A stretch of DNA of 64,000 nucleotides from Planctomycetota bacterium (GCA_024276195.1 JAJRXR010000031.1:4473-68472); one strand, 5' to 3'; numbered from the stretch's first letter, positions 1-64,000 are shown. Made by a program: numbers and translations. The notes: generated by a model from the letters alone, not told the origin.

Positions 1-293
1 AGTTCCGGCGCGAGCGCGACTACATCATGGAGACCGCCCTCTTCGCCGACCTCGCCCTCGTCAAAGCCTGGAAGGCCGACGAGTTCGGCAACCTGGTCTT
101 CCGAAAGACCGCCCGCAACTTCAACCCCATGATGGCCACCGCCGCCGCCTTCACCGTCGCCGAGGTCGAGCAGATCGTCCCGACCGGAGAGCTCGAGCCC
201 GACGGCATCCACGTCTCCGGCGCCTTCGTTGACCGCATCGTCCAGACCGTCAGCGAAAAACGCATCGAACAACGGACCATGAGCCCGGCATGA
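1..293 (+). CDS. scoA: 3-oxoacid CoA-transferase subunit A, C-terminal end (5' part outside window)
   Basis: The frame is open to the window edge. It reads FRKTARNFNPMMATAA..TVAEVEQIVPTGELEPDGIHVSGAFVDRIV, the conserved C-terminus of ScoA/AtoD-type alpha subunits. The matching beta subunit is at 4311..4973. Confidence 0.8.
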   Translation, partial: FRRERDYIMETALFADLALVKAWKADEFGNLVFRKTARNFNPMMATAAAFTVAEVEQIVPTGELEPDGIHVSGAFVDRIVQTVSEKRIEQRTMSPA

Positions 294-592
294 CCGATCA
301 AGCGCTGAAACCGGATATATCAGACCTGCTCGGGGTGCTCTCGGACAGCATGTGGTTTGTTGTCGCGTTTGTGCTCGTGGTTGTCGGAAAGCTATTGCAC
401 TGGGGAACCGCCCGTCAGGTTCTCAACGCGATCAATGATGCTCAGTCCGGCAGGCGCCTGCGCAGCTGGGAGTTCAATGATCCTGTCAGGGTCGCGGCGC
501 TCGGCGATGTGTTTGTATGGGCCGGAGCCGTTGTGCTCGTGTACGCATCGGTCCGGACTATCCGCGCCGGTCTTGCGTCTCGGTCCGCGTGA
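290..592 (+). CDS. small hypothetical membrane protein
   Basis: The ATG overlaps the scoA stop (ATGA at 290-293). Two hydrophobic segments are present (WFVVAFVLVVVGKLL, VFVWAGAVVLVYA). No family recognised. Confidence 0.4.
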   Translation: MTDQALKPDISDLLGVLSDSMWFVVAFVLVVVGKLLHWGTARQVLNAINDAQSGRRLRSWEFNDPVRVAALGDVFVWAGAVVLVYASVRTIRAGLASRSA

Positions 593-612
593 TACGTCTC
601 TGGCGGCGACAG

Positions 613-894
613 ATGCCCAAACGAAAGCGCTACTCCCGAAGCCATCACAAAGGGCGCTCGCAGCGCGCGATCATCTTCCTCGCGCTGGCGTTTATCATCG
701 CCGCGATCGCCCTCACCCTTGCCCAGACCGCCCGCGATCTGTCTTTCTTCGAGCGTCTCTTCGCGTGGCTCGCGGCCCGCTCGGGCGCACGCCGGGCGCA
801 GGAGATCGTGCTGTCGTCGTGGTTGATCCTCACCCTGGGCGCCGCCGGTCTGTTGTTCTTGCTCATCGCACTTGTGCGCACCGTGCGCCGCTGA
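613..894 (+). CDS. small hypothetical membrane protein
   Basis: Internal ATG at 613 of ORF 517..894. A basic N-terminus (MPKRKRYSRSHHKGR) is followed by two TM-like stretches. Confidence 0.4.
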   Translation: MPKRKRYSRSHHKGRSQRAIIFLALAFIIAAIALTLAQTARDLSFFERLFAWLAARSGARRAQEIVLSSWLILTLGAAGLLFLLIALVRTVRR

Positions 895-907
895 ACCGGA
901 GGGCGCC

Positions 908-1222
908 ATGTCAAGCAAGTCAAGCAAGTCAAGCAAGTCAAGCAAGTCCCGCCTGATCGCCTGGATGCTCATCCTCGTCGGGCTCACGATTGCCGGGGTG
1001 GGCATTGCGCTTGTGCTCGTCGAGATCAGCTCGATGTACCAGCACGTCCTGGACGACGCCCTGGCGACGCCCGAGATCGACGAGCAGGCCCGCTCGGGTC
1101 GGATGCTGATGCGTCTGGGCCTGGCCGCGTTGGGCCTGCCGCTCGTTCTGGCGGGCACGCTGATGCGCCATCGGGCCAGGATCCGCCGCAAGCACGCCGG
1201 GAAGGCCCGCGAGTCCAACTGA
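908..1222 (+). CDS. small hypothetical membrane protein with N-terminal (SKS)n repeat
   Basis: ATG at 908 in ORF 872..1222. Begins MSSKSSKSSKSSKS, followed by two TM-like segments and a basic tail. Confidence 0.4.
   Translation: MSSKSSKSSKSSKSRLIAWMLILVGLTIAGVGIALVLVEISSMYQHVLDDALATPEIDEQARSGRMLMRLGLAALGLPLVLAGTLMRHRARIRRKHAGKARESN
911..946 (+). repeat. perfect 4 x 9-bp tandem repeat (tcaagcaag)
   Basis: Read directly: 911-919, 920-928, 929-937 and 938-946 are identical. The repeat encodes the SKS repeat of the 908..1222 ORF. Confidence 0.95.
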
Positions 1223-1244
1223 AAACACCCCAGCCGTATCTGGA

Positions 1245-1273
1245 ATGATTCTCAAGTTGAGACTGAGTCTCAA
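1245..1273. promoter_or_regulatory. overlapping palindromes upstream of feoA (candidate Fur-family operator)
   Basis: tctcaa-g-ttgaga (1250-1262) overlaps ttgagac-tga-gtctcaa (1257-1273). The site is preceded by aatgatt, sits in an A/T-richer patch and lies 55-80 nt upstream of the feoA ATG. Confidence 0.35.
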
Positions 1274-1327
1274 CCGCCGTATGATGGTCTCCCCGCCTCT
1301 CCCTGCGGGATACGGAGCCTTCCCCGC

Positions 1328-1591
1328 ATGGTCTCACCAGGCACACGCGACGATCGGATCTCGCTCACCCAGCTCCCGCGCGGCGGGCGCGGGCGCATCA
1401 GCGGCTCCACCCTCGAGCGCGAAGACGCGGCCCTGCTCCGCGCCATGGGCATCCGCCCGGACGCCGACATCGAGGTCTGCCGCCTGGGCGAGCCGTGCAT
1501 TGTGTGCGTGCTCGGTTCGTGCGGCTCAACGTGCAGGATCGGGCTGGCGCGCCGTCTGGCCGAGCGTGTGCTTGTCCGCCCGAGCAGCTGA
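1328..1591 (+). CDS. feoA: ferrous iron transport protein A (FeoA domain)
   Basis: 87 aa, SH3-like FeoA pattern (..RISLTQLPRGGRGRISG....LLRAMGIRPDADIEV..LGEPCIV..). Lies immediately upstream of feoB. Confidence 0.75.
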   Translation: MVSPGTRDDRISLTQLPRGGRGRISGSTLEREDAALLRAMGIRPDADIEVCRLGEPCIVCVLGSCGSTCRIGLARRLAERVLVRPSS

Positions 1592-1604
1592 GCGCTCCCC
1601 GCCG

Positions 1605-3596
1605 ATGAGCGCTCCCGCGACGATGTCAGGCGACGCTCAAGCCCCGGCGCCGTCCGCGCCGCGCTGCATCGCCCTGCTGGGCAACCCCAACGTCGGCAAG
1701 ACCACGCTGTTCAACCGCCTGTGCGCCCTGCGCCAGAAAACCTCCAACTTCCCGGGGACAACCCAGGAAGCCCGCATCGGTTGGGTGGCGCTCGGTGACC
1801 GCTCCGAGACCTGCCTGATCGACCTCCCGGGCGTCTACTCGCTCGAGCTCGATCTGAGCGAGTCCAAGCTCTGCCGCAGCGTTCTCGATGGAAACTCGAT
1901 CCCCCCCGGCGCCCCCGCGCCCGAGGCCCAGGTCATCGTCGTCGATGCGGCCAACCTCGTGCGCAACCTCGTCCTCGCCGGTCAGGCGCTCAGACGCACA
2001 ATCCCCGGCCTCGTCGTCGTCAACATGATCGACACCGCCCGCAGGCGCGGCGTCCATGTTGACGCCAACGCGCTGAGTGACTCCCTCGGCGTTCCCGTCG
2101 TGCTCGTCAGCGCCCGCACTGGCGACGGCTTCGATCAGCTCCGCGAGGCGATGCGCTCCCCGAGCCTCCCCTCGCGCACGCCCCCCGATTCGCTCGACGA
2201 GCTCGAACGCTGGGCTGATGAGGTCTACGCCGAGGTCGGCAGCGCCCACGATGGAACAAGGTCCAGCGATCGTCTGACGGACCGCCTCGACCGCGCCTTC
2301 ACCCACCCCGTGCTCGGCGCCGGGCTGTTCGCGCTGATCATGACGGGCCTGTTCTGGGTCATCTTCCGACTCGCCGCGTACCCGATGGACTGGATCGACG
2401 CGATCTTCAGCACGCTCGGCGGGGGCGCCGAGGCCCTGCTCCCCGCGGGGATCCTGCGCGACCTGCTCGTCGATGGCGTCATCGCTGGCGTCGGCGCCAC
2501 GCTGATTTTCCTGCCCCAGATCTGCCTGCTCTTCTTCCTGATCTCGCTGCTTGAAGACACCGGCTACCTCGCCCGGGCCGCGTTCGTCATCGACCGCCTG
2601 CTCCGCCCCTTCGGGTTGTCGGGGCACGCCTTCGTCCCGCTGCTCAGCTCGCACGCCTGCGCCCTGCCCGGCATCATGGCGACCCGCGCTATCCCCGATC
2701 GGCGCGATCGCCTCGCGACCATCCTCGTGGCGCCCTTCATGAGCTGCACCGCCCGCATCCCCGTCTACGTCCTGCTCACCACCATCCTCTTCCCCGGGCG
2801 ACCCGCGATGCAGGCGCTCGCGTTCACGGGGTGCTATGTCCTGGGCGCCTGCGCCGGGCTGCTCAGCTCCCTTGTCGTGCGCCGAACCATTCTCAGGGGC
2901 AAGACCCGCCCCATGGCCCTCGAGCTGCCCAGCTACCGCCTGCCCAACCTGCGCACGGCCCTGCTCACCACCTACGACCGCGCCAAGGTCTTCCTCCGCA
3001 AGGCCGGCACGATGATCCTCGCCATCTCCATCGTCCTCTGGTGGATGGGCGAATACCCGCACTCCGACCCGCCCGCGCAGTCGATCTCCCTCCGCGAACA
3101 GGCGGCGTCGATCGAGCCCGCCGACCCCGACGCCGCGAACGCCATGCTCGACGAGGCCGCCCACCTCGAAGCGCGCCACGCCTCACGCTACAGCTTCCTC
3201 GGGCGCCTGGGCGAGGCGATCTCGCCCGTGTTTGCTCCGCTCGGCTATGACCGCCAGCTCACGGTGGGGGTGCTGGCGAGCTTCGCCGCGCGGGAGGTGT
3301 TCGTCACGACCATGGCCGTGCAGGTGATCGGCTCCGACGAGGACGACGGGGGCGTCTTCGACGCGCTCTCGGGCGCCACGCGCGACGACGGGCGCCCGAT
3401 CTTCACCGCCGCCACGAGCTGGTCGCTGCTTGTGTATTACGTCCTGGCGATGCAGTGCCTGCCCACGCTCGTCGTCACCGCCCGCGAGGCCGGCGGCGCC
3501 AAATGGGCCTTCCTCCAGCTCGCCTGGATGGGCGCCCTCGCGTATGGCCTCGCCCTGCTCGTCAACCAGACCCTGCTCGCATTGGGGGTGGCATGA
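1605..3596 (+). CDS. feoB: ferrous iron transporter FeoB
   Basis: Internal ATG at 1605 of ORF 1245..3596, just after the feoA stop. N-terminal G-domain (IALLGNPNVGKTTLFN, DLPGVYSL, NMID) followed by a long polytopic membrane domain. Confidence 0.95.
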   Translation: MSAPATMSGDAQAPAPSAPRCIALLGNPNVGKTTLFNRLCALRQKTSNFPGTTQEARIGWVALGDRSETCLIDLPGVYSLELDLSESKLCRSVLDGNSIPPGAPAPEAQVIVVDAANLVRNLVLAGQALRRTIPGLVVVNMIDTARRRGVHVDANALSDSLGVPVVLVSARTGDGFDQLREAMRSPSLPSRTPPDSLDELERWADEVYAEVGSAHDGTRSSDRLTDRLDRAFTHPVLGAGLFALIMTGLFWVIFRLAAYPMDWIDAIFSTLGGGAEALLPAGILRDLLVDGVIAGVGATLIFLPQICLLFFLISLLEDTGYLARAAFVIDRLLRPFGLSGHAFVPLLSSHACALPGIMATRAIPDRRDRLATILVAPFMSCTARIPVYVLLTTILFPGRPAMQALAFTGCYVLGACAGLLSSLVVRRTILRGKTRPMALELPSYRLPNLRTALLTTYDRAKVFLRKAGTMILAISIVLWWMGEYPHSDPPAQSISLREQAASIEPADPDAANAMLDEAAHLEARHASRYSFLGRLGEAISPVFAPLGYDRQLTVGVLASFAAREVFVTTMAVQVIGSDEDDGGVFDALSGATRDDGRPIFTAATSWSLLVYYVLAMQCLPTLVVTAREAGGAKWAFLQLAWMGALAYGLALLVNQTLLALGVA

Positions 3597-3754
3597 GCTT
3601 CCCGCTGGGCGATTGGCAGTTCTGGGTCGCCACCGCCGCGGTGTTCGCCGTCATCGCGCTCGTCGCCGCCCGTATTCGCCGAGCAACCCGCAGACGCCCC
3701 GGCGCCCGGAAGGTCAGCCTGACCATCGAGGGCGAGAAACGCCAGCGTCGGTGA
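3593..3754 (+). CDS. small FeoB-associated membrane protein (hypothetical)
   Basis: The ATG overlaps the feoB stop (ATGA at 3593-3596). 53 aa with one TM segment (FWVATAAVFAVIALVAA) and a basic tail. Confidence 0.4.
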   Translation: MSFPLGDWQFWVATAAVFAVIALVAARIRRATRRRPGARKVSLTIEGEKRQRR

Positions 3755-3779
3755 ACTTGGCAACGCTTCTTCCGTACGC

Positions 3780-4049
3780 TTGGTTATGACACAGGGATCA
3801 TCGAGCAGCTCACTCCTTCTCATCGTGGTATGGAGTGGGCTTGCCGTATGTGCCTGGAGTGGGTGTGGCCCAAACGTGACACTGGATCTCCCGAATGGCT
3901 ACTCGCTCGTAGTGATGAACGCACGCGATCGGGGGATCACTGGACCAGAGTACGGCGTGGTTGGGCGCCTCTCTGTGTACCGAGTGGATGCGAAAGGTGA
4001 CCTGGTATTGGAACGTACTGCGACCCAGAGGACGATTCCTACACTGTAA
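3780..4049 (+). CDS. hypothetical lipoprotein (possibly the 5' half of a frameshifted gene)
   Basis: Signal peptide plus a lipobox-like WSGC motif. The local patch has lower G+C. Confidence 0.35.
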   Translation: MVMTQGSSSSSLLLIVVWSGLAVCAWSGCGPNVTLDLPNGYSLVVMNARDRGITGPEYGVVGRLSVYRVDAKGDLVLERTATQRTIPTL

Positions 4050-4060
4050 ATGGCTACTTC

Positions 4061-4297
4061 GTGATCGATACCCGCGCTCAGACTCACGCGGAGTACGAGA
4101 CTGAGTTTGCGTGGCGGGACGCCCTCGCAGAAAAAGGAGTTCGGAAGATCAATCTGCGATGGCCAAGTGCTTTCTGGAGGCCAGAGCCCTTCCCCTGGCG
4201 AAAAGCCGTATGGGGCATAGTCCTTGTTGGATCAGGACTTCTCTCGGTTTGGTTTATCCGTCGGATCGTGAAGACTCGTCGGGAGCGACTCGTTTGA
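4061..4297 (+). CDS. hypothetical C-terminally membrane-anchored protein (possibly the 3' half of a frameshifted gene)
   Basis: GTG start, C-terminal TM ([17 protein letters not shown]). The upstream frame is open from 4001 and overlaps the end of 3780..4049. Confidence 0.3.
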
Positions 4298-4310
4298 TTA
4301 TCATCTCCCC

Positions 4311-4973
4311 ATGCCACTCACTCGCGAACAGATCACCAAACGTGCCGCCGCCGAACTCCGCGACGGCTACATCGTCAACCTTGGCATCGGCATGCCCACC
4401 CTCGTCGCCAACCACATCCCGGACGGCATGGACGTCTGGCTGCAGAGTGAGAACGGCCTGCTCGGCATCGGCCCCTTCCCGACGGAAGACAACATCGACG
4501 CCGACCTCATCAACGCCGGCAAGCAGACCATCACCGCACGCCAAGGCGCCAGCTACTTCTCCTCCGCCGATTCTTTTGCCATGATCCGAGGCGGGCACAT
4601 CGACATGTGCATCCTCGGCGCCATGGAAATCAGCCAAGGCGGCGACATCGCCAACTGGATGATCCCCGGCAAAATGATCAAGGGCATGGGCGGCGCCATG
4701 GACCTCGTCGCCGGCGTCAAAAAAGTCGTCGTCACCATGGAGCACGTCTCGCGCAAGGGCGACCCCAAAATCGTCCCCGCCTGCACCCTCCCCCTCACCG
4801 GCCTCGCCTGCATCGACCTGATCATCACCGACCTGTGCGTGCTCGAGTTCGACAGCGACGCAAACCGCTTCCGCCTGACAGAACTCGCCCCGGGCGTGAG
4901 CGTCGATGAGGTCAAATCCAAGACGAGCGCCGAGATATTGACCGATCGCAAGCCGGTTGAGATGAGCGTGTGA
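4311..4973 (+). CDS. scoB: 3-oxoacid CoA-transferase subunit B
   Basis: [23 protein letters not shown] and GGAMDLV motifs, including the catalytic-Glu region (SENG) typical of ScoB/AtoA beta subunits. Confidence 0.95.
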
Positions 4974-4974
4974 A

Positions 4975-5328
4975 ATGGAATCCGATTCGGGTAATGACGG
5001 CACGTTCTTCCGAGTCGATACTGAGCAGGCGCCACCAATCTATGTCCACGCGATCTCACACAACAAGGCTCGCGCGGCGGTTGCAAAGAGGGGTCGCAAG
5101 GTCAAGCTTGTGACACAGGTCAAAGCGAGTTCGATCCCACCTGACGCGGTTCTTCTGGACGTGCTGACTCCCCCCGGACCGGCTACGGAAACATCTTTCA
5201 TTGCTCGAGCGGCCATCATCCGTCACCCGTACATCACGATCGCGATTGGGGTTGTGCTCGGGAATCTCCTGACGTGGGGCGTGCTCATCGTGCTCGCGGG
5301 CATGTTCGGCGGGATAAGCATCGGATGA
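4975..5328 (+). CDS. hypothetical membrane-anchored protein
   Basis: Starts 2 nt after the scoB stop. C-terminal TM segments (ITIAIGVVLGNLLTWGVLIVLAGMFGG). Confidence 0.4.
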   Translation: MESDSGNDGTFFRVDTEQAPPIYVHAISHNKARAAVAKRGRKVKLVTQVKASSIPPDAVLLDVLTPPGPATETSFIARAAIIRHPYITIAIGVVLGNLLTWGVLIVLAGMFGGISIG

Positions 5329-6266
5329 CGGCTCAAGGCCTGCAATCTACCAGCACCATCCTCATGGTCCGCCCAGCCGCGTTCGGGTCCAACCCGTCAA
5401 CCCTCGCCTCCAACGCCTTCCAGAGCCAAGCGGTGGGGGACGCTGCGCAGATTCACGCGCAAGCGATCCAGGAGTTTGACGCGCTGGTCGAGACTCTGCG
5501 CGCCGCGGGGGTGAACGTCATCACAGTTGATGACACCCCGTTTCCGCCTAAGCCCGATGCCGTCTACCCCAACAACTGGTTCACGACCCACGCGGACGGG
5601 CGCGCGATCCTGTACCCGATGCTTAGCCCGTCGCGCCGCCTCGAACGCCGCCCGGAGCTGCTCGAGTCCGCCGCGCGCTCGGCGGGCCTCGACCTTCGCA
5701 TCATCGACTCCACCCTCGTCCGCGAGTTCGAGGGCAAGGGGAGATATCTTGAGGGCACGGGCTCGATGGTCCTCGATCGTGCGAACAAAATCGCCTACGC
5801 CTGCCGCTCGCCGCGCACGGACGAGGGCGTCTTCAACCGTCTCTGTTTGATGCTCGCCTACGAGCCCGTTCTCTTCGACGCGACCGACGCCAAGGGCGGC
5901 GCCTACTACCACACCAACGTCATGCTCTCGCTCGGCGCCGACTTCGCCATCATCTGCCTCGAAGCGGTCAACGCCGACCAGCGCGTAGCTGTTCGCCAGC
6001 GCCTCGAATCCACCGGGCGTGAGATACTCGACATCACCCGCGAGCAGGCCTCCACGTTCGCCGCCAATGTTCTCGAACTCCGCGCCGGCTCGGGAAAGCG
6101 TGTTCTCGCCCTCTCAAGTGCCGCCCTCGCCGCTCTGGGCAAGCACGCCCAAACCCTCGCAGGCAAGGGTCTCACCCTCGCCCACGCCCCGATCCCCACC
6201 ATCGAACGCTTCGGCGGCGGCTCCGCCCGGTGCATGATCGCCGAGCTCTTCCTGCCCCGCCCCTGA
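5325..6266 (+). CDS. guanidino-group-modifying (amidinotransferase / arginine-deiminase-type) enzyme, CtlX-like
   Basis: ATG at 5325 overlaps the upstream stop (ATGA). Shows NxxF.TH.., YHTNVM and the C-terminal GGGSARCMIAE catalytic-Cys motif of the GME superfamily. Confidence 0.7.
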   Translation: MTAQGLQSTSTILMVRPAAFGSNPSTLASNAFQSQAVGDAAQIHAQAIQEFDALVETLRAAGVNVITVDDTPFPPKPDAVYPNNWFTTHADGRAILYPMLSPSRRLERRPELLESAARSAGLDLRIIDSTLVREFEGKGRYLEGTGSMVLDRANKIAYACRSPRTDEGVFNRLCLMLAYEPVLFDATDAKGGAYYHTNVMLSLGADFAIICLEAVNADQRVAVRQRLESTGREILDITREQASTFAANVLELRAGSGKRVLALSSAALAALGKHAQTLAGKGLTLAHAPIPTIERFGGGSARCMIAELFLPRP

Positions 6267-6370
6267 TCGCCTTGCCCGCCTCTTGCTTGCGCCCAAGGTG
6301 ACCCGCTACCCTTGCCAAGCCGCCCGAGGGGGCGGGACCTCATCCATTTCCAACACCAGGAGAGTGAACC

Positions 6371-6781
6371 ATGGCCAACTACCCCATCCAGGATGTCGAA
6401 GGCATCGGCCCGTCCTTCGGCGCCAAGCTCGAAGCCGCCGGCATCAAAGACACCGACGCCCTGCTCAACGCCTGCAAAACCCCGGCTGACCGCAAATCGC
6501 TCAGCGAGAAATCCGAGATCGGCGACAAGCAGATCCTCAAGTGGGCCAACATGGTCGATCTCTACCGCGTCAAGGGCATCGGCAGCGAGTACTCCGAGCT
6601 GCTCGAAGCCTCCGGCGTGGACACCGTCCCCGAGCTCGCCCAGCGCAACGCCGCCAACCTCGCCGCCAAGATGATGGAGGTCAACGACGCCAAGAGCCTC
6701 ACCCGGCGCGCCCCGAGCGAGAAGGAAGTCGCCGGCTGGGTTGACCACGCCAAGACCCTCGACCGCGCCCTGCACTACTGA
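6371..6781 (+). CDS. DUF4332-type helix-hairpin-helix protein
   Basis: Two repeats of the motif (DVEGIGPSFGAKLEAAGI.. and RVKGIGSEYSELLEASGVDTV..ELA). GGAG lies upstream of the ATG. Confidence 0.65.
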   Translation: MANYPIQDVEGIGPSFGAKLEAAGIKDTDALLNACKTPADRKSLSEKSEIGDKQILKWANMVDLYRVKGIGSEYSELLEASGVDTVPELAQRNAANLAAKMMEVNDAKSLTRRAPSEKEVAGWVDHAKTLDRALHY

Positions 6782-6813
6782 TCCGGCGCAGCCGCATCGC
6801 CTCAAAATAAACA

Positions 6814-6850
6814 CCGCCCCGGGGACGTCCTCGGGGCGGTTGTTGTTTTC
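6814..6850. terminator. rho-independent terminator between convergent genes
   Basis: 11-bp stem ccgccccgggg/cctcggggcgg (one G-U pair), 4-nt loop, then ttgttgttttc. Confidence 0.7.
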
Positions 6851-6876
6851 GCGTTATAGAAAGCTCGCCCGCGGGC

Positions 6877-7659
6877 TCAGGGGCCTTCGCCGCCCGCGTC
6901 GTCGCCCGTCTCATCGTCCGAGTGATCGTCGTCGGCGTCGTGCTCGTGGTCATCGTCGCCGTCGTCGTCGCCATCGCTCAGCGCCCGATCAATCGCGGCC
7001 CGGATCTCGTCGGACACGTCAAACACAACGCGCTCGTTGGGAATCTCCGCCGCGTCCGCCGCCGCGACCGCGTTGGCGATCACCTCGCGCAGCTCGTCGT
7101 CCGTGCAATCCTTCGGCGCCTTGAGGTGCAGCGTGAACTTCGGGTGGTTGATATGCACGCCCGGGCCGGTCGTGTTCACCGTCTTGATCGGGTCGAAGAT
7201 GTCCGCCAGCGGGTCCGCCTCGATCTTATCTTCAGACACCGCCTGCGCGACGCGCGACAGCGCCAATCCGCCAGCTTCCTTCTCCTCATCCGAAAGCCCG
7301 GATGGCGCCAGGTACATGCTCTCGAACCCGCCAACTCTCGCCGCCGGGATCAGCGGCCCCTCGGCGATGTCCGTCCCGATCTCGATGAACTGCTTGAACG
7401 AGATGTCGCCGCTCTTGAACCCATCCGTCAGGCGCGTGACTTCGGCCAAGACCTCTGTTTTTTCGCTCTCGGGCAGATCCGACGCCTGGATCGCTTGCTC
7501 GGCGACCGACTTGATCCCAGCCGAGACCCAGCCCTTCCCGTTTATCACGACGATCACAACGCCCACAATGACCAAAACCACCAGAACACCGAGAACAATC
7601 AGGCAACCCGCCAGCGCGCCGCCGCGCCGCTGTGAGTACCGCTTCAAACTGTGAGACAT
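6877..7659 (-). CDS. membrane-anchored protein with poly-acidic C-terminal tail (hypothetical)
   Basis: Internal ATG at 7659 (MSHSLKRY..), one N-terminal TM, C-terminus DGDDDGDDDHEHDADDDHSDDETGDD. Confidence 0.55.
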   Translation of the reverse strand: MSHSLKRYSQRRGGALAGCLIVLGVLVVLVIVGVVIVVINGKGWVSAGIKSVAEQAIQASDLPESEKTEVLAEVTRLTDGFKSGDISFKQFIEIGTDIAEGPLIPAARVGGFESMYLAPSGLSDEEKEAGGLALSRVAQAVSEDKIEADPLADIFDPIKTVNTTGPGVHINHPKFTLHLKAPKDCTDDELREVIANAVAAADAAEIPNERVVFDVSDEIRAAIDRALSDGDDDGDDDHEHDADDDHSDDETGDDAGGEGP

Positions 7660-7778
7660 GTGTGTGCTCCCCTGACCACGCCACCAGCGCGGCCGGTATC
7701 TTGTCTCTATTCTACTTCGGGAAATGCCCCGGCGGATTCCCGCCATCCACAACGCCAAACGCCCCGCGAGCATCGCCC

Positions 7779-9062
7779 ATGCCGACCGCCCAACCCGCCC
7801 CTTGGTTCGACGCCCACCTGGATCTGGCCTATCTGGCCGAGAAGGGGCGCGACATGCACGCCCCGCTGGACGACTGCCGAGGCCCGCTCCAGCCCGCGAG
7901 CGTCACGCTCCCCTCGCTCCGCGATGGCGATGTCCGCGCCTGCCTGGGCACGATCTTCACCGAGGGCGTTCAAGACCCGACTGCTCACGACGCCGAGACG
8001 GGGGCGCATGTCTATGCCCTGGGCGACGCCGAAGGCGCCTACCGCGCCGGCATGCGCCAGCTCAAACTCTACAACGCCTGGGCGGGCGCGGGCGTGATCG
8101 AACTCATGCCCTGCAAACCGCAGGACTCCAGTCCTGCGGCTTTCAACAACGCCTCTTCCTCCCTCTCCCCAGCGGGACGTGTCGCCAGTAGCGGGGCTCC
8201 GTCTTCATCCTCGCCTTCCTCCCTCTCCCCCTTGGGGAGAGGGCGGGGTGAGGGGTCTTCCTCCTCTTCCTCCTCTTCCTCTTCCTTGCCTTCCTCCCTC
8301 TCCCCTCCTGGGGAGAGGGCCGGGGTGAGGGGCTCTTCTTCTCCCTCCCCCCTCCGCCTCGGCGTCCTCGTCGAGTGCGCCGACCCCATCCCCTCGCCCG
8401 ACGAACTCCCCGAGTGGGACGAGCAGGGCGTTGTCGCCATCGGCATGGCCTGGTGGCACGAGTCCCGCTACGCCGGCGGCAACGGGACCGACAACCTCGG
8501 ACTCACCGACCTCGGGCGCGCCCTCATCCCCGCCATGGACGCGCTCGCCGTCGTCCACGACCTCTCGCACCTCTCCCAGCGCGCAACCGACGAACTGCTC
8601 ACCCTGACCGACGCTCCGGTCATTGCCAGCCACTCCAACTGCCGCTCGCTGCTCGGGGGCGAGGCCAACCCGCAGCACCTGCGCCATCTCAGCGACGACA
8701 CCATCCGCGAGATCGCCCGGCGCGGCGGCGTCATCGGCCTCAACCTCATCCGCAACTTCATCCGCACAGGCCTCGACCGCAACAACCCGTCCGACCGCCC
8801 CAGCGCCGACGATGCCGTCGCCCACGTCGAGCACATCTGCGAACTGGTGGGCGATCGGCGCTGCGTCGGGCTCGGCTCCGACATGGACGGCGGCATCACC
8901 GCCAACGACCTGCCCGCCGCCATCAACACCCCCAGCGACCTGACCAAACTCACCGACGCCCTGCGCGCCCGCGGCTGGAACGCCGACGACCTCGCCGCCT
9001 TCCGCTACGACAACTGGATTCGCTTCTGGGGCGTCAAATCAGATCACTTGGAGCAAGCCTGA
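7779..9062 (+). CDS. membrane (renal-type, M19) dipeptidase carrying a ~75-aa low-complexity insert
   Basis: FDAHLDL at the N-terminus, VHDLSHLS, VIASHSNCRSL and GLGSDMDG match the M19 metal-ligand regions. The Ser/Pro/Gly-rich insert is encoded by REP palindromes at 8119-8333. Confidence 0.8.
   Translation: MPTAQPAPWFDAHLDLAYLAEKGRDMHAPLDDCRGPLQPASVTLPSLRDGDVRACLGTIFTEGVQDPTAHDAETGAHVYALGDAEGAYRAGMRQLKLYNAWAGAGVIELMPCKPQDSSPAAFNNASSSLSPAGRVASSGAPSSSSPSSLSPLGRGRGEGSSSSSSSSSSLPSSLSPPGERAGVRGSSSPSPLRLGVLVECADPIPSPDELPEWDEQGVVAIGMAWWHESRYAGGNGTDNLGLTDLGRALIPAMDALAVVHDLSHLSQRATDELLTLTDAPVIASHSNCRSLLGGEANPQHLRHLSDDTIREIARRGGVIGLNLIRNFIRTGLDRNNPSDRPSADDAVAHVEHICELVGDRRCVGLGSDMDGGITANDLPAAINTPSDLTKLTDALRARGWNADDLAAFRYDNWIRFWGVKSDHLEQA
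8119..8140. repeat. short perfect hairpin inside the dipeptidase insert
   Basis: ccgcaggac-tcca-gtcctgcgg, a 9-bp stem. Confidence 0.8.
8214..8255. repeat. REP-like palindromic element, copy A
   Basis: ccctctcccc(8221-8230)-ctt-ggggagaggg(8234-8243), followed by cggggtgagggg. A left-arm-only half copy sits at 8153-8170. Confidence 0.85.
8289..8333. repeat. REP-like palindromic element, copy B
   Basis: ccctctcccc(8296-8305)-tcct-ggggagaggg(8310-8319)-ccggggtgaggggctc. Nearly identical to 18575..18618. Confidence 0.9.
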
Positions 9063-9356
9063 GACGGATCGCCAAGCAATGACTGTGGCACTGCCCGTGA
9101 TCAAGAACAGCACGAGATAAAGCAGATACACGAGGGCGCCCGCCCGTCTCATGACTGCACGGACGAGGCCGGCAATCGCCAAGGCGTCGAAGACGAACCA
9201 ACAGACGAGCAGCAAGAACACGACAGAAAACTGAGTTCTTCCGAGCTTTCCTTGCGCTGCGCCGACTGAGTAAAGAACCTCCAGTACCGCAAAGAACAGT
9301 GCAACAAGAACCAATCGCGATACCAGAGCGAGGTTGGCGTCTGGCTTGCTGGGCAT
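9039..9356 (-). CDS. hypothetical polytopic membrane protein
   Basis: 105 aa with three or four hydrophobic helices. Codon usage has lower G+C than the neighbouring genes. Confidence 0.45.
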   Translation of the reverse strand: MPSKPDANLALVSRLVLVALFFAVLEVLYSVGAAQGKLGRTQFSVVFLLLVCWFVFDALAIAGLVRAVMRRAGALVYLLYLVLFLITGSATVIAWRSVSGLLQVI

Positions 9357-9359
9357 TCG

Positions 9360-10334
9360 TCAGCGTATCGCACTCTCGGAGTTCGCCTCATCCTCGCGGC
9401 ACACCCCGCACCATACGCTCGCCGGTCCGATCGCCAGCGTCATCCCCGAATCCGGCGCCGGGGGCAGCATCGCCAAGCGGTTCAACATCCGGCTCTGGAA
9501 CCGATCCGGGTACGTCTTGGACCCCGTGTCCCGCAGCGCGTCGGGGTAATCCTTCTGCAGGCGGCGCTGGATCTGGCCCAGGCGCGTCTCGGGGTAGGGG
9601 TGTGTAGACAGAAACTCGGGCTGGCGCTGCGAGTTGCTCGCGGCATCGGCAAGAATCCCCATCGCCTCGTACGCCCCGTACGGGTTGTACCCCGCCCGGT
9701 TCATGTACCGCATCCCGAGCGCGTCGGCCTCGCTCTCCTGGTCTCGCCCGAACTTGAGCAGGTATGCCCCGGTTCCTGCGCCAACCAGCGACGGCAAGCC
9801 ATACTTGATCACGTCCCGGTCCGACATCTGCGCCCCGACCGCGACCGCCGCGACCGCGCCGCTGAGAACCATCTGACGGCTTATCCGCTCGTTGACGTGG
9901 CGCGCCGTCACATGCCCGACCTCGTGCCCCATCACGAACGCCAGCTCCGCCTCCGAGTCCATCTTCTCGGCCAGCCCCCGCGAAACAAACACCTTCCCCC
10001 CGGGCAGCGCAAACGCGTTGAGCACGTCCGAGTCGAGCAGCGTGAACTCCCAGGGCAGGCTCGCATAGTCCGACTCCGTCTGTGCGCTCAGGCCTTGCCC
10101 GATGTTCGTGAAGTACGAGTTGACCCTGGCGTCACCGATCGAGCCGCCGTACTCGCTCGTGAGCTGGCTCTTGGCCTGATCGCCGAGCGCGATCTCCTGC
10201 GACCGGCTCAACAGGTTCAGTTGTGATCGCCCGGTCGCCGGGTTCGTTGAGCACCCGAGCTGGGAGCCGACAAGCAGGGCGCCCGTAAGGGCGAGCGCGA
10301 TCCGGATCGGGTTCATTCGTGCGTTCATGGTCAT
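9360..10334 (-). CDS. M48-family zinc metallopeptidase lipoprotein
   Basis: Signal peptide plus lipobox (LVGSQLGCS). HEVGH motif (FVMGHEVGHVTARH) with downstream ESEAD glutamate. Confidence 0.85.
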   Translation of the reverse strand: MTMNARMNPIRIALALTGALLVGSQLGCSTNPATGRSQLNLLSRSQEIALGDQAKSQLTSEYGGSIGDARVNSYFTNIGQGLSAQTESDYASLPWEFTLLDSDVLNAFALPGGKVFVSRGLAEKMDSEAELAFVMGHEVGHVTARHVNERISRQMVLSGAVAAVAVGAQMSDRDVIKYGLPSLVGAGTGAYLLKFGRDQESEADALGMRYMNRAGYNPYGAYEAMGILADAASNSQRQPEFLSTHPYPETRLGQIQRRLQKDYPDALRDTGSKTYPDRFQSRMLNRLAMLPPAPDSGMTLAIGPASVWCGVCREDEANSESAIR

Positions 10335-10396
10335 GCTCCGTGCATCGCGCCCGCCGCCCGAGGGCGCCCCCCTGCGGAGCTACCATTGGGCGCCAG

Positions 10397-11212
10397 ATGC
10401 CAACGACCGAGCCTAGCACGACCACCCCCTCCGCGCCCGCCCCCGATGCGCCCGCGTGGCAGGGCCAATCGCTCGATAGCGTCCACACCCGGGGCGACAA
10501 AGCCCCGCGCGTCCGGGCCATGTTCGCCGCCATCGCCCCGTCCTATGACCTGAACAACCGCCTCCACTCGTTCGGGCGTGACCAGGCCTGGCGCCGCGCC
10601 GCCGTCAAAGCCGCCGCGATCCGTCCCGCCGACCGCGTCCTCGACGTCGCCTGCGGCACCGGCGACCTCACCCAGGCCCTTGCCAAAACCGACGCGAGCG
10701 AAGTCGTCGGCCTCGACTTCACCCGCCAGATGCTCGACATCGCAGAGTCAAAGCAGAAACGCCTCAGCCCCGAGCAGTCAACGAAGATCACTTATAGAGA
10801 AGGCGATGCCCAGGCCCTCCCCTTCGACGATGCCTCCTTCGACGCGCTGACCATCGCCTTCGGCATCCGCAACGTCCAGCACCCGCCCCAGGCCCTGCGC
10901 GAGTTCGCCCGCGTCCTCAAGCCGGGCGGGCGACTGGTGATCCTCGAGTTCGACCGCCCGCGCTTCGCCCCGGTCCGCTGGGGCAATGACCTGTATTGCA
11001 AGTGGATCATGCCCCGGACCGCCGCGTTCATCAGCCGCGACCGCTCCGGCGCCTACGCCTATCTCCCCAAGAGCGTCGCTCAGTTCATGGACCGGGGCGA
11101 GCTGGGGCGTGCCATCCTCGGCGCCGGCTTCGCAGAGCTGGTCCAGCGCCCGCTGACGCTGGGTGTCTGCGTCTGCCACAGCGCCGTGCGTGACGCTTCG
11201 AGCGTCCAATAA
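10397..11212 (+). CDS. ubiE: demethylmenaquinone / ubiquinone C-methyltransferase
   Basis: Internal ATG at 10397. MFAAIAPSYDLNNRLHSFGRDQAWRR, SAM motif LDVACGTGD and ITIAFGIRNV match the UbiE/MenG signature. Confidence 0.9.
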   Translation: MPTTEPSTTTPSAPAPDAPAWQGQSLDSVHTRGDKAPRVRAMFAAIAPSYDLNNRLHSFGRDQAWRRAAVKAAAIRPADRVLDVACGTGDLTQALAKTDASEVVGLDFTRQMLDIAESKQKRLSPEQSTKITYREGDAQALPFDDASFDALTIAFGIRNVQHPPQALREFARVLKPGGRLVILEFDRPRFAPVRWGNDLYCKWIMPRTAAFISRDRSGAYAYLPKSVAQFMDRGELGRAILGAGFAELVQRPLTLGVCVCHSAVRDASSVQ

Positions 11213-11453
11213 CGAGCGACGGTCAGAGGCGTAGCCCCATTCTCGGACCGCCCGCGCGTCCAATAACGCCCCGATCGCGCAGCTTCTGCCGCGATCCGTC
11301 CCACACTTCCCGGTGCTCACGCTCGTCCGCGGACGCGCTCGATACCTCACCTGTCGCGGGCGAGGTCGCACCGCGAGCCGGGGGCTGGGAGGCGCCCGGG
11401 AACATCAACGACGCATCACCCCCAAAGCCGGGGATCGCAGGGAGTCCCAAGCC

Positions 11454-12167
11454 ATGAGCCGAGACATCGTCACCGAACGCTTCTTCGAGACCATCGTCAG
11501 CGGCGCCCGCCCCGAGGCCCGGCGCATCATCGAAGAACAAACCCACCTGGGCGTCTCCGCCCAATCCCTCATCACCGACCTCTTCTGGCCCACCTACGAC
11601 ATGATCGAGAAGCTCAACCGCCAGGACCAGATCACGCCCATGGGCTACCACCTCTCCACCCGCCTCCTCCGCGTCATCGTCGATCAGAACGCCAGCGCCC
11701 TGCTCTCTCGCGTCGAGACGCCCCCGGTCGGGCGCTCCGTATTCGCCGCCTGCGGCCCCGACGAGGGCTCCGAACTCGGCGCCCAGATGGGCGTTGACCT
11801 GCTCGAAGCCCACGGCTTCCGCGTCCGCTTCTCCGGAGGCGGCGTCCCCGCCGACGAGATCCAGAACCTCGTCCAGAACGACCGCCCCGACGTGCTCCTC
11901 CTGTTCTGCTCGGCCCCCTCGGATCTGCCCCACATCCGCATGATCATCGACAACCTCCACGAGGTCGGCGCTTGCGAGGGCACGCAGATCGCCGTGGGCG
12001 GCGGGGTCTTCAACCGCGCCGATGGCTTGGCCGAGGAGATCGGAGCCGATCTCTGGGCCACCGAGCCGCTCGAACTCGTCCAGATGCTCCTCGAAGAGCC
12101 CGAGACCCGCGCCACCGAGGACCAGCGCACCGTCGGACGCAAGCGCCGCCTGCCCAAGGCCGCCTGA
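11454..12167 (+). CDS. stand-alone cobalamin-binding protein (B12-binding_2 helical cap plus Rossmann B12-binding domain), no DNA-binding domain
   Basis: Internal ATG at 11454 preceded by gggag. The C-terminal half aligns by eye to the B12-binding fold (VFAACGPDEGSELGAQMGVDLLEAHGFRV...PDVLLLFCS...IAVGGG). Confidence 0.65.
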   Translation: MSRDIVTERFFETIVSGARPEARRIIEEQTHLGVSAQSLITDLFWPTYDMIEKLNRQDQITPMGYHLSTRLLRVIVDQNASALLSRVETPPVGRSVFAACGPDEGSELGAQMGVDLLEAHGFRVRFSGGGVPADEIQNLVQNDRPDVLLLFCSAPSDLPHIRMIIDNLHEVGACEGTQIAVGGGVFNRADGLAEEIGADLWATEPLELVQMLLEEPETRATEDQRTVGRKRRLPKAA

Positions 12168-12189
12168 CCCGCTGCAAAGGCCATCCCTG

Positions 12190-12232
12190 CCGGCGGTCCG
12201 GGAACCTACCCACCCGGGCCGCCGGTCTTTCG
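12190..12232 (+). terminator. hairpin terminator after the B12-binding gene
   Basis: 12-bp stem ccggcggtccgg/ccgggccgccgg (one G-U pair), 12-nt loop, then tctttcg. Confidence 0.5.
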
Positions 12233-12368
12233 TGTCAGAAACTGCCCCGACCTTTCGGATCACATGAAACGGGGTGGGTGAAGACCCGTACAGATCACTG
12301 GTATCGCTGATTTGTGAGCAACTCTCGCCCGCAAGCCCGGTAGACTTACCCGGCTGACGGAGTACTGC

Positions 12369-12956
12369 ATGGAACGCGCCGAGGAACGACGACTGATCGA
12401 GCTGGCCGCCGAGGGCGACCAGGACGCCGCGTCGGGCATCATCCGCCATCACCAGCAATCGCTCTACGCCTACATGCTCCGCATGTCCGGGCGTCCCGAC
12501 GTCGCCGAGGACATCGTCCAGGAGGCCTTCGTCCGCGTCCTGACCAACCTCCACCGCTTCGACTTCCGCTACCGCTTCAGCACCTGGCTCTTCACCATCG
12601 CCAGGCGCCTCTACCTCAACGCCTGCGCCAAGCACCGCCCGGCCTACGACACCGACATGGTCGGCTCCTGGCGCGGCAAGGACAGCGAGCCCGACGCCCC
12701 CGTCGTCGCCGACGAACAGCAGAGTGTCATGCGCGACACCCTCCAGGTCGCGCTCATGGGCCTCTCGTCCGACCAGCGCGAGGTCGTCATCCTGTTCCAC
12801 CAGCTCGACTGGCCCATCGCGCTCATCGCCCGCCACCTCGAGATGCCCGAGGGCACCGTCAAGAGCCACCTCCACCGCGGGCGCAAGCGTCTGCGCATCC
12901 TCATCGAGTCGCGCCAGGACGCCGCGGATCTTGAGATGCAGGAGGCGCGCCTGTGA
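12369..12956 (+). CDS. ECF (group 4) sigma-70 family factor
   Basis: Region 2 (DIVQEAFVRVL..FDFRYRFSTWLFTIARR) and region 4 (QREVVILFHQLDWPIALIARHLEMPEGTVKSHLHRGRKRL). Confidence 0.9.
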   Translation: MERAEERRLIELAAEGDQDAASGIIRHHQQSLYAYMLRMSGRPDVAEDIVQEAFVRVLTNLHRFDFRYRFSTWLFTIARRLYLNACAKHRPAYDTDMVGSWRGKDSEPDAPVVADEQQSVMRDTLQVALMGLSSDQREVVILFHQLDWPIALIARHLEMPEGTVKSHLHRGRKRLRILIESRQDAADLEMQEARL

Positions 12957-13741
12957 GCTTCGAGGGCGACCAACCGACCCGAGATCTCGACCGAGACGTT
13001 CCTGACGCGCTCGTCGATGCGTTTTTCGATCGCGAGCTCTCGCCCGAGGCCCAGCGCCAGGTTCTGCGTGCTGTCCGCCACGATGCGCACACCCGCGATG
13101 AACTCGAACGAACCGCCGAGGCGCTCGCCTCGCTGCGTGACCAGCCGCTTGCGCCGGACATGACGCGCCAGATCCTGGCCCGGGCCGACTCTCGACGCCG
13201 GTTCCTGCCCAGGCGCCTCCGGCGCATCACGCGCACCGCCCGCCTGGGCGTCTCGGGCGCCGCCCTGCTGGTCCTGCTCGGCGTAGCAACCGCCCAGCGC
13301 GCCTGGCCCGACGCCCTGAGCCTCACCCCCCACGACACGCCCCTGGCCGACGTCAACACCGCCTTCCAGGCCGACGCGATCCAGAGCGCCGCCGCCCTCC
13401 GGGCCGGCGTCGATCGGGCTCGGGTCTCTCTGGCTTCCTTCCCGCAACGCGCCCACCCCCAGCGCGCCCACCCCGTCGGCTTCGTCAGCGTCGAGCACAT
13501 CGGCATCTTCGATGCCCGCTCCCAGCGCGCCTGCCCCTCGGGCGCCATGGTCTCGCTCAACGCCCCGCCCGCGCCCCCGGACTCATCCGAGCGCTCGGCC
13601 CGGCGCGCGTTCAGCGTCACAACGCTTGTCCGCTTCGAGGTCCGCGAGCCGGGCGCGCGCCTCACCCGGTATCTCTCGCCCGGGGCGCCCGAATCCCAGG
13701 GCGAAGAACCCAGCGAAACCCTCCTCGGTGTGCTCCCCTGA
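12953..13741 (+). CDS. putative anti-sigma factor (single-pass membrane protein)
   Basis: The GTG overlaps the sigma-factor stop (GTGA). N-terminal helical region, one central TM (LGVSGAALLVLLGVATA). The call is by position. Confidence 0.5.
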   Translation: MSFEGDQPTRDLDRDVPDALVDAFFDRELSPEAQRQVLRAVRHDAHTRDELERTAEALASLRDQPLAPDMTRQILARADSRRRFLPRRLRRITRTARLGVSGAALLVLLGVATAQRAWPDALSLTPHDTPLADVNTAFQADAIQSAAALRAGVDRARVSLASFPQRAHPQRAHPVGFVSVEHIGIFDARSQRACPSGAMVSLNAPPAPPDSSERSARRAFSVTTLVRFEVREPGARLTRYLSPGAPESQGEEPSETLLGVLP

Positions 13742-13763
13742 CACCTCACGGAACGCACGGGCG

Positions 13764-15377
13764 ATGACCAGGCGGCGCGTGTTCAACCGAGCGTTGCTTC
13801 CGATGCTGGCGCTCATCATTCCGGCGCTCGCGCCCAGCGCCAGCGCCCAGGTTGATGGCGACGCTTGGGATCTGATCGACGCCATGCCCGCAGAGGCGAG
13901 CGTCATCGTTGTGATCGACGATTTGAGCGCCGTCCTCGCCTCGCCCGCGGGCCAGTCCCTCTCGCACGCCATCACCGGCTCCGGGTTCTTCCGCCCGACG
14001 TTCCATCAGTGGTCCGAGCTGGCCGACCGCCTGGGCATGGCGCCGGGCGAGGCGGTCAACACCCTGCTCGGGCGGCGCGTCGTGTTTGTCGGGCGCCATC
14101 TCTCACTCCCGGCGGTGGGGGGGGACGCCCGGGGCGCCTGGGCCATGCTGATCTGGATCCCTGAACGAGTCGAAAAACGCGTCCGCAAGAGCCTCGCGCT
14201 GGCGCCGCGCACCAAGGTCGCGGGCCAGCCCGTGCTCGCCGCCGAGCACGGCGTCTTCTCGCTCGCCCTGTTCATGACCCGCGGCGCCGACGGGCGAGAC
14301 CAGACCATCCTGCTCCTCGCCCCCGCCTCGGACGACTCCATGCTCGAGCCGCTGATCCGGTCTCTCGTCTCGCTCAGCGCCCCAGAAAACTGGGCCAACC
14401 AGGGGCAGGACGCGCCCGACGCGCGAATCCCGGGCATGGACAGCGCCTTCCTTCACGTCTCGGCCAAGACGCCCGACGGCGCAGCGTTCTTACTCGCCGC
14501 CCGCGGGGCGCCCCGCGGCTGGGAGGGCAAGCTGCGCATCGAAAAACCGGGCGACCAGCGCGCCTCGTTCGGCCAGCGCCCCGTCAGCCTCAAACGGTTC
14601 CACGCGCTCGCCCCGGGCGCCCTCGCGCTCGTGATGGAGTCCGCCCCGGACCGGATCGACATGCCCGGAGACTCGGGCCTGCTCGTGAGCACGCTGTTCG
14701 CCGACGTCCCCGAGCGATTTCTCAGGATCATGGGCGGGCGCGCCCTGGTCATGGTCGAGCGGGCCGACCCGGAAATGTCCGGGCTGTGCGTTTCGCTCGC
14801 GTCCGAGGCGACCTATCCGGGCGACCCGGTCGCCGAGGGCGACCGCGCCATCTCCGCCCTCATCAGCCCCGCCCCAGGCTCGGCCCCGCCCGAGGGCGCC
14901 GTCGAGGGCCAGTACCCCATGGCCGTGCGCACCGCCTCGATCAAGACCTCTGGCGCCGGCGTGCTCGGCGCAAAGACGCAAGCCGCCTGGGCCTTCTCGA
15001 CGCCCCGGGAGGACGCCCAGCGCTGGTGGGCCTTGCGCCTCTCGCCCGAGGGCTCGCGCGCCCATCCACCACGCTCACTCCGCCCGTTTGTCGATGCCCT
15101 TGCCGGCGAAACCGCATCCGCCCCGGAGCGGCGCCCCGTCGCGCTCGGGCTCGTGCGCCCGAGCGCCCTGCTCAAGGCGATGGGTGACGGCCCTTGGTCC
15201 GCGCTCCGCCCCGTCGAATCGCTCGCGCAGTTCGAGCGCATCTCATGGTCGCTCGCGCTCGACCCGCCCCCTGAGTTCCCCGAGCGAAAGCGCACCACCG
15301 TTCTGACCGGAACCGTGCAGATCGACATGCGCCTCGGCGAGGGTCTCCCCCTCGGCGCCCCCGGGGGCCAGCCCTAG
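13764..15377 (+). CDS. secreted hypothetical protein
   Basis: Internal ATG at 13764 gives a signal peptide (MTRRRVFNRALLPMLALIIPALAPSASAQ). No family recognised. Confidence 0.5.
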   Translation: MTRRRVFNRALLPMLALIIPALAPSASAQVDGDAWDLIDAMPAEASVIVVIDDLSAVLASPAGQSLSHAITGSGFFRPTFHQWSELADRLGMAPGEAVNTLLGRRVVFVGRHLSLPAVGGDARGAWAMLIWIPERVEKRVRKSLALAPRTKVAGQPVLAAEHGVFSLALFMTRGADGRDQTILLLAPASDDSMLEPLIRSLVSLSAPENWANQGQDAPDARIPGMDSAFLHVSAKTPDGAAFLLAARGAPRGWEGKLRIEKPGDQRASFGQRPVSLKRFHALAPGALALVMESAPDRIDMPGDSGLLVSTLFADVPERFLRIMGGRALVMVERADPEMSGLCVSLASEATYPGDPVAEGDRAISALISPAPGSAPPEGAVEGQYPMAVRTASIKTSGAGVLGAKTQAAWAFSTPREDAQRWWALRLSPEGSRAHPPRSLRPFVDALAGETASAPERRPVALGLVRPSALLKAMGDGPWSALRPVESLAQFERISWSLALDPPPEFPERKRTTVLTGTVQIDMRLGEGLPLGAPGGQP

Positions 15378-16174
15378 CGCCGCCGCCGGGCGCCCAACAT
15401 CGCCCCCCCCAGCCCGAGCAGCGCCAGCCCGCTCGGCGACGGGATCGTCCCGACAAAGTAGTCCAGCTTCACGTTGTCGATACCCCACGACTCATCGACG
15501 AGCCCCTGGTCCGCGGTGCTGAGGAACCCGATCTCCATGATGTCCTCGCCCGCTTCGAGCGTGAAGAACAGGTCGATATTCCGGTAAATCGCGTCGTTCC
15601 AGCCCCCGAACCCGAGGTCCGATCCCCACCGGTCCGGGTCGCGGAAGTTGCTCTGGCTCGGGCGTGTGCTCAGCGACTCGTCAAACAATGTCCGCCCGTT
15701 GATGTCAACGATGATCCGGTCGTCGCCGTACTGCGGGTCGGACCCGTCCCACGAGTCGATCAGGTACAGATCAAAGCGCAGGCGGAACGTCACATCCGCG
15801 CTCGCCTCTGGGCGCGCGGAGATCGGGCGCCCGAACGACTTGATCACCGGGCCTCCGCCGATGTCAGGCCCGCCCGGCCCATCAGGCCCGCCCGGCCCCC
15901 CCGGCCCGTCCGGGCCGCCCGGCCCATCAGGCCCGCCCACGTCGGGCAGCTCGGGCGTCGCCAGACGCAGGGTGACACGCTCATTGCTCAATCGCCCGAG
16001 AAAGCCCGAGAAGTTCCGCCGGGTCGTGTAGGAGTTCTTCGACCACTCGCTCCCGATGTCGGGGCTCGACAGGAACCGGTTCGTATACACCCGGGTCATC
16101 TCTTGCCCGTTGCTCACGCCCCCGGCGCACACCACAACCATCAGCGCCGTCATGGCGCCCTGCTTCGCACTCAT
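15374..16174 (-). CDS. PEP-CTERM-anchored secreted protein with (GPDGPG)n linker
   Basis: N-terminal signal peptide. The C-terminus (IPSPSGLALLGLGGAMLGARRRR) is a PEP-CTERM-type sorting signal. Confidence 0.7.
   Translation of the reverse strand: MSAKQGAMTALMVVVCAGGVSNGQEMTRVYTNRFLSSPDIGSEWSKNSYTTRRNFSGFLGRLSNERVTLRLATPELPDVGGPDGPGGPDGPGGPGGPDGPGGPDIGGGPVIKSFGRPISARPEASADVTFRLRFDLYLIDSWDGSDPQYGDDRIIVDINGRTLFDESLSTRPSQSNFRDPDRWGSDLGFGGWNDAIYRNIDLFFTLEAGEDIMEIGFLSTADQGLVDESWGIDNVKLDYFVGTIPSPSGLALLGLGGAMLGARRRR
15865..15940. repeat. imperfect tandem repeat (unit about ggcccgccc / 18 nt) encoding GPDGPGGP
   Basis: ggcccgcccggcccatca recurs at 15867-15884 and about 15917-15934, with degenerate units between them. 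Confidence 0.8.
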
Positions 16175-16538
16175 TGCGTCACCCCTTGATGTTGTCGTCG
16201 CCCCGAGGACGCGCTCCGCGCCCGCGGGTCGGCGGGTGGGCCGATTGCTCGCCCACTCATGCCAGATTCGGTGCGCTCTCCGAGCGCCGATCCGAGCTTC
16301 CCAGCCCGCCCCCGGGCGTTCAAGACCCTCGCCCTCACTCCGCCAGATTCACCTCACCCGGCGACACCCTGGGCAAGCCCGGCAAACCCGGAAGCGCCTT
16401 ATCGCCCGCGCCCAGATCCGAGAACCATGCCCCCGACTTTCCCGGCGCCGATCCGCCCCGGGCTATCATCCCCCGCGTCCCTCTTTCCACCCGCTCTCCC
16501 GCCGCCCAACGCGAAGAGCCATCCCGACGAGCCAGCCC

Positions 16539-18455
<1,917 letters not shown>

Positions 18456-18574
18456 CCCTTCCCAATGGCTGACGACCTGAGCACGAACCCACCCCTCCGA
18501 GTTTGATTCCTGACCGCCGCCCCGCCCCCGCCTACCATTGCGGCCCGCCGCGGAACGGGTCCCAAGCCGGGGCC

Positions 18575-18618
18575 TTTCCTCCCTCTCCCTCCTGGGGAGA
18601 GGGCCGGGGTGAGGGGCT
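18575..18618. repeat. REP-like palindromic element, copy C (typA-rplU spacer)
   Basis: ttcctccctctccc-tcct-ggggagagggccggggtgaggggctc. By manual alignment it differs from 8289..8333 by a single missing c. Confidence 0.9.
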
Positions 18619-18677
18619 CCGTCGCCTCTCTCCCCTTCCCCGCCCCGACCCCGCGCGAACCAGCCTCGGAGCACCCC

Positions 18678-19019
18678 ATGAGCGATACCGACACCTACGC
18701 CATCATCGAAGAGTCTGGCGGACAGCGCAAGGTCAACGAGGGCGACGAGATCCTCATCGACCTCTACCAGTCCGGCGAGGCCAAAGAAGGCGACTCGATC
18801 ACCTACAACAAGGTCCTCGTCGTCGGCCCCGAAGGCGGATCCGCAAAGATCGGCCAGCCCTACGTTGACGGCGCCGTCGTCACCGCCGAGGTCATCGACC
18901 CCGTCGTCAAGGGCGACAAAATCCACATCTACAAGTTCCGCCCCAAGAAGCACTACCGACGCAAGACCGGCCACCGCCAGCGCTACACCTCCGTCCGCGT
19001 CACCAGCATCAAGGGCTGA
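18678..19019 (+). CDS. rplU: 50S ribosomal protein L21
   Basis: Internal ATG at 18678. YAIIEESGGQRKV...KFRPKKHYRRKTGHRQ.YT matches the L21 signature. Confidence 0.95.
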   Translation: MSDTDTYAIIEESGGQRKVNEGDEILIDLYQSGEAKEGDSITYNKVLVVGPEGGSAKIGQPYVDGAVVTAEVIDPVVKGDKIHIYKFRPKKHYRRKTGHRQRYTSVRVTSIKG

Positions 19020-19155
19020 CCCGAGTTCGTCCGTATCGAAACCGAGCCGCGAGCGTAAGCTCGCGCCCCTTGCGGCCTGCTCGCGCACGCTCACGCGAGC
19101 GGCTGGGATTCGTTCTGCGGCAACGCCGCCCCGTGTGATCTAGCATCCACCAGCC

Positions 19156-20658
19156 GTGCCCCCGACCCCCATCAACCCAACTGCCGCCTTGCGCCAGATC
19201 GACCGCCTCACCCGGGCCGCGGATTTCGCCGCCGCGATCGCTCAGGCCCAGCGCCTGCTCAAGGCCAAGCCTGCGCTCGCCCAGGCGCGCATGGCCCTCG
19301 CCCGCGCCTTCGAGGGCGCCGGGCGGTTTGACGACGCGATCGCAGAGCTTGAGCAGCTCGCCGCGGGCATCGCCGATCCGAAGCAGGCCCAGCTCCCGCG
19401 CCGGGCGCTGGGCGACCTGCTCGTGCGCACGGGGCGGGGCGATCGCGCGATCGAGGTGTTCGACGCGGGCCTGAGGGCGCTCCCGGACGCCGAGCCGCTC
19501 ATCGCCGGCAAGGTCAGCGCCCTGATCGAGCTCGGGCGCCTCGACGACGCCTGGGCGCTGCTCGCCCCGAGGTTCGAGTCGGGCCGCCCGGCCCCCGAGC
19601 TCGCCGCCCTGCGCGCCCGCCTGCGTCAGCGCCGGGGCGAGGCGGGCGACGGCGCCGACGAACTGCGTGAGTACATGCAGTCTGTGTCCGGGCTTCCCCC
19701 CATGATCCGGCGCATCCTTCTCGCCCGCCTGGGCGAACTGCTCGACCGCGCACAGGACTACGACGCTGCGTTCGCCGCCTTCACCGAGGCCGCCTCGCTC
19801 GCCCCTTCTGGCTTCAACCCCGACGCCCACGACGCCCAGACCGACGCCATGATCCGGGCGTGGTCGTCCGACGCGATGTCCAAAGCCGTGCGAGCGCCCG
19901 AGCGCGACACCCGCCCCGTCTTCATCGTCGGCATACCCCGCTCGGGCACCTCCCTCGTCGAGCGCATCATCGGTGCTCACCCCAAGGCCAGCGCCGGGGG
20001 TGAGACCAACATCCTCCCCGAGGCCTGGCGGTCCGTCGTCGCGCCCCTGCCCAAGGCCGGCGCCGCCCCGGACCCCGCGCGGATCACGCTCAAAGCGATC
20101 GCGTCCAGCGCGAGCACCGCCCGCGCCCGGTTTGACCGCATCGACGCCAGCGCCGAGCGCATCGTGGATAAAAACCAGCTCAACGCCCTGCGCCTCGGGC
20201 TCATCCCGCTGCTCCTGCCCGGCGCCCGCGTTGTCCACTGCCTTCGCGACCCGCGCGACACCTGCTTGTCGAACTACTTCCAGCAGTTCGAGTCAGGCCT
20301 CGCGTACGCCTCGGATCTGGCGCATGCCGGGCGGTTTTACGTCTCGTACCGACGCCTGATGGACCACTGGCAGCGCACGCTGGACCTGCCCATCCACGAG
20401 ATCCGACTCGACAAGCTCGTAAGCGACCCGGAAACGCAGGTCCGATCGCTGCTCAAGTTTCTCGATCTGGACTGGGACGAGCGCTGCCTGCGCCCGCAGG
20501 ATTCGGGCGTGACAACCTGGACCGCCAGCCGCGACCAGACCTCGTCGCCCATCAACGCCTCCGGCATCGACCGCTGGAAAAACTACCAGAGCCACCTCGG
20601 GCCTCTGCTCGAAGCGCTCGGTCCCTACGCCCAGGGCGTCGATCCGATCTCAGCCTGA
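19156..20658 (+). CDS. TPR-repeat sulfotransferase-family protein (paralogue 1)
   Basis: N-terminal TPR-like helices. PAPS 5'-PSB loop (FIVGIPRSGTSLVE) and 3'-PB region (VHCLRDPRDTCLSNY). Confidence 0.85.
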   Translation: MPPTPINPTAALRQIDRLTRAADFAAAIAQAQRLLKAKPALAQARMALARAFEGAGRFDDAIAELEQLAAGIADPKQAQLPRRALGDLLVRTGRGDRAIEVFDAGLRALPDAEPLIAGKVSALIELGRLDDAWALLAPRFESGRPAPELAALRARLRQRRGEAGDGADELREYMQSVSGLPPMIRRILLARLGELLDRAQDYDAAFAAFTEAASLAPSGFNPDAHDAQTDAMIRAWSSDAMSKAVRAPERDTRPVFIVGIPRSGTSLVERIIGAHPKASAGGETNILPEAWRSVVAPLPKAGAAPDPARITLKAIASSASTARARFDRIDASAERIVDKNQLNALRLGLIPLLLPGARVVHCLRDPRDTCLSNYFQQFESGLAYASDLAHAGRFYVSYRRLMDHWQRTLDLPIHEIRLDKLVSDPETQVRSLLKFLDLDWDERCLRPQDSGVTTWTASRDQTSSPINASGIDRWKNYQSHLGPLLEALGPYAQGVDPISA

Positions 20659-21177
20659 AACCTCACCCGTGCGCACAAACGTGCCCCGCGCCTTGTCCTT
20701 GACCACGCCCGGGAACGCGAGCACACGCCCGTGGACCACCACATACACCCCCGGCGCCAGCACGCCCGCCGCCAGAAACGACTCGGTCAGGTTCTGGAGC
20801 GCATCGGACCGCTTCATCTCGTACGGACGCATCGCGCCGGTCAGAATCACCGGGATGTCGAGCTGCCCCAGCTCCCGCAGCAGGTGCTCGCCCGTCCGGC
20901 TGAGCGTGTCGGTCCCGTGGAGGATGATGATGGCGTCGCCGGTCCGCATCTCGCCCGCGTGCTGGCGCACGCAGTCCGTGATCTTGGCCCGGTCCTCGTC
21001 GGTGAGATCCAGGCTGTCCTTGTTCATCAGCGAGACGCTCTGGATCTCGGTCTGCTCCATGCGGAGCTGCCCGAGCATCTTCGGCGCCACGCTGACCCGG
21101 TTCGACAGCTCGCCCGACCCCTCGTCGTAGGTCTTCGCGATCGTTCCACCCGTCGAGATCAGTGTGACACGGCGCAT
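20650..21177 (-). CDS. short asparaginase-domain protein (type I N-terminal domain only)
   Basis: TGGTIA catalytic-Thr motif and HGTDTL motif. Only 175 aa, with no C-terminal domain. Confidence 0.65.
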   Translation of the reverse strand: MRRVTLISTGGTIAKTYDEGSGELSNRVSVAPKMLGQLRMEQTEIQSVSLMNKDSLDLTDEDRAKITDCVRQHAGEMRTGDAIIILHGTDTLSRTGEHLLRELGQLDIPVILTGAMRPYEMKRSDALQNLTESFLAAGVLAPGVYVVVHGRVLAFPGVVKDKARGTFVRTGEVSG

Positions 21178-21309
21178 AGGGGCGACTGTAGACCATCGCC
21201 CGCCCCTGCCCGGGGAGCGGGGGCAGGTGGGGCGGCGGTGGGGGCGACGCTTGCCCGGGGGCTCGGAGCTACACTCGACTCCTCGCCCGAGAGACCCCGG
21301 AGATCACGC

Positions 21310-22851
21310 GTGGAAGGCCAGCAGACGACCCTTATCGAAGCGCTCAACGAGGCCCAACGCCTCATCCGCATGGGTGATATCCGCGCCGCCGGCGGCATCA
21401 CGAGCCAGCTCTACCAGCAGGCGCCGGATCACCCACCCGTCCAGGCGATGCACGGCATCGTGCTGTCGCGCCTGGGCAACTACAAGAAGGCGGCCCCGCT
21501 GCTCGAGCAGGCCATCGAGGCCGGGCCGGAGGGCGCCATGCTCGTCCGCCTGACCAACGAGCTGGCCCAGGTGCAGATCAACGAGGGGCGCATTGCCGAG
21601 GCGCTCGAGACGCTCGACCGAGGCCTGGAGACCGAGCCCGACGCCGGGTTCCTGCTGGGCACCAAGACCGAGGCGCTCCTGTACGCCGGGCGGCGCGACG
21701 AGGCCGAGGCGCTCCTGGCGGACGCAAAAGCCCGCAGCATCGAGCACATCTCCCTCGCCATGGCCCACGGGCGCCTGCGCCGTCATCAGGGCGACCCGTC
21801 CGACGCCATCGAGGCCCTCCGCCCCTACATCGACATGCAGGGCATGACCGGCGCGCAGCGCGCCCAGGCCCTCGGGCGCCTCGGCGACCTGCTCGACCGC
21901 GCCGGAAACTACGACGAGGCCTGGGACTGCTACCGCAGGGCCGCCAACTTTGCCTGGGGCGAGTTCGACCCCGCCGTCCACGCCCGCGTGACCGACGCCA
22001 TCATCAAAAACTGGTCCGCCCAGGCCATGAGCAAGATCAAACGCCCGACCGATTCGTCCAGCGCCCCCGTCTTCATCGTCGGCATGCCCCGCTCGGGCAC
22101 CTCCCTCGTCGAGCAGATCCTCGCCTGCCACCCCGACGTCTTCGCCTGCGGCGAGCTCGACACCATGGGCTACATCGCCCGCAAAGCCCTCGCCGCCGAC
22201 TCGGTCATCTTCCGCCCGACCATCGACAGGCCCAACGCCCTCAAGGGCAAGCAGCTCGAGCTCGCAGCGAAGATGTACGAGAACAAGCTCCGCCTCGAGC
22301 TCGACCGCGACGCCGAGGCCCGGGGCACAGACGCCCCGCCCTCGCTGCCCTTGCGCATGACCGACAAGCAGCCGCTGAACTTTTACTATGTCGGCGTGAT
22401 CGCCCTGATGTTCCCGGGCGCCCACATCATCCACTGCGTCCGCGACCCGCGCGACACCTGCCTGTCGTGCTACTTCTCGCAGTTCGTCGCCAACCACCCG
22501 TACTCGTACGACCTCGAAAACCTCGCCTCGGTCTGCCGCGACGAGCGCCGCATGATGGACCACTGGAAGCGGACGCTGCCCGAGCTGGGTGTCAAGATCA
22601 CCGAGGTCCACTACGAGAGCCTCGTCTCCGACCAGGAGGCCCAGACCCGCGAGCTGCTCGGGTTCCTCGGTCTGGACTGGGACGACGCCTGCCTGCGCTA
22701 CCACGAGTCGGGGCGTGTGACGCGCACCCTCTCGAACGACCAGGTCCGCCAGCCCATCTACACCTCGAGCGTCGCGCGCCACAAGAACTACAGCGCCCAC
22801 ACCCGTATGCTGATCGAGGCGCTGGGCGAGCTCGTCCCGGGCGAGGGCTGA
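21310..22851 (+). CDS. TPR-repeat sulfotransferase-family protein (paralogue 2)
   Basis: GTG at 21310 is the first start clear of the antisense asparaginase gene, so the start is uncertain. FIVGMPRSGTSLVE and IHCVRDPRDTCLSCY motifs. Confidence 0.75.
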   Translation: MEGQQTTLIEALNEAQRLIRMGDIRAAGGITSQLYQQAPDHPPVQAMHGIVLSRLGNYKKAAPLLEQAIEAGPEGAMLVRLTNELAQVQINEGRIAEALETLDRGLETEPDAGFLLGTKTEALLYAGRRDEAEALLADAKARSIEHISLAMAHGRLRRHQGDPSDAIEALRPYIDMQGMTGAQRAQALGRLGDLLDRAGNYDEAWDCYRRAANFAWGEFDPAVHARVTDAIIKNWSAQAMSKIKRPTDSSSAPVFIVGMPRSGTSLVEQILACHPDVFACGELDTMGYIARKALAADSVIFRPTIDRPNALKGKQLELAAKMYENKLRLELDRDAEARGTDAPPSLPLRMTDKQPLNFYYVGVIALMFPGAHIIHCVRDPRDTCLSCYFSQFVANHPYSYDLENLASVCRDERRMMDHWKRTLPELGVKITEVHYESLVSDQEAQTRELLGFLGLDWDDACLRYHESGRVTRTLSNDQVRQPIYTSSVARHKNYSAHTRMLIEALGELVPGEG

Positions 22852-22852
22852 C

Positions 22853-24391
22853 GTGTCGCTGGGGGCGCCGCCGACGGGCTACGCCGAGGCGCTCGGCGCG
22901 TACAAGGTCGGGGATCTCCGGCGCGCCGCCCTCGCCATCGAACGCCTCCTCCGCGCAAGCCCCGACGACCTCCGTGTGCGCTCGCTCAGCGCGATGGTCG
23001 GCGCCCGCTCGGGCCAGCTCGACCAGAGCGAGCAGACCCTCCTGGGCGTCATCGCCGACTGTCCCGACGAACACACCGCCTTCGGCGTCCGCCACCAGCT
23101 CGCCCTCGTCCACCTCCAGCAGCGACGCCTGGGCGACGCCCTTACCCAGATCGACCTCGCCCTGGCCGCCTCGCCCGATTCTCCCGTCCTGCTCAGCGCC
23201 AAGGCGGACATGCTCCTGACCGCCAACCGGCGCGACGAGGCCGACGCCCTGCTCACGGGCGAGCTCGACCAGTTCCCGGACGACTCGCCGCCCAACCTCG
23301 CGCTCGCCACCGCCTTCGCCCGTCTGCGCGCCCGCGCCGCGGCGCCCGAGCGCGATCGGGCCATCGCCCTGCTCGAGCGGGCCATCCCCGCCAAGGCGCT
23401 ACCCACGATGGAGGTGCGCCGCGCGATCCACCAGCTCGGCGCATTGTACGAGGACGCCGAACGCTTCGACGAGGCCTTCGCCTGCTTCGCCCGCGCCGGG
23501 AACATGGCGCCCACGCGCTACGACCGGGCGCCGATCGAATCGCTCGTCGCCCATCTTGTGCGCGAGTGGACACCCGGCGCGGTCAAGCGGGCTGTGGGCG
23601 AGGGCGCCAGCGCGTCCGAGGCCCCGGTCTTTATCGTTGGCATGCCCCGCTCGGGCACCAGCCTCGCCGAGCAGATCCTCGCGTCGCACCCGAGCGTCGA
23701 GGCGGTGGGGGAGTCGGACGCGCTCAGCGAAGCCGCGTGCCTCCTCGGCGCCGACAACACCCTCATGCGCGCGCGCCTCTCGCCCCCGGCGGCGCTGACG
23801 CCCGAGTCGATCGCGCAAGCCGCAGCCAGCTACACCAACGCCGTCCTCACCCCCAACGCGCCGGCGCTGCGCGTCACCGACAAGCACCCGATGAACTTCC
23901 TCCGCCTCGGGCTTCTCCCGCTGCTGTTCCCGGGCGCCCGCGTCGTCCACTGCGTCCGCGACCCGCGCGATACATGCCTGTCCTGCTTCGCCCAGCACTT
24001 CGTGGGCGACCACCCCTACGCCAACCAGCTCGCCGACCTCGGGCACTTTTACCGCCAGTACCTGCGTCTGATGGCGCACTGGCGATCCGTGCTCGAAGAG
24101 GCGGGCGTCCCGATGCTCGACCTCGTGTACGAGCGCGTCGTCGCCGATCCTGAAGCCGAATCCCGCGCCCTGATCGGGTTCGCAGGCCTCGACTGGCACG
24201 ACGCCTGCCTCCGCCCGCACGAGTCCGAGCGCATCACCTGGACCCACTCCAACGAGCAGGTCCGCCGCCCGGTGTACGCAACGAGCGCGGGGCGATGGCG
24301 GCGCTTCGAGCGCCACCTGACCCCGCTCATTAGCGCCCTGGGCGATGCGCCGCCTGATGAAAGCCAGGCAGAGCAGCGCCCGCCCCGGTGA
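22853..24391 (+). CDS. TPR-repeat sulfotransferase-family protein (paralogue 3)
   Basis: GTG start 2 nt after the upstream stop. FIVGMPRSGTSLAE and VHCVRDPRDTCLSCF motifs. Confidence 0.85.
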   Translation: MSLGAPPTGYAEALGAYKVGDLRRAALAIERLLRASPDDLRVRSLSAMVGARSGQLDQSEQTLLGVIADCPDEHTAFGVRHQLALVHLQQRRLGDALTQIDLALAASPDSPVLLSAKADMLLTANRRDEADALLTGELDQFPDDSPPNLALATAFARLRARAAAPERDRAIALLERAIPAKALPTMEVRRAIHQLGALYEDAERFDEAFACFARAGNMAPTRYDRAPIESLVAHLVREWTPGAVKRAVGEGASASEAPVFIVGMPRSGTSLAEQILASHPSVEAVGESDALSEAACLLGADNTLMRARLSPPAALTPESIAQAAASYTNAVLTPNAPALRVTDKHPMNFLRLGLLPLLFPGARVVHCVRDPRDTCLSCFAQHFVGDHPYANQLADLGHFYRQYLRLMAHWRSVLEEAGVPMLDLVYERVVADPEAESRALIGFAGLDWHDACLRPHESERITWTHSNEQVRRPVYATSAGRWRRFERHLTPLISALGDAPPDESQAEQRPPR

Positions 24392-24595
24392 CGATTCCTA
24401 CCCGCCCGGCGCCGAGACTCCGCATCCCCATCATGCCTCTGCGCGCGGCGCCAGAGTCTCTCACCGCCACCTCAAAAGATTGTGCAAGCTTTCGGTTTAT
24501 GTCCGCAGCCCGTGTCTATCTCGGACGCACTGCTCAGAGCTACGATCCTCCACGACGGCCGCGCCCTGTTTTGCACATGCAGAAAGCGATCACCC

Positions 24596-25702
24596 ATGCC
24601 CCCAAACATGCCCCCAAACCGCCGCCTCGACATCGACCCGGACATCACCTTCGCCCAGACCCCCCCCGGCTGGCTCTACACCGATCCGTCCGTCTACGCC
24701 GAGCTGACCGAGCGCGTCCTGGCCCGCACCTGGCGCCCGATCGCCCACGACACCGAGATCCGCACCCCCGGCTCGACGCTTCCCGTGACCTTCCTCGAGG
24801 GCTGCGTCAACGAGCCCATCGTCCTGACGCGCGACGCCGACGACCGGATCCACTGCCTCTCCAATGTCTGCACCCACCGCGGCATGACCCTCGTCGAGCA
24901 CGCCGGGTGTGAGAAGAAGCTCACCTGCCGCTACCACGGGCGCCAGTTCGAGATGAACGGCGCCTTCCGATCCATGCCCGAGTTCAAGGCCTGCCAGAAC
25001 TTCCCCCGCCCCGACGACGACCTCCGCCAGATCCCGCACGCCTCTTGGCGCGGCATCCGCTTCGCCAGCCTCGACCCGGCCCACACCCTCGAAAGCCTCA
25101 CCCGCGAGATGGACGCCCGCGTCGCCTTCCTCCCGTTCGACCAGGCCCGCTTCGACCCCACACGCGCGCGCGACTACCTCGTGCGCGCCAACTGGGCGCT
25201 CTATGTCGAGAACTACCTCGAAGGCTTCCACATCCCCTTCGTCCACGCCTCGCTCGCCCAGCTCCTCGACTACGGCGCCTACGAGCACGAGCTCTACCCC
25301 CTGTCCAACCTCCAGCTCGGCGTCGCTTCAGGCGCCTCCGACACCTTCGACATCCCCGCGGGCCATCCCGACCACGGGCGCGACATCGCCGCGTACTACT
25401 ACTGGCTCTTCCCGACCACGATGATCAACGTCTACCCCTGGGGCGTGTCCGTCAACGACGTCCAGCCCCTGGGCGCCGATCGGTGCAAGGTCCGGTTCCT
25501 GCCGTATGTGTGGGACGAGACGCGCCTGGACCAGGGCGCCGGCGCCGATCTGGACCGCGTCGAACGCGAGGACGAATCCGTCGTCGAGCAGATCCAGCGC
25601 TCGATCGGCTCACGCAACTACTCCACCGGGCGGTACTCACCCGCGCGTGAGCAGTGCGTACACCACTTCCACCGATTGCTGGCCGAGCATCTGAGCGACT
25701 GA
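24596..25702 (+). CDS. Rieske [2Fe-2S] non-haem-iron oxygenase, alpha-subunit type
   Basis: Internal ATG at 24596. Rieske motif CTHRG..(17)..CRYHG and mononuclear-iron region (EGFHIPFVH). Confidence 0.85.
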   Translation: MPPNMPPNRRLDIDPDITFAQTPPGWLYTDPSVYAELTERVLARTWRPIAHDTEIRTPGSTLPVTFLEGCVNEPIVLTRDADDRIHCLSNVCTHRGMTLVEHAGCEKKLTCRYHGRQFEMNGAFRSMPEFKACQNFPRPDDDLRQIPHASWRGIRFASLDPAHTLESLTREMDARVAFLPFDQARFDPTRARDYLVRANWALYVENYLEGFHIPFVHASLAQLLDYGAYEHELYPLSNLQLGVASGASDTFDIPAGHPDHGRDIAAYYYWLFPTTMINVYPWGVSVNDVQPLGADRCKVRFLPYVWDETRLDQGAGADLDRVEREDESVVEQIQRSIGSRNYSTGRYSPAREQCVHHFHRLLAEHLSD

Positions 25703-25711
25703 CCCCCGGAG

Positions 25712-25732
25712 GGGAGGGCTTCCAGCCCTCCC
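25712..25732 (+). terminator. GC-rich hairpin with GGCTTCCAGCC core after the Rieske gene
   Basis: Perfect 8-bp stem gggagggc/gccctccc with loop ttcca, 10 nt after the stop. No T-tract, so terminator function is uncertain. Confidence 0.35.
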
Positions 25733-25853
25733 GCCCTGCACTTCAGTTTCAACTCACAGAAACAAGAACCACACCGTTCGCAACGCGTATCAGAGTCAGT
25801 AGAATCGGCGCGACGGACGAACAACCCGAACACCCCATCCAAGGAGGTTTCCG

Positions 25854-26465
25854 ATGCGTCTCTTCCAAGCCGCCCGTCTCTCCGCCGCGTTTCTGCTCGT
25901 TGCCTTCACCATCGCGATCACGTTCGCCGTTCTCACCGGCGGCGGGATCAGCAAGTCGTACCGAGGTGGGAACGCAGATCCGCGCACTGTTCTGGTCCAG
26001 CTCGCGCTCGTCAGCTCCGCGCCGTCTGGCACGGCGCCTTCCGCCGTGGACGTGCTCCGCGATGGTCTCAAGCTCGGCCCCGACGGCGCCCAGCCCATCG
26101 ACCACGCCGCGTTCGCCGCACTTCTGGACAAGGCAAGGCAAGCAATCGGACCGACTGCACTCTGGCTCACACCCGCCCTCGCCGCTCAACACAACGAGGA
26201 AGCCACCCTCTCCATGATCCTCCCTGCGGGCACGCTGGAACTCATTGTCAGCCCATCCGTGCTGGACAAGAACGTCATTCGGACGGGGCTCGCCCTGGGT
26301 CTGACCAGCGCCGACGAATCGTCGGCGCTCGAATGGTCCTCCGCGATCACGCTCAACAACGGCGCTGTTATCGCCGTCGATCTCTCATCAGTCGATCCTG
26401 AAACCGGTCAGCCTGTCTCAATGCTGCTCGTGATCCGTGCCACGATCGTGACGAAGAAGCCGTGA
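25854..26465 (+). CDS. secreted/membrane-anchored hypothetical protein
   Basis: aaggagg lies 7 nt upstream of the ATG. N-terminal hydrophobic segment. Confidence 0.55.
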   Translation: MRLFQAARLSAAFLLVAFTIAITFAVLTGGGISKSYRGGNADPRTVLVQLALVSSAPSGTAPSAVDVLRDGLKLGPDGAQPIDHAAFAALLDKARQAIGPTALWLTPALAAQHNEEATLSMILPAGTLELIVSPSVLDKNVIRTGLALGLTSADESSALEWSSAITLNNGAVIAVDLSSVDPETGQPVSMLLVIRATIVTKKP

Positions 26466-26482
26466 TGAGCGAACGCCCGCCC

Positions 26483-26902
26483 TCACACCCCCGCCGGCTC
26501 CATCTCTGACACCAGATAGAACCGCGCCACCGAGGCCTCGAAGTACGCCCCGTCGTCGCGCCGCATCGTGAACGACCCTTCCATCGTCCCCCAGGGTGTG
26601 TGGATCGGCGCCCAGCTCGTGTACTCAAACTCATCGCCCGGCTCAAGGTACGGCTGCTCACCGATCACGCCCTCGCCCTGGACGTCCTGACGCTCGCCGT
26701 TGGCATCGACGATGACCCAGTGCCGGCGCAGCAGGCGCGCCGCCTCCGACCCCTCGTTGTGGATGATGATCGTGTACCCGAAGGCGAACCGGCGCGAGCG
26801 CGGGTTCTCGTGGTCCGGGTCAGAATGCTCGGCGAGATACACCGGGCGCGCGATCACGCGCACCCCCTCGCTCACACACTCGGATTCCCGCCTGGCGTCC
26901 AT
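26483..26902 (-). CDS. apaG: ApaG (DUF525) protein
   Basis: Internal ATG at 26902. FAFGYTIIIHNEG, L..RHW.I.DANG and V.G.GV.G.QP.L.PG..F.Y.S match the ApaG pattern. Confidence 0.85.
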   Translation of the reverse strand: MDARRESECVSEGVRVIARPVYLAEHSDPDHENPRSRRFAFGYTIIIHNEGSEAARLLRRHWVIVDANGERQDVQGEGVIGEQPYLEPGDEFEYTSWAPIHTPWGTMEGSFTMRRDDGAYFEASVARFYLVSEMEPAGV

Positions 26903-26934
26903 CGGACCCTCCAAACTCCTCGGGCCAGCCAATG

Positions 26935-27531
26935 CTAGCGCCCCGGGGCGAGCTGGGCATAGCGGTAGCACCCCGTCACATGGTCGTTGACCATGCCCGC
27001 CGCCTGCATCAGCGCGTAGCAGGTGGTCGGGCCGACAAACCGAAAGCCGAGCTTCTTCAGATCCTTGCTCATCGCCAGCGAGGCCTCTGTCTGGGATGGG
27101 ATCTGCTTGAGCGTGCGGTAGGTGTTGGTGATCGGTTCGCCATCGACAAAGCTCCAGAGACGCTCGCTCAGATCCGACCCCGCCTCCCGCATGGTTAAAA
27201 TCACTTTCGCGTTGCTGATCGTGGACTCGATCTTCCCCCGGTGGCGCACCACCGCCATGGTCGTGTCCTGCTCTGCGAGCATCGCCAAGATCTCGCGCTC
27301 GCCCATCCGCGCCACCCGCGCCGCGTCAAACCCGCAGAACGCCCGACGGTAGTTCTCGCGCTTGCCCAGCACCGTCGCCCAGCTCAGCCCGCTCTGCGCC
27401 CCCTCGAGCGTGAGCATCTCAAACAGGCGCGTCCCGTCGCGCTGCACGACGCCCCACTCCGTGTCGTGGTAGTCCCGCTCGATCCCCTCTTTCGCCCACG
27501 AGCAGCGCACCGCCTCATCGTTCTTTGCCAT
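26935..27531 (-). CDS. tag: DNA-3-methyladenine glycosylase I
   Basis: Internal ATG at 27531. RCSWA...YHD.EWG, LEG.QSGLSW and the C-terminal HxxxC zinc-snap region. Confidence 0.9.
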   Translation of the reverse strand: MAKNDEAVRCSWAKEGIERDYHDTEWGVVQRDGTRLFEMLTLEGAQSGLSWATVLGKRENYRRAFCGFDAARVARMGEREILAMLAEQDTTMAVVRHRGKIESTISNAKVILTMREAGSDLSERLWSFVDGEPITNTYRTLKQIPSQTEASLAMSKDLKKLGFRFVGPTTCYALMQAAGMVNDHVTGCYRYAQLAPGR

Positions 27532-28282
27532 GCGGAATCGTTCGCCCCCTCGCCCGGCGGATCTACACTCCCGCGTGCCCCTGAACATCCTCCACGAGAC
27601 CGACGAGTTCATCGTCATCGACAAGCCCGCGGGCCTGCGTTCCATCCCGGCCAAGGGCTGGCAGGACGACCCATCGCGCCACGACTCCGTCGAGGTCCGC
27701 GTCCAGACCATGTTCAGCGTCTACGACTGCCCCATCATGGTCCACCGCCTCGACATGGACACCAGCGGCATCATGGTCGTCGCCCTGACCCGCAACGCCC
27801 ACCGCTCCCTCTCGCGCCAGTTCATGCTGCGCAAAACCGCCAAGACCTACACCGCCGAGTTGCTGGGTGAGCTCGAGTCTGACGAGGGCGCCGTCGATCT
27901 TCCGCTGATCGTGGACTGGCCCAACCGCCCGCGCCACCACGCCAACTTTCGCCTGGGCAAGCCCGCCCGCACGCTCTACCGCGTGCTCGAGCGGTCGCCC
28001 GGGCGAACCCGTGTGAGCTTCCGCCCGGTGACGGGGCGGACGCACCAGCTCCGGGTTCACGCCGCTACGCCCCGGTGCCTGGTCGAGTCGCCGCCGCCAG
28101 ACGAGCACACGCACCGGTGCGCCTGGCCCTGCCGGGGTGGCCTCGGCGCCCCCATCGCGGGCGATACGCTGTATGCCCAGGGCGTCGGCGCCGACCGCCT
28201 CCGCCTCCACGCCGACATGCTCGCCTTCTGGTCCCTCTCAGGCGGCGACTGGCTCAAGTTCACCAGCCCCGCCCCCTTCTGA
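27530..28282 (+). CDS. RluA-family pseudouridine synthase
   Basis: ILHETDEFIVIDKPAGL, catalytic HRLDMDTSG, GRTHQLRVH. The ATG at 27530 shares CATG with the divergent tag start, so GTG at 27575 is an alternative start. Confidence 0.85.
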   Translation: MRNRSPPRPADLHSRVPLNILHETDEFIVIDKPAGLRSIPAKGWQDDPSRHDSVEVRVQTMFSVYDCPIMVHRLDMDTSGIMVVALTRNAHRSLSRQFMLRKTAKTYTAELLGELESDEGAVDLPLIVDWPNRPRHHANFRLGKPARTLYRVLERSPGRTRVSFRPVTGRTHQLRVHAATPRCLVESPPPDEHTHRCAWPCRGGLGAPIAGDTLYAQGVGADRLRLHADMLAFWSLSGGDWLKFTSPAPF

Positions 28283-28421
28283 CTCCAGCGGTGGGGCAGG
28301 CTTCCAGCCTGTCTTCCCAGAGCCAACCCCCGGCCCAGGGCAGCCCGCTAGACTCCCGTATCGCGCTCTTCTGAATCGCCCGGGCTCTCCGGGCGGGCGC
28401 GCCGTGGGAAGGAGTTTCATC

Positions 28422-29003
28422 ATGTCACGCAACCGTACCGCCAGAGGCGCGGCCCTCATCGCCGCGACCGGGATCGCGCTCACCGCCATGACGGCCGCTC
28501 TCGCGACCGTCTCAGGCTGCGCCGCCACGCGCACCGCCGAGACCGACAAGGACGCGCTGTTCTCCGGTGTTGACACCGCCATCGCCGACTTCAAACGCAA
28601 GGACCCGGGCCTCGAGCTCTGGTTCGACCACGCCTACGGCTTCGCCATCTTCCCCCGCGTCGAGAAAGCCGCGATCGGCGTCGGCGGCGCCGGGGGCGAG
28701 GGCGTCGTCTACAACCAGGGCGTCTCCACCGGCAACTCGCGCCTCGCCCAGGGCACCATCGGCCTCCAGCTCGGAGGCCAGTCCTTCCGCGAGGTCATCT
28801 TCTTCGAAGACGCCGCCTCGCTCGCCGAGTTCACCGACGGCTCCTTCGAGCTCGCCGCCACCATCAACGCCATCGCCGCCGAAGAGGGTTCCGCCTCCAA
28901 GGCCACCTACCAAGACGGCGTCGCCGTCTTCACCGTCTCCACCGGCGGCCTCATGTTCGAGGCCTCCGTCGGAGGCCAGACCTTCGACTACGCCCCCTGG
29001 TAG
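28422..29003 (+). CDS. SYLF/Ysc84-like lipoprotein
   Basis: Internal ATG at 28422 with ggaagga upstream. Lipobox (LATVSGC) and glycine-rich beta pattern (IGVGGAGGEGVV, GLQLGGQSF). Confidence 0.65.
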   Translation: MSRNRTARGAALIAATGIALTAMTAALATVSGCAATRTAETDKDALFSGVDTAIADFKRKDPGLELWFDHAYGFAIFPRVEKAAIGVGGAGGEGVVYNQGVSTGNSRLAQGTIGLQLGGQSFREVIFFEDAASLAEFTDGSFELAATINAIAAEEGSASKATYQDGVAVFTVSTGGLMFEASVGGQTFDYAPW

Positions 29004-29080
29004 TTCCTCCCCGGACGCGCCCAGCGGCGCGCCCGGGTCTTTCATTGCCATTCAACCACCCGCGCGATCACTGGACGCGC

Positions 29081-29752
29081 TCACTCGGGCGGCGGGCGCC
29101 GGTGCCGCCGACGCGTCGCACGCGACGAACTCGCCGAGCCCCGCAGCTTCGGCGGTGGCTCCGCCCGCCTCTCAATAAACCGCGCCTCGAGCGCCGCCCG
29201 CTCCGCCTCGGGCAAGAGGTACTGCTCGAGCCCGCGCTCGCGCCGCTGGCGAGCCATCTCCCCGAGCACCAGCGCCGCCGTCACCGACAGGTTCAGGCTC
29301 TGCACCATCCCCCCCATCGGCAGACGCACCACCCGGTCGGCCATCTCCACCGCCTCCGCGCTCAGACCCCGGTGCTCGTTGCCGAACAGCAGCGCGATAT
29401 CCGGCTCATCCAGGCACGCCCCGCTCAGCTCTTCCGCCCGGTCATCAAGCGCCGTCGCCACGAGCGTGTACCCCCGATCCTTCAGCCCGCCGAGCATCGC
29501 CCCGGTGGTCTCGCTCGTCTCAAAGTCCAGCCACAGGCTCGTCGAGACGCTCGCGTCCCGGCAGTCCACCACCGGGTCGAACGTCCGGACCCGCTCAAAG
29601 ATCAGCCCGACGCGCTGCAGGCTGAAGGCGTCGCACGTCCGCATCACCGCCCCCGCGTTGTGAAAGTCGCGCACATCTTCGAGCACCACAATCCCGCGCT
29701 GGCGCGCGTGCGCAACCCGGTGGATCTTCGCGAGCCGCTCCTCGGTCGCCAT
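29081..29752 (-). CDS. SpoU/TrmH-family RNA 2'-O-methyltransferase
   Basis: Internal ATG at 29752 shares one nt with the upstream stop (TGATG). NAGAVMRTCDAF, LLFGNEHRGLS and MVQSLNLSVTAA SPOUT motifs. Confidence 0.85.
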   Translation of the reverse strand: MATEERLAKIHRVAHARQRGIVVLEDVRDFHNAGAVMRTCDAFSLQRVGLIFERVRTFDPVVDCRDASVSTSLWLDFETSETTGAMLGGLKDRGYTLVATALDDRAEELSGACLDEPDIALLFGNEHRGLSAEAVEMADRVVRLPMGGMVQSLNLSVTAALVLGEMARQRRERGLEQYLLPEAERAALEARFIERRAEPPPKLRGSASSSRATRRRHRRPPPE

Positions 29753-30315
29753 CAGGAGCCCGCCCCATCGCCCATCGCGCACCACCGGTCCACCGGCGCC
29801 ACGCGGACCGCCCCCGCCCACGCCCGCGCCTCATCCGTGCGCAAGCGCGATTCTGTCGGCGCGACCCACGCCGCGGCCCGCGTGTTGCCCGTTTCAATGA
29901 TCTCCCGCAGGCACAGCAGCAGCTCGAGCAGGTCCGCGTCGTGGGCCGCGATCGCCTCGGGCGTCGCGCACGCCTCATACTCATCAATCAATGCCCGCAC
30001 CTGATCCCCGAACACCAGCCCGCGCGTCATGTCGTCAACCGCCCTTGCTTCGTCGATCTTGACATACCGCTGGGCCAGGTGGTGCAGGTCGAGCGTCCGC
30101 GCCTCGGGCAGGTCGTGGACCAGGCACAACTGCGAGACGCGCCCGCTGTCGGCGCCCGTCCGCCACGCCAGCGACATCCCGATCACCGCCGTCCGGTGGA
30201 CATGCTCCGCGACGCTCTGCGCATACCCGCCCAGGTGCGCAAACCCAGACCGCGGCGTCCGCGCCAGCATCCCCGCCTCGTTGAGAAAGTCCACAATCCG
30301 ATCGCGCTCATCCAT
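29752..30315 (-). CDS. HD-domain phosphohydrolase (YfbR-like)
   Basis: SVAEH..R, VHDLPE and HDADLLE match the H..HD..D metal-ligand pattern. Confidence 0.8.
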   Translation of the reverse strand: MDERDRIVDFLNEAGMLARTPRSGFAHLGGYAQSVAEHVHRTAVIGMSLAWRTGADSGRVSQLCLVHDLPEARTLDLHHLAQRYVKIDEARAVDDMTRGLVFGDQVRALIDEYEACATPEAIAAHDADLLELLLCLREIIETGNTRAAAWVAPTESRLRTDEARAWAGAVRVAPVDRWCAMGDGAGS

Positions 30316-30346
30316 GCGGCGAGCTTAGCGAAGGCGTCGCCCCGCT

Positions 30347-30529
30347 TCAGGCCTCGCCGGATTCTGGCGTTTGGGCGATGAGCAACACCCGCCCGACCTC
30401 GGACGCCGCCGCGATGGCGATCGCCAGCAGGCCCAGCACTGCCGCCATCGCCCCCCACCAGGGCAGCGCCGCCAGCAGCGCCCCGACGAGCGCCAGATAC
30501 ACCCCGAATGCCCCGAGCAGGTAGCCCAC
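30347..30529 (-). CDS. possible small two-TM membrane protein
   Basis: The hydrophobic C-terminal part of ORF 30347..30772. GTG at 30529 is the first plausible start downstream of the neighbouring gene. The start is not established. Confidence 0.25.
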   Translation of the reverse strand: MGYLLGAFGVYLALVGALLAALPWWGAMAAVLGLLAIAIAAASEVGRVLLIAQTPESGEA

Positions 30530-30626
30530 GCCGATCGCCCCCGTTGGGCGTTCTCGCCCAGGGACCGATCTCGTCCACCGCCGCCCCGTTCTTGAGGCGG
30601 ACCGCCCAGTTCTGCGCACAGGACAA

Positions 30627-31082
30627 TCAGCCCACGCGCGCCGGCTCAAACACCACCACCCGCCCGACCACGCGCGCGATGTACATCTCGACCCGGTCGA
30701 TCCCCGTCGCACCGACCACCACCTCGCGCGCGCACGCAAGGTCTTCGAGCTGCATCGCGCGCAGCGTCTCATCTGTAGCTCCGAGCTTGGCGTGGTAGTA
30801 CATGCACAGATCGTGCTGGATCAAGACCACACGGTCGATCTCGTGCGCCTCGCACAAGAACGTAAGCTCGCCGAGCACGCGCTGCCCGTCCGGCTCGGCG
30901 TCCGGGCGACCCCCGATCACCCCCGGCCCGCCCGGCACGATCAGCCGGTCACACCGCACCAGCCCGAGATGCGACACAATAAAGTCATTGAACTGGCGCG
31001 AGAACCGCCCGTCGGAACAGTGCATCGCCAGCCCGTCATATGCCGCATCATCGTAGTTCGGCGCCGACTCATAGGTCATCAT
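30627..31082 (-). CDS. hypothetical protein with beta-carbonic-anhydrase-like CxDxR / HxxC motifs
   Basis: HCSDGR and IQHDLCMYY are spaced as the zinc ligands of beta-CA-fold proteins. At 151 aa it is shorter than canonical beta-CA. Confidence 0.4.
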   Translation of the reverse strand: MMTYESAPNYDDAAYDGLAMHCSDGRFSRQFNDFIVSHLGLVRCDRLIVPGGPGVIGGRPDAEPDGQRVLGELTFLCEAHEIDRVVLIQHDLCMYYHAKLGATDETLRAMQLEDLACAREVVVGATGIDRVEMYIARVVGRVVVFEPARVG

Positions 31083-31765
31083 CCGCTCCCGCCAGCCCCG
31101 GAACCGGCGCTCATCTGGTCAATAAACCGGTTCGCCTCGTCGATCGACGACTCCATGTCCGCGATCAGCTGCGCGATCTCACCCTCGAGCTCGACGAGCG
31201 CCCCGTCGATCGACGCGATTGCCCGCGCGTTGAGGTTGTGCTTGAGGAACAGCGTTTGGTCGCGGAAGGCCGCGAGCACAGGCTCCATCTTCGACTCGGC
31301 CCGGCGCATCGCCACCACCACCCGTTCATACCGAGCCCGCGTCGCATCGAGCTGTTCCTCGCTCGCCCGGCGCAGCGACTCGGTCGAGTACAGCTCCAGC
31401 TCGCTCTCCCATTCCTTGAACAACGCCGTGCCCACGCGCTCGACCGAGCGGATCTTGTCGCGCACGCGCTTCGCCCGCTTCTCCGACCGGTCCAGCTCCT
31501 TGCTCAGGCGCGAGTACGCCCCCTCGAGCTCCCGATCCTCATAGCCCGTCAGGCTCTTGAGTTCGTCCAGCGTGGTCTCGAACTGGTCCCGGGCGCCCGC
31601 CTGGGCGTCGCGCGTCTGCTCGACCCGATCCACGAGCTGCTCACGCTTGGCGTACCCCAGCCGCTCTCGAACAGCGATCCCCGTCGAAGAACACCCGATC
31701 CCCTGCGCCACCAGAACCAGCCCGATCAGGGCCAGCAGAGGGCGATTCCAGCGATGTGCAACCAT
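31079..31765 (-). CDS. DUF2959-family lipoprotein
   Basis: Internal ATG at 31765. Lipobox (AQGIGCS). DRVEQTRDAQ..F, LFKEWESELELY and FLKHNLNA match my recollection of DUF2959. The stop overlaps the downstream start (ATGA). Confidence 0.75.
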   Translation of the reverse strand: MVAHRWNRPLLALIGLVLVAQGIGCSSTGIAVRERLGYAKREQLVDRVEQTRDAQAGARDQFETTLDELKSLTGYEDRELEGAYSRLSKELDRSEKRAKRVRDKIRSVERVGTALFKEWESELELYSTESLRRASEEQLDATRARYERVVVAMRRAESKMEPVLAAFRDQTLFLKHNLNARAIASIDGALVELEGEIAQLIADMESSIDEANRFIDQMSAGSGAGGSG

Positions 31766-31979
31766 GCTCGACTCCTCCTGGAAACGCCGACGCCCCGCCC
31801 CCCGCACGCACCCGCGGCGCTCTGAGCAAGGCCCGGGGCCTCCAACCCTCCTAGACTAGTCCCGAGCCCAACGAGGCGCCGACGGACGACCGTCTGCCCG
31901 CGCTGGCTCTCGACGCACTCTCCTGCCCAAGGTCAGGCGCCGGTCTCAAACACAACTGGGCACGCAGAAGGAATCGGAT

Positions 31980-32324
31980 ATGAAGCTTTACGTTGGAAAC
32001 CTCGCTTACTCTTGCACCGAAGACCGCCTCCGCGAGATGTTCGAGGCCCACGGCGAGGTCACCTCGGCGGCCCTCGTCATGGACCGAGACACCGGCCGTC
32101 CCCGCGGATTCGGCTTCGTCGAGTTCTCCAATGATGACCACGCCCGCGCCGCCATCGAGGCCCTCAACGGCCAGAACATCGATGGACGCGACCTCACCGT
32201 CAACGAGGCCAAGCCCCGCGAGAACCGCGGCGGCGGCGGCGGTGGCGGCGGACGCGGCGGCTACGGCGGCGGCGGTGGTGGTGGCTACGGCGGCGGTGGT
32301 GGCGGCGGCGGCGGTCGCTGGTAA
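31980..32324 (+). CDS. RRM-type glycine-rich RNA-binding protein
   Basis: RNP-2 (LYVGNL), RNP-1 (RGFGFVEF) and a C-terminal RGG/GGY tail. Confidence 0.9.
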   Translation: MKLYVGNLAYSCTEDRLREMFEAHGEVTSAALVMDRDTGRPRGFGFVEFSNDDHARAAIEALNGQNIDGRDLTVNEAKPRENRGGGGGGGGRGGYGGGGGGGYGGGGGGGGGRW

Positions 32325-32381
32325 GCCCCCCCGGTCAGCCTCACCGCTGACCACCGTGTACACTCTTTAGAACTCTCTCCG

Positions 32382-32420
32382 GGTCGGGGCCTCACAAGCC
32401 CCGGCCTGTGTTTGTTTTTC
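32382..32420 (+). terminator. rho-independent terminator
   Basis: ggtcggggc-ctcacaa-gccccggcc (one mismatch) followed by tgtgtttgtttttc. Confidence 0.7.
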
Positions 32421-32446
32421 TCAACAACTGTTTTTCGCAACAACAC

Positions 32447-32472
32447 TCCTCCCCCGCCTCAGCGGGGGAGGT
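32447..32472. repeat. second type of REP-like hairpin
   Basis: cctcccccgc-ctca-gcgggggagg, a 10-bp perfect stem, followed by tgtcgagcgcagcgacgacgaaggggg. Confidence 0.6.
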
Positions 32473-32581
32473 GTCGAGCGCAGCGACGACGAAGGGGGTC
32501 CGTCCGTACCACCACCACCGTCCAGCTCCCTCTGGGCGCACTCGTGCAGATGAACATGGTCCTGCGCCTCACTGCTCAGCC

Positions 32582-32959
32582 TTACTCCATCGAATAGTAA
32601 AACTCCTCACGCACCACCTTCCCGCCCTTGACCGTGTACAGCCCGACCTCCTGCATCCGCATCCGCATCCCCTCCATCGGCCCCGCCCTGGGCGTCACGT
32701 CGATGTCGAACGTCACCGCAAACCGGTCGTCATGCGGGTACGGCCCACCGACCTCGCACGAGTGAACCTCGTTGGTCGCCTCCCACTGGGCCGACTTCTC
32801 GCGCACCGCTTCCAGCCCCCGCGTCTCGCGCCCCTGCCCGGACATATCCACCGGCTCAACGCTCACGATGTCCTCGCCGTAGCACGCCTCAAGCGCGCCC
32901 CGGAAGTCGCCGCTCTTGCACAGCTCAACCAGCTTTGTTCCAACTTCCATCGGTGACAT
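32582..32959 (-). CDS. SnoaL-like / NTF2-fold protein
   Basis: 125 aa with the alpha+beta cone pattern typical of the SnoaL-like family. Its first 152 nt are duplicated at 35132..35283. Confidence 0.6.
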   Translation of the reverse strand: MSPMEVGTKLVELCKSGDFRGALEACYGEDIVSVEPVDMSGQGRETRGLEAVREKSAQWEATNEVHSCEVGGPYPHDDRFAVTFDIDVTPRAGPMEGMRMRMQEVGLYTVKGGKVVREEFYYSME

Positions 32960-33111
32960 CTCCGGCTCCTTGTCCGTGGGTTTACTACTACAACTCGTGG
33001 GGACACCGGGATCAGCCTAGGTCGTGTCCGACGTCTCGTATGTTCGGCGCACAGCGAACCCCCCGGTTTCCCGGGGGGTTCTGCGAGGAACAAAGCTGTT
33101 CGAGAGGTCGC

Positions 33112-34959
33112 TTACGGGCAGCCAGCGCCGAAGGCGGTTAGGAAGGCGATGACATCGGAGAAGTCGAAGGCGCCGGTTGGCGGCGCGAGATCGGCGGCGG
33201 CCTCTTCACTGCCGAAGGCGGTGAGGAAGCCGAGCACATCGGAGAAGTCAAGGGCGCCGAAGGGCACGGCGAAGTCGGCGACGTTGCACGGCGGGGGCGC
33301 GATGAACTCGACGGCGCCGATGTCGAGCCCGCCGTCGGCGACGCGGGGGAAGCCCACGCCGCGCTGGTCGAACTTGGGCACGCCGCCCATGCCGGCGATG
33401 GCCAGCGGATCGCCCCCATTGATCGCGGGGCTCAGCGGCAGGATCGGGTGCACGAACGTGCCCGCCTGCGCTTCGAGCGAGCCGAGCATCGCGTCGGTGT
33501 TGAGCAGGTCCGTCGCCTCGGGCGTCGCGTCACCTGTCGCGTCGTCGAGCAGGTTGTAGCCGTTGGAGGTGAGAGTGACGGCCCCGGATACCCCGCCAAC
33601 GTTGAAGTTCGGGGCGGCGTTGTCGGCGAAGATCGTGTGGTCGTACCCGATGTTGGTCACGGCGCTCGCCGTCTCGGCTGAATAGAAGACCGCGGCGGTG
33701 CCGGTCTGGTTGCTCGCAAATGTGCAGTGGGAGATCGTGGTTGTGCGCGTTGCAAAGGCGCCACGCGCCCAGATCACGCCGAAGTTCCCCGCATTGCCGC
33801 TGAAGGTGCAGTTGGTGAACGACATCGCGCCGTCCTGCCCATAGATCGTACCCTGACCGTCGCCGTTGTTGATGACGGCACAGTCAGAGAGATTCATGGT
33901 TCCGTTGACAAGTACGATCGCAGCCCCGAGGGCGGGGGCGGTGCGGTTGTTCCGGAGGATGCTTGCATTGATGTTGATCGTATCGTCTCCATCGAACATA
34001 AGCATCGCCCCGCCGTCGTCTGCGCCTGAGTTGCCATCGGCGATGGTGAGATCGTTGAAGGTGTAGGTGTTGGCGCCCGGGCCGCTGAGAGTGAAGATCC
34101 GGCTGACATCGCCGCCGGAGATGGTCAGCTGATCAGCGCCGAGGCCGTTGATGGTGACGGTCTCATCGATGGCGATCTCGCCCTCGGTGAGCGTGATCGT
34201 GCCGCCCGTCAGAGCCGGGTCGAAGCTGATGGTGTCGGCGCCGGGGTTGGCGTTGGCGTTGAAGATCGCCTGACGCAGGCTACCCGGCTGGTCACCCGCC
34301 GCAGCGACTGGGCCGTCGGACGTGTTGGTCACGAGGAAGGGGTCGGCGTACCGGAACGCGAACTCGCCGACTCGGAGAAAGTCACCCCCCCCGTGCCCGG
34401 TCACCACGATGTGGACGAAGCGGGTCGTGACAGGCGGGAACACAAACGATTGGCCAACATTTGTTGCGCTCGGCGTGTATGAGCCAAACAACGCGGTCGT
34501 GCCGTTGGTGAAGTCGTCATCGGTGTCCGCGTGCAGATCGAACGCGGTGATCGCCTCTGTGGAGAAAACTGTGCTCCACATGGCCAGCGCATCGACGGAG
34601 AGGGCGGATCCTAGATCGAACGTGATCGTCTCTCCGAGGTCCACGATGCCATTGGGCTGGTTCAGACCGTTGCTGTTGCAGAGCAGCAGATCCGCGTTGC
34701 TGTTGTTATGCGACGTGGCTGGAACGAACGAATCGAAATCAGTCGTGCCGCTGGTGTAGCTGGCGCTCAGGCCCGACTGGTCGATGGTGTTTCCGACGGG
34801 GAAAAGATCAAACAGCGGAATACAGGAGGTCAAGGCCCCCTGCGGCTGGATGATGGAGCCGGCAGTCTGGGCGTGTGCGGTCGAAGCGATCGCCCCCGCC
34901 GTGAGGACAAGGGCCGCCGACAGAGCGGTATCGATAACTTTGGTGTTCTTGTGATCCAT
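33112..34959 (-). CDS. secreted surface protein: discoidin-like domain, right-handed beta-helix repeats and two C-terminal dockerin-like modules ending in GC
   Basis: Signal peptide (ASTAHAQ). Repetitive G/N/T-rich beta-helix region (TINGLGADQLTISGG.., FTNCTFSGNAGN.., ISHCTFASNQ). C-terminus: CNVADFAVPFGALDFSDVLGFLTAFG...PPTGAFDFSDVIAFLTAFGAGCP. Confidence 0.75.
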   Translation of the reverse strand: MDHKNTKVIDTALSAALVLTAGAIASTAHAQTAGSIIQPQGALTSCIPLFDLFPVGNTIDQSGLSASYTSGTTDFDSFVPATSHNNSNADLLLCNSNGLNQPNGIVDLGETITFDLGSALSVDALAMWSTVFSTEAITAFDLHADTDDDFTNGTTALFGSYTPSATNVGQSFVFPPVTTRFVHIVVTGHGGGDFLRVGEFAFRYADPFLVTNTSDGPVAAAGDQPGSLRQAIFNANANPGADTISFDPALTGGTITLTEGEIAIDETVTINGLGADQLTISGGDVSRIFTLSGPGANTYTFNDLTIADGNSGADDGGAMLMFDGDDTININASILRNNRTAPALGAAIVLVNGTMNLSDCAVINNGDGQGTIYGQDGAMSFTNCTFSGNAGNFGVIWARGAFATRTTTISHCTFASNQTGTAAVFYSAETASAVTNIGYDHTIFADNAAPNFNVGGVSGAVTLTSNGYNLLDDATGDATPEATDLLNTDAMLGSLEAQAGTFVHPILPLSPAINGGDPLAIAGMGGVPKFDQRGVGFPRVADGGLDIGAVEFIAPPPCNVADFAVPFGALDFSDVLGFLTAFGSEEAAADLAPPTGAFDFSDVIAFLTAFGAGCP

Positions 34960-35103
34960 GGCTCTCTCCGGGGGTCACGTAGGTGTTTTCCGACGGAGAT
35001 GCCCGGCGGCGCCCATTAGCCTAGATGCGGGGACGGAGAAGCCCAAACAAAATATGAAAAACCTGGGCGTGCCCGAACAGAACCAGATCGCGGTGCTGCT
35101 CCA

Positions 35104-35283
35104 TTACGCTTCGGACGGAGACTCGCGGGCTGCTTCCAGCCCCCGCGTCTCGCGCCCCTGCCCGGACATATTCACCGCCTCAACGCTCACGATGTCCTCG
35201 CCGTAGCACGCGTCAAGCGCGCCCCGGAAGTCGCCGCTCCTGCACAGCTCGACCAGCTTCGTTCCAACTTCCATCACTGACAT
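35104..35283 (-). pseudogene. truncated duplicate of the SnoaL-like gene 5' end
   Basis: Translates to MSVMEVGTKLVELCRSGDFRGALDACYGEDIVSVEAVNMSGQGRETRGLEAARESPSEA*. Positions 35132..35283 align to 32808..32959 with no gaps and about 8 mismatches (manual alignment). Confidence 0.65.
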
Positions 35284-35438
35284 GTGTGTATTCTCCTGTC
35301 GCCGGATGAAACGCCCGCCGCAAAGACAGCACGGACTTTGATAGTGCTAGGTAGCAGGCCAGTTCACACTCTGGTTGACTACAGACACCAAAGCTTTTAC
35401 GATGCGCAGCAGCAGAAAAATAGAAAGAAGCTCTCTCC

Positions 35439-35750
35439 ATGCTCATCCTGATCGCGCTTTATACGATCCTCGGGTTTCTCTACGCATGGACCGTTGGCAT
35501 CGTCGCCCGCGAAGAGATATACGTCAGATCAGGCGTGCTGATCGTGGTCATCCCGTTGCTTGTCCGGATCGCCCTCTCGGTCGCTCAAATCCAACTCGGG
35601 CTCATCGGGCTTGGTCTGGATTTCGCGCTGCTCCTCGTTGGATCGAAGCTGATCGCAAGGCTCGACTGGAAGCCCGCGCTCATCGTGTCCGCGATCTATA
35701 CCGCGATCTTACTGGTCGTCTACGTCCTCCTCACGATCGCGTTCTCCTAG
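35439..35750 (+). CDS. small polytopic membrane protein (hypothetical)
   Basis: 103 aa, three or four TM helices, island-type codon usage. Confidence 0.45.
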   Translation: MLILIALYTILGFLYAWTVGIVAREEIYVRSGVLIVVIPLLVRIALSVAQIQLGLIGLGLDFALLLVGSKLIARLDWKPALIVSAIYTAILLVVYVLLTIAFS

Positions 35751-36224
35751 GGCATAGCTACTCGTACCGAACACCCTCATGCTGTGTTCAAGTGGCAGTC
35801 ACGGTACAGGTTTCGTGAATCAGGGCAAAGGCCATCTCGCATGCCCAGTAGTTCAATTCCTGTCACCCCGATCCAACAGGCTCGGCGGCTCGATAAGTGC
35901 CTGAACCATCATGTACTCAGGCAAGTACAATCGCTTCCTGTCGCCACCGGATGACAGCGCAGAGTTTGAAAACTTATGAGTGCGTTTGAAGCCGACGTAG
36001 CTTTCCACAACTTGAGGCTGTCGCTCGGAAGGGGAATAACGACAGCGGCTTGAGTGATTGGGAGCAGAATATGTGACCTCCTCCCCGGCTACACGCCCAA
36101 CTGCGCCCCAACGCACGTCTGACCAGTAGCTTCTCCAAGTACCATGTATAATGACCCTGGCGCTTGCGCAGCATTCACAGCAACGGTAGCATAACCTCGT
36201 AAATCTGCATGGAGACTGACACTC

Positions 36225-39200
36225 ATGGCGCGATCTGAGTGGGCCAAGATTCGAGCATTTGACGGAAGCCAGGAAACGGCATTCGAGGCGTTGTGCAAGC
36301 AACTTGCAGGCTGCGAGTCTTATGCGGCTGATGCAGAGTTCATCCCGAAGGGGAATCCCGACACTGGGATTGAGTGCTTCTGGAAATTGGGCACGGGTGA
36401 GGAGCACGGTTGGCAGGCCAAGTTCTTTCTCGCGTCTCCGCAGGCCAGTCAGTGGCGACAACTCGACGAGTCGGTCAAGTCTGCTCTTGCTAAGCACGCA
36501 CAGCTGCGCCGATACACAGTCTGTTTGCCCATAGATCTGCCCGATGCCCGAGTCCAAGATACACATAGCGCAAGACAGCAATGGGACAAGCACGTTGTCA
36601 AGTGGAAGAGCTGGGCGCGGGGTCACGGACATGACTGTGAGTTCGTGTATTGGGGAGATCATGAGCTGCACAGCCGCCTCATAAATGATCAGCATCGGGG
36701 TCGCTACCGTTACTTCTTCAACAAAGAGATTTTTACAGAAACGTGGTTCGAACAACATCTTGCCGCTCAGATTCAAGCCGCAGGTGCGCGATACACACCG
36801 GAGCTACACATTGATATAGACCTTTCGAAGACCTTTGGTGGAGCAGTACGTGGCCCCTACCTCGCAGACATTTGGTATGGCCATATGAAGGACTTCACAA
36901 AGGCGGCCAAAGATCTTCGATTCTACGATCTGAACAAAAGTCTACGGAGAGAAGGCGAACGGCTCCAAAGCGCCTGTCAAGCATCCCTGGATCGCATGCT
37001 GGCATTGCGCTTGAATATGCCGCACCGTATTAGCGACGCAGGGATCTCGCCTGATTTGGAACTGTTGCACACGCGAATCGACAAACTGGTGGACCGACTG
37101 AGAAGATCGGCCCAGCGGTTCGAGAAGAAGACGACAAAGCCCTACACATCCACTCCATACGAACGCGCCCAGGGATCACTGTGGGGCCTTCACCGCGAGG
37201 TTGATGAGATTCAAAACTTCCTGCAGGGGGAGCTAATCCAGTTGGCTAACGGGCGGCCCCTGTTGATTCGCGGAGATGCGGGAACTGGCAAGACGCACGC
37301 CTTATGTGATTTTGCAGTGCAGCATCGCGAAGTGGCTGGTCACTCCATTATCTGCTTTGGAACCCAGTTTCGAGACGATGCGCTACTGCCGCAAGTTTGC
37401 CGACGCCTTGGGCTAGTGTTTGGAAACTGGGATGAATTCTTTGGGGCACTGTCCGCAGTGGCAGAGTACCACGGTCATCCGGCCGTTCTCTGTCTTGATG
37501 CTTTGAATGAAGCAACCGGCGCTCATGTTTGGGAGCACGAACTACCAGCACTCTTTACGGCATTAAAGAGATACCCGTGGGTTCGACTCTTCCTGTCTGT
37601 TCGGACACCGATGGAGGACCTGTTTGTTCCCGAGCACATCGCGTCGAAGTGTGTTTCGATTCAGCATGCTGGATTCGGCGAGCACTACATCAAGGCCGCA
37701 GCCAAGTTCTTTGATTACTACGATCTGGAAGGACTCCGTGCGCCTCCACTTGTGCCCGAACTCCAGAACCCTCTATTCCTGAAGCTCTACTGCAAGGCAC
37801 ACAAAGGCGCATCAGCCAGTGAGTTGGTTGGAGGCACCCGAAGCCTACAGCGGCTGTTCGATCGCCTTATAGAGCACACGCAGGAAGAGCTGGGAAAGCG
37901 TGGCATCGCTGGCATAGACCCTCGTGGCAATGAAATAGCGAAAGCGTTGGAGCAGATCGCCGAGCGGATGATTGACTCTGGATCCGACCATGTTCCAAGA
38001 GAAGACGCGAAACAGATCGTTGAGGCGAAGACTTCATCTGCTGGCAGGGCTTTCAAGGAGTCACCCTTCGCGTACTTGATTCAAGAGGGCTTGTTGCGCG
38101 AGGTGCCATTCTACGAGCACGGTGAGGATCGCCCGACACAGGCAATCGCCTTCGGGTACCAAAGGTTCACGGACTATTTGCTCGCCGAATGTCTAGTCAA
38201 GAGACATGTGAATCCGACCAAAATCAAGTGTGCTTTCCAGCCTGGGGCTCCGCTCGTGAAGTGGCTATGCGACCAGGCTTCATACTCCCACAGTATTGGT
38301 GTCTACACCATGCTTGCCATCATTACGGCAGAGCGATTTGGCACAGAACTGCCGAGCTTGCTCAGCGATGAGGACAATGCTCGCTTCGATTCGAGGCTGC
38401 ATCTGGAGAGCATTGTCTGGCGCTCCCCTCGTGCTGTTCCGGCCAGTCTGGCCTCGTGGGTCGTCAAGAATGCCCTGCAGGCCGATAGCAATGGCAACTG
38501 CTTCCTGGAGACTCTACTGACGCTTGCTCTCACACCAGATCATCCGCTCAACGCACGAACGCTTCACCAACACTTGATCGTGTTGGAGATGCCAGAAAGA
38601 GATGTGCGATGGACGATGCCAATGCAGCACTCGCAGCGCTGGGGACACGACGGGCCATTCCACACGCTGCTCCACTGGGCCTGGGCGGGCCGCTACAGAA
38701 CACATGAGTACCTGAAGTCTTGTGCGCCCGATGCGGCGGAATTAGGGGCCACGCTTCTGTTTTGGTGTTTCACATTCTCTGACCGCGCCCTTCGGGACTC
38801 AGCGACGAAAGCAGCGGTTGATTTGCTTTCAGTTCACCCAGACCAACTGCCATCACTGATCCACGCGTTCGGCACTGTCGATGACTTGTACGTCAGCGAG
38901 CGAGTCTCGGCAGTGGCGCTCGGAGTGGGCACACGTATCCGTGATCCCGATTTGCTTCTGGAGGTGCTCGATGCGATATACACAGCGTTCTTCAGCAAGC
39001 GTGATCCCCCGGCCAACTACCTATTCCGTGACTATACCAGACGTCTGGTCGAGCTTGCCGCGCGACGGCACAGCAATGTGCCACCGCATCTTCAGCAGAT
39101 GGCCCGGCCCCAACAGGTCTATCTGCGTCGATCACCTGCGTCCCTGGACGAACTCGACCAACGATTCAAGACGTGGTACGACACATCGATTGGATACGTT

Positions 39201-40544
39201 GCTCTTTCTGGCTCTATCAAGCATGGCGATTTCATCCACTACGTTGCGCGATTACCTCACGGGGCTCACAAGCGCCTACGGCGACGGAAAGGAACACGGA
39301 AAGGCATCGATCCTCAACGAATCAACGGACCTGACTTTGTAAAGCGTTGGCTCCTAGAGCGTGTTGCACAACTGGGGTGGACGCCGAAGCGATTCAATCG
39401 CCACGACCAATCGAATCGATCCAACGGTCGAATGACCCACACTAGTGAGCGCATCGGTAAGAAGTACCAGTGGATAGCCTGGCGCGAGCTTGTGGCCCGA
39501 TGCTACGACACATACGAGATAGTGATTGACGAGGACAGCTGGGGAGGGGAGGAATCGGAAGATTCGCTCTGGCTGTTTGCCGCGCGCGCAGACATTGATC
39601 CGACCATTACTGCATATGAATCGGGTTCCGAAGCATGGGGAGATGCTCAGAAGGCTTGGTGGTCTCAAGTCGAGTATGACGCCTGGCTTCCTGATTCTCG
39701 GCGGACGGCATGGCTCAGGCGAATCAACGACATACCCGACACGAAGTCGCTGCTGACTGTGAAACGTCCAGAAACCGGAGCCGACTGGCTGATCGCGTCA
39801 GGATGGTATCGCTGGACCAGAAAGGAAGCCCTGGCGATCACGCCAAAGGAGGAGATCTTCTATCAGATGTTTCTTGGTCTCCGTGGGTATCTCGTGAAAC
39901 GCCGTGACAAAACCAAACTCACAGCGTGGGCACGTCAACAGCGATTCCTTGGCGACTGGATGCCTGGTGGGCATGAAGTAGGGCGATACTCCGGAGCGTA
40001 TCTCGGTGAGTATCCAGAACAGCCCGACGTGGTATGCGCTTGGGCAGAGCCAGGGCCGTCCTTTCGAGGGAGCAATCTGCCATGTGCAATGCTGCCATTG
40101 ACGTGGAGCTATCTCTGTGAACGTGGCTACGACAACTCTATCTGCAAGGCGATCAACCTGGATCTGTTATGTCCTTTCATTGCACGATCCGAAGGCCTTC
40201 AACATTTTTCAGGGGACGGGAGACTCCATACTCCGTCTGGTGAGCTGGTCGCAGAAGACCCCTCGATAGACGCCCTAGGACCAAGCACTCTGGTCATGCA
40301 CCGGGACTGGTTGCAGTCAAGAGTTCTTCGTGACGAATACCTGATTTTCTGGACTGTTATCGGTGAGAAGAACGCAAACAAGATCGGTGGTTCTCGTGAG
40401 TACATCGGGCACCGTGAACTCAACGGATACTACCTGTTCGAAGGTAGCCGGATCACTGGCAAAGTAAGGACGGAGTTTCTAACGCCAGCAATGATGGCCC
40501 AGCGCCACCAGCAAGCCCAAGTCAGTCAAAGCGTGGTCATATGA
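36225..40544 (+). CDS. STAND-class NTPase with N-terminal Mrr-like PD-(D/E)xK nuclease domain and ~900-aa unassigned C-terminal region (Avs/bNACHT-like antiviral candidate)
   Basis: N-terminus: FEALCKQLAG..PDTGIECFWKL..GWQAKFF. Walker A LIRGDAGTGKTHAL, Walker B AVLCLDALNEA, and LFLSVRT. The long uninterrupted ORF uses island codon usage. Confidence 0.7.
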   Translation: MARSEWAKIRAFDGSQETAFEALCKQLAGCESYAADAEFIPKGNPDTGIECFWKLGTGEEHGWQAKFFLASPQASQWRQLDESVKSALAKHAQLRRYTVCLPIDLPDARVQDTHSARQQWDKHVVKWKSWARGHGHDCEFVYWGDHELHSRLINDQHRGRYRYFFNKEIFTETWFEQHLAAQIQAAGARYTPELHIDIDLSKTFGGAVRGPYLADIWYGHMKDFTKAAKDLRFYDLNKSLRREGERLQSACQASLDRMLALRLNMPHRISDAGISPDLELLHTRIDKLVDRLRRSAQRFEKKTTKPYTSTPYERAQGSLWGLHREVDEIQNFLQGELIQLANGRPLLIRGDAGTGKTHALCDFAVQHREVAGHSIICFGTQFRDDALLPQVCRRLGLVFGNWDEFFGALSAVAEYHGHPAVLCLDALNEATGAHVWEHELPALFTALKRYPWVRLFLSVRTPMEDLFVPEHIASKCVSIQHAGFGEHYIKAAAKFFDYYDLEGLRAPPLVPELQNPLFLKLYCKAHKGASASELVGGTRSLQRLFDRLIEHTQEELGKRGIAGIDPRGNEIAKALEQIAERMIDSGSDHVPREDAKQIVEAKTSSAGRAFKESPFAYLIQEGLLREVPFYEHGEDRPTQAIAFGYQRFTDYLLAECLVKRHVNPTKIKCAFQPGAPLVKWLCDQASYSHSIGVYTMLAIITAERFGTELPSLLSDEDNARFDSRLHLESIVWRSPRAVPASLASWVVKNALQADSNGNCFLETLLTLALTPDHPLNARTLHQHLIVLEMPERDVRWTMPMQHSQRWGHDGPFHTLLHWAWAGRYRTHEYLKSCAPDAAELGATLLFWCFTFSDRALRDSATKAAVDLLSVHPDQLPSLIHAFGTVDDLYVSERVSAVALGVGTRIRDPDLLLEVLDAIYTAFFSKRDPPANYLFRDYTRRLVELAARRHSNVPPHLQQMARPQQVYLRRSPASLDELDQRFKTWYDTSIGYVALSGSIKHGDFIHYVARLPHGAHKRLRRRKGTRKGIDPQRINGPDFVKRWLLERVAQLGWTPKRFNRHDQSNRSNGRMTHTSERIGKKYQWIAWRELVARCYDTYEIVIDEDSWGGEESEDSLWLFAARADIDPTITAYESGSEAWGDAQKAWWSQVEYDAWLPDSRRTAWLRRINDIPDTKSLLTVKRPETGADWLIASGWYRWTRKEALAITPKEEIFYQMFLGLRGYLVKRRDKTKLTAWARQQRFLGDWMPGGHEVGRYSGAYLGEYPEQPDVVCAWAEPGPSFRGSNLPCAMLPLTWSYLCERGYDNSICKAINLDLLCPFIARSEGLQHFSGDGRLHTPSGELVAEDPSIDALGPSTLVMHRDWLQSRVLRDEYLIFWTVIGEKNANKIGGSREYIGHRELNGYYLFEGSRITGKVRTEFLTPAMMAQRHQQAQVSQSVVI

Positions 40545-40623
40545 TTCTTTGGCATTTCTCGCGCACACTACCTGACCTGCATTCCCAGATGCGTCCATCC
40601 CGCTGCATTGTCGCATAGCAGGT

Positions 40624-40682
40624 GGACGGGTTTCGGGGGGCAGGTCACCCCGGCCTATCCCCTCGAAACCCGTCCAGTTTTG
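40624..40682 (+). terminator. strong hairpin between the STAND gene and the SIR2 gene
   Basis: 17-nt arms ggacgggtttcgggggg / cccctcgaaacccgtcc (one mismatch), 18-nt loop, then agttttg. Confidence 0.5.
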
Positions 40683-40776
40683 CGTGGGCCCCGAAGCTGG
40701 AACAGCGGCGACCTGGGCCGGGGCCGACGGCTGCGAGCGTTTTGCGGTCCGAAGGGGATTCGGGCGATACACTTAG

Positions 40777-41811
40777 ATGCGAATGCCCAGTGACACCGAC
40801 TTCATCAAAGAACTTGAACAAAGGGTTGTGCAGCAGCTCAAATCGCAGCGCGTAGGTTATCTTCTTGGTGCAGGCTCTTCCTATCTGGACGGCAATGGGT
40901 ATCCGCTTGCGTTTCAACTCTGGGGCCGCATCAAGGACAAGATCACGGACCTGACGAAACGGGATGACATTCAGGCCAAGCTCGATGGCGGGGCGAACGG
41001 GATCGAACACGCCTTGGACTTGTTGGATGATGGCAGCGCGACGGACACGCCCTATCGCCACTTGGTCACCACCGCGATAGCGGAAGATTTCATGCCGATG
41101 AATCCCCCGCTCGATACACACGCTGCGTTCGTCGGGCGGATCGCCCTGCGGACTGACCCGTGTGTCAAGGTGTTCAGCCTCAACTACGACCCGCTCATTG
41201 AGCGGGCCGCTGAGATCGCTAAGTGCCGTCTCGTCGATGGCTTCATCGGCCACGAGCACGCATACTTCAATCCTGCCGTGTTCACCGAAACGCTCTTGCT
41301 GAGTCGTGGACCGCGTGCCAGGCCTTCGCTGAGCCCAGCGGGCACTCCGATCCACCTTTACAAACTGCATGGGTCAATGGGTTGGTATGACTGCCCGACG
41401 CGAGGCGTACGGCGGTGCGCCTTTGGCGGCGCGTTGCCATCGGGAGTGGTCCGGCTGATGATCCCCCCGCAGCGGCGAAAGGTCTCCGAGGTAGTCCGGC
41501 CAGCGTACTCGCCGATTTGGACGGCCTTTCGCGGAGCGATGAGTCATGATGCAAAGCCGCTGATGCGACTCGTTGCCGCCGGATACGGGTTCTTGGACGA
41601 GCACGTTAATGACGTAATTGACTCAGCCTTGGAGCGCCCGGACTTCCGGCTTCTGATTTTTGCCAGGGCGCTGTCAGACTCTGCCTGGGCACGTTGGAGT
41701 GCTAAGGCGAACACGCTCGTCATCACGGAGAATCGTTGCGCGATTGAGAGCACAACGGGACCCGGTCACGCGGACCTTTGGAAGTTCGAACAACTTGCTA
41801 TCAAGGTGTAG
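40777..41811 (+). CDS. SIR2-like (SIR2_2-type) NADase-domain protein
   Basis: YLLGAGSSY (GAGxS), FSLNYDPLIE (N..D) and LYKLHGSMGW motifs in SIR2 order. Confidence 0.8.
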   Translation: MRMPSDTDFIKELEQRVVQQLKSQRVGYLLGAGSSYLDGNGYPLAFQLWGRIKDKITDLTKRDDIQAKLDGGANGIEHALDLLDDGSATDTPYRHLVTTAIAEDFMPMNPPLDTHAAFVGRIALRTDPCVKVFSLNYDPLIERAAEIAKCRLVDGFIGHEHAYFNPAVFTETLLLSRGPRARPSLSPAGTPIHLYKLHGSMGWYDCPTRGVRRCAFGGALPSGVVRLMIPPQRRKVSEVVRPAYSPIWTAFRGAMSHDAKPLMRLVAAGYGFLDEHVNDVIDSALERPDFRLLIFARALSDSAWARWSAKANTLVITENRCAIESTTGPGHADLWKFEQLAIKV

Positions 41812-41814
41812 CTC

Positions 41815-43506
41815 ATGCCTACTGCCAACGAATCCGTCATTGGACACATTGTGGACGTACAAGGCGGCCTGCTTACCGCAACGCTTGCCGAGGACGAGCA
41901 GGGCGCGTCGCCCGTCGTCACGATTGCGGGCGAAGACATCTTGGTTGGGCAGATAGGCTCTTACGTCGCCATAAGACAGCACGACATCAACATCATCGCG
42001 ATCGTGACACGCATGACCGAGCAGGAGGCCCTTCTCGGTGCCTCAATTGAGACTCCGACAGGTGAGAAAGCGAGATTGCCATTCGCCAAGCGGATGGCGC
42101 GGCTCACACCGATCGGGTCCATCGACCCAGACGGTCAATTCACCCGTGGAGTTGGGCGGTACCCGACCACGGGTGCCGAAGTCCACGCGATCGGCACAGC
42201 GGACATCGCCAAGATGTTTGAGCGATACCAGTCGAAGGGTTTCTCGGTCGGGACCGTGGCGACACATCCGTCGCTCAAGGTTTGCCTCGACCCGTCGAAC
42301 CTGTTCGGGCGACACTTTGCCATTCTCGGACAAACGGGGTCGGGCAAGTCGTGGACCGTCGCCTCTTTGGTGCAACGCACGGTCGCGGTCATGCCCCGCG
42401 CCCACATCATCATCCTGGATTTGCACGGGGAGTATTGCTGGAAGCGTGAGGATGGCAGTCGCCACTACGCATTCGCGGACAAGATCGTCCGCCATGTGGA
42501 TGCGAGAGAGTTGGAGATTCCGTATTGGCTGATGACCTACGCGGAGCTGTGCGATTTGCTGATCGAACACAGCGAGCGGGAAGCCACCAATCAGACTGCA
42601 TTCTTCCGCGACTCTCTGTTTGAAGGTCGTCAGAAAGAAAACACCACGGCCATGCCCCCACTTGGACTCTCTCGGGTCACGGTGGATACCCCAATTTATT
42701 TTTCGTTGGACGAATTGATCGCCAAGGTCAAAGCCAAGAATATTGAGCGGGTTGGCAATCGGCAGGGTCCGATGTTCGGAAACTTTGATCGCTTCCTCAT
42801 GCGGATCGAAAGCAAGCTGAATGACTCGCGATATGACTTCTTGCTGAAGCCGCAAAAACGAAACACCTCGGCGTCGCTCTCCGTCATGCTGCGCGACTTC
42901 GTCGGGCTTGGCACTCAAAAAGCGGCGGTTACTGTAATTGACCTTTCCTCAGTACCGTTCGACGTTCGTCCTACCGTAGCGGCGCAGATCGGTCGCTTGG
43001 CGTTCGAATTCAACTATTGGAACCCCAAGTACCGGGAGTTTCCCATCCTGCTCATATGCGAGGAGGCCCATGCGTACATCCCGCGTGCCGCCGAGAGCCA
43101 GTTTGCTGGCGCGAGGAAGTCGATGGAGCGCATCGCCAAGGAAGGGCGCAAATATGGCGTCGGGCTTGCTGTGGTTAGCCAGAGACCGCACGAGGTATCC
43201 GAAACGGTGCTCGCGCAGTGCGGCACATTCATCTGTCTGCGGATCACGAACCCCAACGATCAAGCCTATGTCCGCAGTCTCGTTCCCGAGAGCGAAGGTG
43301 ACTTGATCAGCGTGCTCGCGGGCTTGGGCCGGGGTGAAGCGCTGGTATTAGGCGAGGCCGTCCCGCTCCCGACTCGGTTGCAGTTCGACAAGCCGAACCC
43401 CTCCCCCAATAGCGATGACGTGGACTTTTACAATATGTGGAAAACCGGCCCAACGGACCTTGACGTAGATGCGATCGTGAAGCGGTGGCGAAGTCAGGAG
43501 CGTTGA
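41815..43506 (+). CDS. HerA-type (DUF87/FtsK-HerA superfamily) ATPase
   Basis: The ATG is 3 nt after the SIR2 stop. N-terminal HAS-barrel-like segment (VIGHIVDVQGG..VGQIGSYVAI), Walker A ILGQTGSGKS, Walker B ILLICEEAHAYIP, VVSQRP..V....QCGTFICLRITN. Confidence 0.85.
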   Translation: MPTANESVIGHIVDVQGGLLTATLAEDEQGASPVVTIAGEDILVGQIGSYVAIRQHDINIIAIVTRMTEQEALLGASIETPTGEKARLPFAKRMARLTPIGSIDPDGQFTRGVGRYPTTGAEVHAIGTADIAKMFERYQSKGFSVGTVATHPSLKVCLDPSNLFGRHFAILGQTGSGKSWTVASLVQRTVAVMPRAHIIILDLHGEYCWKREDGSRHYAFADKIVRHVDARELEIPYWLMTYAELCDLLIEHSEREATNQTAFFRDSLFEGRQKENTTAMPPLGLSRVTVDTPIYFSLDELIAKVKAKNIERVGNRQGPMFGNFDRFLMRIESKLNDSRYDFLLKPQKRNTSASLSVMLRDFVGLGTQKAAVTVIDLSSVPFDVRPTVAAQIGRLAFEFNYWNPKYREFPILLICEEAHAYIPRAAESQFAGARKSMERIAKEGRKYGVGLAVVSQRPHEVSETVLAQCGTFICLRITNPNDQAYVRSLVPESEGDLISVLAGLGRGEALVLGEAVPLPTRLQFDKPNPSPNSDDVDFYNMWKTGPTDLDVDAIVKRWRSQER

Positions 43507-43591
43507 TCGGGAAAAACTCTCTTGGGGGGTCAATCGCTGTCTCCGGCATCGCCGAGCATCAAGGGGATAGACCCCCGGCTGGTGTGGGCTG

Positions 43592-43855
43592 CTAGGGTCG
43601 TTTGGGTCGCTTCGGGCGCCTCATGAGGTATTGGTCCAGTGCCTCACCCGGTGAGATACCGCACGCCTCCGCCCACCGACAGAACTCACCCACATCGACC
43701 CTCCGGCTCCCCGACTCGGAAGTCGAGATCGACTGCTGCACCCTCAGCAGCTTCTCGGCCAGCTCACGCTGCGTGAGGCCCGCCTCCTCCCGCATCTGCC
43801 GGAGCAGATCCGGGATCGGCGCGTAGTCGCGGTGGTGGACGGCCCGTGCTCCCAT
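43592..43855 (-). CDS. XRE-family helix-turn-helix regulator
   Basis: LRQMREEAGLTQRELAEKLLRVQQSISTSESGSRRV matches the Cro/CI-type HTH. Confidence 0.8.
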   Translation of the reverse strand: MGARAVHHRDYAPIPDLLRQMREEAGLTQRELAEKLLRVQQSISTSESGSRRVDVGEFCRWAEACGISPGEALDQYLMRRPKRPKRP

Positions 43856-43880
43856 TTGAGCACTGTCCCCCGGATTCCCC

Positions 43881-43910
43881 TTGACAAGAAAACGTTGTAG
43901 TCGCTACGCT
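43881..43910 (+). promoter_or_regulatory. candidate sigma-70 promoter for 43957..44601
   Basis: ttgaca (43881-43886), 18-nt spacer, tacgct (43905-43910). ggaaggagg lies upstream of the GTG start. Confidence 0.3.
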
Positions 43911-43956
43911 GCTCTCCATCGCCATCCAGGCGGGAAGGAGGGCTGAGCAGAGCGCA

Positions 43957-44601
43957 GTGCAGGACTTGATCGGGCGGAACTTCGGGCTGTTGATCGCCTA
44001 CGTCATCCCAGGATTCATCGTCCTCTGGGGCGTCGGGTTCGTGGACGGCCGCGTGGCTGACTGGCTCTCCGGTTCAGCGACCCAGGCGGGGCCGACCGTT
44101 GGCGGCTTCCTGTACGTCACCATCGCCTCCGTCGGGCTTGGCATGACGGCCAGCGCTGTCCGATGGCTCGTGGTGGACACGATCCACCACGCGACGGGGC
44201 TCGTTCGACCTCGGTGGTCTGATCGCCCGCTGCACGAGCGCATCGACGGCTACACCTGGATCATCGAGAACCACTACCGCTACTACCAGTTCTACGGCAA
44301 CTCAGCGGTTGCCCTTCTCTTCACCGCCCTCGTCTGGAGGGTTTCGTCGCCGGAGATCGGGAGCGGTCTCGGCTGGATTGACGCGTCTGTGATCGCTGTG
44401 ACAGCGGTCTTGTTTGCCGGGTCCCGGAGTGCCTTGGAGTTGTACTACCGCCGAGCGGAATCCCTGCTCGGCCCAGATATGGAGTGCGCAGACATGACCA
44501 ACGGTGGCAGCCCGAAGAAGCCGATCCAGACCAAGCCCAAAACGGAGACCAAGCAGGTGGGAGACAAGGCTGGGACGACCCAGCCCAAGCCCAAGGAATA
44601 A
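43957..44601 (+). CDS. hypothetical polytopic membrane protein with Lys/Pro/Thr-rich tail
   Basis: GTG start, about four TM helices, divergent from the XRE gene. Confidence 0.5.
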   Translation: MQDLIGRNFGLLIAYVIPGFIVLWGVGFVDGRVADWLSGSATQAGPTVGGFLYVTIASVGLGMTASAVRWLVVDTIHHATGLVRPRWSDRPLHERIDGYTWIIENHYRYYQFYGNSAVALLFTALVWRVSSPEIGSGLGWIDASVIAVTAVLFAGSRSALELYYRRAESLLGPDMECADMTNGGSPKKPIQTKPKTETKQVGDKAGTTQPKPKE

Positions 44602-44613
44602 CCCAAACACAAG

Positions 44614-44650
44614 CCCCTCGGCGGAGAAACACCGCTGAGGGGTATTCTGA
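44614..44650. terminator. bidirectional hairpin terminator between convergent genes
   Basis: 11-bp stem cccctcggcgg/ccgctgagggg (one G-U pair), 7-nt loop, then tattctg. Confidence 0.55.
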
Positions 44651-44738
44651 CGCAGTTGCTGGTTGGAGTGCGGTCTGGTCTTCAGGCGCCCTCGTGATTG
44701 GACCCGATCAATCGGTCCCAATCGACCGGGACCGATCG

Positions 44739-45206
44739 CTAGCTCCTCGGCGTCTGCTTGAGCGCCAGCAGCAGGAAGTCCGCGATCGCGTCCTCGTACT
44801 GCGCCATGGCCATCCGGTCGCCGTAGGACGGCCGGTCCATCCTCGGCGCCTTGCCCGTGAGATCCGCCAGCTCGTCCTGCGAGCGGATCGCCAGCGCCCA
44901 CAGCGCCCGCGTCACCTCACTCCCCATGACCGTCGTGCCCAGGTACGACGACAGCGTGCGCGCAAACCGCTCGACCTCATCCGCCTCGCTCCGAGTGAAC
45001 CTCGCCTTGATGTGGACCCCCTGCTCCCGCTTCCTCGCGGATCGCCCCCGTCCAGCGCTGCGCGGCGGAGCCGGATCCCCTGCCCCGCCCTTCGGCGGTG
45101 TTCGTTCTCGGTCGCTCTGAGACGGCCTCTCCACCGGTCCAACGATCGCGGCCACCTGGTCCTTGAGCAGCGGGTTGACGGTCGGTCTGTCACGCCGCCT
45201 TGCCAT
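44739..45206 (-). CDS. putative ribbon-helix-helix centromere-binding partner of ParA (ParG/ParB-like)
   Basis: Overlaps the parA 3' end by 17 nt. A basic disordered N-terminus is followed by VHIKARFTRSEADEVERFARTL, an RHH-like beta-strand plus helix. Confidence 0.4.
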   Translation of the reverse strand: MARRRDRPTVNPLLKDQVAAIVGPVERPSQSDRERTPPKGGAGDPAPPRSAGRGRSARKREQGVHIKARFTRSEADEVERFARTLSSYLGTTVMGSEVTRALWALAIRSQDELADLTGKAPRMDRPSYGDRMAMAQYEDAIADFLLLALKQTPRS

Positions 45207-55200: not shown

Positions 55201-57350
55201 GAGGAATGACGCCCCGGGTTCGGTACGTCATCGGCGAGGACGTTCGGCTCGAACTCATCCGCGGCGCCGATCGCATCGAGACGCCTGGGGTGTACGCGGG
55301 CCTCGACCGGTACGGGCGCATCATCAACCAGATGTGGGTCAACAACAACTTTACGAACGCGACCAATCCGGCGGACCCGCTGGTGTCGCGGGCGTACGCC
55401 TATGACCGCACCTCGAATCGATTGCTCGACTACGACAACCGTCCGAACCCGGCCTTCCCTGATCGTGACTGGTGGTACGACTACGACGAGCTGGACCGTC
55501 TGAAGACCGCGTACCGGGGTGAGTTCACGGGAACGGAAACAGACCGCGATGGCTGGGCTGGTCTCAACCAGGCGACGCGCGAGACCAAGTGGTCGCTGGA
55601 GCCTGGCTCCGAGGCGTGGGATCTGGACATCCTTGGCAACTGGGACGAGTTTGACCGGGACCAGGACGACACGGCGTTCCCGCTGGGCTTCGGGCCGGAC
55701 AACGGCGAAGAGGAGATCCGCACCCACAACATGGCCAACGAGCTGACGACCTTCCAGCCGCAGACCTCGCCGAGCACTCAATCATCGGCGCATCACTTCG
55801 ATGAGTCTGGGAACCTGCGTCGTGAGCTACGGGCGGGGACAACCAGCGGCTACAAGTACACCTACGACGCCTGGAACCGCTTGGTGAAGATCGAGTACCA
55901 GAGCCCGACAGAGCTGAACACGATCGGCGAGTACGAGTACAACGGTCTGGGATGGCGGACGATCCGCCGGTACGACACGACCAAGGGGAGTTACGACGGC
56001 GTGAACGAGGAACGCCGGTACTTCTACTCTGCGGGATGGCAGGTGCTCGAAGAGCACATCGACGAGGACGGGACGGGCGCCTCGCTGAACGCGGGGGACC
56101 CTGCGGACATCGACCGGCGCGCCCAGCAGGTCTGGGGGACACGGTACATCGACGACGCGGTAGCGCGCCGCGTGGATACGGACGGCGACGGCGTGGAGTT
56201 CGAATCGCTGTATCGGTACCTGATCGATGCGCTCTTCAGCGTGCGCGGCATCGTGGACGACTCGGGGTCGGTGATCGAGTACCTGGACTACACGCCGTAC
56301 GGGGAGGACGCTGCGGGGGAGACGGTGCACCGGTACGCGGGTGATCTGGACGGGGATTCGGTGCTGACGGTGGCGGACCTGGTGCTGCTGCAAACAGCGA
56401 TCACAAACAGCGTGTACATCGCCGACGCGGACCTGACGCACGACGGGTCACTGGATTTCTCGGACATCGTGGAGATGAGCGGTCGGATCAGCGCGGGGTA
56501 CGATCTGGCGATGCCGGGGAACTGGGTGGGTGACCCCGAGCGAGCGTCGGTGGCGAGCGACAACTCGGTGGGGTACGCCGGGTACTGGGGGGATCTGGAG
56601 GCGGGGTTGTACTGTGTGCGATTCAGGCATTACTCACCGGGGCTGGGGCGGTGGATGCAGAGGGATCCAGACGGGTATGGCTCTGGGATGGGTTTATATG
56701 TCTATGCGTTGTCGTCGCCCGCTGTCTACCTTGACCCTGACGGCCTTTCGCCTGTATTCTTGGTTGCGCCAGCCGAAGCCGCTGCCAATTATCTGATTAA
56801 TCAATTCTATACAGAGGCTGTTCCACGAATTTCGCAAGCAGCGGTAGCAGCGGCTGCATTTAAGAACAAAGCGTGCTCGCTGCTTTCAAGCGTCACTAGC
56901 ATACCTGGTTATGGATGTATTACTTTGATTGTCTTTGCCGGAGATGAGTTCCTGAGTCCTCCGGGATTAGAGGCATTGGATGCGGCACTAAACTATGTAA
57001 CTGCACTCGAACTTGCATGCCAAGGCAAACTTGGAAAAGCGGGATTCTTCGCGGCATTGTCGGTAGTTGATGCTACGATTGCGCCCTATGGTGGGAAGCT
57101 CGGGGGTGCCGTTGCGGGCTTCTTTACAGGTGGCCCTGTGGGTGCCGTCATAGGTCAAAAAGCAGGCGAGGTACTGCTGGAGACGGCCGTCTGGGGTCTC
57201 CAGAACGCCATTTCGCAAGGGAGTGTATTGCCTACGCAACAGTTGTGTGATTGTATGAATGTACTAAACATGCTTGGGGCGTCGCCAGCCACGCCTCCGG
57301 TCGGTCCCTCGCAGCCAACATTAACGGATCCAGCCTTGCTCGGAAGATAG
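52269..57350 (+). CDS. RHS/YD-repeat polymorphic toxin: shell, RHS core and variable C-terminal tip
   Basis: Many YDxxGR(L/V) repeats (YDARGRL, YDDLGRL, YDGLGRR, YDDAGRL, FDERGRV...). RHS core ends at RFRHYSPGLGRWMQRDPDGYGSGMGLYVYALSSPAVYLDPDGL. Confidence 0.9.
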   Translation: MGVSEGLSGAIVRTTQYERVDTTRPDLITKSTQLSDNDTVRSAGFDFHDAAKFRPSVVTRRIDGDKASHNGPGVGSTTEVVTYELYDARGRLRWAKLADGVNEYREYEPFTGRLIKVVSNAASGDQSAGEPAPTTSNFPGLPGSLTWARPAGTFPMVREMEYDDLGRLIASTNTAGVTRYAKREVRWADTAIPTVTRGVPHMARTSLPHKLASGSNTYDGPAQITWLDAAGRSIRQSEYLLSGTPWQPVNGPEPSYALGAEVARTTAGISIAGIVESAKVWHDVLGDDSYETQFEYDGLGRRTKTTDPLGGEARQVYDIRDRVVAIYSSRGSGNGPERLVADFTYDSDQDATQGVGNSNLTFERWYVDEAGTQTRTNKRWYDFRDRLIGVENPEAPHQTFTYDDQNRVIAQASWTSSWGAGTPYTPAVGVASISTYRESSYSHRGLLYEERIAIDPTSGSTSFLETNRWYDDRGRQIALWAPNGPATKTTYDPHSRVNFARVTDRKDDVVPGVAGNHADAVDVSTDFIIEQVRYNYEVEAGIDTGLLELVSVYQRRHDFSGLGKLDSGTASDKAFQTYTGMAYDDAGRLTETLNFGTNTASNVFDSSGSAPTAPYDTDRGTNLVALIESVEFDERGRVIASIDPEGSRTETKYDDLSRRVAVIEAASGAVDPDTDITWNSTDGRWSVGWSATPPSDTDRITSFAYDGLSNVVKRVAHVSDGTTADKVQETEYVYGTTTPATPSGDLDSHISSSRLLAKVRYPDETTGDASDSGAYSVIYAYNMQGELIGMQDQMATTHVYERDGFGRVVHDRVTSTDNTLTYTVDTTVMRISASYDGHGNLSAVRSYDNDAVGSGTVQNAVGFGYTPLHQIGEVRQHPEGDVTSDPWPTLPEAAVDYTYSNKSILSGAVTGNHSRVETIRYPSDQTATTDPTLHITYAPNGVGDRISRVSKLEEITDEPTPGVYTLGDTYVAYSYAGRGMTPRVRYVIGEDVRLELIRGADRIETPGVYAGLDRYGRIINQMWVNNNFTNATNPADPLVSRAYAYDRTSNRLLDYDNRPNPAFPDRDWWYDYDELDRLKTAYRGEFTGTETDRDGWAGLNQATRETKWSLEPGSEAWDLDILGNWDEFDRDQDDTAFPLGFGPDNGEEEIRTHNMANELTTFQPQTSPSTQSSAHHFDESGNLRRELRAGTTSGYKYTYDAWNRLVKIEYQSPTELNTIGEYEYNGLGWRTIRRYDTTKGSYDGVNEERRYFYSAGWQVLEEHIDEDGTGASLNAGDPADIDRRAQQVWGTRYIDDAVARRVDTDGDGVEFESLYRYLIDALFSVRGIVDDSGSVIEYLDYTPYGEDAAGETVHRYAGDLDGDSVLTVADLVLLQTAITNSVYIADADLTHDGSLDFSDIVEMSGRISAGYDLAMPGNWVGDPERASVASDNSVGYAGYWGDLEAGLYCVRFRHYSPGLGRWMQRDPDGYGSGMGLYVYALSSPAVYLDPDGLSPVFLVAPAEAAANYLINQFYTEAVPRISQAAVAAAAFKNKACSLLSSVTSIPGYGCITLIVFAGDEFLSPPGLEALDAALNYVTALELACQGKLGKAGFFAALSVVDATIAPYGGKLGGAVAGFFTGGPVGAVIGQKAGEVLLETAVWGLQNAISQGSVLPTQQLCDCMNVLNMLGASPATPPVGPSQPTLTDPALLGR

Positions 57351-57372
57351 AGTTTGCTACAGTTCCTCTAGA

Positions 57373-57465
57373 ATGAATATGAAAATTATTCATGGCGTAG
57401 TAGTTGTTGCAATTGAAAAAGAAAATCAGAAGATTGATTTACTTAACAAGGAGTTGTCTGTGTGA
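57373..57465 (+). CDS. tiny A/T-rich ORF downstream of the RHS tip (30 aa)
   Basis: MNMKIIHGVVVVAIEKENQKIDLLNKELSV. Below the ORF-track size cut-off; read by hand. Confidence 0.25.
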   Translation: MNMKIIHGVVVVAIEKENQKIDLLNKELSV

Positions 57466-57617
57466 AACACGAGCGCGAGACACGCGGCGGCGGTGGCGAT
57501 CGATTGTATTGGTTTAAAGAGGATCGGCCAGTTCTTGTTCGACTTATATGGGCACTTATCGCGATTGCTTTATTGACCATTGTTCTGACGGTTGCGACTT
57601 TGCTTGCATTGATTTGA
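57462..57617 (+). CDS. small single-TM protein, candidate RHS immunity factor (51 aa)
   Basis: The GTG overlaps the previous stop (GTGTGA). VKHERETRGGGGDRLYWFKEDRPVLVRLIWALIAIALLTIVLTVATLLALI has one strong TM helix. Confidence 0.35.
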   Translation: MKHERETRGGGGDRLYWFKEDRPVLVRLIWALIAIALLTIVLTVATLLALI

Positions 57618-57797
57618 ATGTGAATGGCGTGGGATCCAAATATTCAGCCGCGTGCAAGTGCGATGCGACACCGGGAAAAACCCGTGGGCGCTCGGCAATG
57701 AGAGGGGCCAAGTGATGGTTCGGTGAACCGGACGTAGACCGATGGCGCATGGTCGCGTTTCAATCAGCTCGGTTTGGCGAACAAGAAAAGCTGCCCA

Positions 57798-57950
57798 GGC
57801 GGCGCGACGGTAGGAGCGGAACAGCCCCCCGAGACGCTCATCGCATTGAACGGTGCCCGCTGCCTTGGGCGATTCTTCAGATGACTCGAGCGGGACATTG
57901 CCCACGCCCTGGTGAGAGCGCTCGTGAACAGCGGATTCCAGTCGTAGATC
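57798..57950 (-). pseudogene. C-terminal remnant of an rve-type (DDE integrase core) transposase
   Basis: Minus-strand frame reads ..HERSHQGVGNVPLE....AGTVQCDERLGGLFRSYRRAA. This matches the ..ERPHQGLGN......RLGGLL..YYR.A ending of IS481/IS3-like transposases. No upstream catalytic core is present. Confidence 0.45.
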
Positions 57951-58038
57951 AGGATGCGGTGGGCTACCTGTCGGTTGTGTCAACCGGACACCCATTCAGC
58001 GAGTATGTGAGCCTCGGCAAGGACGGAGGCTACCGCGC

Positions 58039-60225
58039 ATGGGCTGCAAAGGATTGCTGCCAGTCCCCTTGGTGTTGATCGCGGCATGTTTGGCGTTGAG
58101 CACGCCTCGCAGCGCCGCTGTCCAGCCAGCCGGTGATGAGCCAGCCGCACACGTCGTCCTCAATGGTCGAGTCCCGCTGTCTCGCCTTGTCGATCTTGCG
58201 GCTGCGCAGCTCGGGCTGTCCGTGTCGTACGACGTCCAGGCGCTCCGGGCAGAGGTGACGATCCGTGTGGACGAGGGCATCTCGGGCGATGAGTTGTGGC
58301 GGCTGGTCAACGAGCAGCTCCAAGCCCACAACCTCACGACGATCCGATCAGATGATCGTGACACATTGGCGGTGGCGCCGCTCTCGGAGGCCAAGGACCG
58401 GGCCAGGATCGAGCTTGGAGACGCGCCCCAAGTTGAGGCGGGATTCCAGCGTGTGCTGCTAACGCCCCAGTCCACGGGCGCCGAGGAGATCGAGGGTCCG
58501 CTGCGAAAGCTGATCTCGCGGGCTGGATCGATTGAGCGTCTGGATCAGCGAACACTCTTGGTCAGTGATCTGACGCCGCGTCTCCGCCAGATCCGTGTGT
58601 TGCTGGGGCGGCTCGATTCCGCATCAGAGACCTCGGCCTCTCGCACACTCAAGCTCGAACATCTCGCCCCGGAGCGGGCGATCGCGTTGGTCACGCAGGT
58701 CGCCGCCAAGCGAAAGCTCGTTGGCGGACCTGACACTCCGGGCGAGTTTGTGGCGTTGCCCGATGGGAAGTCGGTGCTTGTCATTGCCCCTGAGCGTGGG
58801 CTGGACGGCTGGGAGACGCTGATCAGGGCGTTGGATCAGCTCGAGCCCGTCGAGACGCGGCACTACTCGCCGTCACACTTTGCTCTGGCGGAGACTGCGG
58901 GCCTCATTGAAGAAACGGTCAGAGGCTCCAGCTCATCCGATGGCCGCTGGCGGCTGGTTCAGGATCAACTGACGGGTTCGCTGGTCATCACGGCGACACC
59001 ATCCGACCATGAGCGCGTCCAGGCCGTGCTTGATCGGCTGGCAGCGGCTCCTGTTGAGTCTCAACGCCCGGTGCGGTCGTTTGTGGTGCGGAATCGATCG
59101 GTGACGGAGGTCGTTGAAGTGCTTCGCGGACTTATTGATGCGGGCGTGCTGGAGGCGGGCGCGTTCGAGCGTGATGACGCGGTGCGCGCCGCCGGCGCCC
59201 AGCAGAGCAGCCAAGCGGCTTCTGATCAGGCTGGACGACTCAATCAGCCGCGTCGATCGGAACAGGGGCTCAGCGAGCGTCGGGGGCCGGAGGGTATCGA
59301 TCTCTCGCTCACAGCGGACGAGGGGACGAACACGCTCATCGCTGTGGGGCACGTTCGCTTGCTGGATCAGTTGGAGGGGCTCCTCAAGATTATTGATGTC
59401 CGGCAGCCACAGGTGGTGCTTGAGGTGCTGCTCGTGTCACTGACTGACGGGCAGACGCAGGATCTGGGTGTGGAGCTCGCGGCGCTGATCAACGAGGCCG
59501 GGACAAGATTTGCGTTGGCGTCGCTCTTCGGGCTCAGCTCGGTCTTGCCATCTGATGCGGCGGCGATGCCCGGGAGCGGATCTGGAGGCACCGCGGTGGT
59601 GCTCGACCCGGGCAACTTCAGCGCTGTTATCCGTGCCCTTGAGACGGTCAATGGCGGGCGTTCGCTCTCGATCCCCCGGATCCTGGTCAACAACAACGAG
59701 AGCGGCGAGTTCAACTCGGTGGTGCAGGAGCCGTTTGCGAGCACGAACGCTTCGAATACGGTGGCGACGACGAGCTTTGGCGGTACGCAGGATGCGGGGA
59801 CGACCATCTCGATCCGGCCGCAGATCGCCGCAGGCGATTTCCTGGTCCTCGAGTACTCCGTGTCATTGAGTTCGTTCACGGGTGAGTCGGCGGATCCTTC
59901 GTTGCCGCCGCCTCGCCAGCAGAACAACCTGTCGAGCGTGGCCACCATCCCGGACGGGTACACGATCGCGGTGGGGGGGATCGAGCTGACCACCGAGGCC
60001 GAGGCGGTGAGCAAAGTGCCGCTGCTCGGTGATCTTCCAGGGATCGGAGCTTTGTTCCGGAGTACGTCGATCTCATCGAGCCAGTCCCGGTTCTATGTGT
60101 TCATCCGAGCGTCGGTCATGCGGCATCATGACTTTCTGGATCTGAAGTATGTGAGCGATCAGGAGATCCTTCAGGCCGGGGTAGACGATGGCTGGCCCGA
60201 GGTGGCGCCGAGGATCATCAAGTGA
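58039..60225 (+). CDS. gspD: type II secretion system secretin
   Basis: Signal peptide, N-domains, secretin domain ending VPLLGDLPGIGALFRS...FYVFIRA. Confidence 0.9.
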   Translation: MGCKGLLPVPLVLIAACLALSTPRSAAVQPAGDEPAAHVVLNGRVPLSRLVDLAAAQLGLSVSYDVQALRAEVTIRVDEGISGDELWRLVNEQLQAHNLTTIRSDDRDTLAVAPLSEAKDRARIELGDAPQVEAGFQRVLLTPQSTGAEEIEGPLRKLISRAGSIERLDQRTLLVSDLTPRLRQIRVLLGRLDSASETSASRTLKLEHLAPERAIALVTQVAAKRKLVGGPDTPGEFVALPDGKSVLVIAPERGLDGWETLIRALDQLEPVETRHYSPSHFALAETAGLIEETVRGSSSSDGRWRLVQDQLTGSLVITATPSDHERVQAVLDRLAAAPVESQRPVRSFVVRNRSVTEVVEVLRGLIDAGVLEAGAFERDDAVRAAGAQQSSQAASDQAGRLNQPRRSEQGLSERRGPEGIDLSLTADEGTNTLIAVGHVRLLDQLEGLLKIIDVRQPQVVLEVLLVSLTDGQTQDLGVELAALINEAGTRFALASLFGLSSVLPSDAAAMPGSGSGGTAVVLDPGNFSAVIRALETVNGGRSLSIPRILVNNNESGEFNSVVQEPFASTNASNTVATTSFGGTQDAGTTISIRPQIAAGDFLVLEYSVSLSSFTGESADPSLPPPRQQNNLSSVATIPDGYTIAVGGIELTTEAEAVSKVPLLGDLPGIGALFRSTSISSSQSRFYVFIRASVMRHHDFLDLKYVSDQEILQAGVDDGWPEVAPRIIK

Positions 60226-61790
60226 CGACGGCGGCTCCAGCCGCAGCGGACCCGCACGAGGAGGCGGTGTGTGCTGCGCCATCAGACACCTTTCTGCGGC
60301 TGATCCCGCGAGACTTTGCTCGGCTGCACCTGATCATTTCGGCGGGCGCCGAGGGCGATACCGAGCATCTGCTGGTCAGTGAGCGGACAAGCGCTGCGGC
60401 TGTCTGGAACACCGGCACACGGCTTGGGACAGCGATCACGACTGAGATCGTCGCTGACGAGCTTCTTGCGCGCCTGATTGACGACGTGTATGTCAGGCAC
60501 GCGGAGGAAGCGGACGCGCCCCAGGCAGAAGACAGTGGCGAGATGGGGGGCGAGGAGGTTGGGGCCGATCTCGATCGGCTCCTTGCTGAGGCTGACCGGG
60601 ACCTGCTCAGCGTCGAGGGCAAGGCGCCGGTCGTCAAGCTCGTCGATGCGTTGCTCTTTGATGCTCAGGCGTCGAGGGCGAGCGACCTGCATGTACAACC
60701 GCTGTCCGATCGTGTCCTCGTGAGGTATCGGATCGATGGCGTGCTGCATCTGATCCGGGAACTCTCTCCCTCGCTCGGCCAGCCGCTCACGAGCCGGATC
60801 AAGGTGATGGGCAAGATGGACATCGCCGAGCGCCGCACGCCCCAGGACGGGCGGGCGAGCGTGACGATTGGCCAGGGAGATTCGGCGCGATCGATCGACC
60901 TGCGGATCAGCACGCTGCCAACAAGCTACGGCGAGCGTGTCGTCATTCGCCTGCTCGACACCGACCGAGGGCTGCGCCTGGCGCGTCTTGAGCAGATCGG
61001 GATGCCAGAAGAGACCCTGCGGGCGTACCGATCATCCGCGAGCCGTGCCAACGGGATCGTGCTGCTCACCGGCCCGACCGGATCAGGCAAGACGACCACG
61101 CTCTACGCCACGCTGCGCTGGGTCGCCGCCAAAGGACTCACGGGCGGCGAACTGAATGTCATGACGATCGAGGATCCGATCGAGTACGAGCTCTCGACCG
61201 CCGGGATCGCGATCAGCCAGGCCCAGGTGAACACCAAGAAGGGCGTGACCTTCGCCTCGGGGCTGCGTCATATCCTCCGGCAGGACCCGGACGTGATCAT
61301 GGTCGGAGAGATCCGCGATACCGAAACAGCGCGCACCGCGATCCAAGCGTCACTCACCGGGCACCTCGTGTTCTCGACGCTGCACACGAATGACGCGATC
61401 AGCGCGGTGACCCGCCTGGCGGATCTCGGCGTTGAGCCGTATCTCGTGGGTTCCTCTCTTTCAGCGGTGCTGGCGCAGCGGCTCGTGCGTCTGACCCATC
61501 AGGATTGCAGCGGGGCGGGCTGCTCGGACTGCTATGACTCAGGCTTCAGGGGCCGGACAGGGCTGTTTGAGCTGTTTGTGCTGGACGAGGACGCACGCGC
61601 GTCCGTGAGTTCTGGCGCCTCAGCCAGTGAGTTGCGGTCTGCGGCCAGGCGCTCGGGCATGCGGACGCTGGCGCAAGAAGGCGAGCGACTCCTCGACCAA
61701 GGGATGACCACCCGGCTTGAGATCGAGCGTGTCTCGGTGGCTGAACAAGCGAGCAGTTCTGCGGGGGTCGTGGGGGGGGTCATGGCATGA
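60222..61790 (+). CDS. gspE: type II secretion ATPase
   Basis: Walker A LLTGPTGSGKTTTLYA, MVGEIRD, HLVFSTLHTND and a Cys-rich cluster CSGAGCSDC. Start overlaps the gspD stop. Confidence 0.95.
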   Translation: MTTAAPAAADPHEEAVCAAPSDTFLRLIPRDFARLHLIISAGAEGDTEHLLVSERTSAAAVWNTGTRLGTAITTEIVADELLARLIDDVYVRHAEEADAPQAEDSGEMGGEEVGADLDRLLAEADRDLLSVEGKAPVVKLVDALLFDAQASRASDLHVQPLSDRVLVRYRIDGVLHLIRELSPSLGQPLTSRIKVMGKMDIAERRTPQDGRASVTIGQGDSARSIDLRISTLPTSYGERVVIRLLDTDRGLRLARLEQIGMPEETLRAYRSSASRANGIVLLTGPTGSGKTTTLYATLRWVAAKGLTGGELNVMTIEDPIEYELSTAGIAISQAQVNTKKGVTFASGLRHILRQDPDVIMVGEIRDTETARTAIQASLTGHLVFSTLHTNDAISAVTRLADLGVEPYLVGSSLSAVLAQRLVRLTHQDCSGAGCSDCYDSGFRGRTGLFELFVLDEDARASVSSGASASELRSAARRSGMRTLAQEGERLLDQGMTTRLEIERVSVAEQASSSAGVVGGVMA

Positions 61791-63052
61791 TGGTCTGGCG
61801 GTATGTTGCTGTGCCGCTGGAGCCCTCTGCCGGCGGGACCCGGCAGGCGGGCGAGCTTGCCGGCGCTTCCGCAGCGGATGTGAGGGCCTCGCTCCGCAGG
61901 GCCGGTCTTCAGGTGCTCGATGTCCGACCGATCCGCAGAGGACATACGCCGGGCCAGATTTCGGGCTGGCTTGTTCCGGTTCAGGCGACAGCCAACCGCC
62001 ACCTGCGCTCGAGGCGCCGCCCGCTTGTTGGCGAGATCTACGACTCACTGGCGACCATGCTGGACGCGGGTGTACCGCTGCTCGGCGCTGTCGAGTCGGT
62101 CACGGGCCGTCCCTCACGGCGCGCCAGGGGGCGTCGCCGGATGCTTCTAGAGGTCCGCGAGTCGCTGTCTGCGGGTGGCTCACTCTCGGAGGCCATGAAA
62201 TCGCAGCCCGCGTGGTTTGACGCGGCCGAGATCGCCATGGTCGCCGCCGGGCAGCATTCGGGCGACCTGTCCGGTGTTCTGCGGTCGCTCGCAACAAAGC
62301 ACGGGCGTGCGAGCCAGCTCACCTCCAAGATCGCCTCGGCGCTCTCGTACCCGCTGATTGTGCTGCTCGTCGGGCTCGGTGTGGTCGCGTTCCTGAGCAC
62401 GAAGACGCTGCCCGAGTTGACGGGCATCCTCACGGATGCCGGGATTCAGGCGCCGAGGCTGACAAGCATCGTCATGGGCGCAGGCCAAGGTCTCGTCAGG
62501 TTCAGCCCGATGCTCGTGATGGCCGGTATTTTCCTGGCCGCAGTCGTTCTGCTCGCCGGTCCGATTGCGCGGTCTCGAGGGTTGAAGACGCCGTCCTGGC
62601 CAGCTTGGCTCACGCCCGGGGTGATGCGTCAGGTCATGGTTGCCCAGGCGATGGGCGGGCTCGCCGCGATGGCGCGCGTTGGCGTCCCGATCACCGAGTG
62701 CCTGCGCGTCTTGGCGCCGACCATCCCGGGGCTGGGGTCCGCAGCTCTGCGCCGCCTGCTGCTCGATGCCGCCGATCGCATCGAACGTGGCGGCTCAATT
62801 GCGGGTTCGCTCGACGATGAAATCTGGTTTGATGACGAGATGCGCCGATTGATCGAGATCGGGGAGGCCAGCGGCGAGTTGCCCGAGATTCTTGAGAGGC
62901 TCGCCGAGCGGCAGGAGCGGTCCGCTCACCGGGCGATCGATCGGTTCGTGACTCTGCTCGAACCCGCGATGATCCTGATGCTCGCCGTGCTTGTCGGCCT
63001 TGTCGTCATGGCCGCGATTCTCCCGCTGATCCGGCTCCAGGAGGTGGTTTAG
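61787..63052 (+). CDS. gspF: type II secretion inner-membrane platform protein
   Basis: Two GspF-type repeats and three TM segments. Start overlaps the gspE stop (ATGA). Confidence 0.9.
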   Translation: MMVWRYVAVPLEPSAGGTRQAGELAGASAADVRASLRRAGLQVLDVRPIRRGHTPGQISGWLVPVQATANRHLRSRRRPLVGEIYDSLATMLDAGVPLLGAVESVTGRPSRRARGRRRMLLEVRESLSAGGSLSEAMKSQPAWFDAAEIAMVAAGQHSGDLSGVLRSLATKHGRASQLTSKIASALSYPLIVLLVGLGVVAFLSTKTLPELTGILTDAGIQAPRLTSIVMGAGQGLVRFSPMLVMAGIFLAAVVLLAGPIARSRGLKTPSWPAWLTPGVMRQVMVAQAMGGLAAMARVGVPITECLRVLAPTIPGLGSAALRRLLLDAADRIERGGSIAGSLDDEIWFDDEMRRLIEIGEASGELPEILERLAERQERSAHRAIDRFVTLLEPAMILMLAVLVGLVVMAAILPLIRLQEVV

Positions 63053-63054
63053 AT

Positions 63055-63510
63055 ATGCTGTGTACAAAGAAAGTCGCTTACACACGACCGGCGTCTTGTC
63101 GCGGTATGACACTCGTCGAGCTGCTCGCAGTCGTCGTGCTATTGGGTCTCATCGCCGGAATACTGGCGGTCGGGTTCTCTGGGGCGTTCGCCAAGGGCAA
63201 GCACGAGCTGGCCAAATCGGGGATCGGACTGCTCGTGCAGCGCGTCGAGGCGTACCGCATCGAGAACGACACCTGGCCGGACGCGAGCCTGGGGCTTGCA
63301 GCCCTGAGCGATGGCCACGCGACGCCGGCGGCGAGCTACTACGTCAAGCCCGATCAGATCCTGGATCCCTGGGGGGCGCCGTACACGATCATCGTCCCCG
63401 GGCCGGAGGCGCACCCGTACGAGATCGTCTCGTACGGCGCCGATGGCCAGCCCGGCGGCGACGGCGAGAACGCTGATCTCTCGTCGATCAACCTCCGGGG
63501 GAGCGGCTGA
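63055..63510 (+). CDS. gspG: major pseudopilin
   Basis: Prepilin-type N-terminus (RG/MTLVELLAVVVLLGLIAG) and the GspG C-terminal pattern (DPWG.PY....PG......SYGADGQPGGDGENAD). Confidence 0.9.
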   Translation: MLCTKKVAYTRPASCRGMTLVELLAVVVLLGLIAGILAVGFSGAFAKGKHELAKSGIGLLVQRVEAYRIENDTWPDASLGLAALSDGHATPAASYYVKPDQILDPWGAPYTIIVPGPEAHPYEIVSYGADGQPGGDGENADLSSINLRGSG

Positions 63511-63513
63511 CCC

Positions 63514-63981
63514 GTGCGAGATCGGCAGACCTCATCTTGCGCCCTGACACTGATCGAGACGCTTGCGGCGATCACGCTGCTTGCGCTCGTGGCCTCGGTG
63601 CTCGGAACCGGACTCGGTGCGGCGAGCGATGACGCAAGGCTGCGGGGCGCTATGTCTGAGTGCTTGCACGCTGACCGTACCGCGCGGTTGATTGCCGGGA
63701 TGGAGGGGCCGGTGCATATCAGTGTGCAGGAGCATGGCGAGGGGCTTGTAGTAGCCCGGACAGGGGATGACGACACTCGCCGTGTATTCGAGGCGCGTTC
63801 AGGGGTAACGGTTTGGCTGATTGCTGAGGATGGCAGCGCGATGGATTGGGTTCTCATCGACATGGCGGGTCGAAGTAAGGACTACGAGGTTGTCTGTGAG
63901 TTCAATGGCCGATCCGTGAGGCGTCGGATCGCCGGGCTCACGGGCTGGGTGACACGTTCGGCGGGAGAAGGACCGTCGTGA
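63514..63981 (+). CDS. minor pseudopilin (GspH-like)
   Basis: N-terminal ALTLIETLAAITLLALVASVLG hydrophobic helix. The call is by position after gspG. Confidence 0.5.
   Translation: MRDRQTSSCALTLIETLAAITLLALVASVLGTGLGAASDDARLRGAMSECLHADRTARLIAGMEGPVHISVQEHGEGLVVARTGDDDTRRVFEARSGVTVWLIAEDGSAMDWVLIDMAGRSKDYEVVCEFNGRSVRRRIAGLTGWVTRSAGEGPS

Positions 63982-64000: not shown

Follow-up and report, generated by a model that had tools for sequence, protein, structure and literature searches.

The gene at 36225-40544 of the window, that is the whole 64,000-nt stretch of Planctomycetota DNA analysed here, encodes a divergent new member of the known bacterial anti-phage family Avs2 and is located in a defence islet (Table 1). 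Characterised members of this family sense terminase, the enzyme by which phages package their DNA, and then kill the infected cell. The gene product is very probably an antiviral STAND NTPase of the Avs2 (AVAST type 2) family that stands alone and has the architecture found most often there; according to published work most Avs2 proteins bear a Mrr-like nuclease effector. The reading frame is single and without interruption from its ATG start, and a GGAG ribosome-binding site (36211-36214) is found 10 nt 5' of the ATG. The G+C content over the frame is 0.52-0.57, compared to 0.66-0.72 in most of the 32 kb upstream. The uninterrupted frame of 1,439 codons in a low-G+C island, as reported in a preliminary description of this DNA, is thus confirmed by the ORF and G+C profile, and all motifs quoted there were re-located in the translation at the places given.

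Table 1. Features of the Avs2 gene and of the region directly 3' of it (positions counted from the first letter of the window).
Feature	Position	Strand	Basis
Avs2 gene, 1,439 aa and stop	36225..40544	+	ORF call, PADLOC Avs2 models, PDB 9o4e_A
Residues 1-170, predicted Mrr-like PD-(D/E)xK nuclease effector	36225..36734	+	Conservation, profile, AF2, Foldseek
Residues ~171-335, helical extension linking effector to ATPase	36735..37229	+	EcAvs2 alignment; boundaries approximate
Residues ~336-700, STAND NTPase module	37230..38324	+	EcAvs2 alignment, conservation; boundaries approximate
Residues ~701-1007, alpha-helical TPR-type sensor region	38325..39245	+	PADLOC fragment search, 9o4e alignment
Residues 1040-1439, beta-rich C-terminal sensor, Avs2/Avs3 type, Trp/Tyr-rich	39342..40544	+	PADLOC, 9o4e, AF2/Foldseek
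Terminator-like hairpin after Avs2	40623..40676	+	Folding z = -5.1; 18-bp G+C-rich stem, then AGTTTTG
SIR2 gene, separate SIR2-HerA system	40777..41811	+	Pfam SIR2_2; PADLOC SIR2 PDLC04081, 7e-31
HerA gene, separate SIR2-HerA system	41815..43506	+	PADLOC HerA PDLC04105, 2.4e-154, full length

Six PADLOC Avs2 models match the protein with E-values from 0 to 1e-135. The best score was obtained with PDLC02164 (1137 bits), covering residues 4-1010 and 1037-1420, and PDLC02162 is matched near its full length, with residues 5-1414 on profile positions 4-1370 of 1379. If the protein is divided into four fragments (residues 1-190, 191-700, 701-1010 and 1011-1439), each of them matches PADLOC Avs2 models independently. 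The NCBIfam Avs2 model NF041813 gives 782 bits (E = 1.3e-234), which is under its curated equivalog cut-off of 1000 bits; the protein is therefore a clear Avs2 homologue, yet too divergent for automatic NCBI naming. Its public record is unnamed, its nearest named homologues are annotated as Avs2, and the closest relative in a search across 5.8 billion clusters shares at most 34% identity with it. The alignment to EcAvs2 in complex with the PhiV-1 terminase (PDB 9o4e_A) has an E of 1.2e-115 and falls into two blocks, one of 285 bits over residues 171-1007 and one of 101 bits over residues 1040-1418.

The PADLOC fragments, the 9o4e alignment and the nuclease model together give the domain order effector, STAND NTPase and long C-terminal sensor. 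This is in agreement with the Avs-type antiviral architecture claimed previously, consisting of a PD-(D/E)xK (Mrr-like) nuclease, a STAND NTPase and a large sensor. Of the searches suggested in the preliminary description, PADLOC returned Avs2 models at this gene and SIR2 and HerA models on the next two genes. The Pfam/NCBIfam search yielded the NF041813 match and AAA_16 and NACHT below threshold only, at residues 339-475; the nuclease family expected there did not appear, no Pfam nuclease family including Mrr_cat matching the effector at E <= 1.

Domain organization of the protein

Residues 1-170 are confidently modelled as a predicted PD-(D/E)xK nuclease closest to the Mrr-like effector of EcAvs4. 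The AF2 model (pLDDT 93.4) possesses an alpha-beta-beta-beta-alpha-beta core (H16-29, E38-41, E51-54, E60-65, H74-90, E94-100) and follows the PD-(D/E)xK layout, in which helix 1 carries an acidic residue, a D precedes strand 2 and strand 3 bears (E/Q)xK. The motifs quoted for the effector are FEALCKQLAG (20-29), PDTGIECFWKL (45-55) and GWQAKFF (62-68), and the candidate catalytic residues E21, D46, E50, Q64 and K66 are invariant or almost so among 70 homologues. In the profile search the top match was the N-terminus of EcAvs4 (8dgf_A 2-97, E = 2.8e-4). Foldseek likewise ranked 8dgf_A first (E = 4.2e-4, probability 1.0, with a moderate TMq of 0.54); restriction endonucleases, Card1, NucS, FokI and Can2 came behind it as weaker matches. 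The Mrr-type N-terminus proposed earlier is therefore favored by the fold of the model and by its closeness to the EcAvs4 Mrr nuclease in both profile and structure. EcAvs4 (PDB 8DGF) is the nearest solved relative of the effector, and its FE, G-I-E and W-Q-x-K align, whereas it has Ser at the D46 position and its sensor, which recognises the portal protein, is unrelated to the Avs2 sensor.

The alignment to EcAvs2 runs from EcAvs2 residue 166 on and thereby includes the helical extension. This extension is part of the terminase interface in EcAvs2 (PMC13601566), and the equivalent bundle of KpAvs2 binds Avap2 (PMC11564622). In the ATPase module Walker A LIRGDAGTGKTHAL occupies residues 347-360, with the motif proper at G350-T357 and K356 as the Lys of GTGKT. 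AVLCLDALNEA, in which Walker B ends at D425, is located at 420-430 and LFLSVRT at 455-461. All of the 70 homologues retain K356 as well as D425, and K356 is aligned with EcAvs2 K348, whose exchange in K348A leads to loss of defence (PMC13601566). The EcAvs2 alignment and these two invariant residues substantiate the STAND NTPase with Walker A and B that had been noted from the motifs. The domain homologies are evident, and the catalytic and Walker residues are intact.

For the remaining ~900 residues the preliminary description had found no family, and it regarded the sensor as a possible new specificity class. This view is not upheld. The C-terminal half aligns over its full length to the PADLOC Avs2 profiles and to EcAvs2 (9O4E), and it was such an alignment to a typed sensor that had been named beforehand as speaking against a new class. 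The TPR region by itself matches six PADLOC Avs2 models (best 1.6e-72); the helix ALRDSATKAAV... quoted earlier (residues 855-882) lies inside it, and so does the GDF motif, with D1002 corresponding to EcAvs2 D981 and conserved in 57 out of 70 homologues. The C-terminal sensor bears the motif ERIGKKYQWIA and by itself also matches six PADLOC Avs2 models (best 2.3e-82) as well as 9o4e residues 1102-1482 (E = 3.2e-29). The suggested structure prediction and fold search point to a known sensor: with the AF2 model of residues 985-1439 (pLDDT 75.4) the only significant Foldseek matches were SeAvs3-terminase 8dgc_A/B (E ~6e-6, probability 1.0). This agrees with the C-terminal sensor common to Avs2 and Avs3 (PMC13601566). 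The Trp enrichment reported for the C-terminal end was found as well, with 10 Trp within residues 1101-1200.

Proposed mechanism and known systems

How the planctomycete Avs2 may be triggered by terminase, which oligomer it may form and how it may degrade DNA we infer by homology with EcAvs2, KpAvs2 and VcAvs2. In the uninfected cell the protein would be an inactive monomer. Once a tailed phage infects the cell, the large terminase of the phage could be bound by its ATPase domain in the pocket of the TPR and C-terminal sensor regions, which might also take a structural mimic of that domain. The STAND modules, ATP-bound, would tetramerise, and the tetramer may gather the four N-terminal nuclease domains and thereby activate them. 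Non-specific degradation of dsDNA would then abort the infection, the cell being killed or arrested.

KpAvs2 of Klebsiella pneumoniae (Bechon et al. 2024, PMC11564622) has the same combination of Mrr-family endonuclease, STAND NTPase and Avs2 C-terminal sensor. Following its published description, KpAvs2 has its catalytic Lys at K71 of the nuclease motif and its Walker A Lys at K337; the counterparts in the planctomycete protein would be K66 and K356. This Mrr-type protein degrades DNA non-specifically in abortive infection, and both K71A and K337A abolish defence (PMC11564622). A difference is that KpAvs2 shares an operon of three genes with Avap1 (radical SAM) and Avap2 (DUF6375), of which Avap2 is required, whereas neither gene flanks the planctomycete gene or its homologues; the flanking ORFs gave no Pfam match to Avap1 (radical-SAM PF04055) or Avap2 (DUF6375 PF19902). 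As Avap2 was not found there, we assume from other Avs2 proteins that the gene may work autonomously.

EcAvs2 (PDB 9O4E; Evans et al. 2026, PMC13601566) is homologous in extension, ATPase, TPR region and C-terminal sensor over residues 171-1418. Its effector is of a rare, uncharacterised type where the planctomycete protein has the predicted Mrr nuclease, and its linker between the TPR region and the C-terminal sensor is ~85 residues longer. VcAvs2-trypsin-MBL (10.64898/2026.08.25.746987) likewise combines Avs2 sensor and ATPase in a terminase-triggered tetramer, but its effector is a trypsin-like protease switching on a separate MBL nuclease, while here the nuclease would be fused directly. 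Both EcAvs2 and VcAvs2 form tetramers on the terminase (PMC13601566; 10.64898/2026.08.25.746987). SeAvs3 (PDB 8DGC) has the beta-rich C-terminal terminase sensor in common with the planctomycete protein, but its nuclease is of the Cap4 type, its TPR region is built differently and its tetramer is elongated (PMC13601566).

Neighbourhood and trigger specificity

SIR2 and HerA follow directly 3' of the Avs2 gene on the same strand, with a gap of 232 nt between Avs2 and SIR2. SIR2-HerA systems are known to work autonomously. The earlier claim of a fixed position beside SIR2-HerA does not hold, as the suggested neighbourhood survey revealed SIR2 or HerA at none of 80 Avs2-homologue loci, 64 of which include at least 3 kb downstream. 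Conversely, Avs2 is found at none of the five close HerA loci examined (L081-L085, HerA 87-88% identical), where the SIR2-HerA cassette has other, unrelated upstream genes. Among the 80 homologue loci there is no conserved neighbour gene at all, the largest cluster of flanking genes occurring at 7 of them. Type I and IIG R-M, DISARM DrmMI, HEC-01 and BREX-like genes recur, which marks the homologue loci as defence islands. The strong hairpin reported behind Avs2 is real and points to transcription apart from SIR2-HerA. Its arms of 18 nt each (40623-40640 and 40659-40676) are 94% complementary, and it folds with -56.1 kcal/mol, which none of 200 shuffles equals; with a T-run of only 4 nt and a loop of more than 8 nt it escaped a simple terminator scan.

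The shared strand, the adjacency across the 232-nt gap and the common low-G+C islet would fit a single three-gene system, in which for example Avs2 senses and SIR2-HerA acts as a second effector. We consider this extremely improbable, and by the comparative data it appears largely refuted. Besides the loci without any linkage, the relatives of HerA that reach 85-91% identity number in the hundreds and occur in many phyla, compared to only 34% for the best Avs2 relative. The terminator-like hairpin stands between the units, GC3 is 0.60 in Avs2 but 0.70-0.71 in SIR2-HerA, and Avs2 is known to work autonomously (PMC13601566). The adjoining of the stand-alone Avs2 gene and SIR2-HerA is coincidental, SIR2-HerA being an independent defence cassette; both simply lie within one small defence islet, foreign in its composition, of a Planctomycetota (Phycisphaerae-like) genome. 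It is also very unlikely that the gene is a decayed or inactive Avs2 relic, as could be suspected from the missing close relatives, the foreign composition and the upstream scan, which detected no conserved promoter directly 5' of the gene. Against this, the 4.3-kb frame is intact with its ribosome-binding site, every invariant nuclease and Walker residue is kept, the homologue alignment begins at residue ~4 of the N-terminus, and the codon-position G+C shows the pattern of coding sequence.

A further possibility, which we regard as unlikely, concerns the trigger. The Avs2-fold sensor may have drifted to another trigger or binding mode, namely a non-terminase phage protein, or the terminase without bridging ATP. 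Among the mapped EcAvs2 residues contacting terminase or bridging ATP, 5 out of 9 are conserved (D981, R1132, E1362, E1444 and E1462, here D1002, R1069, E1299, E1381 and E1398). T1128, R1130 and E1364 are changed to R, N and G, positions which vary across the subfamily (70 homologues), and the W1266 loop is missing; 3 out of 5 bridging-ATP ligands are thus replaced. Given these four differing positions, the way in which terminase is recognised through the bridging ATP may not be that of EcAvs2. Together with the deep divergence (at most 34% identity to all relatives) and a linker of the short class, a minority of 12 out of 69 homologues, they suggest that trigger recognition itself might differ. 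The KpAvs2 pocket, moreover, takes the unrelated proteins Ksap1 and Ksap2 (PMC11564622). On the other hand, single alanine mutants of EcAvs2 at the bridging-ATP residues keep defence, which argues for a redundant, shape-based recognition (PMC13601566). The family-wide motifs GDF, GR...ERIGKKYQWIA, RDIDP and GEK are all retained, and all Avs2 proteins tested, with various effectors, sense the terminase, including highly divergent terminases (PMC13601566; 10.64898/2026.08.25.746987). We therefore favor the stand-alone Avs2 with a terminase-type trigger. If the sensor had indeed drifted, the protein would represent a new specificity subclass within Avs2, for example for a non-terminase protein of phages infecting Planctomycetota.

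Family assignment of the 1,439-residue protein

All six PADLOC Avs2 models match the protein encoded directly upstream of the SIR2-HerA defence cassette, with PDLC02164 giving 1137 bits and PDLC02162 aligned from profile positions 4-1370 of 1379 to protein residues 5-1414. Residues 1-190, 191-700, 701-1010 and 1011-1439 were also searched separately, and every one of these four fragments matches Avs2 models. The latter two, which the preliminary description had called unassigned, do so at 1.6e-72 and 2.3e-82. The only real match among solved structures is 9o4e_A (“AVAST type 2 anti-phage system protein Avs2”, E = 1.2e-115), which is EcAvs2 in complex with the PhiV-1 large terminase (PMC13601566). 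The alignment spans residues 171-1007 and 1040-1418, and residues 1-170 are missing from it because EcAvs2 carries a rare, uncharacterised effector that differs from the predicted Mrr-type nuclease found here. The C-terminal half can thus be assigned, and the suggested new sensor class gives way to membership in the already typed Avs2 family.

The NCBIfam Avs2 equivalog NF041813 reaches 782 bits, under its cut-off of 1000 bits, and the nearest relatives, of which the named ones are Avs2, share only 34% identity. This explains why the exact protein is present in NCBI as an unnamed entry, but it does not make the protein a new kind of system. A Pfam scan returns only the P-loop matches AAA_16 and NACHT, both sub-threshold, and none for the N- or C-terminal parts, which is probably why the preliminary description could not assign the protein; defence-specific libraries resolved it. 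The protein is a divergent new member of the known, structurally characterised Avs2 family, with the family's commonest (Mrr-type) effector, and of the membership itself we are nearly certain.

The reading frame and its low-G+C setting were confirmed by the ORF call and the G+C profile (0.52-0.57 across the frame vs 0.66-0.72 in most of the 32 kb upstream). All previously quoted peptides were found at about the places indicated for them, and the C-terminal part is indeed rich in Trp (10 between residues 1101 and 1200).

Features of the defence islet and its surroundings (nucleotides of the window) and motifs of the Avs2 protein (residues)
Feature	Position	Strand	Remark
615-aa protein	33112-34959	-	
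147-aa ORF	35375-35818		
103-aa ORF	35439-35750	+	overlaps 147-aa ORF
Avs2	36225-40544	+	1,439 codons, no interruption; GGAG 10 nt 5' of the ATG
FEALCKQLAG	residues 20-29		
PDTGIECFWKL	residues 45-55		
GWQAKFF	residues 62-68		
Walker A	residues 347-360		
Walker B	residues 420-430		
LFLSVRT	residues 455-461		
Helix quoted in the preliminary description	residues 855-882		
Hairpin	40623-40640 and 40659-40676		18-nt arms, 94% complementary, then AGTTTTG
SIR2	40777-41811	+	same strand, directly after Avs2
HerA	41815-43506	+	same strand, after SIR2
Small XRE/HTH_31 regulator	43592-43855	-	immediately downstream of HerA, opposite strand
ParA/AAA_31-type ATPase	45190-46434	-	downstream of the islet
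797-aa ORF without family match	first in block 49866-63052	+	before RHS-repeat protein
RHS-repeat protein	52269-57350	+	1,693 aa
Type II secretion block	58039-63052	+	secretin, GspE, GspF

Effector, ATPase and sensor

The N-terminal domain is common to all 110 homologues found and is the best-conserved part of the protein (about 50% identity). Two alignments, one of 35 and one of 70 sequences, show D46, G48, E50, Q64 and K66 without exception, and E21 occurs in 69/70. A single-sequence PDB search with this domain gave no match. Only with a profile of 35 sequences did a match emerge, to the EcAvs4 N-terminus (residues 2-97 of 8dgf_A, E = 2.8e-4), in which the FE, G-I-E and W-Q-x-K motifs are aligned. 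In the confident AlphaFold2 model of the domain (pLDDT 93.4, pTM 0.85) the structural elements succeed one another as alpha-beta-beta-beta-alpha-beta, as in the PD-(D/E)xK core. By fold, too, the model comes closest to 8dgf_A (E = 4.2e-4, probability 1.00, TMq 0.54), followed by weaker matches to EcoO109I, Card1, EndoMS/NucS, FokI and Can2, all of them PD-(D/E)xK nucleases. The top match by profile and by fold is therefore the EcAvs4 effector, which has been termed Mrr (10.64898/2026.08.25.746987). The invariant residues, the profile match and the model are an argument for the nuclease reading already given to this domain, and on the level of sequence and predicted structure they support an effector of the commonest Avs2 type (Mrr-like). 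Q63 and K65 of EcAvs4 are reportedly the published nuclease-dead positions. KpAvs2, an Avs2 with this type of effector that has been studied by experiment, confers protection through abortive infection with non-specific DNA degradation, and neither its nuclease mutant K71A nor its Walker A mutant K337A retains defence (PMC11564622). In the ATPase, K356 is aligned with K348 of EcAvs2, where the K348A mutant has lost defence (PMC13601566), and both K356 and D425 are invariant across the homologues (n = 70).

The Avs2 profile matches and the 9o4e alignment identify what had been described as “vaguely HEAT-like helices” as the Avs2 TPR domain and the “Trp/Tyr-rich terminal ~450 aa” as the Avs2 C-terminal sensor. 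A structure prediction followed by a Foldseek search had been proposed for the C-terminal part. Residues 985-1439, modelled with AlphaFold2 from an alignment of 16 sequences (pLDDT 75.4), significantly match just two PDB chains, both from SeAvs3 with bound terminase (8dgc, E about 6e-6, probability 1.00), and the predicted fold agrees with the SeAvs3 terminase sensor. Only SeAvs3 could be matched, as the Foldseek PDB library is older than the release of 9O4E.

The nine contact residues published for EcAvs2 were located in the protein via pairwise alignments. Five are kept (D981 as D1002, R1132 as R1069, E1362 as E1299, E1444 as E1381 and E1462 as E1398), and these positions are fairly well conserved among 70 homologues (D 57/70, R 52/70, E 39/70, 48/70 and 22/70). 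T1128, R1130 and E1364 are changed to R1065, N1067 and G1301, and W1266 lies inside a small deletion; the changed positions vary among the homologues. The motifs GDF, GR...ERIGKKYQWIA, RDIDP and GEK are retained, but most of the EcAvs2 bridging-ATP ligands are not. The linker between GDF and ERIGKKYQW comprises 74 residues compared to about 157 in EcAvs2, and the short form is also the one modelled by PDLC02162. That this deep-branching lineage with a short linker has another trigger or another mode of recognition we regard as improbable. EcAvs2 keeps its defence when bridging-ATP ligands are replaced singly by alanine, and recognition was called redundant and based on shape (PMC13601566), so that the contact differences are not a strong argument for a trigger other than the terminase.

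In the Mrr-type Avs2 subfamily (homologues P0002-P0110) this linker separates two classes, a long one (about 168 aa, 57/69 homologues, median protein length 1,520 aa) and a short one that includes our protein (about 75 aa, 12/69 homologues, median 1,419 aa).

Genomic neighbourhood and relation to SIR2-HerA

In species-representative genomes 527 candidate stretches encode a relative of this Avs2, distributed over many bacterial phyla and archaea. Clustering of the flanking ORFs at the 80 best loci revealed no conserved neighbour, the largest cluster occurring in 7/80. Recurrent neighbours are type I and type IIG restriction-modification, DISARM DrmMI, HEC-01A/AriA-like ATPases and a PglX-like methyltransferase. 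As no neighbour is conserved and the recurring ones are defence genes, the family behaves as a stand-alone, horizontally mobile defence gene of defence islands, as published for Avs2. The KpAvs2 operon differs by its accessories, the radical SAM protein Avap1 and the DUF6375 protein Avap2, which accompany about 5% of Avs2 (PMC11564622); both are absent beside the gene studied here.

The direct succession of Avs2, SIR2 and HerA on one strand had been taken as a fixed position. A composite system of the three genes is rejected by co-occurrence tests in both directions: tblastn and phmmer found no SIR2 or HerA relatives at the 80 Avs2 homologue loci (64 of them with at least 3 kb of downstream sequence), and Avs2 accompanies none of the SIR2-HerA pairs in five long contigs. 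In the latter, SIR2 (342 aa) and HerA (563 aa) are preceded by type I restriction-modification, an M78 peptidase with HTH, or CTD10/MC6 genes, often with an integrase nearby. Relatives of HerA with 85-91% identity number in the hundreds, in contigs assigned to unrelated phyla; the cassette is remarkably uniform, which implies a very recent and wide horizontal spread. With the best Avs2 relative at 34%, Avs2 and HerA were not inherited together. The GC3 difference (Avs2 0.60, SIR2 0.70, HerA 0.71, flanking host genes 0.82-0.84) further suggests two separate acquisitions. The strong hairpin noted earlier between Avs2 and the cassette is real, with a folding energy of z = -5.1 and 0/200 shuffles folding as well. 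Based on both co-occurrence tests, the identity contrast, GC3 and the hairpin, the adjacency is a co-location within a defence island and not a composite system.

The contigs of the HerA relatives are named Burkholderiales, Thermoleophilia, Phycisphaerae, Acidiferrobacter, Panacagrimonas and others, often with integrases close by. In three of the five long contigs (L082-L084) a conserved 243-aa ORF without Pfam match directly follows HerA. L085 is another dense defence island, in which a CTD10 / MC6 / CTD10-DUF2326 trio (3315-6183), domains from predicted conflict systems, lies upstream of SIR2-HerA and beside type I restriction-modification. In L081 an HTH_3 gene (11196-11522, minus strand) occupies a place after HerA similar to that of the small HTH gene in the window, possibly a cassette-associated regulator.

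The defence content of the window is limited to about 36-43.9 kb, i.e. Avs2, SIR2-HerA and the small XRE-type HTH gene. None was found among the larger ORFs tested at 46.7-63 kb, the 797-aa ORF, the RHS-repeat protein and the type II secretion genes giving no PADLOC match, and the named relatives of GspE are all Planctomycetota/Phycisphaerales. A search of the window for tRNA genes gave none, direct repeats of any significance do not mark the islet borders, and the flanking ORFs scanned include no integrase. The 147-aa ORF upstream was rejected as an accessory gene, being Arg-rich (GC3 0.39), without homologues and not coding. In the 1.2-kb gap that immediately precedes Avs2, the very hydrophobic 103-aa ORF probably encodes a small membrane protein; it has no Pfam match and no counterpart beside the Avs2 homologues. 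The 615-aa protein begins with a stretch like a signal peptide, gives weak matches to F5/8 type C and right-handed beta-helix, and carries two C-terminal repeats (FDFSDV..FLTAFG) that may resemble the dockerin-type repeats of Planctomycetota surface proteins. From 1 to about 32 kb the GC skew lies below zero, at 32-48 kb it is close to zero, and from 48 kb it is positive, with the cumulative minimum around the islet; this may reflect either a switch in gene strand or a replication landmark. The ParA/AAA_31-type ATPase is encoded nearby.

Proposed mode of action and implications

By analogy with EcAvs2, VcAvs2 and KpAvs2, the sensor pocket would bind the ATPase domain of a phage large terminase, which we consider a likely trigger. 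The ATP-bound STAND modules would then tetramerise and bring together the N-terminal nucleases, which may thereby be activated, so that DNA would be degraded non-specifically and the infection would abort. Each domain is homologous to Avs2 or Avs4 prototypes, the nuclease and Walker residues are intact, and the gene shows stand-alone genomic behaviour. The Avs2 explanation as a whole, including the mechanism, appears highly probable.

The importance lies mostly in annotation, a publicly unnamed protein being an Avs2 with an Mrr-type effector. The islet also documents that adjacency of defence genes should not be taken as functional coupling. The finding adds Phycisphaerae-like Planctomycetota to the range of Avs2, the sequence identity being very low, and such a divergent member could help to map the truly constrained positions of the sensor.

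Follow-up and report, generated by a model that had tools for sequence, protein, structure and literature searches.

A rare glycine-zipper domain at the C-terminal tip of a Planctomycetota RHS protein, and a single-helix membrane protein as its candidate immunity partner

The window analyzed here, a 64,000-nucleotide stretch of DNA from a Planctomycetota bacterium, contains an RHS gene whose 3' end encodes a C-terminal tip of distinct composition, followed by a small open reading frame, ORF51 (Table 1). The N-terminal part of the RHS frame encodes a Sec-type signal peptide, a Cys-rich region, and a DUF6531-like segment (Pfam DUF6531, E = 4.9e-4). An in-frame TGA separates it from the ORF that follows (52269 to 57350; 1,693 aa), which lies in the same frame and matches RHS_repeat and YD repeats. 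RHS homologs in relatives each consist of one open frame of 2,500 to 2,700 aa, whereas no uninterrupted frame in the window runs from the export/plug region to the tip, and the stop codon leaves the tip-carrying part of the protein without a signal peptide. The Rhs-associated core (TIGR03696) is matched at aa 1429 to 1493 (nt 56553 to 56747) and ends in YLDPDGL, which places the end of the RHS core at nt 56747. The carrier thus has both the repeats and a core that closes with the DPxGL autoproteolysis motif. In a PDB sequence search the core matched Tc-toxin C subunits and Tse5. The body also has a dockerin/EF-hand-like insert at about 56337 to 56483 (Dockerin_1 only at E = 0.16). We found no VipB/TssC of a type VI secretion system (T6SS) in this genome, and no extracellular contractile injection system (eCIS) genes were seen in the part of the window from the RHS gene to gspD.

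Table 1. Coordinates of the features discussed, counted from the first nucleotide of the window
Feature	Position	Strand	Details
N-terminal part of RHS frame	49866..52259	+	797 aa, from translation; in-frame TGA at 52257-52259
RHS/YD-repeat body	52269..56747	+	PF05593, E = 5.5e-25; TIGR01643, E = 2e-24; TIGR03696, E = 3.7e-15
C-terminal tip	56748..57350	+	200 aa plus stop; low-G+C cassette; predicted all-helical
Conserved family domain	56874..57272	+	tip aa 43-175; phmmer hits and alignments
Glycine zipper GGKLGGAVAGFFTGGPVGAVIGQKAG	57090..57167	+	tip aa 115-140; seven Gly at i+4
QNAISQG	57201..57221	+	most conserved family motif (QNxIxQG); invariant P162 and C169 downstream
AT-rich spacer	57351..57461	+	G+C 0.315; contains most of the 30-aa ORF; AAGGAG at 57448-57453
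ORF51, candidate immunity gene	57462..57617	+	51 aa; AAGGAG, GTG, TM helix; possibly 3'-truncated
40-nt block	57615..57654	+	begins at ORF51 TGA stop; right edge of low-G+C cassette

A first-pass annotation of this DNA had described a drop in composition directly after the core motif. Our measurements agree, as GC3 falls from 0.81 in the RHS body to 0.47 in the tip and 0.44 in ORF51 (gspD, 0.75). Overall G+C declines from 0.639 in the body to 0.529 in the tip, is lowest in the spacer, reaches 0.487 in ORF51, and is back at 0.61 to 0.64 from about 57655. The proposal that the tip is a swapped cassette was likewise borne out: the RHS ortholog from the same genus shares 60% identity as far as DP(D/T)GL and is unrelated beyond that motif, where it continues with a different tip and a 235-aa membrane protein. 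Both the ortholog comparison and the fall in GC3 fit a variable, exchanged tip beyond a conserved core, followed by a candidate immunity gene. A search for the tip as an orphan module elsewhere in the genome, which the annotation had proposed, returned no second copy in this genome and none in 60 relatives. The remaining two RHS tips of the genome are likewise low in G+C.

The tip consists of 16.5% Ala, 12% Leu, and 11% Gly, and its run GGKLGGAVAGFFTGGPVGAVIGQKAG contains seven glycines in exact i+4 spacing from G116 to G140, in keeping with the Ala/Gly-rich, zipper-like segment noted at first reading. An AF2 model of the tip (mean pLDDT, 75.9) has six helices and no other secondary structure, and the zipper glycines extend across the turn that connects predicted helices 95-127 and 130-157. 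Searches of Pfam, NCBIfam, and PHROGs yielded only weak matches, to Gly-rich tape-measure segments and DUF456, and the window's tip had no hit at E ≤ 1 to the Pfam glycine-zipper families (PF13488, PF13441, PF13436, and PF05433). The zipper segment of relatives produced sub-threshold hits to Gly-zipper_Omp, Gly-zipper_YMGG, Gly-zipper_OmpA, and DUF6861 (best, 1.2e-5), and neither the window's tip nor its relatives reached the gathering threshold of the Pfam glycine-zipper families. A PDB sequence search with the family profile gave a best E value of 0.035 and just two chance matches at E ≤ 10. Foldseek searches with the tip gave a best E value of 1.5 (TM, 0.2) against the PDB and of 0.24 against BFVD. 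No similarity in sequence or fold to characterized pore formers was therefore detectable in the PDB profile search or with Foldseek against PDB and BFVD. The fold search that had been recommended for the last 200 aa thus matched no known family, and the view that the tip has no enzymatic motif stands, with no match from Pfam, NCBIfam, PHROGs, PDB, or Foldseek.

The tip does have relatives. A phmmer search of 1.84e9 protein representatives returned 12 real hits (E, 1.4e-8 to 1e-3), so that at 50% identity the family amounts to about a dozen clusters in 1.8 billion proteins. The family alignments (A1, A2, and a MAFFT alignment of 14 members) share the pattern C..C(x)C..D..P..E..DCxCN..C..G...T..DC..Gly-zipper..D...D..QNxIxQG..P..Q..C. 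The family profile matches the window at E = 3.3e-44, a value that is circular because the window belongs to the profile; the phmmer E values are the independent ones. No RHS-length protein bearing the same tip was found in a word-indexed search, and searches of representative genomes retrieved no loci with a first set of patterns and two loci with a second. Judged by sequence, the tip belongs to a rare, unnamed, and uncatalogued domain family. The earlier statement that neither the tip nor the membrane protein belongs to a described family therefore holds insofar as the tip lacks a database match and ORF51 lacks a homolog, but the tip is not unique.

All the invariant residues of the family (E75, D78, N82, C91, D108, N153, Q157, P162, and C169) are kept in the window's tip, as are the zipper glycines; the family has no conserved His, Ser, Lys, or Arg. 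The cysteines differ. Of the eight conserved positions (43, 57, 59, 79, 81, 91, 109, and 169), four are occupied by T59, A79, L81, and A109, where all other members carry Cys (11/12, 13/14, 13/14, and 13/14 at positions 59, 79, 81, and 109, respectively). The window's tip is the sole family member without these four, and this raises the possibility that it is impaired.

Among its relatives the domain is found after RHS cores and, in three proteins (P0023, L007, and L013), after eCIS-core heads (DUF4157; PF13699); in another locus, L004, it adjoins a CIS-tube-like gene. Its presence on both kinds of carrier suggests that it is a portable toxin module. Eight RHS-type or orphan relatives have readable DNA downstream of the tip (L003, L005/L006, L012, L017, L018, L019, L021, and L022), and in every one of them the gene directly after the tip encodes a predicted integral membrane protein. 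These partner proteins are 105 to 235 aa long, have two to four TM helices where complete (that of L022 runs off its contig), and are mostly unrelated to one another; only the DUF3592-like proteins of L018 and L022 are related. The eCIS-type members have no adjoining membrane gene. The eight-of-eight association favors a toxin that acts at a membrane and an immunity protein that resides there. The membrane targeting proposed at the outset thus gains support from the loci of relatives, and on this comparative evidence the tip is most likely membrane directed.

Both small ORFs described downstream of the tip exist, one of 30 aa (57373 to 57465) and ORF51 of 51 aa with its single TM helix, and the GTG start of the latter overlaps the TGA stop of the former. 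They do not fare equally well as immunity candidates. The 30-aa ORF has a G+C content of 0.32 and no Shine-Dalgarno sequence before its ATG at 57373, and in the relative L012 the position equivalent to 57351-57461 is taken up by a spacer of 110 nt; the ORF is therefore doubtful, and the segment is probably an AT-rich intergenic spacer rather than a gene. ORF51 has a polar/basic N-terminus (aa 1 to 23) followed by a TM helix at aa 24 to 51 (nt 57531 to 57614), with a Kyte-Doolittle maximum of 2.86 over 19 residues. Its GTG start lies 8 nt after AAGGAG, and Shine-Dalgarno motifs are enriched about 4-fold before genes in this genome. Because this motif is combined with a strong TM helix, ORF51 is very likely a real gene, and its own AAGGAG makes the translational coupling that had been assumed unnecessary. 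ORFs of this kind (40 to 120 aa, with AGGAG/GGAGG 4 to 10 nt before the start and a TM window scoring 2.4 or more) number only 12 in the 3.04-Mb genome on both strands, or 0.002 per kb per strand, so that about 6e-4 would be expected in a 0.3-kb gap. No other ORF in 57351-58038 has a TM segment in any frame, nor does any other frame of 57345-57760, no promoter or terminator was called on the + strand between the tip and ORF51, and no Rfam family was found in 57200-58100. With a membrane-protein gene immediately downstream on the same strand, the locus is arranged as in the relatives, and ORF51 is a credible membrane immunity candidate for the tip.

ORF51 is shorter than every partner gene of the relatives and has one TM helix versus their two to four. 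A 40-nt block begins at its stop codon and recurs, with 35 of 40 positions identical, just after a low-G+C ORF of 114 aa in a genome of the same genus (G003), and ORF51 may therefore be truncated. Farther downstream, a supposed transposase remnant at 57798-57950 was rejected, as neither long frame had a Pfam hit at E ≤ 1 and no paralog occurs in the genome.

The explanation that we favor, with a probability of roughly 0.55, is that the tip is a membrane-acting (pore or ionophore) helical toxin module with ORF51 as its candidate cognate immunity protein, and that 56748 to about 57650 is a horizontally exchanged toxin-immunity cassette on the RHS core. From sequence features and analogy to studied systems, the tip probably damages membranes, and ORF51 is likely its antidote; we infer pore formation from the Tse5 C-terminal fragment with Tsi5 and from the CDI ionophores with their hydrophobic CdiI proteins. 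Autoproteolysis at DPDG|L, as expected from the RHS core family, would release the 200-aa tip from the RHS shell. The glycine-zipper hairpin (tip aa ~95 to 157) would then insert into the cytoplasmic membrane of the target cell and oligomerize into an ion-conducting pore, or act as an ionophore, and the membrane potential would be dissipated, in the manner of the Tse5 C-terminal fragment, the CDI ionophore toxins, and EsxX. ORF51, presumably cotranscribed and translated from its own Shine-Dalgarno sequence, would supply a single-pass protein that blocks the toxin within the bilayer.

Part of the evidence could also describe a locus in decay, in which a relic toxin-immunity pair is attached to an RHS pseudogene, the tip has lost cysteines, and the immunity gene has been cut at 57614/57615 down to its first TM helix. 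We regard this as possible but unlikely. The in-frame TGA, set against the single frames of relatives, would fit it, as would the absence of C59, C79, C81, and C109 from this tip alone, the lack of a second copy of the tip in the genome, and the end of ORF51 within its hydrophobic segment, exactly where the block common with G003 begins, when the partner genes of relatives encode two to four TM helices. However, both RHS frames are otherwise open over 797 and 1,693 codons with a host-like GC3, the tip frame is open as well, and the tip retains all the non-Cys residues that are invariant in the family. Exactly four cysteines are lost and four kept, which looks more like two disulfides removed in an orderly way than like random decay; the TGA may reflect an error of the metagenome assembly or be read through, and the 40-nt block is known in two copies only. 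Whether ORF51 is the immunity gene is a separate matter. The alternatives are a chance ORF, a small membrane protein unconnected with the toxin, or a leader peptide, with immunity then absent or encoded elsewhere, as might be suggested by the eCIS-type members that lack an adjoining membrane gene and by the fact that no ORF51 homolog was found in 5.8e9 proteins (nor did ORF51 match the partner membrane proteins of relatives). We consider this improbable, given the combination of a strong Shine-Dalgarno sequence, a strong TM helix, and tip-like GC3, the very low number of such ORFs expected in the gap, its status as the sole TM-bearing ORF between the tip and 58038 in all frames, and its occupation of the position held by membrane-protein genes in 8/8 RHS-type relatives.

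The conserved polar residues E75, D78, N82, D108, Q152, N153, and Q157 could be part of an unrecognized active site. In a rival reading, the zipper hairpin would serve only for entry or translocation, and killing would depend on some other, unrecognized activity of the polar and Cys-rich parts (E75, D78, N82, D108 ... QNxIxQG), such as binding or modification of an envelope component. The T6SS DNase Tde1 uses a glycine zipper for translocation (PMC10240207); the zipper is flanked here by conserved acidic and amide residues, and eight conserved cysteines in the family suggest a folded, disulfide-stabilized extracytoplasmic domain. Even so, the conserved domain spans only about 130 aa, is all-helical in the model, and has no separate globular domain after the zipper; the absence of any conserved His, Ser, Lys, or Arg also speaks against a further activity. 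The partners are all integral membrane proteins, as expected for a toxic species seated in the bilayer, and we therefore think a purely entry-related role quite improbable.

The membrane-acting reading has a close precedent in Tse5 (RhsP1, PA2684) of Pseudomonas aeruginosa, whose C-terminal fragment of about 150 aa after the core motif lacks an enzymatic signature, inserts into membranes, and forms ion pores that depolarize cells; the gene immediately downstream encodes Tsi5, a small integral membrane immunity protein (PMC9637101, PMC10684867). The window has the same layout, an RHS tip without enzymatic signature followed by a small membrane-protein gene, and a pore-type RHS tip with a small membrane immunity protein is thus a kind already known from Tse5/Tsi5. 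Homology was not detected. The family profile matched no Tse5 chain in the PDB sequence search at E ≤ 10, although the one Tse5 chain listed, 8cp6_B (1,121 aa), ends at the core motif and the search may thus not have included the C-terminal fragment, and there was no fold match in the PDB. Tse5 is delivered by the T6SS via VgrG and a PAAR-like domain, whereas the RHS protein of the window has a Sec signal peptide in a genome without TssC/VipB. Tsi5 has two TM helices and ORF51 one, and the eight conserved cysteines belong to the family of the window's tip.

The CDI ionophore toxins (CdiA-CT EC93 family) form polymorphic helical bundles at the C-terminus, carry a putative glycine zipper, and dissipate the membrane potential; hydrophobic CdiI proteins are highly polymorphic, membrane-embedded, toxin-specific immunity proteins (PMC11630599). 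The partners in the tip family are likewise mutually unrelated membrane proteins. In contrast, CDI toxins are carried by CdiA with a VENN motif instead of by RHS with DPxGL, enter through separate domains that hijack inner-membrane transporters, and showed no detectable sequence similarity to the tip. An N-terminal DUF4157 head with a C-terminal toxin is a published architecture of eCIS toxins, which often lack an adjacent immunity gene (PMC8213781); the window's copy sits on an RHS protein rather than on an eCIS effector, and none of the families named in the libraries searched corresponds to its domain. EsxX (T7SS LXG) and CdzC/CdzD are depolarizing antibacterial proteins that depend on glycine zippers and have membrane-associated immunity (PMC12744356, PMC5380434), but they use other secretion systems and carriers and have no homology to the tip, for which the Pfam glycine-zipper hits were limited to sub-threshold matches in some relatives.

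To our knowledge, Tse5 is essentially the only RHS-borne membrane toxin to have been studied. A tip family that is unrelated to it in sequence, rare, and common to RHS and eCIS carriers would widen the catalogue of membrane-acting interbacterial toxins, and the window offers a compact pair, a 200-aa tip and a 51-aa membrane peptide, as well as a further case of a Sec-signal RHS protein in a genome that has no T6SS. In practical terms the value is modest, since the class of mechanism and the logic of toxin and immunity were established before. A bolder and, in our estimation, unlikely combined reading is that the domain founds an unrecognized class of disulfide-stapled glycine-zipper helical pore toxins, loaded interchangeably into Sec-exported RHS cocoons and eCIS particles in distant bacteria (Planctomycetota, Anaerolineales, and others), with the window's copy as a natural four-cysteine variant paired with an unusually small, 51-residue single-helix immunity protein. 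If this were true, the locus would represent a minimal toxin-antidote pair in which one transmembrane helix silences a pore.

The tip of the window RHS protein is a swapped module. The RHS orthologue of the same-genus genome G002 has the same dockerin-like insert and, across the 295 residues leading up to DP(D/T)GL, shares 60% identity with the window protein; past this motif similarity ends and a different, 268-aa tip follows. The composition drop past the RHS core reported in the first-pass annotation is borne out by both G+C and GC3 (table), and the other two RHS cores of the window genome likewise have low-G+C tips. From about 57655 G+C is back at about 0.61 to 0.64, so the low-G+C cassette consists of tip, spacer and ORF51, the candidate immunity gene, and ends with ORF51.

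Features of the window RHS locus and of loci carrying tip family members
Feature	Position	Strand	G+C	GC3	Description
RHS/YD-repeat ORF	52269-57350	+			1693 aa; PF05593 E=5.5e-25, TIGR01643 E=2e-24
RHS body			0.639	0.81	
Rhs-associated core	aa 1429-1493, end ...YLDPDGL at nt 56747	+			TIGR03696 E=3.7e-15
Tip	56748-57350		0.529	0.47	
Modelled tip helices	tip residues 9-50, 53-69, 72-91, 95-127, 130-157, 163-177				AlphaFold2
Spacer	57351-57461		0.315	n/a	
30-aa ORF	57373-57465				
ORF51	57462-57617		0.487	0.44	
gspD			0.637	0.75	
P0023					eCIS_core-headed member; precomputed PF13699
L007	3501-5144				eCIS_core/DUF4157-headed member; E=1.7e-7
L013	924-2465				eCIS_core/DUF4157-headed member; E=1.6e-32
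L003					partner 108 aa; N-terminal two-thirds hydrophobic, Zn-ribbon-like tail
L005/L006					partner 200 aa; 2 TM; kept beside tip fragments that break off at differing positions
L012					partner 105 aa; 2 TM; preceded by 110-nt spacer
L017					partner 224 aa; 4 TM
L018					partner 174 aa; DUF3592, 2 TM
L019					partner 112 aa; 2 TM
L021					partner 122 aa; 2 TM
L022					partner open-ended; DUF3592-like

At the G002 locus (L033, G002:C3, 1621-3171), the unrelated 268-aa tip has its own Gly-rich hydrophobic stretch and is followed by a 235-aa membrane protein; farther along lie an RHH/PIN-like pair and a tyrosine-recombinase-like gene, and no T2SS operon is adjacent. In the window genome, the second RHS core (contig C37, 10640-10843, minus strand) lies in a frame open for no more than 312 aa and has a tip of ~180 aa with G+C of about 0.5, hydrophobic and helical-looking (…LIGLFPYVGISVFIYRMINMYG…), which may be another membrane-type tip. 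The third core, in a 2166-aa frame on contig C26, ends in a tip that is short, basic and rich in Cys.

The window tip has no family match in Pfam, NCBIfam or PHROG. Searched exhaustively with phmmer, 1.84 billion cluster representatives yielded 13 matches (E 1.4e-8 to 1e-3), one of them a repeat artefact and 12 real, and in most matches reaching upstream the domain lies directly past the RHS core end (DPLGK, DPSGL, DTSGY or similar). The common domain, about 130 aa long, has a Gly-rich and hydrophobic centre, the motif QNxIxQG..P..Q..C, eight conserved Cys at tip positions 43, 57, 59, 79, 81, 91, 109 and 169, and the invariant residues E75, D78, N82, D108, N153, Q157 and P162. Three further members carry it behind an eCIS_core/DUF4157 head, an N-terminal head/C-terminal toxin arrangement known from eCIS-associated toxins (PMC8213781), and in L004 the adjoining gene resembles a CIS tube protein. 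That the domain is used by two delivery scaffolds unrelated to each other argues strongly for its being a self-contained toxin. Family members are rare: none occurs in 60 relatives, and the 185,579 species representatives contain just two loci, one in a Planctomycetaceae MAG and one in an Anaerolineales MAG. The earlier proposal is corrected here: the tip belongs to a rare uncatalogued family that eCIS effectors also carry.

The tip is Ala/Leu/Gly-rich, and the glycine-zipper-like run noted previously is confirmed: from G116 to G140, seven glycines follow one another at exactly i+4. AlphaFold2, with a 12-sequence alignment, models the tip as all-helical (mean pLDDT 75.9, pTM 0.61), with the zipper across the hairpin 95-127/130-157, where model confidence is lowest (57-68). 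Foldseek with this model found nothing in either the PDB or BFVD, where the best E values were 1.5 and 0.24 respectively. The family profile found nothing relevant among PDB sequences, a library that includes Tse5 and other RHS entries and whose one listed Tse5 chain ends at the core motif.

The next gene past the tip encodes a predicted integral membrane protein in all eight readable RHS-type or orphan relatives (table), and these partners provide the main support for a putative membrane site of action. Mutual kinship among the partners is limited to L018 and L022; such diversity is what one expects of polymorphic immunity proteins. Next to the eCIS-type members there is no membrane-protein gene of this kind, which agrees with many eCIS toxins being reported to come without an immunity gene (PMC8213781). 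At L007, on a 538-kb metagenome contig, two eCIS_core/DUF4157-headed genes (3501-5144 and 6010-7287) enclose a 257-aa ORF, with no immunity-like membrane gene between them; the first of the two carries the tip family domain.

Both mini-ORFs proposed as candidate immunity genes are present at the coordinates first given. ORF51 has AAGGAG (57448-57453) 8 nt upstream of its GTG, in a genome where SD motifs are about 4-fold enriched upstream of long ORFs; its product has a polar/basic N-terminus and then a 28-residue hydrophobic segment (Kyte-Doolittle maximum 2.86), and its GC3 equals that of the tip. Other frames of the gap contain no TM segment. Across the whole genome (6.07 Mb with both strands counted), only 12 ORFs are 40-120 aa long and also have a strong SD and a TM window scoring 2.4 or more; most of these look like real small membrane proteins, and about 6e-4 such ORFs are expected in the 0.3-kb gap. 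No homologues of ORF51 were found, which is uninformative for a gene so small and polymorphic. The 30-aa ORF lies inside the 31.5% G+C spacer without SD or TM segment; this spacer is the same length as that of L012, and the ORF is probably non-coding.

At the right edge of the cassette is a 40-nt block, TGAATGTGAATGGCGTGGGATCCAAATATTCAGCCGCGTG (57615-57654), whose first triplet is the TGA stop of ORF51. It recurs, with 35 of 40 positions identical, in the same-genus genome G003 (L027, G003:C102, about 6721-6760, minus strand), 18 nt past the end of a low-G+C 114-aa ORF; read in one frame (ECEWRGIQIFSRV versus ECEWRRVQIFSRV), three of the five mismatches fall at third codon positions. The block may be a conserved 3' flank, a cassette recombination point or the start of a lost gene. 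Because its stop opens this recurring block, ORF51 may itself be what is left, at the 5' end, of a longer gene with two TM segments. At L027, the low-G+C stretch translates at both of its ends (near 6380-6420 and 8400-8470) as ...DCRSGGCGFESRP. Such a translation is typical of reading across the T-arm and 3' end of a tRNA, and suggests an island with a tRNA gene on one side and a repeated tRNA fragment on the other.

Some features of the locus point to possible decay. The ~2490-codon RHS frame is broken by an in-frame TGA (52257-52259) into ORFs of 797 aa and 1693 aa; in three other genomes, one of the same genus and two from more distant relatives, homologues of the 797-aa part lie in single frames of 2500-2700 aa. 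The gene may be a pseudogene, the TGA may be read through, or the MAG assembly may be in error here. A Sec signal peptide stands at the start of the RHS frame, so the tip-bearing part, as assembled, is without one. The window tip is also the sole family member with T59, A79, L81 and A109 where the others have Cys; it retains the other four Cys and every other invariant residue. This pattern suggests that two disulfides, or a single four-Cys site, were lost in an orderly way, and the tip may be impaired. As to delivery, TssC/VipB is absent from the genome (91% complete). A T2SS operon, gspD secretin first, begins downstream of ORF51, separated from it by 420 nt of host-like G+C (57618-58038). 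A candidate transposase remnant at 57798-57950 (minus strand) was rejected: Pfam gave no match at E<=1, and the genome has no paralogue of it. Just upstream of the RHS core, a dockerin/EF-hand-like duplicated Ca-binding motif (56337-56483) has only a weak Pfam match (Dockerin_1, E=0.16), yet is kept in the same-genus orthologue.

The system first proposed is right in kind, pairing a putative membrane-type tip with a small membrane protein as the immunity candidate, but the 30-aa ORF is probably not a gene. The membrane-protein partners of the family parallel those of Tse5-CT/Tsi5 (PMC9637101) and of CDI ionophores with hydrophobic CdiI (PMC11630599). This type of system is already known, and the window system thus adds a member to an established type.
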